A stretch of 32,000 nt of DNA from Telmatocola sphagniphila (lineage in GTDB: Bacteria > Planctomycetota > Planctomycetia > Gemmatales > Gemmataceae): positions 3,330,001 through 3,362,000 of the forward strand of contig NZ_CP074694.1 in NCBI RefSeq assembly GCF_018398935.1, in the 5' to 3' direction. The notes under the pieces were generated by a model that saw nothing but the letters and a program-made list of their open reading frames with translations, had not been told where the DNA came from and did not search any database. The first letter of the stretch is position 1, and the number at the start of each line of letters is the position of its first letter. This document shows, piece after piece, positions 1 to 32,000 of this stretch. The translations under genes and the position numbers were made by a program.

Positions 1-329
1 GCAATCTGTTTCTCTTCCAGAGCTTTCCCGTCGGGCGGCATCCGCGTGTCCGCCTCTTTCGATTTGACGCGAACCAGCAGCTGACTTCCTTCGACATTTT
101 TAGGAAGAACCGCGGGCAGTTCGGAATCACCGCCTCGGCGAGCATCGACAGGGTTGTCCAGCCGCAGTCCTCCCTTCTGTTTCTCTGGTCCGTGACAACT
201 GATGCAGTGCTGTTTCAGAATCGGCCGAATTTGAGAATCGAAGTCGATACCCTGTTCCGAGGCCATGCCCAGTGAGGGGTAAAGTAAAATCCATATCGAG
301 CAAGCGGTCGTCAAATTCAGGAGAGACAT
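1..329 (-). CDS. PSCyt1 (planctomycete cytochrome c) domain protein, N-terminal part; probably DUF1549/DUF1553 family. It runs off the left edge of the window.
   Basis: I translated the minus strand by hand. From the ATG at 329-327 it reads MSLLNLTTACSIWILLYPSLGMASEQGIDFDSQIRPILKQHCISCHGPEKQKGGLRLDNPVDARRGGDSELPAVLPKNVEGSQLLVRVKSKEADTRMPPDGKALEEKQI. This has a signal-peptide-like N-terminus, and the CISCH heme motif (192-206) sits in the typical PILxxxCxxCHGxxKxKGGLRLD context. The ORF track omits it because the ORF is open at the window edge. Confidence 0.8.
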   Translation of the reverse strand, partial: MSLLNLTTACSIWILLYPSLGMASEQGIDFDSQIRPILKQHCISCHGPEKQKGGLRLDNPVDARRGGDSELPAVLPKNVEGSQLLVRVKSKEADTRMPPDGKALEEKQI

Positions 330-420
330 ATCTATCGATTCCCTCGAATGGGAAGCACCGGCGGGATTCTGAAGTATACCAAATGAAAGAGGGGAGTGAA
401 AGCGGGAAGGATTCGTGTGC

Positions 421-453
421 GCAAAATAAGAGCCCCTTTCCAAGAAAGGGGCC
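421..453 (-). terminator. Rho-independent terminator of the 481-3099 gene
   Basis: Read on the minus strand, GCCCCTTTC-TTG-GAAAGGGGC forms a 9 bp GC-rich stem (432-440 / 444-452). It is followed by CTTATTTTG and lies about 30 nt after the stop codon at 481-483. Confidence 0.7.
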
Positions 454-480
454 CAGAGATTTAAAATCTATCCGCCAAGA

Positions 481-3099
481 CTACTTTTGGAACAAACGCG
501 ATCGCTTGTTAGCCGACGATTCAAGATAGGCCAACAGGTCGAGAATCTCTTCTTCCGTCAGCATATCGACCAGATGCTCGGGCATAGGTGATACTTTCGA
601 AACTTCTCGAATTTCAATTTCATTTTTCTTGATCTCGACACGATCAATCGACAGCGGATCGGGTTGCACGGCAATCTTTTCCGGTGTGTCATCGACAATT
701 CGGCCCACTACCGTCTTGCCGCCAACGGTAACAATTCGCTCGTTCATATACTGTTCCGACAGCACCTTGGAAGGCTCAATAATCGATTCCAGAATAGCGC
801 GGCGATCGAACCGGCTGGCGACCGAAGTCAAATCGGGGCCGACCGCACCGCCTTCATCGCCCAGGCGATGACATTTCACGCACTGGCCCACAACAAAGGC
901 TTCTTTGCCTTTTTCGAAATTGCGGCCGCGATCCACCTTATCGAGTTTGGGCATGATATCCGACATGGTGTAAGCTTTGACCACTGTAGTACGAGGCTTG
1001 TAGTTATAAGTTGCGACGGCCGTGACGTTCAGAGTCTTGAGCAGCGGTTCCAGTTCTTTTCGTTCAGAATCGAGTAGATTCGAAACTGCCTCGCGAAGGA
1101 AGTTCTTCAGGAAGTTGGGGAAGCTGGCTCCCTCCGAATACCCGCGCCCAGCATCGGCGAACCATTTGTCCATCATGGGATCGTGCTTGAGTGACTTCCA
1201 ATCCTTTTTGAAATAGCTGAAGTATTCCTTGCGTTGATCCATGGTCCAGTTGCCGGGCAACAAGGTCCGCAGATGGAACAGGAAGAACAAAACATCTTCC
1301 TGGTAGGTGGCGTGAGCCATCTCTTTGAGTACTTTCGTCGCAATTCCGGGAGCTTGCAGATAAATCAAGAGTTGAGCGGTTTCCCGGTTCAAATCCCGGC
1401 TCGCCGTCGGGAAGAGCGGATCGACTTCCGCGATAATCTTCTTCGCTATAGTGAAAGCAGGCCGTCCCTGTCGAATGAAGGCAAGATCCCACACCCGCAG
1501 TTTGTCCAGTTGCAGCACCGGCGATAATGAGGAGATCGGAAAAGCTTCCAGGGCCTTGAGCAATTCCGGTTGAAGCTTGGCATCACCGACACGAGCCAGA
1601 GCCAACAAAGCGGTCAGTGCGGCGGCCGGATTTTTCTCGGTCAGCGCCTTGTCCTTCCATTCGGCCACTGGCTGAGCTTCCAGAGCGATGCGGGCGGAAT
1701 ACTGCAAAAATCGATCAGGGCTGCTCAGGTGCGGCCAGACAAACGATACAGCTTTGGGATCGACTTTACCCTGAAAAGCTTCGATTTCATGCCGAAGTTT
1801 TCTCTCTGCTTCGCCAGCGGTATTCTTCAAATCGGCCGGAGCAGTCGATTCCTTGCCAGTATACGTGACACGATAAAGACCGGATTGATTGTTTCGACCG
1901 CCAATTGTGAAATAAAGAGCGCCATCATTGCCCACTACCGCGTCCGTTAAGGGCAACGGCTTTTTGGGTGCATTCGGATCGGTGAGGCTGATGGGAGCCA
2001 CAAAGTTTTCGAAGGTGGCCGTGTAGCTGGATCCTTTGGGGGTCAAATGCACAGCCAAAAGTCGCCCGTAGGTCCAATCGAGCATGTAGAGTGCTTTTTG
2101 ATATTTCGCTGGGAATTTGGCCCCGGTGCCGTTGGTCACACCGGTGGGAGAGCCGACACCGACATCTACTGCCGCAGGCAGGCTATCCGGATAGTAGGAG
2201 GGCCATTTTCCGGTGCCGGAACGCCAGCCGAATTCCGCACCGCTAATGCAGTGAAGGATGCGAATCGGCCGATACCAGGGCATGCCCCAGTCCCATTCCA
2301 TATCGCTATCGAAAGCGAATAATTCGCCATCACCATTAAACGCCATGTCATAAGTGTTGCGAAACCCCGCTAGCATCAACTGAATTTTCTGACCATCTGC
2401 ATCGGTTCGAACGATATAACCGCCCGGGGCTACAATACCCGCGGCGTGGCCATTGCCATCCCATTGTCGGGGTAGCAGGTGATCTTCTTTATAATTGCGG
2501 TGCGGCGAATCCTCGGAGAGCCCCTTGGGTAATTTGGTATGATTGCCGTTCACCACATAAATCATCTTGTCCGGCCCCAGGACTAAAGCGTGCGGGCCAT
2601 GTTCACCGTCCCCTTCAAACCGTTTCAGAAACTTAACGCTAAACTTGCCGCTGTCACCTGCTTCATTGCAGCGATAGAGCCCGAAACCTTCGGGGCCACT
2701 GGCATTTACATACAGGCTGTCGAACGCCCAGAGTAAACCCATCGCTTCGCTCAAAGGGATATCCAACTTTTCGACCTTGGAAACTTTGCCATCCATGATG
2801 GTGAAACGCAGCATCGGCTGGGACCGCTGACCGGAAACGATCAAACGACCGGCCCCATCCTTGCACATGTTGATCCAGGAACCCTCGCTTGCCGAATCGG
2901 ACGTGTGGATCAATTCGACTTTGAAATCGGGAAGCGTCTTGAGAAACTCCGCTTCGGTAGCGGAGCGTTTTGGCCCTGTCGACTTCTTTTGAGCTGTCTT
3001 CTTTTGGGACGCCTTCGGTTCCTGAGCATTGAACGGGGAGAACGAGCCGAGGCCAACCAAAAGGCCCAGTATCGCTGCGCACCTAGCTATCTTCCGCAT
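481..3099 (-). CDS. Secreted PVC-type heme-binding protein: beta-propeller dehydrogenase-like N-terminal region, helical repeat middle, C-terminal CxxCH cytochrome c domain
   Basis: I moved the start to the ATG at 3099-3097 (MRKIARCAAILGLLVGLGSFSPFNAQE, a signal peptide) with AAGGA upstream. The C-terminus reads GQCVKCHRLGDEGGAVGPDLTSVASRFDRRAILESIIEPSKVLSEQY...PMPEHLVDMLTEEEILDLLAYLES, with CVKCH at 868-882. This is the Pirellula/Verrucomicrobium-type putative heme-binding domain. The propeller-like region contains GHAAGIVAPGGYIVRTDADG and WDWGMPWYRP. Confidence 0.85.
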   Translation of the reverse strand: MRKIARCAAILGLLVGLGSFSPFNAQEPKASQKKTAQKKSTGPKRSATEAEFLKTLPDFKVELIHTSDSASEGSWINMCKDGAGRLIVSGQRSQPMLRFTIMDGKVSKVEKLDIPLSEAMGLLWAFDSLYVNASGPEGFGLYRCNEAGDSGKFSVKFLKRFEGDGEHGPHALVLGPDKMIYVVNGNHTKLPKGLSEDSPHRNYKEDHLLPRQWDGNGHAAGIVAPGGYIVRTDADGQKIQLMLAGFRNTYDMAFNGDGELFAFDSDMEWDWGMPWYRPIRILHCISGAEFGWRSGTGKWPSYYPDSLPAAVDVGVGSPTGVTNGTGAKFPAKYQKALYMLDWTYGRLLAVHLTPKGSSYTATFENFVAPISLTDPNAPKKPLPLTDAVVGNDGALYFTIGGRNNQSGLYRVTYTGKESTAPADLKNTAGEAERKLRHEIEAFQGKVDPKAVSFVWPHLSSPDRFLQYSARIALEAQPVAEWKDKALTEKNPAAALTALLALARVGDAKLQPELLKALEAFPISSLSPVLQLDKLRVWDLAFIRQGRPAFTIAKKIIAEVDPLFPTASRDLNRETAQLLIYLQAPGIATKVLKEMAHATYQEDVLFFLFHLRTLLPGNWTMDQRKEYFSYFKKDWKSLKHDPMMDKWFADAGRGYSEGASFPNFLKNFLREAVSNLLDSERKELEPLLKTLNVTAVATYNYKPRTTVVKAYTMSDIMPKLDKVDRGRNFEKGKEAFVVGQCVKCHRLGDEGGAVGPDLTSVASRFDRRAILESIIEPSKVLSEQYMNERIVTVGGKTVVGRIVDDTPEKIAVQPDPLSIDRVEIKKNEIEIREVSKVSPMPEHLVDMLTEEEILDLLAYLESSANKRSRLFQK

Positions 3100-3196
3100 C
3101 ACGGGAGATCCTTTCGACTTGAGAGATTCAATCACTACAAAGCAAAAAAACAGGCGGGTGGGAACATATGCCTGTCCCCTATTTATTGTCGAAAAT

Positions 3197-3229
3197 GGGG
3201 GAGAAAGAAAGAGAAAAAGAAAAAAAGAA
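3197..3229 (+). repeat. 33-nt uninterrupted homopurine tract in the divergent promoter region
   Basis: GGGGGAGAAAGAAAGAGAAAAAGAAAAAAAGAA contains only A and G on the plus strand. It lies between the two divergent start codons at 3099 and 3338. Confidence 0.9.
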
Positions 3230-3337
3230 TCGGACGATACGCCGCTCAAACAATGCTCTTGAAATCGTTCGAAAACTCTGCGAGACTTAACTGGTCTTTC
3301 CTTCCCGCCGAAAAATCGCTTCCCTTTGGATGATTTC

Positions 3338-6300
3338 ATGAAGTCGTTCTCAGTTCCACTCTTGTGGGTTAGCCTTTGTTTGACTTATTGGGGAACTTCA
3401 ACCCCTTCCGTTTGGGCGGTCGACCCGGCGGAACTTCCCAAATGTCCGCCCGGTTGGAAAGTGGAGCTGGTAGCCGCGGTACCGAAGATTCAACACCCGT
3501 CGGTAGTCTGTTGTGCCCCGGATGGGCGTGTCTTTGTGGGTGAGGACCCCATGGATATGGGCAGCGACTCTCGGACGCCGACAGATCGGATTCTCTGTTT
3601 TCACCCCGATGGCAAGGTAACGGTATTCGCTGACAACCTCTATGCCGTTTTCGGGATGGCCTACATCGACGGGAAACTTTTCGTTCATCATTGTCCGAAA
3701 TTCTCAGTATTTACCGATGATCACGGTGTGGGCAAAGACCGTCAGGATCTGATCGAATGCACCAATCCCAATCCCGCCCCCGGCTTTAACGATCATATCC
3801 CTTCCAACATGCGACTGGCGATGGACGGCTATCTCTACGTCAGTACTGGTGATAAAGGGGTGTTTGGTGCCGTGGGGAAGGATGGCCGGAAATGCGAAAT
3901 CTATGGCGGTGGCGTGTTCCGCATCCGCCCCGATGGCACCGGGCTCGAAACTTACTGTACGGGTACCCGCAATCACCTGGACGTCGCCATAAACCGCGAA
4001 GATGAAATCTTCACCTACGACAATACCGATGATGGCAATGGTTGGTGGACCCGCGTCACCCACATGGTAGATGGCGGATTCTACGGCTATCCCTGGGATT
4101 ATAAACCCAGACGGCCCTACACACTTTGGATGATGACCGATTACGGCGGAGGAGCGCCCACCGGAGCTACTGCCTACAACGAAGATGCCTTGCCGGAAGT
4201 GTATCAGGGCAATCTGTTTCTCTGCGAATGGGGCCGAAAGCAACTGCTACGATTGATCGTTCAGCGGGAAGGCGGCAGCTACAAAATCGTCAAGCGAGAA
4301 GATTTTCTAACATCTGGGACGAAGGAGTTTCGTCCCGTAGGAATTTGTACGACGCCGGATGGGATGGGCTTCTACGTCACCGACTGGAATTTTTCAGGAT
4401 GGAAGCAGAACGTTCCAGCCGGTCGGCTACTCAAGGTGACCTACACCGGGGCCAGCAAGGCGACTGAAAAACCCAAGTGGTTCGTGCCAGCCGCCATCGG
4501 TGAAAAATTTGAGGCTTCGAATGAAGATTTAATTGCCGGTCTCAAACACCCTTCTCAGGAAGTCCGGCTGGTTGCCCAACGACGGTTGATCGAAAGAGGC
4601 CCTGAAGTTTCCAAACCACTTTTGACACTCTTATCCGATAATTCGAGCCCGGCTTACGCCCGATGGAGTGCAATCTGGGCACTGGACGCGATCTCCGGAG
4701 ACAGCCCGGCCACGAGGAAGGACATTGCAGTCTACCTCGGAGATTCCGATCCCTCCGTTCGAAGACAAGTCCTACGCGAATTGGGCTCTCGATCAGCAAA
4801 TGAAGCCACCAGCAAGATCATTTCCTGTCTGGAAGATGCCGATGCTTCCGTGCGTTTTCAGGCCGCTACGGCACTCGGACGAATTGGTAATTCGGCCGCT
4901 ATCACACCGCTTCTGCAGTACCTGAAGACAGAAGATTTATTCTCCCGATATGCGGCTTTCACCGCCTTGAACCGTATCGGACATACCGATCCGAAATATT
5001 GGGATAAGATCGTCGTCGGTTTAAGCGACCCTAATCCGCGCATTCAGGAAGGCACCACGTTTGCCATCCGCGAGACGTTTGAAAATGGTCTGGTTTATGC
5101 TTTAAAGGAATTGATCGCCGAGCCCGGAACCAATCCTAGCGTCCGAGTCCAGGCATTGCACTCTCTGGCAGAACTGCATCGGAAGCCGGCGCCCTGGAAG
5201 GGTCAGTGGTGGGGTACTCAGCCGGTTCGCAGCCCCAAGCCGCACGGCACTCTAGACTGGGTGGGAACCAAAACGGTCCTGAATACCTTGGCAGCGAGCT
5301 TAAAGGATGGGGATCCTCAGGTAGTTCACGCGGCTATCGAGGGAGTAATTGTCGCTCAGGACGAACAGTTTGTCCCTGGACTCGTGGAGCTCTTCCAGAA
5401 GGATTCCAGCACTGAGACGAGAAAACTCGTTCTGCGAGCAGCGGCCGTGATCTCGAAACCGGCACCGTTCACCGATCTCGTAACAAAAGTTCTTGAGGAT
5501 CCGGTCGCGAATAAATCCCTGCTGGACGAGGCGATCAGAGTCGGCGACCGAATCGGCAGCCCGGGAATTCAAACGGCGCTTGTTAAACTCGTTTCTCAGG
5601 ATCTTCCACCGGAGACACTTTCGAAATTGCTGCGAGCCGTCGGAAATCGAGGATTGAAAGACGCGATTCCCGCAGTCGCTAACCGCGTGAGCAACGACAA
5701 CGCGAATGTCCGAGAATCGGCCGTTTTTGCACTGACGAAAATGGGAGATGCCGCTTCCCTTCATGCTTTGACCCCTCTGCTTTCTTCCCCCAACCTCGAA
5801 ACCCGAAAAGTGGCCGTGAACGCCATTGGGTCTCTCAAAAGTCCTGCCGCTACAGAGGGTTTGTTGGGGGCATTTGACCGAGCCGAGACTCGCTACGAAG
5901 CTCTGCTCGGCTTATCGAAATTGACCGATTCCCGGGCACTTCCCGCCTATCTGGTCGGGTTAGCCAGCAAGAATGCCACGCTTCGGGCGGATTGCCGTAA
6001 GGCATTGAGCGATGTTCGAAATCTGGTCTATCCAGAAATCGAAAAACGATTGGATGCAGGAGCAATTTCTCCGGAAGTAGTCGGAGAATTGCAAAGCATC
6101 TACGCAGCGAAGTCTCCCATCAAGTGGAAATTGCTAGGCCCCTTCGCGGTCGACTCCGAAATTCCCTTCGATCTCCAGAAGCCCGATCTGAGGAAAGAAT
6201 ACTCTGGTCGGGAGGCCCGAAAGTTTCGATGGAAGTCAATTCCCACGCAAGATCGAGATCCCGCCAATTTGGACTGGCGAAGAGAAGTTCGTATCGATGG

Positions 6301-7066
6301 CCCCAGTAAAGCGTTTGGCCAAAGCGAAGTCTATTCTCCCGTCGCCGGAGAGATAACTCTCGAAGGAAGTTTCAGTGGTGCCGAATTGCGTTTGTGGCTG
6401 AATGGTGAACAAATTTTCAAATCGGAAAAAGCTGGTCGAATTTCGCTCAACGCTAAAACTCAGGCCGGGGAGAACATGCTCATCGCCGAAGCCCTCACCA
6501 CGGGCGGTTCCTGGACTCTGCGATTGGCCGCCAACACTCCGAAATCAGGAAAACTGTTTGCGGCCAGCGCTGCCAAGCCGATCGATATCAAGAAGTTTAG
6601 CGAGCATGCTTTGAAGAAATCCGGCTCCGCCGAACGCGGTAAGCTGCTCTTCTCGGACATTCAGGGACTAGGATGCATCAAGTGTCACAAAGTCGGCAAT
6701 CTTGGAACGGGAGAAGTCGGCCCCGACCTTCTCGGAGTAGGAGCCAAATACAACCGGGAAATTCTGATTGAATCGGTGCTCTACCCGTCCAAACAAATTT
6801 TGGATGGCTACCAACAAACCCGGATTGCAACTTCTTCGGGTCAGGTAAAACTGGGCATCGTTCGCGGTGAAACCGGTGATGCCATTACTCTGATTGATGT
6901 CGATGGGAAGAAAGAGTCCATTAAGAAAGTCGATATCGAAGAACGGAAAGTCCTAGATAAATCCTTGATGCCGGACGGTCTGCAGGCCGGGCTGTCGCTT
7001 CAAGATTTCAGCGACCTGATAGCCTTTTTGGAAAGCTTGAAAGAAAAGCCGCCCGAGAAAAAGTGA
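3338..7066 (+). CDS. Secreted PVC-type heme-binding protein: membrane-bound-dehydrogenase-like domain, long HEAT-repeat region, beta-sandwich, C-terminal CxxCH cytochrome c domain
   Basis: I prefer the ATG at 3338 (MKSFSVPLLWVSLCLTYWGTSTPSVWA, a signal peptide) to the TTG at 3326 used by the ORF track. The N-terminus reads PPGWKVELVAAVPKIQHPSVVCCAPDGRVFVGEDPMDMG. HEAT-like repeats are visible (DPSVRRQVLRELG, DADASVRFQAATALGRIG, DNANVRESAVFALTKMG, NLETRKVAVNAIGSL). The C-terminus reads GCIKCHKVGNLGTGEVGPDLLGVGAKYNREILIESVLYPSKQILDGY...LMPDGLQAGLSLQDFSDLIAFLESL, with CIKCH at 6674-6688. That C-terminal domain is paralogous to the one in the 481-3099 gene. Confidence 0.85.
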   Translation: MKSFSVPLLWVSLCLTYWGTSTPSVWAVDPAELPKCPPGWKVELVAAVPKIQHPSVVCCAPDGRVFVGEDPMDMGSDSRTPTDRILCFHPDGKVTVFADNLYAVFGMAYIDGKLFVHHCPKFSVFTDDHGVGKDRQDLIECTNPNPAPGFNDHIPSNMRLAMDGYLYVSTGDKGVFGAVGKDGRKCEIYGGGVFRIRPDGTGLETYCTGTRNHLDVAINREDEIFTYDNTDDGNGWWTRVTHMVDGGFYGYPWDYKPRRPYTLWMMTDYGGGAPTGATAYNEDALPEVYQGNLFLCEWGRKQLLRLIVQREGGSYKIVKREDFLTSGTKEFRPVGICTTPDGMGFYVTDWNFSGWKQNVPAGRLLKVTYTGASKATEKPKWFVPAAIGEKFEASNEDLIAGLKHPSQEVRLVAQRRLIERGPEVSKPLLTLLSDNSSPAYARWSAIWALDAISGDSPATRKDIAVYLGDSDPSVRRQVLRELGSRSANEATSKIISCLEDADASVRFQAATALGRIGNSAAITPLLQYLKTEDLFSRYAAFTALNRIGHTDPKYWDKIVVGLSDPNPRIQEGTTFAIRETFENGLVYALKELIAEPGTNPSVRVQALHSLAELHRKPAPWKGQWWGTQPVRSPKPHGTLDWVGTKTVLNTLAASLKDGDPQVVHAAIEGVIVAQDEQFVPGLVELFQKDSSTETRKLVLRAAAVISKPAPFTDLVTKVLEDPVANKSLLDEAIRVGDRIGSPGIQTALVKLVSQDLPPETLSKLLRAVGNRGLKDAIPAVANRVSNDNANVRESAVFALTKMGDAASLHALTPLLSSPNLETRKVAVNAIGSLKSPAATEGLLGAFDRAETRYEALLGLSKLTDSRALPAYLVGLASKNATLRADCRKALSDVRNLVYPEIEKRLDAGAISPEVVGELQSIYAAKSPIKWKLLGPFAVDSEIPFDLQKPDLRKEYSGREARKFRWKSIPTQDRDPANLDWRREVRIDGPSKAFGQSEVYSPVAGEITLEGSFSGAELRLWLNGEQIFKSEKAGRISLNAKTQAGENMLIAEALTTGGSWTLRLAANTPKSGKLFAASAAKPIDIKKFSEHALKKSGSAERGKLLFSDIQGLGCIKCHKVGNLGTGEVGPDLLGVGAKYNREILIESVLYPSKQILDGYQQTRIATSSGQVKLGIVRGETGDAITLIDVDGKKESIKKVDIEERKVLDKSLMPDGLQAGLSLQDFSDLIAFLESLKEKPPEKK

Positions 7067-7071
7067 ATCTT

Positions 7072-7105
7072 CTCGAGAAGCCCGATCGAGATCGGGCTTC
7101 TCGAG
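7072..7105. terminator. Perfect 16-bp inverted repeat between convergent genes; putative bidirectional terminator
   Basis: CTCGAGAAGCCCGATC (7072-7087) and GATCGGGCTTCTCGAG (7090-7105) are exact reverse complements. They lie 5 nt after the stop of the plus-strand gene and 7 nt from the stop of the minus-strand gene. Neither side has a strong U-tract. Confidence 0.5.
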
Positions 7106-7111
7106 TATTGG

Positions 7112-8590
7112 TCATTTCTTGGACTTCTCAAAGCGATCGATCATCTGACGGATCATCTCCGCATTGGAAATCGGGTGAAAACCATGCCCCTGATACGGGC
7201 CCGTCACGATAACGCCATCGAACGGAGGATTGAATTTCTTTGTTGAAGCCTCCATATACTTGACCGCGTTATTCAAGAAATAATCGTCCGCATCGCCGAC
7301 ATAGACGTGAATCTTCCCGCCCCAGCGCGCATGCTTGGTCGGCCAGCCTTCCGTCAGAATGGTGTTCAACTCATTTTTCTTCCAGGCTTGCAAAACGCTC
7401 TTGTCAATCTTCCCGGTTTTTCCGTCCCAGAGGGGTTTGGGTTGACCATCCGCTCCCCGAGGCCCGAAGGTGGCATTCCAGGCACACCAGTCCTTGCCCG
7501 AGCGCCACCAACTATCATTGCGACCCATCACGACTTCCATCTGGCATTCGTGTCGGACCGTATAGGAGGTTTCGCCGTTCAGTTCGCGTTTGGCGGGACG
7601 TTCGAATCCATGTTTATTGATGTAGGCGTTCTCGTCCTGATAGATGTTGATCAACTCAAACGCCCGGAAATCGACCGGATCGGGCGCGAAAGACCAGCAG
7701 CCGTTGAACAAATCGGGATATTCGATCTGCAAAGCTAATGAAACCCAACCGCCCGTGGAGGCTCCTGTGGTGAACCGGGCATAACCCGCACCGATGCCTT
7801 GAAACATCTTCTCTACGTAGGGGATTAACTCTTCCGTAAGGGCTTTGCCATAAGGGCCATTGCAATCAGAATCGACGTAATAGGGATCGCCATAAGGCCC
7901 GGCCCCATCCACGTGAAGGATCAGCATGGGAATCGAAGCGCGACTATAGCGTTGAATGGCTGTATAACGAGTTCCATAGCCACCTATCGTCACCAGCAGG
8001 GGATATTTCTTTTGAGGATTCTTGTCGAAATCGGGCGGCAGACAGACACCGGCTCGCAGGTACATATCCCGGCCATGAAACTTGCTCAGCGCGGCCGATT
8101 TGATTTTCACATATTTAATTCGCTCGGATTCCTGGGGAGCATCGACCGGAACCACCTGGCTCAGTTCAATTGGAATGTTTGCCCCGGCTACAGGATCGAT
8201 GTCGATTTCCTTAGGCATGCTGTAGACGTTGCCTTCCGCAGTCGGCAGATTCAATTCGAGATTGTGATGGAACACGGCTTGAATGGTATAACGCCCCTTG
8301 GGCAATCTCGATAGACTTTCGATCGGAAATATCGGACATTCCGAGCCCAACGTTATGCTTTTCCCAGCTGTAAAAGCGAGAGCATCCTTCCCGATGAAGA
8401 CGGGCGCATCCAGACCGGTTTCCCCAATCCCCCGAATCGGCATAGGATTCTTACCCGACGCCATGACCACCATGATTCGCCCATCGGTGGGTTTCGCTAT
8501 CAAACCCGCTTTCATCGAGACTTCGAATTTTACTTCCCCGGCATTGATATTCGCAGGGACTAGTGCCAAGAGAAAGGCCATCCATCTCAT
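7112..8590 (-). CDS. Secreted alpha/beta-hydrolase (putative esterase family) with an N-terminal beta-sandwich domain
   Basis: The signal peptide is MRWMAFLLALVPANINAGE, and GGAG lies about 9 nt upstream of the ATG at 8590. A nucleophile-elbow-like motif (TTGASTGGWVSLALQIEYPDLFNGCW) is followed by FAPDPVDF, as in enterochelin-esterase-like putative esterases. Confidence 0.75.
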   Translation of the reverse strand: MRWMAFLLALVPANINAGEVKFEVSMKAGLIAKPTDGRIMVVMASGKNPMPIRGIGETGLDAPVFIGKDALAFTAGKSITLGSECPIFPIESLSRLPKGRYTIQAVFHHNLELNLPTAEGNVYSMPKEIDIDPVAGANIPIELSQVVPVDAPQESERIKYVKIKSAALSKFHGRDMYLRAGVCLPPDFDKNPQKKYPLLVTIGGYGTRYTAIQRYSRASIPMLILHVDGAGPYGDPYYVDSDCNGPYGKALTEELIPYVEKMFQGIGAGYARFTTGASTGGWVSLALQIEYPDLFNGCWSFAPDPVDFRAFELINIYQDENAYINKHGFERPAKRELNGETSYTVRHECQMEVVMGRNDSWWRSGKDWCAWNATFGPRGADGQPKPLWDGKTGKIDKSVLQAWKKNELNTILTEGWPTKHARWGGKIHVYVGDADDYFLNNAVKYMEASTKKFNPPFDGVIVTGPYQGHGFHPISNAEMIRQMIDRFEKSKK

Positions 8591-8696
8591 AATGTGTTCT
8601 CCAGTTGAGTTGGATTTGATTGTATAGAAGTGATACCTGGGGAAGATGACTCTCAGATAAGATCGAACTTAGAGTGAGTCCGTCTAAAATAGATTC

Positions 8697-9815
8697 ATGC
8701 TGTACCTGGATGCCAATTCGACCACTCCCGTAAATCCCGCAGTTCGAGAAGCAATGCTTCCCTGGCTGGGCAGTTGTTTCGGCAATCCTTCCAGCGCTCA
8801 CAGGTTTGGTCGTAAAGCCCGCCAAGCTCTCGAAGATGCTCGCGATCAGATCGCCGGGCTGTTGCATGCAGATTCCGACGAGGTGGTCTTTACCAGCGGC
8901 GCCACGGAATCGAATAATTTAGCTTTATTCGGACTCGTTCCGGAGTCGCCCTGTCGTTTCGCCGTGAGCCCTATCGAACATCTCTGCGTCACGGAACCCG
9001 CAAAACGGCTGCAAGCTCGAGGCTACATTGTCGATCCAATCGAAGTTGATTCGCAAGGAATCGTCAATGATCTGAATCTCGATAGTTCCACGCGCTTAAT
9101 CTGCATTATGAGGGTAAATCACGAAACCGGGGCGATTCAACCGATTTCCGATCTAGTCAATGCGAGCCGAATTCAGGCTCCGCAGACTTTATTCCACTGC
9201 GACGCGGCTCAGGCGGTGGGAAAACTCCCTGTAAATTTTCGGGAACTGGGTGTGGATTCGCTCTCTGTCAGCGGGCACAAATTCCATGCACCCCAGGGTG
9301 TAGGATTACTGCTGGTGAGAAAAGGGCTAAAGCTGAGGCCTGCTTTGTTCGGTGGCCATCAACAGCAAGGTCGGAGGCCCGGTACTGAAAGCGTTATCCT
9401 CGCCATCGGGTTAGCTAAAGCTCTGGAGCTTGCGGAAGCCGAGCGGGAACAAGCCTGGGTGAGATTGAGCCGTCTTCAATCTCGTTTCTGGGAGTTGCTG
9501 AGGGATCAAGCCGTCCCCGCCATTCGAAACTCTCCGCCGCAAAGTTCTCCTTATGTCCTTAATGTGTCCTTTCCTGGATGCCGGGCTGAATTGCTGCTGA
9601 TGAAACTGGATATGCTCGGCGTCGCTTGCTCCACGGGTTCTGCCTGCTCGAGCGGTTCCCTTCTTCCCTCGCCCGTTCTGAAGGCCATGCACGCGCCGGA
9701 AGAAATTCTCCGCTCGGCCATGCGCTTCAGCTGGACCCGAGATATTTCGGAGATCGAATTAGAGCAGGCCGCAGCGATTATCGCCCGGGCGGTTGCTGAA
9801 GTGCGCGGCCAGTAG
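8697..9815 (+). CDS. Cysteine desulfurase (class V aminotransferase, NifS/IscS family)
   Basis: The N-terminus is MLYLDANSTTPVNPAVREAMLPWL...GNPSSAHRFGRKARQALEDAR. The PLP-lysine context is SVSGHKFHAPQGVGLL. The catalytic-cysteine loop is ACSTGSACSSGS. Confidence 0.9.
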   Translation: MLYLDANSTTPVNPAVREAMLPWLGSCFGNPSSAHRFGRKARQALEDARDQIAGLLHADSDEVVFTSGATESNNLALFGLVPESPCRFAVSPIEHLCVTEPAKRLQARGYIVDPIEVDSQGIVNDLNLDSSTRLICIMRVNHETGAIQPISDLVNASRIQAPQTLFHCDAAQAVGKLPVNFRELGVDSLSVSGHKFHAPQGVGLLLVRKGLKLRPALFGGHQQQGRRPGTESVILAIGLAKALELAEAEREQAWVRLSRLQSRFWELLRDQAVPAIRNSPPQSSPYVLNVSFPGCRAELLLMKLDMLGVACSTGSACSSGSLLPSPVLKAMHAPEEILRSAMRFSWTRDISEIELEQAAAIIARAVAEVRGQ

Positions 9816-9827
9816 CCCCAAGTCTTT

Positions 9828-12185
9828 TCAACTGCGGTAAAACTTGTTTGCCAGCAAGTTTTCGAAGGCCATGAAGAGAAGTAAGAGAACCATCAGGAAT
9901 GGAAACAGTTCCACGGGTTGAGTCATGTTTCCTTTTAGAATTTCCCGAAGTTTAAATTGCTTACCGACTGGGGTAATGCCCTCTTTGCCAAAAATCGGTT
10001 CGATGGCTTCGACGGGCACCCTTTCCAGCCGACTTTCTTCCGGCGGAATATTTAAACTGAAGCCGTCGACCCAAGTTTTATCCTCGCTCGAAAGTGAATA
10101 ATTCCCAGGAGTTACCGTCTTTTCTGCAGGTAGCCGAAAGTAATTTTCTTTCGGGTCACGAGTAATTTGGGAATCGGTATTGCTCACATCCGGCCCGGAG
10201 AGATAAAAAGGTTTGGCATTCCTGCTCGGTTCCGTCGGCCATCGCACCACCGCCATCTGCCCGGTGTAGTAATTCACCTTCTCGAAGTTTTCGTTCTCTC
10301 CCACCAAGTATCGCATAGTCAAGGTGGATAAGACCAAGTGGAACGAGGTTTGCGAATAATTGTCGTAGAGATCGAACTGTTGATTGGCCGTGCCGGAGGT
10401 CTGCCGAGCGTTGAAAGTCATGGCGTACATCATCACCAGTCCGCGTCGAACGCCCGTCCCGACGGCACGTTCCAGAATCGCCGGATTGCCGCCTTCGCTA
10501 TTCGCCCCGTCCGCAAAGCGGGCCACAATCGTTTGATTATTTAGTGGCTGCACCTGCCAATAACGTTTGACGAGAGGTGGCGTTTTAACGAAGTTGATTC
10601 CGGGATCTTTCCGCCAGTCTTTGAATGGGGCTAGAAGCGGATGCTCGTAACGCATACCGGCCCAATCCCAACCGATATCCATTTCCGGCCGTTCGATCCA
10701 TTTCTCGAACGTTCCAGGCAGAATGCTTTGTGCCACGATGTTGTTGTAAGCAAGTTTATCCTGCTCCGAACCATCAGGGAAAATGAGAACCCGACCTCCC
10801 TGCTCCAGATAACTTTTCAACGAGTTCCAGAGTTTCTCCGAGGGACTCTTGAGTCCACACAGGATCACGGCTTCGTAGCGAGCCATTTCACTTTCGGGTG
10901 TCTGCCAAACGTCGACATTCTCACTCAGAACCAGATCGGAGGAAACCGATCGTACCGAACCGAAAGCTCGAATGTAGTGGTAGAGATCGAGTTCCTTTCG
11001 GAAGGGATTCGCTTCGAGATCGGCCTTGATCAGCTCGGTCGCCCCCCCTCCGAGTGCTCCAATCCGGGCGCTGCCATCGGCTATTGCCAGTACTTTTCGG
11101 GGCTCTCGAACACTGAAGGTGAGATAGCGGATATTATCGAACGGCAGAGCATCGGCGGTTTCCAATTTGATTTCGGCCGTGTGAAGTCCTTCCTTGATCC
11201 GGGATCGGCGAAACTCAATGGTTTTCTGCTCGCCCGCCTGGAGGTTGATAGGCTTCTTTTCGGTTTCATTCTCGGCATCGAACCGGCAGGAGATGATGTT
11301 CTCCGCAGCCTGGCCCGTGGCTTCCACAACGACACGAATAATAGCCTCGTCGCGGGGATCCAGCATCGCGGATTCCATACTCACGTCGCGGATGGCCATG
11401 TTGACCGGCTTGTCTATACCCACATCGAGATAGATCTGGAAGACTTCCGGTGGCGGGATTTTTTCGCGGAGCGATTTCAGATCGTCCACTCGTGAGGCGT
11501 CCCAGCTCGGCCCCTCTCGATCGGACAAAACCACTAACAATCTCGGCAACGGACCACTATCGGTCGGGGTTGTGGTATCGAGTCGAGCAAACAAACCGTA
11601 GGCTTGTTCGACACCTCGGGAGACAGTCTGACTATTGCCACGTGTTTTTTTGATACTTTGAATTTTCTTCCGGGCATCGAATGCGGTGGGCGACCAGTCG
11701 ACCAGGCGCTCCGAAGTATCGATGATCGCCACCTTGCTGTTGGGGGGCAATTCATCCAGAAGCTCCATCGCCCGACCACGAGCTTCATCGAGCATCGTCC
11801 AGGAGCCAGTAGTCGTTTCTTCGAGAAGTTTCAGGCCACGCTGCTGGGCTTCGGTCAGCCCCGACCTTTCGGCCAGAATATAACCCATGCTGGCAGAAGT
11901 ATCGAGGACTATGACGGCCGCAACTGGTTGTTCGCCTCGGATATTGAAACGATTACTTAACAAAGTGGGCTGAAATAGGGCTAAGGCCGTCAGACCGATC
12001 AGAAGCATACGCATCGCCAGCAACAACCAGTGCCGGAGCCTGATTTTTCGTTCGTTGATCCGCCGTTTCATTTTGAGGAAACGGAAGGTTGGCAGCGGTT
12101 GGCGTTTCGGCTCCTGCCGCATGATCAGGTGCAGCAGGATGGGCATACCGATCAGTGCCGCACCGGTGAAGAGAATCGCGTGCAT
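9828..12185 (-). CDS. BatA-N-terminal domain / von Willebrand factor A membrane protein
   Basis: The N-terminal double-TM motif is MHAILFTGAALIGMPILLHLIMRQEPKRQPLPTFRFLK...WLLLAMRMLLIGLTALALF. A vWA MIDAS-like motif (VAAVIVLDTSASMGY) is present. The C-terminal TM anchor is VELFPFLMVLLLLFMAFENLLANKF. Confidence 0.8.
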   Translation of the reverse strand: MHAILFTGAALIGMPILLHLIMRQEPKRQPLPTFRFLKMKRRINERKIRLRHWLLLAMRMLLIGLTALALFQPTLLSNRFNIRGEQPVAAVIVLDTSASMGYILAERSGLTEAQQRGLKLLEETTTGSWTMLDEARGRAMELLDELPPNSKVAIIDTSERLVDWSPTAFDARKKIQSIKKTRGNSQTVSRGVEQAYGLFARLDTTTPTDSGPLPRLLVVLSDREGPSWDASRVDDLKSLREKIPPPEVFQIYLDVGIDKPVNMAIRDVSMESAMLDPRDEAIIRVVVEATGQAAENIISCRFDAENETEKKPINLQAGEQKTIEFRRSRIKEGLHTAEIKLETADALPFDNIRYLTFSVREPRKVLAIADGSARIGALGGGATELIKADLEANPFRKELDLYHYIRAFGSVRSVSSDLVLSENVDVWQTPESEMARYEAVILCGLKSPSEKLWNSLKSYLEQGGRVLIFPDGSEQDKLAYNNIVAQSILPGTFEKWIERPEMDIGWDWAGMRYEHPLLAPFKDWRKDPGINFVKTPPLVKRYWQVQPLNNQTIVARFADGANSEGGNPAILERAVGTGVRRGLVMMYAMTFNARQTSGTANQQFDLYDNYSQTSFHLVLSTLTMRYLVGENENFEKVNYYTGQMAVVRWPTEPSRNAKPFYLSGPDVSNTDSQITRDPKENYFRLPAEKTVTPGNYSLSSEDKTWVDGFSLNIPPEESRLERVPVEAIEPIFGKEGITPVGKQFKLREILKGNMTQPVELFPFLMVLLLLFMAFENLLANKFYRS

Positions 12186-12346
12186 ACTATTAGTCTAACT
12201 TCCGGGGAGACAATTGGCACGACCTTTCGGCAGGAAGCGGATTTTGCTCTTGTAACACCCGCATAAATCAGATCGATCAAATCCGAATCTGTTTATTTCG
12301 GTTTGTCGTCCTAAAATATCGTCAATTCGCCGGGAGCCTTCCTCTG

Positions 12347-15300
12347 ATGACTGTGTCTGCTAAGCCCATTAAAAAGCTACTCGTTGCAAATCGCAGTGAA
12401 ATAGCCATCCGTGTTTTTCGTTCGGCGCACGAGCTCGCGATCCGAACCGTTGCTATCTATTCGCACGAAGATCGATTCTCTTTGCATCGATTCAAGGCGG
12501 ATGAAGCCTATCTGGTGGGTAAAGCCGGTGAGCCGATCCGGGCCTACCTGGATATCCCGGGGATCATCCAACTCGCCAAATCGATTGGCGTCGATGCCAT
12601 CCATCCGGGCTATGGCTTCCTCTCCGAGAATGCCGCTTTCGCCCGGGCCTGCCAGGAAGCGGGCATTATTTTCGTCGGCCCGAATCCCAAAATTCTGGAT
12701 TCCCTGGGCGATAAAGTCGCCGCCCGCAAGATTGCGCAACTGGCCAAGGTGCCAGTCCTGACTGGGAGTTCTCAACCGGTTTCCGATAACGAGGAGGCCA
12801 AGAAGATTGCCGAAAGTATCGGCTATCCGGTAATGATCAAGGCTTCGATGGGCGGCGGCGGTCGTGGCATGCGGCCGGTTCTGACGCCGGATCAGTTGGT
12901 GCCCAACCTCGAGTCGGCTCGACGCGAAGCGGGGAATGCTTTCGGCGTCCCAGATGTTTTCCTCGAAAAATTTGTGCGTCGGGCGCGGCACATTGAAGTG
13001 CAACTACTCGGCGACAATCATGGTAATCTGGTTCATCTCTACGAACGGGATTGCTCGCTACAGCGCCGGCATCAAAAGATCGTCGAGTTGGCTCCCGCCC
13101 CGAATCTTTCCGCACCGCTGCGCCAGAGAATTCTCGATGCGGCCCTGGCGGTCGGACGAGCTGTCGACATGAACAACGCCGGGACGGTCGAATTTCTGGT
13201 CGATGCCGATACCGACGAATTCTATTTCATTGAAGTCAATCCTCGCATTCAGGTCGAGCACACGGTTACGGAAGCCGTGACCGGCTATGATCTGGTGAAA
13301 TCCCAGATATTAGTCGCTCAAGGGTTGCCCTTGTCCGATCCGGAAATCGGCCTGGGAGATCAGGAAAAGATCACCACGCGCGGATTTGCAATTCAGTGTC
13401 GCGTCACTACCGAGGACCCTGCGAATGGGTTTACCCCCGATTACGGCCGGTTGTCCCACTATCGCAGTGCCGGCGGCAACGGTATCCGCCTTGATGCCGG
13501 GACTGCCTTCAGCGGTGCAGTCATCACCCCGTTCTACGATTCGATGCTGGTGAAAGTGACCGCGAGTGGCATCCGTTTTCTGGATGCGGCACGTCGTGTC
13601 GAACGATGCCTTCAGGAATTCCGCATTCGCGGCGTAAAAACCAACATTCCTTTTCTGTTGAATCTCGTTACCCATCCGGCATTTCTGGAAGGAAAATGCA
13701 CGACTCGATTCCTCGATGAAACCCCGGAACTTTTCCAGTTCAGTGCTCGGAAAGACCGCGCCAGCAAAATCCTCAATTATATCGCTGACATCATCGTCAA
13801 CGGCCATCCCGAAGCAGGCCGTGGCAATCTGAAATTGCCACTGGTTCCCAAAGTCCCGGGTGTGGTAGTGAAAAGCGATACTCCCATTCCGGCGGGCTCG
13901 CGAGATAAGTTCCGGGAACTTGGTCCGGAGAAGTTTTCGAAGTGGATTCGGGATCAAAAGCCCATTTTGATTACCGATACGACCATGCGGGATGCTCATC
14001 AGTCGCTGTTCGCCACCCGCATGCGAACGTTCGACATGCTGGCCATCGCCGATCGCTATGCTCATGTTCATTCCAATTTTTTCTCCTTGGAATGCTGGGG
14101 AGGCGCGACCTTCGACACCTCCATGCGCTTTCTCAAGGAATCCCCTTGGGAACGGTTGGCGAAGCTTCGGGAGAAAGTGCCCAACATTCTGTTCCAGATG
14201 CTACTGCGGGCGGCCAATGCTGTGGGCTATACGAACTATCCGGACAATGTCGTCGCCGCTTTTGTCAAAGAATCGGCTCAGGCGGGCGTGGATGTCTTCC
14301 GCATCTTTGATTCGTTGAACTGGGTTCCCAATATGCGCACCGCGATTGAATCGGTGCGTAATGCCGGAGCCATCTGCGAAGCGGCCATTTGCTATACCGG
14401 CGATATCCTCGATCCCAAACGGGACAAATATGGCCTCGATTATTATGTCAAGCTGGCCAAAGAGCTGGAAAAACTCGGGAATAACATCCTGGCCATTAAG
14501 GATATGGCCGGCCTGCTTAAACCATATGCAGCTCGCAAACTAGTTCAGGCGTTAAGGCAGGAAATCAGCATTCCGATTCACTTCCACACACACGACACCG
14601 CAGGTGGCCAAATCGCCTCCTATCTGATGGCGGTAGAGGAAGGTGTGGACATCGTGGACTGTGCCTTCGCTTCGATGGCCGGATTGACCAGTCAACCCAG
14701 TCTGAACGCGTTTATTGAGGCAGTACGATTCACGGATCGCGACCCGCATTACAACTTCGACGAATTGCAGACCACGGCCAACTATTGGGAAGAAGTTCGC
14801 AAGTACTACACTCCGTTCGAAACGGCTCAAAAAGCGGCCTCCTCCGAAGTTTATTTGCACGAGATGCCCGGTGGGCAGTACGCAAACCTCTACCAGCAGG
14901 CGAATTCGCTGGGAGTGGGAGATCGTTGGTACGAAGTCGGCAAAATGTACGCCGCAGTCAACCAGATGTTCGGTGATATCGTCAAAGTAACCCCCTCCTC
15001 CAAGGTGGTCGGCGACATGACCCTGTTCATGCTCGCCAACAATCTGACCCCGGAAATGGTCCTGAGCGGCACTAAGGAAATCGCTTTTCCGGAAAGCGTC
15101 GTCGAATTCTTTGAAGGCCGGCTGGGGCAGCCCCCAGGTGGTTTCCCGCCCGAATTGCAGAAGCGGATTCTCCGTGGCCGTAAACCTATGACCGATCGAC
15201 CCGGGGCAACTCTGGCCTCCATCGATCTGGAGAAAACGAAGACCGATCTGGCCGCCAAGTTGAAAATTCCAATCGGGGATCGCGAACTGATGAGTTCGTT

Positions 15301-15811
15301 GATGTACCCCAAGGTTTACGCCGATTATGTCGAGCATCAGAAAAAGCATTCCGACACCAGCATCCTGCCGACCAAAGTCTTTTTCTATGGCATGGATAAA
15401 GGGGAAGAGATCAGCGTCGATATCGAACGGGGCAAAACCTTAATCCTCCGCTACCAAGCTCTCGGTGATGTCCAGGACGATGGCCGACGGCAGGTTTTCT
15501 TCGAACTCAACGGTCAACCCCGCGAAGTGACTGTTTTCGACCGTTCCGTCGGTGCGGGATCTACCCGGGCCAAACCGAAGGCCGACAGTAACAACCCCCT
15601 GCAAATTGGCTCTCCCATGCCGGGGGCGGTCGTCCAGGTCGCGGTGAAAGTGGGCGAGACTGTCATCAAGGGACAGAAGCTGCTCACTTTGGAAGCGATG
15701 AAGATGGAAACCACGCTCTATGCTGAACGGCCCGGCACTATCGCTGAAGTTTTGACCAAGCCGGGCACACAAGTAGAGGGAGGCGATCTGCTCATTCGAT
15801 TCGAAAATTGA
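12347..15811 (+). CDS. pyc: Pyruvate carboxylase, single-chain (biotin carboxylase + carboxyltransferase + biotinyl domain)
   Basis: The N-terminus is KKLLVANRSEIAIRVFRSAHELAIRTVAIYSHEDRFSLHRFKADEAYLVG. The ATP-grasp motif is MIKASMGGGGRGMR. The carboxyltransferase region reads TTMRDAHQSLFATRMR...HFHTHDTAGG. The biotin attachment motif is EAMKMET, with the Lys codon at 15701-15703. Confidence 0.97.
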   Translation: MTVSAKPIKKLLVANRSEIAIRVFRSAHELAIRTVAIYSHEDRFSLHRFKADEAYLVGKAGEPIRAYLDIPGIIQLAKSIGVDAIHPGYGFLSENAAFARACQEAGIIFVGPNPKILDSLGDKVAARKIAQLAKVPVLTGSSQPVSDNEEAKKIAESIGYPVMIKASMGGGGRGMRPVLTPDQLVPNLESARREAGNAFGVPDVFLEKFVRRARHIEVQLLGDNHGNLVHLYERDCSLQRRHQKIVELAPAPNLSAPLRQRILDAALAVGRAVDMNNAGTVEFLVDADTDEFYFIEVNPRIQVEHTVTEAVTGYDLVKSQILVAQGLPLSDPEIGLGDQEKITTRGFAIQCRVTTEDPANGFTPDYGRLSHYRSAGGNGIRLDAGTAFSGAVITPFYDSMLVKVTASGIRFLDAARRVERCLQEFRIRGVKTNIPFLLNLVTHPAFLEGKCTTRFLDETPELFQFSARKDRASKILNYIADIIVNGHPEAGRGNLKLPLVPKVPGVVVKSDTPIPAGSRDKFRELGPEKFSKWIRDQKPILITDTTMRDAHQSLFATRMRTFDMLAIADRYAHVHSNFFSLECWGGATFDTSMRFLKESPWERLAKLREKVPNILFQMLLRAANAVGYTNYPDNVVAAFVKESAQAGVDVFRIFDSLNWVPNMRTAIESVRNAGAICEAAICYTGDILDPKRDKYGLDYYVKLAKELEKLGNNILAIKDMAGLLKPYAARKLVQALRQEISIPIHFHTHDTAGGQIASYLMAVEEGVDIVDCAFASMAGLTSQPSLNAFIEAVRFTDRDPHYNFDELQTTANYWEEVRKYYTPFETAQKAASSEVYLHEMPGGQYANLYQQANSLGVGDRWYEVGKMYAAVNQMFGDIVKVTPSSKVVGDMTLFMLANNLTPEMVLSGTKEIAFPESVVEFFEGRLGQPPGGFPPELQKRILRGRKPMTDRPGATLASIDLEKTKTDLAAKLKIPIGDRELMSSLMYPKVYADYVEHQKKHSDTSILPTKVFFYGMDKGEEISVDIERGKTLILRYQALGDVQDDGRRQVFFELNGQPREVTVFDRSVGAGSTRAKPKADSNNPLQIGSPMPGAVVQVAVKVGETVIKGQKLLTLEAMKMETTLYAERPGTIAEVLTKPGTQVEGGDLLIRFEN

Positions 15812-15871
15812 CTTCTTCCCGCCAGGACTCTCACCTAAATCGCCCCCTATTTTCTCTCCGGAGTGTATCTC

Positions 15872-17134
15872 ATGCGAACGACTCGTTACCTGTTGATCCC
15901 GGTGCTACTTCTCTTCTGGCTACCGGCGGCCAAATCCCAGGAATTCTTCTTAAAGCCCAAAGACCGAGTGGTCATGATCGGCGACAGCATCACCGAACAG
16001 CACCTCTACAGCAACTATGTCGAAATGTGGGTGGTCACCCGTTTTCCCAAATGGGATTTGACTTTCCGCAACGTCGGCATCGGTGGAGATACCAGTCGAG
16101 GCGGCAATTCCCGTTTCAATAGGGATGTCGTTTCGAATAAGCCCACGGCCATGACGGTCGATTTCGGGATGAACGATGGCGGATACCGCGCCTTCGAAGA
16201 AAATGGCTTCAAAGCTTACATGGGCGGCCTCGAAGGCATGGCCAAGCAGGCGGCCGCGGCGAATATCCGCTCGGCCTGGGTAACTCCGCAACCCTTGGAT
16301 ACAGGCGACCAGGGAGCCACCGCCCTCACCAATTATAACCTTACCCTCGAAAAGTATTCCGAAGGTGTAAAAACCACCGCTGAAAAGTATCACGGAGTAT
16401 TCGTAGATCAGTTCCATCCTTACCTGAGCGTGTTAGACAAAGCCCGCGCGGCTGGCCCCAAGTACGACCGCATTACCTCGGGCGATGCCGTGCATCCCGG
16501 TCCCCCCGGTCAAGCCTTAATGGCCGCTTCGATTCTCAAAGGACTCCATTTCCCGAAGACTGTTGCAAAAGTTTGTATCGATGCTTCCGCGGCCAGCCTC
16601 GCCAGCTGCGAAAATACCAAAGTGAGCAATTTGAAAAAAGAAGGCGAAGCGATCAAGTTCGATCAACTGGACGAAGCATTGCCCTTCTTTCCGGAGGACG
16701 CACGAAGCATACTAAAATGGACGCCCATTCTGGAGGATCTGAACGATTACAATTTGAAAGTGACGGGTTTGAAGGCCGGCAAATACGAGATCAAGCTCGG
16801 TGGCAAGAAAGTCGCGGAAGTTACTGCGGACGACTTGGCGACTGGAGTTAACCTGGCCGATGCGATTCTCAAGTCGGGGCCGATAGCCGATCAGGTCAAG
16901 GCCGTGCGAAAGGCCGTGGAAGCCAAGAACCGCGAGTATCACGACCGAATTTTCCGGGGAATTATTCTCGCGGGCGGCGTACCCGACTGGTTGGGTATCT
17001 CGGCCGAGGAAGTTGAAACTCGACGCAAAGCGGCAATTGAGAAGCGAATGGCCAAAGTCGTGGAACTCGACGGTGAAGTTCGCAAAACCCTAGAAATCAA
17101 GCCTCACACTGTAGAAATCAGTCCAATTCAGTAA
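15872..17134 (+). CDS. Secreted SGNH/GDSL hydrolase with a C-terminal accessory domain
   Basis: I prefer the ATG at 15872 (GGAG lies 8 nt upstream) to the GTG at 15863. The signal peptide is MRTTRYLLIPVLLLFWLPAAKSQ. SGNH blocks are visible: VVMIGDSITEQ (block I), VDFGMNDG (block III) and GDAVHPG (block V). Confidence 0.85.
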   Translation: MRTTRYLLIPVLLLFWLPAAKSQEFFLKPKDRVVMIGDSITEQHLYSNYVEMWVVTRFPKWDLTFRNVGIGGDTSRGGNSRFNRDVVSNKPTAMTVDFGMNDGGYRAFEENGFKAYMGGLEGMAKQAAAANIRSAWVTPQPLDTGDQGATALTNYNLTLEKYSEGVKTTAEKYHGVFVDQFHPYLSVLDKARAAGPKYDRITSGDAVHPGPPGQALMAASILKGLHFPKTVAKVCIDASAASLASCENTKVSNLKKEGEAIKFDQLDEALPFFPEDARSILKWTPILEDLNDYNLKVTGLKAGKYEIKLGGKKVAEVTADDLATGVNLADAILKSGPIADQVKAVRKAVEAKNREYHDRIFRGIILAGGVPDWLGISAEEVETRRKAAIEKRMAKVVELDGEVRKTLEIKPHTVEISPIQ

Positions 17135-17158
17135 TCGGAACGCAGCGAATCAATTTTT

Positions 17159-17186
17159 AGCTCCCTGGGATCAGGGAGCTTTTTTT
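17159..17186 (+). terminator. Rho-independent terminator of the SGNH hydrolase (and possibly the pyc) transcript
   Basis: AGCTCCCTG-GGAT-CAGGGAGCT forms a 9 bp stem with a 4 nt loop, followed immediately by TTTTTT. It starts 25 nt after the stop codon. Confidence 0.8.
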
Positions 17187-17384
17187 CGACCATCTGATTC
17201 CCTGAGATATCACCCAAACCAAAAACAACGCCGAAGCGTGAGCCTGAGGCGAGAGGATATTCATGCACGGAGAAACGTCGGGCAGATTACCCGTAGCTTT
17301 TCGGAAGAGATACAATGTTGCTGATTACGATCCGGGTGGCGAGCCAAAGGGCAATAGCAGAGCGTCCGGGATCGCATCGCCAAA

Positions 17385-18383
17385 TCATGCAGCCGTTCTT
17401 TCCTTCTTACGGATCGGAGTTGCGGCTTCCTTGGTACTGGCACTAGATTCCGAAGTTTCGCGCACCACGTAAATGGGCCGTCCCAGAATCTGTTCGTGAA
17501 TTCGCGCCAAATACTCGCTAAACGCCATCAGCGAGACCCATATGCCCGTAGCGGCGGTGTGCATTCCAACGATCAGGGTCAAAGCCAGCCAGCCTCCCGA
17601 TTGAGGTCGCCAGATAAACCAGGCGCTCAACGAAGCGAGGAAGCTGAAGGCAATCAGGGCCGAGGAAAAGAGCAGAGCGGCATGCAAAGGAACGCGAGAG
17701 AATGAAAGCAGGCCATCACGGGCCAAGCGAACCATCCGTAAAATTGAATATTTGGTACTACCCGCCGCTCGACCAGGCACGTCAAAGCTGACTTCATCCG
17801 GGGGAAATCCGAGCCAATGAATCATGCCGCGCAGGTAGCGCAATCTTTCGGGCATGTTCAGTAGAGCTTCGACGGCCTTCCGGGACAATAAACGATATTC
17901 CGAAACCGTGGGACGGAGTTCCATGCCGCTGCACCAGCGCATGGTCTTATGGAACAGGAAGGAAGAATAGCGTTTGAAGAAACCCAGGGACAGACTTTCC
18001 TGCCGAATCCCCAGAACGACATCCGCGCCTTTTTGCCATTTCTCGAGCATCTGAGGAATCATAATTGGCGGATGCTGCAGATCCGAATCCATCGTGATGA
18101 TGGCATCGCCGCGGCCATTTTCGAAACCGGCGGTCATGGCCGCCTGTTGGCCGAAGTTCCGGCTGAAGCGAATGAATCGGACGCGCGAATCCTTCTCGGC
18201 GAAAAGATGCAACAAATCGGGAGTGGCATCTCGCGAGCCGTCATCGACGTAGATGATTTCGTAGTCGAACTGGCCGGTTAAGGTATTCAATACCCGAGTC
18301 AACTCGGTATGGAATAACGGCAGTACATCCTGTTCGTTGAAGACAGGTGCAACGACTGTAATCAGCGGCAATGTATCGGACAT
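17385..18383 (-). CDS. GT2 glycosyltransferase of the polyprenyl-phosphate sugar synthase type (DPM1/GtrB/ArnC-like) with a C-terminal TM hairpin
   Basis: I chose the ATG at 18383 (MSDTLPLITVV...) over the TGG-adjacent TTG at 18395. Motifs: VVAPVFNEQDVLP, YEIIYVDDGSRDAT, RFSRNFGQQAAMTAGF and ITMDSDLQHPP. Two C-terminal hydrophobic helices are present (LHAALLFSSALIAFSFLASL and WLALTLIVGMHTAATGIWVSLMAF). Confidence 0.85.
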   Translation of the reverse strand: MSDTLPLITVVAPVFNEQDVLPLFHTELTRVLNTLTGQFDYEIIYVDDGSRDATPDLLHLFAEKDSRVRFIRFSRNFGQQAAMTAGFENGRGDAIITMDSDLQHPPIMIPQMLEKWQKGADVVLGIRQESLSLGFFKRYSSFLFHKTMRWCSGMELRPTVSEYRLLSRKAVEALLNMPERLRYLRGMIHWLGFPPDEVSFDVPGRAAGSTKYSILRMVRLARDGLLSFSRVPLHAALLFSSALIAFSFLASLSAWFIWRPQSGGWLALTLIVGMHTAATGIWVSLMAFSEYLARIHEQILGRPIYVVRETSESSASTKEAATPIRKKERTAA

Positions 18384-18406
18384 CCCTATCCCCAAGTATC
18401 CGCCGT

Positions 18407-19273
18407 TCAGGCTGCCATCGCAGAGGGCCGAACGGGTTGGAAACCCGCTTGAGTAAATGCATCTCTAAAAGACGGGGCTTTCAGAAGAAGATGTTCACGC
18501 GTCCTGCGTACCAATCCGTCTTCTGCACAGTCCCGATTCAACAGCGTTTCATCGCGAAAACCGGGATGACAACAGATCTCCAGGCTGCCATCCGGTCCGA
18601 CATGTTCGAACCAGCGTACCCAGAATTCATCGTCATTCACGTGCGCGGGATCGGTCACTCCCGCAATCCAATCGCAACCCGGATAGCCAATCGAAGAAGC
18701 CCGCCGAGCAACCCTTCGACCAAACGAGGCCAGTACCGCACGCTTGACCCGAGCTCCGGGAACCCGCATCAAAGATGTCCCATGCTCTACGACTCGGCGA
18801 ATGTAAGGCCTCGGATTCTGATCCTTCAGCACCTCGAATAGAACGGCGTCGATATTCGGAAAGATCGTTACGTGCTGATGGCTGTTCACCACTCGCGGTA
18901 CGTAGCCCATCAATTCCTGAAATCGATCGTACTGAGCCTTAAGTTCCCGATACACCTCTGCCATATTGATCAGGCCCAGCGACAACTTCCCCAGAAACAC
19001 TGATAAGGGCCAGAACGAACCGTCCTTTCGTACCAGCGTGGGAACGTGTTCTGCCAGACTTACTGGCGAGTCTAACGTGAGATTGGGATGCCAGCCGAGA
19101 TCGACTTCGGGCGCGGTATCAATCCACTCCGCGGCGGCTGCCGCCGCAAAGGGAGTGTTGACAATCATAACGCTGCCCGTGATAATCCGCAGACAGGCCA
19201 GTTCCAGGATGCCACGGGAGGTCGCAGGTCCCATCCCGTAATCATCGGCCACAATCGTTAGAGCTCGCTGCAT
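18407..19273 (-). CDS. YdjC/ChbG/HpnK-family carbohydrate deacetylase
   Basis: The N-terminal metal-binding motif is LTIVADDYGMGPATSRGILEL. Further family motifs are DLGWHPNLT, VVNSHQHVTIFP and EICCHPG. Its stop lies 23 nt upstream of the GT2 start on the same strand, so the two are probably an operon. Confidence 0.85.
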   Translation of the reverse strand: MQRALTIVADDYGMGPATSRGILELACLRIITGSVMIVNTPFAAAAAAEWIDTAPEVDLGWHPNLTLDSPVSLAEHVPTLVRKDGSFWPLSVFLGKLSLGLINMAEVYRELKAQYDRFQELMGYVPRVVNSHQHVTIFPNIDAVLFEVLKDQNPRPYIRRVVEHGTSLMRVPGARVKRAVLASFGRRVARRASSIGYPGCDWIAGVTDPAHVNDDEFWVRWFEHVGPDGSLEICCHPGFRDETLLNRDCAEDGLVRRTREHLLLKAPSFRDAFTQAGFQPVRPSAMAA

Positions 19274-19422
19274 AGATCCTCTGCCCAGAATTTTAATTTC
19301 AAGAGGTTAGATCGGACGCCCAAGCTTGTCAATCCAGCGTATTCTGAACGAATGGGGATTCCAGGGCGTTTATAAAAACCAACTAATAAATTGGTAAAAT
19401 GCTCCGATTTTACCACCTGAAT

Positions 19423-20559
19423 ATGAATAAAATTTTATACGATGCGGCGATTATCGGACTGGGCGCCATGGGGTTGGCTACGGCAGGCGAATTATCGCGT
19501 CGGGGTCTCAAAGTCATCGGGATGGAACAATTTACAATCCCTAACGACCAGGGTAGCTCGCACGGCAAAACCCGTATTATCCGTAAAGCTTACTACGAAC
19601 ACCCGGATTACGTTCCCCTAGCCGACCGAGCATTTCATCTCTGGCGCGATCTCGAACGGGAGTCCAGCCAATCGCTTTTACTCGATTCGCACTGTCTGAG
19701 CATTGGTCCGAATGGTAGTTCCGTAGTAGAAGGAGTTCGTGAATCCTGCCGCGAACATCATCTCCCGATCGAATCTCTCTCGTCGGGTCAACTTCAGCAA
19801 CGTTATCCTGCGTTCCAGTTCGATAGCCGTTTTGAAGCGGTGGCGGAAATGGATGCGGGCATTCTTCGAGTTGAAGAGTGTCTGATAGCTCTGGCGAATT
19901 CGGCTCGCAAAATGGGCGCCGATCTTCATGAGAATGAAACGGTCAAAAGTTGGGAGCGGGTGGGTCCTCAAATCCTCATTCAGACGAATCGAGGCGAATA
20001 TCGCGTTAAGAAGTTGATCCTCACGGCGGGCCCCTGGTCTAGCTCGGTGCTGAAAAAACTTGCCATTCCGCTCAAGCTCATGCGTCAGACAACCACCTGG
20101 TTGAAAACGGGAACGCTACCTGGCCTTGAAAGAGGGGAATTTCCGATCTTTCTAGCCGATACACCCACCGGTTGCTTTTATGGCATTCCCTCGATTTCCG
20201 GTCAGGGACTGAAAATCGCCCAGCACTATGGGGCACCCGAAGTGAATAGCCCAGAGGAGATTGAGCGAGAATATTCCGCAGCGGACGCCGTTCCGGTTCG
20301 CGATTTTCTGAAGAGTTATCTGCCTCATGTGAATTGCGAAATTGCGGAAGGGACAGTCTGCATCTATACGCTTTCACCCGATCGACATTTCATTATTGAT
20401 CGCTATCCTACGGATGAGGATGTTTGCTTTGCCGCGGGATTTTCCGGGCACGGGTTCAAATTCGCTCCCGTGATCGGGGAGCTTCTCGCCGATCTCGTTG
20501 AGGCGAAAGATTTCCGCTTTAAAACCGATCTTTTCCAATTAGCTCGTTTTAAAAAATAG
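19423..20559 (+). CDS. solA: Monomeric sarcosine oxidase / N-methyl-L-tryptophan oxidase family flavoprotein
   Basis: The Rossmann N-terminus is MNKILYDAAIIGLGAMGLATAGELSRRGLKV. GSSHGKTRIIRKAYYEHPDYVPL matches the MSOX/MTOX signature. FSGHGFKFAPVIGE lies near the C-terminus. An alternative in-frame ATG at 19399 would add 8 residues. Confidence 0.75.
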   Translation: MNKILYDAAIIGLGAMGLATAGELSRRGLKVIGMEQFTIPNDQGSSHGKTRIIRKAYYEHPDYVPLADRAFHLWRDLERESSQSLLLDSHCLSIGPNGSSVVEGVRESCREHHLPIESLSSGQLQQRYPAFQFDSRFEAVAEMDAGILRVEECLIALANSARKMGADLHENETVKSWERVGPQILIQTNRGEYRVKKLILTAGPWSSSVLKKLAIPLKLMRQTTTWLKTGTLPGLERGEFPIFLADTPTGCFYGIPSISGQGLKIAQHYGAPEVNSPEEIEREYSAADAVPVRDFLKSYLPHVNCEIAEGTVCIYTLSPDRHFIIDRYPTDEDVCFAAGFSGHGFKFAPVIGELLADLVEAKDFRFKTDLFQLARFKK

Positions 20560-20571
20560 CTTCGACGCCTA

Positions 20572-21201
20572 TCAGTTGGAATACTCCGGCGCTTCACAGC
20601 CCTGCTTCTGGAGTTCCGGTTGGACCACATCTTTCCAGCAATTCGGGCAGATGCTGTGGCTGAATTTCGCTTCGGAATGTTCCTTGAAGTAGGCTTCCAC
20701 GCGATGCCAGTAGTTATGATCGTCTCGTATGCTTTTGCAATAAGAACAGATGGGGAGCAACCCCTGGAGTTGTTTCACCTTGGCGAGTGCGTTTTCCAGC
20801 TCTTTGACGCGTTCGAATAACTCGGCCTGCAGATTGACCATTCTCGCGCCGACGCTGACTCGGGCCAGCAATTCCTCTTTATCGAACGGCTTGGTCACAT
20901 AGTCGTTCGCTCCCGCTTTGAGACCCCGGAGAATGTACTCTTTACTCCCCCGGGAGGTGAGCAGGATGATGTAGACTCCGGGAAGCTTGGGTTCCTGACG
21001 AATGCGCTGACAGACTTCTATGCCGTCCATTTCTGACATCAGCCAATCCAGCACCACCAGTTGCGGCGGGTTTTCTCCCTTGAGAATTTCCCAGGCTTCC
21101 GTTCCATCAGTCGTAGATGTTACTTCATAGCCGCCGCGCGTCAGCATCGTTTCCAGTTCAATTCGGGAAACGTCGTCGTCATCCGCGATCAAGACACGCA
21201 T
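20572..21201 (-). CDS. Response regulator: receiver domain, coiled-coil linker and a C-terminal Cys/His-rich (CxxC...H...CxxC) domain
   Basis: The REC domain reads MRVLIADDDDVSRIELE...LVVLDWLMSEMDG...DYVTKPF. The C-terminus reads LLPICSYCKSIRDDHNYWHRVEAYFKEHSEAKFSHSICPNCW. A strong SD (GGAAGGAGG) precedes the ATG at 21201. The start overlaps the upstream kinase gene by 13 nt. Confidence 0.9.
   Translation of the reverse strand: MRVLIADDDDVSRIELETMLTRGGYEVTSTTDGTEAWEILKGENPPQLVVLDWLMSEMDGIEVCQRIRQEPKLPGVYIILLTSRGSKEYILRGLKAGANDYVTKPFDKEELLARVSVGARMVNLQAELFERVKELENALAKVKQLQGLLPICSYCKSIRDDHNYWHRVEAYFKEHSEAKFSHSICPNCWKDVVQPELQKQGCEAPEYSN
20632..20763 (-). other. Cys/His-rich putative metal-binding output module of the response regulator (residues about 147-190)
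   Basis: Candidate ligands are C152, C155, H162, H166, H175, H182, C185 and C188 in the stretch LPICSYCKSIRDDHNYWHRVEAYFKEHSEAKFSHSICPNCWK. I see no helix-turn-helix or enzymatic motif. Confidence 0.6.
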
Positions 21202-23903
21202 GGGGTGCCTCCTTCCACAAATTCCTTCAATGCCGTCTCCAGCCGAGCCACTTCCGCTTCCAGAACCTTATAAGTCTCCGAAGCTTCAGAAAAATTGGCA
21301 TTTCGACCCATTATTTCCAACCGGCTGGCCAGTTCCGTGGCTAACCCCGCAGAAAACCCTGCCATTGAGCCTTTGAGTTTATGCGCTTTCCGTTCCAGGG
21401 AATCCGCATCCCGAACGAGGCAGGCCTTCTCGAGTTCGGGTAGAAGCTTTCCCGACTGCTTAATGAAGGATAGAACCATTTTTTCTAAAAGTTCGCGATC
21501 TCCCTCAACTCGCTCCAACAGCCGGACCGGATCAAAGATTGCGGTCGCCGTGCTAGCGCCCTCTAACGTTGTTTCTTCCGCCTCGATTTCCGGTATTTCG
21601 GGCAAAAAGCGGTCGAGCGTTTCAAAAAATTCCTTCACTCGCAATGGCTTGGAGATATACCCATCCATTCCCGCTTGCAGACAGCGTTCTTTGTCTCCTT
21701 TCATGGCGTGGGCTGTGAGAGCCAGAATGGGAACGCGTCCGTTCTTGTCCTTATCCCATTCGCGAATTTTCGCCGTGGCCGCGAACCCATCCATTTCCGG
21801 CATCTGGACATCCATCAGGACCAGGTCGAACTTGTGGCGGGTGTAGACCTGTAATGCTTCCCGGCCATTATTGGTTACATGAACCTTGTGACCCCGTTTT
21901 TCGAGTAAGCGCAAGGCCAGCATCTGGTTGACTTCATTATCGTCGGCCAGCAAAATGCGCCGGCCCGATTTGGATGAGAGACTCGCAATCGCCTTGCTGT
22001 CAGGCCGAACGCGGGTCGATTTCCCATTGCGATAATACGTGCTGCCCCGACGTTCGATGCTATCGGACAGTTCGAAATGCACGTCGAAGAAGAAGGTGCT
22101 CCCCTTACCCACTTCGCTCTTGACTTTCAGTTCCCCGGCGAGCAGTTCCACCAGTTGAGCGGATATAGCCAGCCCCAGTCCGGTACCTCCAAATCGTCGT
22201 GTGGTCGAACTGTCGGCTTGAGTGAAGGCTTCGAATATGAGCGGAAGCTTGTCTTCGGATATTCCGATTCCTGTATCCTCCACACTTACCGCAAGGCAGA
22301 CATCCGTCTCTGTCATGGCCTTGAGTGTGACGTGAACGACAACCCGGCCTTTCTCGGTGAACTTAATCGCATTACCAACCAGGTTGGTTATGATTTGCCG
22401 GAAGCGAAGGGGATCACCCAGCAAATTGTCGGGAACGTCCTCGCTGATCTCGCCCTGAAGAACCAGTCCCTTGGTGTCCGCACGGACCTTCATCACTTTC
22501 AGGGTGTCGTGAATATTATGCCGGAGCGAAAAGGCGATACAGTCCAGATCCAATTTTCCGGCTTCGATCTTGGAAAAATCGAGAATATCATCGATCAGTC
22601 GCAACAGCGCATCTGCCGAGGACTTCACCGTCAGCAGGTAATCTCGCTGCTCCCGCGTCAGGTCGCTGTCCAACGCCAATTCGGTCATCCCCAGGATACC
22701 GTTCATCGGGGTTCGAATTTCATGGGACATATTGGCCAAAAATTCGCTCTTGGCCTGATTGGCAGCCTCGGCGGCCTGCCGGGCTTTTTGCATCTCCTCA
22801 GCGGCCAGTTTTCGTAAAGTGATGTCCTGAAACTGGTTGATGAAGTATTGAGGACGCCGGTCTTCATCTCGAATGAGCGAGGAATTCAGTTGTACCCAGA
22901 TGAAGTGGCCCTGCTTGTGGATGAATCGCTTTTCCATCTGGTAGGTCGGTATCTCCCCCATCAGGACTTTCTGCACAAACTCTAAATCTTCTGCGAGATC
23001 ATCGGCGTGGGTGATCATCTGAAAATTCATGGCGAGCATTTGCGCCTCGGAGTATCCGAGGATCGCGCAGAGCGCGGAGTTCACATCGAGAAACTTCCCG
23101 TTGAGGGACACCAGTGCCATGCCCACCGCCGCGAAGTCAAAGCCTCCTCGGAAGCGTTCTTCACTTTCTCGCAACTTTTCCGTTGTCTGGCGTAGCGCGT
23201 CGGTCTGCCGCATCAATTGCGCGGTTCGCTGCTGAACGGTCTGTTCGATCCACTCCCCGGCGGTTTCCAATTGGGCCTGTCGCTCGGCCATTGCCCGCAT
23301 TCGCTGGGCGCCGAGAATGCAGGCGGGAATCAGAAACAAATCCTCGAATAAAATCCAGCCGGTGTGTTCCAACCAGCGCCATTGAGAGGGATTTGCGTCA
23401 CCGAAAACCGACAGCGGCCAGTAAGTACCGCGTATGTAGTGATCCAGTGCCACGACCAGCGAGGCGGAAATAATGACTCGCCAATCCCGATAAAAAGCCA
23501 GAAAAGCTAAAGAACCGAAGATGTGAAAATGCGTTTCGAGGCGGCCACCCGTCAGGTGAATCAAAAGGCAGCTCATCATCATTTGAGCGATGCCCATGCA
23601 ATGGCGGGTGATAACTCCACCCGGACTGCACAGGGCCAGCAACATCGGGAAAATCACAATCATACCACCGAGGAAGAGAGCAGCCCAGACGTGAGAGTGA
23701 ACTTCGCTGGCGGCCCCTTTCCAGGTGTAGGGGGAGATCCAGATGGAAGTGACAATGCAGATGAACCATTCCAGCGCCAGGAAGTAGGCGAACCAGCGAT
23801 CTGTTCGACGGAGGTTGACTTGCTCCTGTTCGATATAGAGTCGGTTCGCACGACGTGCGACCTCGTCGTAGGATTCCGATTGCTGAATTTCCGGGTGGGT
23901 CAT
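21189..23903 (-). CDS. Hybrid sensor histidine kinase: 6-TM His-rich N-terminal domain, PAS, HisKA, HATPase_c, REC, Hpt
   Basis: Six hydrophobic segments span residues 36-200. The PAS region reads FRGGFDFAAVGMALVSLNGKFLDVNSALCAILGYS. The H-box is FLANMSHEIRTPMNGILG, with the His codon at 22722-22724. The G-boxes read DTGIGI...RRFGGTGLGLAIS. The receiver reads RILLADDNEVNQ...LVLMDVQMPEMDG. The Hpt motif is ERKAHKLKGSMAGF. Confidence 0.9.
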   Translation of the reverse strand: MTHPEIQQSESYDEVARRANRLYIEQEQVNLRRTDRWFAYFLALEWFICIVTSIWISPYTWKGAASEVHSHVWAALFLGGMIVIFPMLLALCSPGGVITRHCMGIAQMMMSCLLIHLTGGRLETHFHIFGSLAFLAFYRDWRVIISASLVVALDHYIRGTYWPLSVFGDANPSQWRWLEHTGWILFEDLFLIPACILGAQRMRAMAERQAQLETAGEWIEQTVQQRTAQLMRQTDALRQTTEKLRESEERFRGGFDFAAVGMALVSLNGKFLDVNSALCAILGYSEAQMLAMNFQMITHADDLAEDLEFVQKVLMGEIPTYQMEKRFIHKQGHFIWVQLNSSLIRDEDRRPQYFINQFQDITLRKLAAEEMQKARQAAEAANQAKSEFLANMSHEIRTPMNGILGMTELALDSDLTREQRDYLLTVKSSADALLRLIDDILDFSKIEAGKLDLDCIAFSLRHNIHDTLKVMKVRADTKGLVLQGEISEDVPDNLLGDPLRFRQIITNLVGNAIKFTEKGRVVVHVTLKAMTETDVCLAVSVEDTGIGISEDKLPLIFEAFTQADSSTTRRFGGTGLGLAISAQLVELLAGELKVKSEVGKGSTFFFDVHFELSDSIERRGSTYYRNGKSTRVRPDSKAIASLSSKSGRRILLADDNEVNQMLALRLLEKRGHKVHVTNNGREALQVYTRHKFDLVLMDVQMPEMDGFAATAKIREWDKDKNGRVPILALTAHAMKGDKERCLQAGMDGYISKPLRVKEFFETLDRFLPEIPEIEAEETTLEGASTATAIFDPVRLLERVEGDRELLEKMVLSFIKQSGKLLPELEKACLVRDADSLERKAHKLKGSMAGFSAGLATELASRLEIMGRNANFSEASETYKVLEAEVARLETALKEFVEGGTPCVS

Positions 23904-23927
23904 TTTTATCTCGGAATAAAGAATTCG

Positions 23928-24539
23928 TTAATCGAAGAGGCTGCATCCATAGACGGGAGCCAATCGTTCATAATTGAGTTCCCCACTGAGAATGGCCTGA
24001 ATGCTTTGAATGCCGATACAATCCCCACGCTGAGAGGCCGCAGGAGTGATCCCTCCGCTAAAGGCCAAATTTCCCCGAGCGTCGTAAAGCAGTACTTGAC
24101 CCGAGGCTTCCAGGCCAAATTTTTTGGATTCCGTCCCGCCGAGATCGGTAATAACTACAGTTGCATGGATTTCGCGCGCCTCTTCATAAAGTTCCGACTG
24201 TACCCACTCCAGGGGCATACCTGTCGGCTTCAGTACGAGAATGTAGCTCTCGACTTTCTTGCCAGACAATTTCAGTAGTAACTCCAACTCCTTGAGACTC
24301 GCATGCGAGCACTCACAATGCGGATGCAGAGCAAATACCAGTCGAATTTTTCCGGGAGTCGAGTTCAAACTGGTACTGGCCGGCCAGACCGGACTGGCAG
24401 TCCCGACCACCGCTGGGTTCGTGTCCGAATCCCAAAGGCTGGAGAAGCCCAGGACGACGGTCACCATCCACAACAACCCGATTGCTGCGATTATGCTGGT
24501 CCAACCGCTCCAACGCCGACCTCGTGTCATTCCCGGCAT
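23928..24539 (-). CDS. Membrane-anchored thioredoxin-fold protein with a CxC motif (function unknown)
   Basis: I chose the ATG at 24539 (MPGMTRGRRWSGW...) over the TTG at 24545. The N-terminal TM anchor is WTSIIAAIGLLWMVTVVLGF. A beta-strand followed by HPHCECSHASLKELELLL sits where redoxin-fold proteins carry CxxC. A second Cys pair is present (RGDCIG and YGCSLFD). Its stop is 24 nt upstream of the hybrid kinase start. Confidence 0.55.
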   Translation of the reverse strand: MPGMTRGRRWSGWTSIIAAIGLLWMVTVVLGFSSLWDSDTNPAVVGTASPVWPASTSLNSTPGKIRLVFALHPHCECSHASLKELELLLKLSGKKVESYILVLKPTGMPLEWVQSELYEEAREIHATVVITDLGGTESKKFGLEASGQVLLYDARGNLAFSGGITPAASQRGDCIGIQSIQAILSGELNYERLAPVYGCSLFD

Positions 24540-24823
24540 CTTCAAAGACCCCTATTTACGATCTCATCCAACGTAAACTTAGTTCGGGAAGACCCCGTCA
24601 AAGCTAAGGGAATTCCTGATCGCAGCAGGAAGAAGTCCGATCTAAAATTCGTCAATGAGATGAAATATGCGGACACAATGCCAATTTTGGAATTTGGTTA
24701 AAAAGAGATCCGTTTTCACGTTGCTCAGGAATTTGATGAGATATATTTGCAGGAAGTCACAGAGTCCGGTTAGGGGAGCATTCCAAGCGCTTTTTTTCAA
24801 GTACCCGATTAAAGCTCAACCCC

Positions 24824-27541
24824 ATGTTGCACCCACGAGTTGAAGCTATGTATTCTATTGCAGCCGAAGTCCAACCTCCGACGATCATTCGATCCAACAT
24901 CTGGGGCAGACTTTTCGATTGCGTCAGTGAGGGTATAGAAATATACGACTTAGCCACCGGCAAGTTGGTAGACGTCAACCGTCCAATTTGCGATATGCAC
25001 GGCTATTCGAAGCTGGAATATCTCAGTAGTCCCCCCCAAACTCCTTTAGCTTTCGAGCACACGACGCTTGGTTTTGAGATGATGGCCGCGCGGCTCCGCG
25101 AAGGCGAGTCATTCTTTCAGGAATTCGAGAGGCGCCGAAAAGACGGAAGTTCGTTCCCAGCCGAAATTCGGGCGGAACTTTTCCAATCGGACAGAGAATA
25201 TCTCATTTTTCTGATCTCCGATATTTCGCAACGACGCCAGATCGAAAGTTCGCTTCGCGAGAGCGAACTGAAAATACGCACTATTCTCGACTCGGAACCG
25301 GAATGCGTGAAGTGCCTGGACGAGAATGGAATTGTCCTTCAGATTAATCCGGCCGGCGTGGCCATGATCGAGGCCGACTCCGCAAAGCAAGTTTTGAACC
25401 TGTGTGTTTTCCCATTGATCGTCCCGGAAGATCGGGAGCGCTATCGTGAAATGCTTCGAAGAGGGTTTTCCGGAGAATCGGTTACTCTCGAATACGAAAC
25501 CAACAGTCTGCGCGGCAACCGATTGATTTTTGAAACGCATTGCAGCCCCCTACGCGATTCCTCCAACAAAATCATTTCTCTGGTATCCATCACACGGGAC
25601 ATAACCGCCCGCAAAAAAGCTGAAAAAGCTCTATTCGCCAGCGAGGAGTTGTTTCGCACCTTCATGAATTACATTCCCATGGCGGCGTGGATTACCGATA
25701 CGCAGGGACGAGTTGTATTCGTGAGCGAAGGTTGTCGCAAACTTTTTCAGGTCTCCGATGGCGACTTAATTGGCAATGGATTTGCCAAACAGTTTCCGGA
25801 AGTCAGTACTTGCTTCAATTCTCAAAATCTCCCACATACGGATCTGGGCAATCGGCCATTCAAATCTTTGCATACCGGAATTCGTGCGGATGGCAGCAAG
25901 GGGGAATTTCTCGTCTACAAATTCCCGATTCGAACGGATCGGGAACTCGTAGGCGGAGTGGCGATCGATCTGACTGATCAGATTAAGATGCAGGAGGAGC
26001 TAATCTCGCTGGGACGGGCCGTTTCTGCTTCGACGCAGGGAATCCTGATTACCGATAACACTCTCCCGGAAAATCCGATCACTTATGTAAGCCCGGCCTT
26101 TGAAAGGCTGACCGGTTTTAGCCTTCAGGAGGCACTCGGACGAAACTGCCGGTTTCTGCAGGGTAAAGATACCGACCCGGCCAGTGTGGCCGTCATGCGT
26201 CAAACCATTAAATCCCAAACGTCCTGCAACATCGAAATTTTGAACTATCGCAAGGATGGCACGGCGTTCTGGAACGCGGTATTCATTAGCCCCATTCGGG
26301 ATGAGGCGGGCCGAGTTACGAATTTCATAGGCGTGCAGACGGATATTACCGAACGCCGTAAACTCGAAGAACAACTTCGGCAAGCCCTGAAAATGGAAGC
26401 GATCGGCCGTTTAGCCGGCGGAGTGGCCCATGACTTCAATAATTTGCTGACTGTGATTAACGGCTATAGCGATCTCCTGATCGAAAAATTGCGACCCGAA
26501 GATCCGATGCGGGATTTACTCGCAGAAATCCATAAAGCGGGTGAACGAGCCGGCGGATTAACCCGGCAGCTTCTGGCGTTCAGCCGGCAGCAGGTTCTCG
26601 AGCCCAAGATTTTGAACTTGAACGATGTACTATTTGAGAGTGAGAAATTGCTCCGGCGGTTGATCGGAGAAGATGTCATTCTCGATATTATTAAGGATCC
26701 TTCTCTCGGCTGTACCAAGCTCGACCCGGTTCAAATTGAACAGATCATCATCAATCTCTCGGTAAATGCCCAGGACGCGATGCCCCGGGGTGGGCTGTTG
26801 ACCATTCGCACCAGTTCTGAAAATGTCCTCGAAAACAACGCTCCGGGAACTTCCTCGATACCGCCGGGAGATTATATCTGCTTGAGCGTCCAGGATACGG
26901 GAATGGGCATCGATGACGACACACTCACTCGAATCTTCGAGCCCTTTTTTACGACCAAAGGTCTCGGCAAAGGCACCGGACTGGGTTTGTCCACGGTTCA
27001 TGGAATCGCCAGCCAATCTGGCGGTTATATCACCGTTTCCACGGCCGTCGGAAAAGGTACGACTTTCAAAATCTATTTTCCCAAGGTGGAATCCTCGGGC
27101 TGGAACAGAAAATCCATTATTAGTAACGGAAAGCTGCCTCGCGGCACCGAAACCATTCTGCTCGTCGAAGATGAGGATGCGGTTCGTATCTTGGCCAAGC
27201 ACATTTTGCGAACGTGCGGCTATACCGTACTGGACGCTCCAAATGGTAATGTTGCACTCGAGATCGCTCGAACCCATTTAGGGAATATCGATCTTCTGAT
27301 TTCCGATGTCGTGATGCCTTATCTGGGGGGCCGGGAACTCGCGGAGAAAATCCTCTCGATTCGACCCGATTGTCTCGTGTTATTTCTCTCGGGCTACACC
27401 GATGATGCCCTGCTGCGGCACGGCGTCCGCGAAGCGGAATTTGCCTTTTTACAAAAACCCTTTTCCCCGCCGCTGTTGGCCCATAAAGTTCGAGCGACTC
27501 TGGATGAAAAAACTCCCAGCCTTGAAGAAGTCTCCATTTAA
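24824..27541 (+). CDS. Multi-PAS LOV-domain hybrid histidine kinase (PAS x3, LOV, HisKA, HATPase_c, REC)
   Basis: Three PAS-like units are followed by the LOV motif GRNCRFLQG. The H-box is LAGGVAHDFNNLLTVINGYSDLL. The ATPase boxes read NLSVNAQDAMP, VQDTGMGID and GKGTGLGLSTVHGI. The C-terminal receiver reads TILLVEDEDAVR...LLISDVVMPYLGG...LQKPF. No Hpt domain is present. Confidence 0.9.
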   Translation: MLHPRVEAMYSIAAEVQPPTIIRSNIWGRLFDCVSEGIEIYDLATGKLVDVNRPICDMHGYSKLEYLSSPPQTPLAFEHTTLGFEMMAARLREGESFFQEFERRRKDGSSFPAEIRAELFQSDREYLIFLISDISQRRQIESSLRESELKIRTILDSEPECVKCLDENGIVLQINPAGVAMIEADSAKQVLNLCVFPLIVPEDRERYREMLRRGFSGESVTLEYETNSLRGNRLIFETHCSPLRDSSNKIISLVSITRDITARKKAEKALFASEELFRTFMNYIPMAAWITDTQGRVVFVSEGCRKLFQVSDGDLIGNGFAKQFPEVSTCFNSQNLPHTDLGNRPFKSLHTGIRADGSKGEFLVYKFPIRTDRELVGGVAIDLTDQIKMQEELISLGRAVSASTQGILITDNTLPENPITYVSPAFERLTGFSLQEALGRNCRFLQGKDTDPASVAVMRQTIKSQTSCNIEILNYRKDGTAFWNAVFISPIRDEAGRVTNFIGVQTDITERRKLEEQLRQALKMEAIGRLAGGVAHDFNNLLTVINGYSDLLIEKLRPEDPMRDLLAEIHKAGERAGGLTRQLLAFSRQQVLEPKILNLNDVLFESEKLLRRLIGEDVILDIIKDPSLGCTKLDPVQIEQIIINLSVNAQDAMPRGGLLTIRTSSENVLENNAPGTSSIPPGDYICLSVQDTGMGIDDDTLTRIFEPFFTTKGLGKGTGLGLSTVHGIASQSGGYITVSTAVGKGTTFKIYFPKVESSGWNRKSIISNGKLPRGTETILLVEDEDAVRILAKHILRTCGYTVLDAPNGNVALEIARTHLGNIDLLISDVVMPYLGGRELAEKILSIRPDCLVLFLSGYTDDALLRHGVREAEFAFLQKPFSPPLLAHKVRATLDEKTPSLEEVSI
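26021..26350 (+). other. LOV (light-oxygen-voltage) flavin-binding PAS domain, residues about 400-509 of the kinase
   Basis: GILITDNTLPENPITYVSPAFERLTGFSLQEALGRNCRFLQGKDTDPASVAVMRQTIKSQTSCNIEILNYRKDGTAFWNAVFISPIRDEAGRVTNFIGVQTDITERR can be lined up by eye with YtvA/phototropin LOV cores. The adduct-forming Cys442 codon is at 26147-26149. Confidence 0.85.
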
Positions 27542-27548
27542 GCAATCG

Positions 27549-27568
27549 AAGTCAGGTACCTGACTTTT
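27549..27568 (+). terminator. Weak hairpin after the LOV kinase stop; possible terminator
   Basis: AAGTCAGGTACCTGACTT is a perfect palindrome (27549-27566) followed by TTGG. The U-tract is short. Confidence 0.4.
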
Positions 27569-27635
27569 GGCGAACCCATCCCTTTCCGGTCCGCTCACTA
27601 TACGATACCTGAAGACATTCAATCTCGGCGGATGC

Positions 27636-27654
27636 ACGCCCGTTGTAGGGGCGT
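27636..27654 (+). promoter_or_regulatory. thrS leader stem-loop resembling a tRNA-Thr anticodon arm (candidate translational operator)
   Basis: A 6-bp stem (ACGCCC / GGGCGT) encloses the 7-nt loop GUUGUAG. Read as anticodon-loop positions 32-38 this gives U33, U34-G35-U36 and A37. It ends 13 nt upstream of the SD (AAGGAG, 27668-27673) and 28 nt upstream of the ATG at 27683. Confidence 0.3.
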
Positions 27655-27682
27655 ACTATCGCGTCGAAAGGAGATTCCTGTC

Positions 27683-29941
27683 ATGCTGACTCTGCAACTT
27701 CCCGATGGTTCGACCCGTCAAGTGAATCCAGGTACCCGTCCTCGGGAAATCGCCGAAGGGATTGGTAAGCGACTCGCTCAAGCCGCCATCGCCGCCAAGG
27801 TGAATGGTGCGATCGTAGATCTGGAGCGCGAAATCGAGGCTTCCGATCAACCGATAACCTTCCAACTGCTAACCGACAAGGACCGGGAATCGCTGGACGT
27901 TTTGCGACATAGTTGCGCTCACGTGATGGCCCGCGCCGTGATGCGACTCTTTCCCGGAACTCAACTGGCGTTCGGGCCGACCATCGAAAACGGCTTCTAT
28001 TACGACATTGACTCGCCTACTCCGATCACTGAGGCCGATTTTCCGAAAATCGAAGCGGAAATGAAAGCCATCGTCAAACAGGCCGAACCCTTCGAACGCT
28101 TCGAACGAAGTATACCGGAAGGACGAGGTCTGGTAGCCGATCTGAAACAGCGACTCAAGGTCGAGCACATCGATGAAGAACTGAAAAAATACCCCTCCAT
28201 CAGCTTCTATCGGCAGGGAGAATTCATCGATCTCTGTCGGGGCCCGCACATTCCCCACGCCGGGAAAATCGGGGCATTCAAACTTTTGAGTATTGCCGGG
28301 GCTTACTGGAAAAATGACGCCAGTCGCAAACAATTACAACGACTCTATGGCACCGCGTTCTTCACCCAGAAGGAACTCGATGCTTACCTCCTGCAAATAG
28401 AAGAAGCCAAGAAACGAGATCATCGGTTGCTAGGCAAGCAACTGAAGCTATTCACCATTTCGCAACAGGCCGGCCAGGGTCTGATTCTCTGGATGCCCAA
28501 AGGCGCGACCGTTCGACACCTGCTCGAAACTTTCATTCGGGAAGAACTGGTGAAACGGGGTTATTCGCCGGTTTACACTCCTCATATCGGCAACCTGAAC
28601 TTATACCGCACCTCCGGACACTTTCCCTACTATGCGGACGCCCAGTTTCCGCCGATCTATTTCAATCCGGTCGTGCAGACGGTCGATACCTGGTACACCC
28701 TATTGGAGAAAGGTAAACTCCTCCCGGAGAGAGAGGAATCTTTCCTGAAATTAGTGGAGGCGCTGAGCCGGGGCGAATTTCCGGAAGGGGCCGATGATTA
28801 TCCTCGTTATACCTGGAGCCAGATCTCGCTCGATATGCGAACCCTGCTGCTCGATTACCGGGAAGCGAAGGATGAGGAAGCGAAGAAACATTCTCTTAAG
28901 AACTGGATGAGTGGTCAGGAAGGCTATCTGCTCAAGCCGATGAATTGCCCTCATCACATTCAGATCTATAAGGCCGGGCCCAAGAGTTATCGCGATCTGC
29001 CGATCAAATTGGCGGAGTTCGGTACCGTCTATCGCTTCGAGCAATCGGGTGAACTCGGCGGGATGACTCGAGTACGCGGTTTCACCCAGGACGATGCGCA
29101 TCTGTTTGTCACTCCCGAGCAGGTGGAAGCCGAATTACGCAGCGAATTGGAACTGGTGCTGTTCATCCTTCGGACTCTGAATCTTACCGATTATCGCGTT
29201 CGCGTGAGCGTGCGGGATCCGGCCAGCAGCAAATATGTCGGTGCCCCTGAGCTTTGGGATAAAGCCGAAAAAACCCTGCTGGACATCGTCAAATCGACCG
29301 ATCTGAACTACGTCATCGGGGTTGGGGAAGCCGCTTTTTACGGCCCGAAGATCGACTTCATTGTGCGGGATTGCATCGGACGCGAGTGGCAGCTCGGCAC
29401 CGTGCAACTGGATTACAATCTCCCGAACCGCTTCGACCTGGAATATATCGGAGCGGACAACCAGAGACACCGACCGGTTATGCTGCACCGGGCCCCGTTC
29501 GGCAGCATGGAACGGTTCACCGGCATTCTGATCGAGCACTTCGCCGGGTCCTTCCCTCTTTGGCTGGCCCCCGAACAGGCAAGAATTGTGACGGTCTCCG
29601 ACAAGTTCATCGACTACGCCAGGGGCATCGAAACTCAACTGAAGGCAGCAGGGATTCGAGTGACCGGCGATTACCGGCCGGAAAAGATTGGTTCGAAGAT
29701 TCGAGACGGTTCCCTGGAGAAAATTCCCTACCTGCTGATCATTGGAGAAAAAGAACAAAATTCCAATACGGTCAGCCTCCGGGATGAATCGATTCCGGAT
29801 ATCAAACAGCGGGATATTGGAGCACTGGCCGTCGCCGATCTCTTATCGCGATTCAAGAGTGAGATCGAGGAGAAGCGAGTTCGAAACGTCAGCACGGCCA
29901 CCGCCGGCTTGACCGATGGTGCGGCAAAGTTCGGCGAATAA
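27683..29941 (+). CDS. thrS: Threonine--tRNA ligase (752 aa; carries an insertion of about 90 aa in the catalytic core)
   Basis: I chose the ATG at 27683 because AAGGAG lies 9 nt upstream. The TGS N-terminus is MLTLQLPDGSTRQV. The editing-domain motifs are HSCAH and CRGPH. The class II core reads YRTSGHFPYY, KPMNCPHH, FGTVYRFEQSGELGGMTRVRGFTQDDAHLF and HRAPFGSMERF. The anticodon-binding domain reads PLWLAPEQARIVTVS. Confidence 0.95.
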   Translation: MLTLQLPDGSTRQVNPGTRPREIAEGIGKRLAQAAIAAKVNGAIVDLEREIEASDQPITFQLLTDKDRESLDVLRHSCAHVMARAVMRLFPGTQLAFGPTIENGFYYDIDSPTPITEADFPKIEAEMKAIVKQAEPFERFERSIPEGRGLVADLKQRLKVEHIDEELKKYPSISFYRQGEFIDLCRGPHIPHAGKIGAFKLLSIAGAYWKNDASRKQLQRLYGTAFFTQKELDAYLLQIEEAKKRDHRLLGKQLKLFTISQQAGQGLILWMPKGATVRHLLETFIREELVKRGYSPVYTPHIGNLNLYRTSGHFPYYADAQFPPIYFNPVVQTVDTWYTLLEKGKLLPEREESFLKLVEALSRGEFPEGADDYPRYTWSQISLDMRTLLLDYREAKDEEAKKHSLKNWMSGQEGYLLKPMNCPHHIQIYKAGPKSYRDLPIKLAEFGTVYRFEQSGELGGMTRVRGFTQDDAHLFVTPEQVEAELRSELELVLFILRTLNLTDYRVRVSVRDPASSKYVGAPELWDKAEKTLLDIVKSTDLNYVIGVGEAAFYGPKIDFIVRDCIGREWQLGTVQLDYNLPNRFDLEYIGADNQRHRPVMLHRAPFGSMERFTGILIEHFAGSFPLWLAPEQARIVTVSDKFIDYARGIETQLKAAGIRVTGDYRPEKIGSKIRDGSLEKIPYLLIIGEKEQNSNTVSLRDESIPDIKQRDIGALAVADLLSRFKSEIEEKRVRNVSTATAGLTDGAAKFGE

Positions 29942-30129
29942 TCGCCTGGCTACTTGAATAAATAATGTTCTTCGTTCGCTGATTCCCGAAAAAATTAAAA
30001 TTGAGATTCTTCGGATTTTTCGCCGAGGAATCCACTAGCTGAATCCCAGTCAATCGCTTAGACTCATATTCAACTCATTCAGTCGACTGGCCTGAATCGC
30101 CAGCAGATCCGCTTATTTTGAGGCATACC

Positions 30130-32000
30130 ATGATTCGAATGACGGCTCTTCTCGTAGCGATACTCTTCTCGCAACCCATTTCAGCACAGGATGCCCCGCA
30201 AAAAATGGCTTCGGTTGAGGGAGTGACGGAATACAAGCTCTCCAATGGGGCTCGAGTTCTGCTCTACCCTGAAAATAGTCGTCCCAACATAACCATAAAC
30301 ATGACCGTACTCGTCGGTTCCCGACATGAAGGCTACGGCGAAACCGGCATGGCTCATCTACTTGAGCACATGGTTTTCAAAGGAACCCCCACCTTCCGAA
30401 ATGTTCCGAAGGCCATTCAGGACCACGGTGCGAATTTCAACGGCACTACGAATGAAGACCGCACTAACTACTTCGAGACCATGCCCGCCAGCGATGAGAA
30501 TCTGGAATTCGGGATCCAACTCGAATCGGACCGACTGGTGAACAGTTTCGTCCGCAGGGAGGATTTGATCTCGGAAATGACTGTGGTTCGAAACGAATTC
30601 GAACGGGGCGAGAATAACCCGGGAGGGATCCTGAATCAGAAGATCCACGCCGCCGCTTACGAATGGCACAATTACGGCAAATCCACCATTGGCAACCGCT
30701 CGGATATCGAACGGGTACCCATCGAAAATCTGCAGGCCTTCTACAAAAAGTTTTACCAGCCAGACAACGTCGTGCTGATTATCACCGGCAAGTTCGAAGA
30801 AGCCAATGCTTTGGCGTTGGTACAGAAATACTTGGGATCGATTCCCAAACCGAAACGGGTTCTCAGTGACACCTACACGGAAGAACCGGCTCAGGACGGT
30901 GAACGCTCGGTCACCCTTCGTCGCGTTGGAACCGTCGGCTCGGTCGGGATCGCCTATCACATGCCGGCGGCTTCCCATGCCGATTGGGCTCCTCTGAATC
31001 TCCTGGGAAATATCATCTCGCAGCAACCCAACGGACGGCTCTATAAGGCACTGGTTGAATCGAAGAAATCTTCCGGCGTATTTGCCAACGCGAGCAACAT
31101 GCATGACCCCGGACTTTTCATGGTCGCTGCTCAAGCCGAACCCGCCAAACTAGATGATGTTCGCGACACACTCATTCAAGTCATGGAGAATCTGGGGAAG
31201 GAAGCTTTTACCTCGGACGAGGTGGAGAGGGCCAAGGTACGCGTTAAACGGGGTGACGAACGTCGTTTCACAGACGCCGTGGCCATGTCGCAATCTTTGA
31301 GTTCGGCTTCTGCGTTAGGTGATTGGCGACTTCTGTTCATCCAGCGAGACCGCCTGGCCGCCGTGACTGCAGAGGATGTCAATCGCGTTGCCAAGGCCTA
31401 TTTCCAGCGTCAGAATCGAACCGTCGGCGTATACATCCCACAGGACAAACCGAACAGAATCTCCGTCCCCGCTTCCCCGAATCTCAAAGATGTCGTCAAG
31501 GATTATAAGGGGGGTGCCGTCACCGAGGCCGGGGAGGTCTTCGATCCTACGCCGGAAAATCTCGATACCCGTACGAAGATTGTTGAACTGGATGGTCTGA
31601 AAGTTGGTATGCTCGCAAAGAAAAATCGAGGAGAATCGGTTTCGCTGGTTCTGACTCTTCATTACGGGAATGAAGAATCCTTGCGGCCATTTGTCGGCGC
31701 GGCCGGCATGCTCCCGAATATGATGATGGCCGGAACGAAAAAACATGATCGCGAATCGCTGCGCGAAGAACTCGATCGACTCGGGATTCGCATCAGCGCC
31801 GGTATGGGCGGCGGTGGCGGTCGTCGCCCTGGGGGCGGACGCGGGGGCGCGGGCCCAGGTGGCACACCAGGGCAATTGACCTTCAGCGTGGAAGCTAAAA
31901 AATCGACTTTACCGCAGGCCATCACTCTGCTCGGTGAAATTTTGCGGGAACCCTCGTTCCCCGATGAAGAATTCGACACGATGAAACGCCGGGGCATTCT
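30130..32000 (+). CDS. Secreted M16 (pitrilysin/insulinase) family zinc peptidase with fused tandem M16 units; it runs off the right edge of the window
   Basis: I translated frame 1 by hand from the ATG at 30130, with GAGG 7 nt upstream: MIRMTALLVAILFSQPISAQDAPQ...VLVGSRHEGYGETGMAHLLEHMVFKGT...NGTTNEDRTNYFE. The inverted zinc motif HLLEH is at 30355-30369. The frame stays open to 32000, so the ORF track omits it. A second M16-like unit lacking HxxEH starts near 31570. Confidence 0.9.
   Translation, partial: MIRMTALLVAILFSQPISAQDAPQKMASVEGVTEYKLSNGARVLLYPENSRPNITINMTVLVGSRHEGYGETGMAHLLEHMVFKGTPTFRNVPKAIQDHGANFNGTTNEDRTNYFETMPASDENLEFGIQLESDRLVNSFVRREDLISEMTVVRNEFERGENNPGGILNQKIHAAAYEWHNYGKSTIGNRSDIERVPIENLQAFYKKFYQPDNVVLIITGKFEEANALALVQKYLGSIPKPKRVLSDTYTEEPAQDGERSVTLRRVGTVGSVGIAYHMPAASHADWAPLNLLGNIISQQPNGRLYKALVESKKSSGVFANASNMHDPGLFMVAAQAEPAKLDDVRDTLIQVMENLGKEAFTSDEVERAKVRVKRGDERRFTDAVAMSQSLSSASALGDWRLLFIQRDRLAAVTAEDVNRVAKAYFQRQNRTVGVYIPQDKPNRISVPASPNLKDVVKDYKGGAVTEAGEVFDPTPENLDTRTKIVELDGLKVGMLAKKNRGESVSLVLTLHYGNEESLRPFVGAAGMLPNMMMAGTKKHDRESLREELDRLGIRISAGMGGGGGRRPGGGRGGAGPGGTPGQLTFSVEAKKSTLPQAITLLGEILREPSFPDEEFDTMKRRGI

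Follow-up and report, generated by a model that had tools for sequence, protein, structure and literature searches.

In Rhodobacter, the RegB/PrrB - SenC/PrrC - RegA/PrrA system brings together a kinase with six transmembrane helices, a Sco-type copper protein with a thioredoxin fold and a regulator, which are linked both by gene arrangement and in signalling. Hybrid LOV-HK-REC kinases occur in Pseudomonas and Xanthomonas. The only RedB/RedC example to have been studied is that of the Myxococcus xanthus red operon, which encodes the RedCDEF four-component system and in which deletion of redB gave no detectable developmental phenotype (PMC2755868). Locus L071 of Myxococcus sp. Y35 was used as the reference for this operon, and was recognised as such because RedD D60 and RedE H24 sit exactly at the published positions (PMC2755868). 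Sco/SenC proteins carry a C-x3-C…H copper site (PMC7558416).

The locus described here was analysed within a 32-kb window of the genome of Telmatocola sphagniphila, a peat-bog planctomycete. On the minus strand a redB-like gene (23928-24539; 203 aa when read from ATG; a TTG at 24545 could serve as the start instead) lies directly upstream of a hybrid kinase gene (21189-23903; 904 aa) with a gap of 24 nt, and the kinase gene in turn overlaps a regulator gene (20572-21201; 209 aa) by 13 nt (21189-21201). On the plus strand, divergent across a 284-bp intergenic region (24540-24823), is the gene of a LOV hybrid kinase (24824-27541; 905 aa). No RNA family was recognisable in the intergenic region, and promoter-like matches within it were no more frequent than expected by chance. 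The numerous homologues of each ORF (E 1e-20 to 1e-116) argue that none of the four is a chance ORF, and the genes, domains and coordinates given in a preliminary description of this DNA were all reproduced by an ORF check and Pfam. The tight packing that it reported for the minus strand was likewise found, and three metagenome contigs (L076, L077 and L159) carry the complete set of three genes as an operon. The minus-strand unit is one operon made of two widespread modules, one for input and one for output.

Two features are shared with the red operon. The N-terminus of the kinase (residues 1-215, encoded by 23259..23903 on the minus strand) is a membrane domain of the RedC type that shares 38% identity with the RedC orthologue of Myxococcus sp. 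Y35 (E 9e-47), and redB is directly upstream of the kinase gene in both. The preliminary description had held that no characterised system has this composition, which needs to be qualified, as it does not hold for RedB together with the RedC N-terminal domain, a combination known from the red operon (PMC2755868). In contrast to the red operon, the window lacks RedD (dual REC), RedE (kinase-like phosphatase), RedF (single REC) and RedG; no dual-REC gene and no kinase-like gene that could represent RedD, RedE or RedF was found in the 32 kb, the other REC gene being that of the REC/4-Cys regulator. The window domain is instead fused via a PAS domain to a HisKA-REC-Hpt transmitter and paired with this regulator. 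Furthermore, Myxococcus RedC is without three of seven conserved histidines (H69, H116 and H155), all seven of which are kept in the window copy.

The exact window protein encoded by the redB-like gene is named 'RedB protein' in UniProt, and it matches a RedB family HMM, built from 30 members, at E 5e-68. Its AlphaFold2 model has an N-terminal anchor helix (residues 11-40) followed by a thioredoxin-fold domain (pLDDT 92), which probably faces the periplasm according to the positive-inside rule, as R7, R9 and R10 precede the anchor. A Foldseek search with the model gave matches at probability 1.0, with E values reaching 1e-7, to thioredoxin-like proteins and to CcmG, StoA/ResA and Sco (PDB entries 3u5r, 2ywi, 2cvb, 1kng, 3erw and 4txv, all at probability 1.0), and the family profile matched 2cvb at E 2e-5; Pfam Thioredoxin, Redoxin and AhpC-TSA gave no match even at E<=10. 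The residues that are invariant in the family (H72, P73, C75, C77, G162-G163-I164-T165 and C199) are all present in the window copy, which reads HPHCECSH at the family motif H-P-x-C-x-C…C. The window protein departs from the consensus at two sites, having CEC where the family has CPC, and A-S-Q where the family has R-G-H at 168-170, and this departure speaks against the metal or redox sensing role proposed below. In the model C75 and C77 open helix 1, where the active site of thioredoxins canonically lies, and form a C-x-C (C75-E-C77), the C-x-x-C active site being absent.

RedB was compared with two groups of thioredoxin-fold proteins. It has the thioredoxin fold of the TlpA/ResA/CcmG-type oxidoreductases but C-x-C rather than C-x-x-C, and its likeness to the Sco/SenC/PrrC copper chaperones is one of fold alone (4hde, E 6e-4), with C-x-C in place of C-x3-C…H and no match to Pfam SCO1-SenC. 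The Rhodobacter system may be regarded as a close architectural analogue of the window operon, with Sco proteins among the RedB fold matches and with a single-anchor, outward-facing thioredoxin-fold Cys/His protein encoded alongside a multi-pass membrane kinase and a regulator in both. They differ in that the window membrane domain shows no sequence relationship to any Pfam or NCBIfam model, the window kinase is of the unorthodox REC-Hpt type and the window regulator has no HTH.

The membrane domain (kinase residues 1-215) gave no Pfam, NCBIfam or PDB match. AlphaFold2 places six membrane helices within residues 37-205 (pLDDT 89) with a cytoplasmic helix N-terminal to them, the modelled helices of the kinase N-terminus being 5-60, 70-92, 97-117, 124-138, 141-161 and 176-239. 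The near-invariant residues are H69, H71, H116, E123, H125, H127, Y138-R139-D140, D154, H155, R158, E179, H180 and W183, and thus include seven histidines and several carboxylates but no invariant cysteine. Given the cytoplasmic N-terminus and cytoplasmic kinase of the model topology, the conserved His and Glu are all located at the outer (periplasmic) ends of the helices. The domain is 50-60% identical across phyla, and in 65 RedB/membrane-domain pairs the pattern HHHEHHYRDDHREHW in the membrane domain and H-P-C-C…GGIT…RGH…D…C in RedB are both nearly invariant. For a sensor, such residue conservation in the RedC-type domain and in RedB is extreme.

The family is large: clustering at 50% identity gives at least 1,841 clusters for E<=1e-30 and 3,316 for E<=1e-10. 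The domain is always N-terminal, and what follows it in a sample of 66 members is in most cases a histidine kinase (51 have HATPase_c), the others including a chemoreceptor signalling domain in two, GGDEF plus EAL in one and a Ser/Thr kinase in one. From this fixed position and these varied partners, the RedC-type domain behaves as a sensory input domain.

The two proteins are also inherited together. In 67 of 72 RedB loci, which cover about 10 phyla, the next gene downstream in the same orientation is of the RedC type, and in three more such a gene is within 6 kb; conversely, RedB is directly upstream of all three membrane-domain genes that were chosen without regard to RedB (3/3). The GGDEF-EAL version is also preceded by RedB, and RedB therefore tracks the membrane domain and not the output; the Ser/Thr-kinase version is preceded by a 198-aa protein with no Pfam match. 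On gene order and sequence, the conserved unit is a two-gene sensor composed of RedB and the downstream six-helix membrane domain, and not the four-gene island.

The explanation that we consider best for the operon as a whole, with a probability of about 0.5, is that RedB and the RedC-type domain form a metal or redox sensor which drives a HisKA-REC-Hpt relay to the 4-Cys regulator. The membrane or periplasmic redox/metal cue that was proposed in the preliminary description is consistent with RedB and the His-rich membrane domain. Judging from residue chemistry and predicted topology, the membrane domain may contain a metal or haem centre: a metal cofactor, probably binuclear or haem-containing, would be bound just inside the outer membrane face by the seven His and the Glu/Asp, which are all located where helices 2-6 end on the outer side. 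The RedB His/Cys cluster (H72, C75, C77 and C199) would load this centre, keep it reduced or report on it, and if metal occupancy or redox state changed, helix 6 would shift together with the coiled coil that extends it into the PAS domain, thereby setting kinase activity.

RedB could instead relay thiol redox state in the manner of a peroxiredoxin or oxidoreductase. Periplasmic oxidants or the disulfide machinery would oxidise C75-x-C77 and C199, and RedB in its oxidised or reduced form would switch the kinase on contact with the membrane domain, the conserved membrane histidines then being a docking or proton network and not a metal site. C-x-C disulfides are redox-active, the active-site position of the RedB thioredoxin fold is occupied by Cys, the three invariant Cys of RedB fit a peroxidatic-plus-resolving arrangement, and thiol peroxidases (Tpx), AhpC, CcmG, StoA/ResA and TlpA are among its Foldseek matches. 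Such a relay would however not account for the near-invariance across phyla of seven His within the membrane and of three or four carboxylates, and the invariant H72 beside the Cys pair fits metal binding better. As the membrane domain has no invariant Cys that could accept a disulfide, it is not a classical thiol-disulfide partner of RedB, and we regard this proposal as doubtful.

The His and carboxylate cluster could equally sense pH, which is a point against a metal sensor, as is the M. xanthus case, in which redB deletion was silent and RedC has lost three of the seven His. Other kinases are known to sense acid through histidines, the host lives in acidic peat, and several of the metagenome loci of the regulator family presumably come from peat or bog samples, as we take from their sample identifiers. 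A periplasmic pH sensor that acts by protonation of buried His, with RedB as a co-transcribed accessory that has no direct role in signalling, would also agree with the lack of a redB phenotype. Nevertheless, the near-obligate adjacency of RedB (67/72 and 3/3) and its invariant His/Cys site argue for a working partnership, and the family is spread over many non-acidic habitats and phyla, so that we consider pH sensing very unlikely.

For the metal or redox sensor reading, the route from the membrane to the regulator can be followed through the domains. The cytoplasmic part of the kinase (21189..23258, minus strand) consists of a coiled coil, PAS (249-365), HisKA (384-449), HATPase (496-609), REC (650-762) and Hpt (809-890), the Pfam matches for HisKA-HATPase-REC-Hpt all being over the gathering cut-offs. 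The phospho-sites H394 (SHEIRTP), D698 (LMDVQMP) and H841 (HKLKGS) are intact, as is D52 of the regulator, and phosphate would flow through these observed domains from H394 to D698, to H841 of the Hpt and to D52. ArcB, BarA and TorS likewise combine HisKA, HATPase, REC and Hpt in a single chain that has each of the H, D and H sites, and BarA (451 bits) and TorS (426 bits) are the best NCBIfam matches of the kinase, although the equivalog cut-offs (890 and 676 bits) are far higher. Unlike in these kinases, the sensor region of the window kinase is entirely different, and its regulator ends in a 4-Cys module and not in a DNA-binding domain.

In the regulator, REC covers residues 3-115 and is the only match in Pfam and NCBIfam; the C-terminal part matched no described DNA-binding, enzymatic or protein-binding output family. 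A coiled coil at about 120-148 is followed by the 4-Cys module LLPIC152SYC155K…FSHSIC185PNC188, i.e. C152-x2-C155 … C185-x2-C188. The tail gave only sub-threshold zinc-ribbon matches in Pfam and NCBIfam (the best at E 0.019 and 15 bits, where the cut-off is 27) and no PDB relative by sequence or profile. This coiled coil and 4-Cys module is widespread and has no family model. The coiled coil and the zinc-ribbon-like tail would then act on a target. Among 67 ORFs adjacent to regulators with this tail, 26 have HisKA and HATPase and 14 have Hpt; a hybrid kinase with Hpt is thus a frequent neighbour of the regulator family elsewhere, which favours the preliminary reading of the locus.

The plus-strand neighbour is predicted, from its canonical LOV motifs, to be a bona fide blue-light LOV hybrid kinase. 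Pfam recognises four PAS-type stretches, HisKA, HATPase and REC but no Hpt, and the phospho-sites H536 and D828 are intact. The LOV core (about 399-510) contains GRNCRFLQG with Cys442, NYRKDGTAFWN and FIGVQTDIT, and the region matches the NCBIfam models YtvA_fam (E 1e-47, residues 398-523) and BluLightHisKinLov (E 3e-43). The canonical core is shared with the described LOV histidine kinases (YtvA-type LOV; PRK13557 subfamily), from which the window kinase differs by three extra N-terminal PAS-type domains; the whole protein scores 513 bits against PRK13557, under the cut-off of 631 bits.

The preliminary description joined this kinase to the operon in a branched phosphorelay, in which the REC of the LOV kinase (D828) passes phosphate to the Hpt of its neighbour (H841), and blue light and the membrane cue would therefore converge on one regulator. 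The two units face away from each other across 284 bp, and its observation that the LOV kinase has no Hpt, and that the minus-strand kinase carries the only Hpt and the operon the only stand-alone regulator, holds for the 32-kb window, where no other REC, Hpt or kinase genes were found beyond the four-gene locus; this is however 32 kb of a 6.6-Mb genome, the remainder of which may encode other Hpt proteins. Lack of conservation of the four-gene neighbourhood had been named beforehand as refuting the proposal, and this neighbourhood is not conserved: LOV was found in none of 74 RedB loci, in none of 80 regulator loci, and neither within 8 kb on either side of the operon copy in L076 nor within 4 kb on either side of that in L159. 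Only one relative, L077, has an orthologue of the LOV kinase (about 60% identity, GRNCRLLQ) near the regulator, at a distance of 4.7 kb. In L075, which holds the closest homologue of the regulator, the kinase encoded nearby is a paralogue with 43% identity that has no LOV domain. Hybrid kinases without Hpt are very common and such genomes are dense in signalling genes, so the adjacency can be due to chance.

A new point in favour of the preliminary reading is that the HisKA-HATPase-REC module of the LOV kinase is 54-57% identical to modules fused directly to the RedC-type domain (Acidobacteriota, Pyrinomonadaceae), and is the better match in 21 of 145 representatives of the RedC-type family, so that a functional or evolutionary tie between the LOV kinase and the operon kinase is plausible. 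The link of the LOV kinase to the operon is weak; it may feed or share the operon pathway, but the branched phosphorelay itself we consider unlikely, and the preliminary interpretation is partly supported overall.

More speculatively, and as a proposal that we hold to be rather improbable in its entirety, RedB and the His-rich six-helix domain could be a class of sensor embedded in the membrane that is very widespread but has yet to be described, with a binuclear centre (hemerythrin-like or haem-copper-like) that senses gas or redox state and with a dedicated thioredoxin-fold chaperone or reductase. In Telmatocola this sensor would be integrated with blue light via the LOV kinase, the transmitter of which would belong to the same sensor-associated lineage. 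If true, the sensor pair would be a general input device, given the modular way in which it is combined with kinases, chemoreceptors, c-di-GMP enzymes and Ser/Thr kinases.

The signalling genes are four ORFs, all at exactly the positions read in the preliminary description. On the minus strand a RedB-like gene (23928-24539; 203 aa) is separated by 24 nt from a hybrid kinase gene (21189-23903; 904 aa, hereafter the kinase), which in turn overlaps by 13 nt the gene of a response regulator (20572-21201), and beyond a divergent spacer of 284 bp a LOV kinase of 905 aa is encoded on the plus strand (24824-27541). Pfam models for PAS, HisKA, HATPase, REC and Hpt were matched by the kinase, leaving its residues 1-215 without any model; the LOV kinase combines four PAS-type stretches with HisKA, HATPase and REC and lacks an Hpt domain, and the regulator matches REC alone. 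The last PAS stretch of the LOV kinase is a canonical LOV domain (GRNCRFLQG with Cys442; NCBIfam YtvA_fam, E 1e-47). No phospho-accepting residue is missing: the kinase has H394, D698 and H841, the regulator D52, and the LOV kinase H536 and D828. No additional signalling gene was detected elsewhere in the 32-kb window, within which it therefore holds that only the minus-strand kinase carries an Hpt domain and that a single stand-alone regulator is present.

The remaining genes of the window encode metabolic and envelope proteins. Two very large window proteins, of 952 aa (481-3339, minus) and 1,246 aa (3326-7066, plus), have a C-terminal cytochrome c motif, the latter also having DUF7133, glucose/sorbosone dehydrogenase-like and HEAT-repeat regions; their genes lie on opposite strands, with 14 nt shared between the start regions. 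No RNA family was identified when the window was scanned with Rfam, and promoter-like sites were not above chance (five found against 5.3 expected).

The small protein had no match in Pfam or NCBIfam, even at E<=10. A database search recovered 103 homologues, two of which, encoded in Pirellula and Planctomycetota genomes, carry the NCBI name RedB, and the UniProt name of the window protein itself is 'RedB protein'. In its AlphaFold2 model (pLDDT 92) an N-terminal anchor helix (residues 11-40) is followed by a thioredoxin fold, with C75 and C77 at the N-terminus of the first helix, the usual active-site position. This model, together with Foldseek matches at probability 1.0 (thioredoxin-like proteins, CcmG, StoA/ResA, TlpA, thiol peroxidases and a Sco protein) and a match of the family profile to PDB 2cvb (E 2e-5), identifies it as a predicted thioredoxin-fold protein with a CxC motif, as had been proposed from the sequence, and the Arg residues before the anchor helix suggest a periplasmic orientation of the domain. 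Thirty aligned members share H72, P73, C75, C77, G162-G163-I164-T165 and C199 without exception, and the consensus motif is H-P-x-C-P-C. This motif is neither the C-x-x-C of thiol:disulfide oxidoreductases nor the C-x3-C…H of Sco proteins, and on the latter ground assignment of RedB as a Sco protein was rejected. The Telmatocola protein has C-E-C at residues 75-77 where the family has C-P-C, and A-S-Q at residues 168-170, where 60 of the 64 other pairs examined read R-G-H and the others deviate by a single residue; additional His (H74, H79) and Cys (C174) residues are present in it as well.

Residues 1-230 of the kinase, which include the RedC-type membrane domain (residues 1-215), are 50-60% identical to the corresponding part of more than 1,590 proteins. 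Named matches come from Planctomycetota, Verrucomicrobiota, Acidobacteriota, Gemmatimonadota and Bacteroidota, and none of them has a Pfam domain over this region; the window domain likewise matched nothing in Pfam or NCBIfam, even at E<=10. A search of 1.84 billion cluster representatives with the domain profile yielded 1,841 proteins under a threshold of E<=1e-30 and 3,316 when this was relaxed to E<=1e-10. In the best 150 matches the domain is N-terminal in all except P0284 and P0328, two family members in which an N-terminal extension comes first. Most of the 66 full-length members sampled carry a PAS/GAF-linked histidine kinase C-terminally, with or without REC and Hpt; two carry chemoreceptor signalling domains, one GGDEF plus EAL and one a Ser/Thr kinase, and such varied output partners are the signature of a sensory input domain.

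The residues H69, H71, H116, E123, H125, H127, Y138-R139-D140, D154, H155, R158, E179, H180 and W183 (window numbering) are near-invariant in the membrane domain. Its AlphaFold2 model (pLDDT 89, pTM 0.83) has helices at 5-60, 70-92, 97-117, 124-138, 141-161 and 176-239, the last of which extends as a coiled coil toward the PAS domain. Since the N-terminus and the kinase are both cytoplasmic, the predicted topology places each conserved His and Glu at an outer helix end or in an outer loop. A PDB relative was not found, either with single sequences or by sequence profile (0 matches at E<=10), nor did Foldseek of the model against PDB give any match at E<=0.001; its top-ranking structures were de novo haem-binding four-helix maquettes (E 0.14-0.4, TM-score approximately 0.29), matches that are too weak to use. 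The membrane domain has no invariant Cys, and a thiol relay of the DsbB/DsbA or CcdA/ResA kind was dropped on this ground. We suggest that the outer-face constellation of His and carboxylate residues binds a metal or haem cofactor, possibly at two sites or at one binuclear site, as the side chains of the two H-x-H motifs would be differently oriented. The same outward-facing His and carboxylate residues might instead make the membrane domain a pH sensor, which we consider improbable; RedB, with its own invariant His and Cys residues, accompanies the domain in nearly all loci, as follows.

A RedB alignment scanned over one genome per species gave 74 RedB loci, from Acidobacteriota, Planctomycetota, Verrucomicrobiota, Myxococcota, Gemmatimonadota, Binatota, Armatimonadota, Elusimicrobia, Eisenbacteria, Bdellovibrionales and one gammaproteobacterium. 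The next same-strand gene downstream of RedB starts with the membrane domain in 67 of the 72 loci having downstream room, and in three more the domain lies within 6 kb. In the reverse direction, RedB is encoded directly upstream of all three membrane-domain proteins that were picked without regard to it. The GGDEF-EAL version of the domain is also preceded by RedB, and the Ser/Thr-kinase version by a 198-aa protein without a Pfam match; a Peptidase_M24/Creatinase_N gene adjoins the latter version (JGI contig of family member P0315). Across 65 pairs the residue signatures of both proteins are almost invariant. When the genes around RedB were clustered, only sensor and REC genes proved to be conserved; neither RedA nor RedG did, and no copper, haem or oxidase gene recurred. 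It is the RedB/membrane-domain pair that is conserved as a unit and co-inherited. RedB loci in which only the membrane domain is seen are not to be read as lacking an output, because the single-sequence kinase HMM misses transmitters of the CckA/PRK13557 type.

Two features of individual loci were also observed. A multicopper oxidase gene lies approximately 2 kb upstream of RedB in one Chthonomonadales locus (L163:1-327, same contig as L012), a single case without recurrence across loci. A second hybrid kinase is encoded directly upstream of RedB in L020, L053, L002, L007, L018 and L057, and those of L020 and L053 run on the opposite strand, like the divergent layout of the window.

Overall, we favour an account in which a RedB/RedC-type metal- or redox-sensing pair drives an Hpt relay to the four-Cys regulator, and give it a probability of about one half, the nature of the cofactor being its weakest step. 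RedB, through its His/Cys cluster, would serve the metal or haem centre as a chaperone, a reductant or a co-sensor. The signal would pass via helix 6 and the coiled coil into the PAS domain and then the kinase, and phosphate would probably move from H394 to D698, H841 and finally D52. A thiol-based relay through RedB, in which its invariant Cys residues would carry the signal, is an unlikely alternative given a partner domain with no invariant Cys.

The RedB/RedC-type sensor pair is shared with the Red system of Myxococcus xanthus (PMC2755868); the RedD, RedE and RedF proteins of that system are absent from the window. In Myxococcus sp. Y35 (locus L071) the gene order is RedB, membrane domain plus kinase, dual-REC protein, kinase-like protein, REC protein and peptidase-like protein. 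The RedC orthologue (10543-11973) is a 476-aa ORF, about 465 aa from the first Met; the kinase-like protein has 242 aa, the REC protein 127 aa, and the last gene of the operon, in the RedG position (L071:13865-15268), encodes a 467-aa protein that by eye resembles M24-family Xaa-Pro aminopeptidases. The dual-REC protein has D60 and the kinase-like protein H24, the published RedD and RedE positions (PMC2755868), by which sequence correspondence this locus is identified as the red operon. The window membrane domain is 38% identical to this RedC (E 9e-47). The N-terminal region of RedC was described as probably a sensing domain whose signal is unknown, and mutants of redA, redB and redG had no detectable phenotype (PMC2755868); a literature search for later work on RedB or the RedC sensor found none. 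RedB of Myxococcus-type loci retains every invariant residue. RedC of this type lacks three of the seven conserved His (H69 to G, H116 to F, H155 to Q in L071, and also in locus L033), and the sole experimentally studied member may therefore be a degenerate or atypical example.

The regulator ends, after a predicted coiled coil, in a tail reading …VKQLQGLLPIC-SY-CK-x2-R…YW…VE…F-S-H-x-I-C-P-x-C. The coiled coil and four-Cys tail (residues 140-195; 20617-20784, minus) have no Pfam, NCBIfam or PDB counterpart, the CxxC...CxxC output matching no known output family in these databases. The best sub-threshold Pfam matches were zinc ribbons at 15 bits, and PDB searches with single sequences and the family profile gave only weak, non-significant matches to the Rad50 zinc hook and L36. 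Literature searches found no match for the tail motif and, for zinc-ribbon response regulators, only unrelated work on archaeal two-component systems. A metagenome scan returned at least 600 matched stretches, of which 591 were confirmed as relatives. Among the best 80 loci of these at least 600 matches (L079-L158), 77 encode REC plus the four-Cys tail and none has RedB or the membrane domain. Adjacent same-strand ORFs in these 80 loci carry HisKA and HATPase in 26/67, REC in 28/67 and Hpt in 14/67, with varied sensors (PAS, GAF, CHASE8, Reg_prop), and by such gene adjacency the family appears to be a common terminal acceptor of Hpt-type relays. The tail module also follows non-REC sensor regions, for example in P0037.

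The whole three-gene operon recurs in three fetched loci, L076, L077 and L159, with regulator tails at 62-74% identity; RedB of L076 and L077 is 30-31% identical to that of the window. The closest regulator homologue (71%, in locus L075) follows a kinase-REC-Hpt gene without the membrane domain and without RedB. As each part occurs apart from the other, in L075 and in the regulator loci, the window operon is best described, from gene content, as a joining of two independently widespread modules. The contigs of L075, L076, L077 and L159 (ENA ERZ25039475, ERZ25039523) are rich in frameshifts, with kinase genes split into three to five called genes, and have the appearance of long-read assemblies without error correction; domain architectures are under-reported in their gene tables.

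No LOV motif was found in the 74 RedB loci or in the best 80 regulator loci of the at least 600 matches, nor in the fetched flanks of operon copies L076 and L159. The preliminary description was correct in its genes and domains, and its interpretation is supported in part: a fixed four-gene island is not what these loci contain. In L077 an orthologue of the LOV kinase (about 60% identity, GRNCRLLQ) is encoded 4.7 kb downstream of the regulator, and a non-LOV paralogue (43% identity) is near the regulator in L075. The HisKA-HATPase-REC module of the LOV kinase (residues 515-905; 26366-27541, plus) was compared with L004:11763-12902 and with L005, L006, L040 and L003, Pyrinomonadaceae loci in which a transmitter is fused directly to the membrane domain. 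It is 54-57% identical to these, as close as to its presumed orthologue in L077. Among 145 membrane-domain family representatives the transmitter is better matched by the LOV-kinase type in 21 and by the BarA-like type of the window kinase in 65, and in Prosthecobacter loci kinases of the LOV-kinase type (34-38% identity) are encoded directly downstream of the sensor gene. This occurrence of the LOV kinase transmitter type fused to or beside the membrane domain points to an evolutionary, and perhaps a functional, tie between the two kinase lineages. The branched phosphorelay proposed earlier, in which light and a membrane cue meet on one regulator through the shared Hpt domain, is compatible with any of the sensing models; with this tie on one side and the missing LOV genes on the other, we regard it as doubtful, if somewhat less so than a thiol relay. 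If true, the link would be an example of light and redox integration, for which the evidence is thin.

The window system belongs to a large and uncharacterised family of membrane sensors built from two proteins, otherwise known by name only from the Myxococcus red operon. Here the sensor pair is wired to an Hpt relay and to a likewise uncharacterised zinc-ribbon-like regulator; the adjoining LOV kinase has a transmitter of a related lineage. The RedC N-terminal domain and RedB are thus not peculiar to Myxococcus: together they make up a strictly co-inherited module of two proteins, with thousands of members in databases and with loci in about ten phyla, among them Acidobacteriota, Planctomycetota, Verrucomicrobiota, Myxococcota and Gemmatimonadota. 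The REC/four-Cys regulator too is abundant and without a model (at least 600 matches). The residue signature of the sensor pair, seven His and carboxylates with an H-P-x-C-x-C…C partner, provides a concrete and testable cofactor hypothesis. As the module is covered by neither a Pfam or NCBIfam model nor a solved structure, defining it would annotate a large orphan sensor family.

Follow-up and report, generated by a model that had tools for sequence, protein, structure and literature searches.

A widespread four-cysteine module as the apparently undescribed C-terminal output domain of a planctomycete response regulator and of other bacterial sensors

Introduction

Output domains define what bacterial sensors control, and their main classes, namely DNA binding, kinases, cyclases and chemotaxis, have been known for decades. 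A response regulator of the planctomycete Telmatocola sphagniphila, in which a receiver is followed by a short tail carrying two CxxC pairs, raises the question of what the output of such a protein might be. Its gene lies in the window, by which is meant the whole stretch of DNA that was analysed (32,000 nucleotides, positions 3,330,001 to 3,362,000 of contig NZ_CP074694.1). An earlier note, made from the letters of the window, had described a standard receiver, a coiled-coil linker and an uncharacterised tail that was suggested to be zinc-ribbon-like or Fe-S/redox-active and to act as the output.

The regulator, its kinase and its neighbours

The features of the locus are as follows.

20572..21201, minus strand: response regulator gene, 209 amino acids plus stop, comprising receiver, coiled coil and Cys4 module (ORF list)
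20857..21195, minus strand: receiver (REC) domain, residues 3-115 (Pfam PF00072, E 6.8e-31, 107.2 bits, cut-off 30.2)
20764..20841, minus strand: heptad coiled-coil linker, residues 121-146, prolonging REC helix alpha-5 (hydrophobic pattern in 159 relatives)
20752..20763, minus strand: hinge G147-L-L-P150, the boundary between coiled coil and module (conservation and end of the AlphaFold helix)
20638..20748, minus strand: Cys4 module core, C152-x2-C155-x29-C185-P-x-C188 (regex match, conservation, AlphaFold)
20575..20637, minus strand: final module helix plus the variable C-terminal tail, residues 189-209 (low conservation, low pLDDT)
21189..23903, minus strand: cognate hybrid histidine kinase with membrane region, PAS, HisKA, HATPase_c, REC and Hpt (Pfam)

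The receiver is indeed a standard one, with a Pfam Response_reg match over residues 3-115 (107 bits against a cut-off of 30.2), and direct reading of the translation finds all of the REC catalytic residues, that is the acidic pocket D7-D10, the phospho-acceptor D52 (within VVLDWLM, codon 21046-21048), T82 in LLTS and K104 in TKPF, the K-P-F of which is invariant in 159 relatives. The tail quoted in the earlier note (LLPICSYCKSIRDDHNYWHRVEAYFKEHSEAKFSHSICPNCW), which was placed at 20632-20763 and so covers residues 147-190, is present as described but is not the end of the protein, since 19 further and poorly conserved residues (191-209, DVVQPELQKQGCEAPEYSN) follow the quoted W. Exactly 29 residues separate the pair C152 and C155 from the pair C185 and C188, in keeping with the spacing of about 30 previously claimed, and the core also holds K156, R159, D160/D161, W165, E169, Y171, H175 and H182. 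The pattern is not a chance one, since CxxC-x20-40-CxxC occurs in the regulator tail and nowhere else in the six frames of the window, and since the spacing and the surrounding residues recur in every homologue examined.

The stop of the kinase gene overlaps the start of the regulator gene by 13 nt and, because this overlapping hybrid kinase has both REC and Hpt domains, the regulator is taken to be the final step of a phosphorelay, which would run from the kinase to its own receiver, then to Hpt and on to the terminal regulator. HisKA and HATPase_c are encoded upstream of the orthologues at 23-24 of 40 loci and Hpt at 16 of 40. Downstream of the window regulator lies a convergent gene for a DAO oxidoreductase; the downstream genes of the orthologues vary and the order of kinase followed by regulator is kept. 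When the ORFs within 5 kb of 198 module genes were clustered, two-component proteins were the only recurrent family (97 loci) and the next real neighbour family reached at most 7 loci; recurrent clusters of 150-amino-acid neighbours proved to be shadow ORFs antisense to kinase genes. The module genes did not cluster with one another, and the PAS- and MASE6-linked examples are isolated genes.

The first 240 or so residues of the kinase (21189-23903, minus strand) form a multi-pass membrane sensor part that is rich in His and Trp and has no Pfam match. Directly upstream of it is a 205-amino-acid ORF (23928-24545, minus strand) with an N-terminal membrane anchor, an HPHCECSH motif and no Pfam family, which may encode a thioredoxin-like periplasmic partner of the sensing region of the kinase. 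Divergent from the kinase-regulator operon, at 24824-27541 (plus strand), is the gene for another hybrid histidine kinase, which has several PAS domains and a receiver. Elsewhere in the window are genes for two very large cytochrome c-motif proteins (481-3339, minus strand; 3326-7066, plus strand), one of which adds HEAT repeats, DUF7133 and a glucose/sorbosone dehydrogenase-like region; these genes and the Gemmataceae-like orthologues are in keeping with the planctomycete source of the window.

Searches for a known family or fold

The claim that the tail is uncharacterised held in all of the resources searched. A profile search, which the earlier note had suggested, placed it in no characterised domain family, there being no match above threshold in Pfam or NCBIfam even when matches were listed to E ≤ 10, and 70 diverse cores scanned singly gave only a sub-threshold match of 13 residues to DUF3039 and scattered zinc-ribbon noise. 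Comparison with all PDB chains gave no significant match to the module (best sequence E 0.022, best profile E 0.062), and no description of it was found in the full-text literature using motif strings and descriptive terms. Homologues bear generic source names ('response regulator', 'CheY-like', 'RsbU', 'hypothetical') and the precomputed Pfam content of the full-length orthologues is PF00072 only. The output domain thus appears to be undescribed in Pfam, NCBIfam and the PDB, and it is set in a standard framework of phosphorelay, receiver and signalling helix.

AlphaFold, given an alignment of 150 sequences, predicted a metal-free monomer with a pLDDT of 89.4, in which the module, of about 45-60 residues, has a beta-alpha-beta-alpha topology; an earlier run with 38 sequences had reached 70.9 and its Foldseek matches were meaningless. 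In the predicted order, a coiled-coil helix that stops at the G147-P150 hinge is followed by a strand that runs up to the first Cys, a short helix containing the second Cys, a 15-residue helix from W165 to H175, a second strand (FSHS) and CPxC opening the last helix, and in the last block the pLDDT drops to 59. The better model was compared with the PDB by Foldseek, and the best match had an E of 1.9 and TM-scores below 0.5 (query-normalised) and 0.2 (target-normalised).

A classical zinc ribbon consists of two beta-hairpin zinc knuckles on a three-stranded antiparallel sheet, whereas the model has two strands with helices between them and each CxxC at a strand-to-helix junction, and the zinc-ribbon profiles of Pfam (Zn_ribbon_3, DZR_2 and others) gave 11-15 bits against cut-offs of 27. 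The suggestion of a zinc-ribbon-like domain was therefore not borne out. In a treble clef the first ligand pair is in a hairpin knuckle and the second at the N-terminus of a helix; in the model C185 and C188 do open a helix (positions 59-72 of the model), but the first pair is a strand end leading into a short helix, with no clear hairpin knuckle, and no treble-clef structure in the PDB was matched by Foldseek. The likeness to a thioredoxin-fold CPxC oxidoreductase is confined to a local strand-CPxC-helix arrangement in a module too short for the full fold (Thioredoxin_2 matched 6 of 70 cores at E ≥ 0.026, and the local match to glutaredoxin-8, Grx8, had an E of 0.15). The spacing C-x2-C-x29-C-P-x-C is also that of clostridial rubredoxin, likewise a small four-cysteine domain with a single metal, as the module would be. 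The agreement stops at the spacing, however, since the module has no Gly after either pair and a predicted 15-residue helix in place of the sheet and loops of rubredoxin, with an hhalign probability of 2% and no match to Pfam Rubredoxin.

Other candidates were set aside. DUF3039 (PF11238) was matched by 44 of the 70 cores at profile positions 41-53 only, with about 14 bits against a cut-off of 22.7, and the likeness is to a common P-I-C-x-x-C-K string and not to a domain. The profile comparison probability for ribosomal protein L36 was 5%, the zinc-finger extension of heliorhodopsin has the dissimilar spacing CxxC-x17-CxxC, and the match to PDB 7yjw (E 0.06) involved the first half of the module only.

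Size, distribution and conservation of the family

When 1.84 billion cluster representatives were searched exhaustively with a profile, 20,144 protein clusters were retrieved at E ≤ 1e-10 and 24,427 at E ≤ 1e-3. Some of the weaker hits may lack the module, since the profile took in the end of the receiver (REC helix alpha-5) and the linker as well. The spacing C-x2-C-x29-C-x2-C is kept in nearly all of the retrieved proteins, but the homologue lists are partly biased, both by this extent of the profile and by a regex that demanded the exact 29-residue spacing. A genome scan gave at least 600 matches, the taxonomy being taken from the best 80 loci. Among these 80 were Gemmataceae and other Planctomycetota, Acidobacteriota, Verrucomicrobiota, Rokubacteria, deltaproteobacterial lineages (including a MAG labelled as Myxococcota), Gemmatimonadota, Ignavibacteriales, Chitinophagales, Cloacimonadota and Armatimonadota, so that both the Planctomycetota and the deltaproteobacterial lineages which the earlier note had named as carrying the tail were found to do so. 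Full-length orthologues of about 210 amino acids, one of them from Zavarzinella formosa, are 60-72% identical to the window protein.

In 319 non-redundant cores drawn from different architectures, the four Cys, the Pro preceding the first Cys and one Trp are invariant, and K+4, R+7, D+9, E+17, Y+19 and H+30 are 90-96% conserved. Conservation reaches at least 70% at about 23 of 37 core positions, including the Pro of CPxC (87%), and falls after the fourth Cys; the hinge has Gly in 94% and Pro in 100% of the cores. The His residues that had been read as part of the motif are conserved at 81% (H+23) and 90%, and are thus not invariant, and both are replaced in some copies, for example by VSSG in internal copies of tandem proteins. 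As the His residues are replaceable and the four Cys invariant, the conservation pattern suggests that the metal site of the module is most likely Cys4. Averaged over the 319 cores, the net charge of the module is -1.4.

The module as an output domain

An important consideration is where the module stands in proteins that are chosen on the module alone. A DNA-motif scan of metagenomes, which selects in this way, yielded 120 loci with 92 complete ORFs, and in 90 of the 92 the module was 5-36 residues before the C-terminus of the protein. Pfam domains found in 88 of these metagenome ORFs were PAS (about 27) and REC (22), followed by SBP_bac_3, Tll0287-like and HAMP (4 each), HisKA_7TM and MASE6 (3 each), MASE3, GAF and dCache (2 each) and MASE1 and CHASE (1 each), which agrees with the statement in the earlier note that similar tails end both PAS and REC proteins. 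The 25 most frequent families in the 88 ORFs included neither HisKA, HATPase, GGDEF, EAL nor HTH, and so no kinase core, cyclase, phosphodiesterase or DNA-binding domain. A profile-ranked set is in agreement, with REC in 61 and MASE6 in 19 of 101 proteins and all else as single cases, and many of the carriers are membrane sensors (MASE1/3/6, 7TM, and Cache or CHASE with HAMP). Since the module is found only behind input domains, at the position usually taken by a transmitter, it is the output domain of these sensors, as had been proposed for the tail of the window protein.

Only rarely does a protein continue past the module (into a partial HisKA, Hpt, HTH_17, PilZ or another REC); each of these is a single case that resembles read-through, and they were left out as evidence of fusion. 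One of the 101 profile-ranked proteins, P0078 (343 amino acids), is a receiver-module protein that runs on into a PilZ domain (E 2.9e-7); this may be either a genuine fusion, which would point to a connection with c-di-GMP, or an artefact of read-through.

Phasing of the linker

The linker quoted in the earlier note, LQAELFERVKELENALAKVKQLQ, lies within residues 121-146 and is a coiled coil as stated there, in that hydrophobic residues at positions 121, 124, 128, 132, 135, 139, 142 and 145 are conserved in 159 relatives as a 3-4 repeat, after which come the near-invariant Gly and Pro. Of 170 proteins, 160, that of the window included, have a distance of 48 residues between the conserved Lys of REC (K104 in the window protein) and the first Cys (C152), and the others have one of 34, 41 or 55. 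In PAS-linked proteins the distance from the DIT motif to the first Cys is 35 residues in 39 cases, 21 in four, 28 in two and 42 in one, so that all of the length steps, behind REC and PAS alike, are sevens. Both marks of a signalling-helix-coupled output, heptad-quantised lengths and a heptad hydrophobic pattern, are therefore found.

The linker lengths of Rec-GGDEF cyclases are likewise quantised in sevens (PMC8041772). Crystallographic work on one of them, DgcR, showed that pseudo-phosphorylation leads to a shift of register in a parallel coiled coil, whereupon the two output domains meet and become active (PMC8041772). Given the same heptad phasing, we infer the same design for the module proteins, and by this analogy the functional unit would be two paired modules, with the coiled coil fixing how they are placed relative to each other.

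Proposed mechanism and alternatives

The interpretation preferred here, to which we would give somewhat less than an even chance, is that the module is a metal-stabilised (probably zinc) mini-domain that serves as a dimeric, phase-controlled output, is repositioned by phosphorylation and binds one conserved target. We infer metal binding and the identity of the metal, dimerisation, the switching step and the protein nature of the target along the following lines. The functional module, of about 60 residues, would comprise the last two turns of the coiled coil, the Gly/Pro hinge and the beta-alpha-beta-alpha core, in which the four invariant Cys most likely serve as ligands of a single structural metal ion, which is probably zinc. 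Two chains would pair via the extended alpha-5 coiled coil, and phosphorylation of D52 would rearrange the receiver dimer and thereby alter the packing or register of the coil, which in turn would reset the relative position of the two modules past the hinge. The paired modules would then expose or hide a composite, near-invariant surface that binds one conserved target, putatively a protein or complex with its gene or genes at some other site in the genome. A common and distant target is favoured because the surface is near-invariant across paralogues and phyla and no linked partner gene was found, and these same features, taken with the acidic charge and the frequent anchoring in the membrane, make sequence-specific binding to DNA less likely. 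Two points weigh against the proposal: the conserved positions, some 23 of 37, are more than simple docking usually needs and would also fit a ligand pocket or catalytic site, and CPxC with a rubredoxin-like spacing would fit an iron or redox centre.

A more far-reaching possibility, and a doubtful one, is that the module is the shared connector of an unrecognised network, in which varied sensors (PAS, REC, MASE, 7TM and HAMP/Cache/CHASE) of at least ten phyla would all present one near-invariant Cys4 surface, as a phase-controlled pair, to a single conserved hub, or the pair would form a small-molecule site. RNA polymerase, a protease, the ribosome or another such piece of cellular machinery might serve as that hub.

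It is unlikely, though less so than the other rival explanations, that the cysteines form a redox or iron centre, be it a rubredoxin-like Fe(Cys)4 site, an Fe-S cluster bridging the dimer or reversible disulfides, and a role in which the module adds a redox input that gates the regulator, or passes a redox signal on, is unlikely to the same degree. The second pair is a CPxC (Pro in 87%) with the spacing of clostridial rubredoxin, the strand-CPxC-helix of the AlphaFold model resembles a thioredoxin-fold active site, there are weak local matches to glutaredoxin-8 and to Thioredoxin_2, and the membrane-anchored HPHCECSH ORF is just upstream of the kinase. The profile comparison nevertheless gave rubredoxin a probability of 2%, with no rubredoxin match in Pfam at E ≤ 10, and the middle of the module is predicted to be a long helix and not the rubredoxin sheet. 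Moreover, a pure input domain should often accompany kinase, cyclase or DNA-binding outputs, which the module almost never does, it being the only non-sensor part of its carriers, and Fe-S assembly genes do not recur near the 198 module genes. Iron in place of zinc would not in itself refute an output role, and as the identity of the metal and the role of the module are separable, the redox explanation partly overlaps with that of a metal-stabilised output. Less probable than a redox centre is a small-molecule site, in which modules paired by the coiled coil would form a pocket for a nucleotide messenger or metabolite, or would catalyse a reaction, as paired GGDEF domains do. The unusual conservation of polar and aromatic residues (K, R, D, D, Y, W, E, Y, H, S/T, H), the strict heptad phasing, which is the design of Rec-GGDEF enzymes, and the lack of partner genes would all suit this; on the other hand the module has only about 45-60 residues, bears no known nucleotide-binding motif and has no fold relative among enzymes or ligand-binding domains (Foldseek against the PDB), and the PilZ fusion is a single case of 101 that may be read-through.

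That the paired zinc modules bind DNA or RNA, the regulator being a transcription or translation factor, is more improbable again. Small Cys4 domains are often nucleic-acid binders, coiled-coil dimers are typical of DNA-binding proteins, a conserved basic patch (C-K-K-I-R) lies beside the first pair and some automatic annotations read 'response regulator transcription factor', but these are generic names and not tests, and the mean net charge of -1.4 and the many carriers that are integral membrane sensors argue otherwise. So does the near-identity of the surface across paralogues with different inputs, since paralogous DNA-binding proteins normally diverge in their recognition residues, and no conserved divergent target genes adjoin the loci. 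Finally, it is very improbable that the module is a passive cap with no output role of its own, even though single-domain regulators acting through the receiver surface are common and the internal copies found in tandem MASE6 proteins leave room for a structural role. Carriers linked to PAS, MASE, HAMP or Cache would then be left without any output, the conservation of surface residues is far above what a cap would need, and a cap has no need of heptad phasing.

Comparison with known systems and significance

The metal-stabilised output preferred above has partial counterparts in several known systems. The C-terminal zinc domain of SecA, the N-terminal C4 domain of ClpX, which works as a dimer, and the C4 finger of DksA/TraR are small four-ligand metal domains, too small to fold without the metal, that dock on conserved machines. 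None of them is known as the output of sensor proteins, and the module has no detectable sequence relation to them and differs in cysteine spacing and in its predicted beta-alpha-beta-alpha topology; zf-C4_ClpX matched one of 70 cores (E 0.009), and zf-dskA_traR matched neither the window protein nor any of the 70 cores.

GGDEF catalytic domains are much larger than a Cys4 module of 45-60 residues. The module also differs from the output of the Rec-coiled-coil-GGDEF cyclases (DgcR of Leptospira biflexa, WspR and the PleD type) in having neither GGDEF/DxLT motifs nor a known product. The overall design is otherwise alike, with receiver helix alpha-5 running into a coiled coil (a parallel one in the cyclases), a short hinge, a C-terminal output domain that works as a pair (which for the module would follow from the phasing) and discrete linker lengths seven residues apart (PMC8041772). 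Another comparable domain is HalOD2, the receiver-linked C-terminal output of haloarchaeal regulators, which also has two conserved CXXC motifs and is a predicted zinc finger of unknown function (PMC5847659). The pairs of HalOD2 are, however, 20-25 residues apart and the domain is confined to a few halobacteria (PMC5847659), whereas the module, a bacterial one, keeps to a spacing of exactly 29, has a much wider distribution and also follows PAS, MASE, HAMP and other inputs.

The module is present in at least some 20,000 protein clusters and yet has no entry in Pfam, NCBIfam or the PDB. As the only output of many thousands of sensors in many phyla it probably marks an unstudied signalling route. 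Its carriers belong to phyla that abound in soil and sediment, among them Planctomycetota, Acidobacteriota, Verrucomicrobiota, Myxococcota, Thermodesulfobacteriota and Nitrospirota. The target, once found, would assign a function to a large group of sensors and could reveal a new regulatory hub. If the doubtful case of a shared network were true, the module would represent a convergent output layer, so far unstudied, with a logic like that of chemotaxis arrays or c-di-GMP signalling. With its linker phased in heptads, the system is open to direct testing and might also yield a small switchable part for protein engineering.

Variant gene arrangements

A number of loci depart from the usual arrangement. 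Single ORFs with two modules are of the type MASE6-module-MASE6-module (P0043, L085:6001-7671, and about 40 similar) or PAS-module-linker-module (P0052, L086:6001-7032), and the internal copy in the MASE6 tandem type often keeps the four Cys, the Trp and the Arg and loses F-S-H-G (VSSG, ISSG or AEA instead). Apparent stand-alone module proteins of 63-90 amino acids turned out to be the second halves of split or frameshifted REC-module genes, and so do not speak for a small protein in its own right. In three independent metagenome contigs (L082:1854-2486, L083:4632-5231 and L084:3174-3806) the receiver and the coil plus module are two adjacent genes about 45 nt apart, and in these the split regulator may be genuine rather than a sequencing error. 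The only plasmid match is in Dongshaea marina (NZ_CP028898.1, 32166-40303), where an IS21 transposase gene lies between a GAF-domain gene and an unannotated remnant of the module, which looks like a GAF-module gene disrupted by insertion of the IS element.
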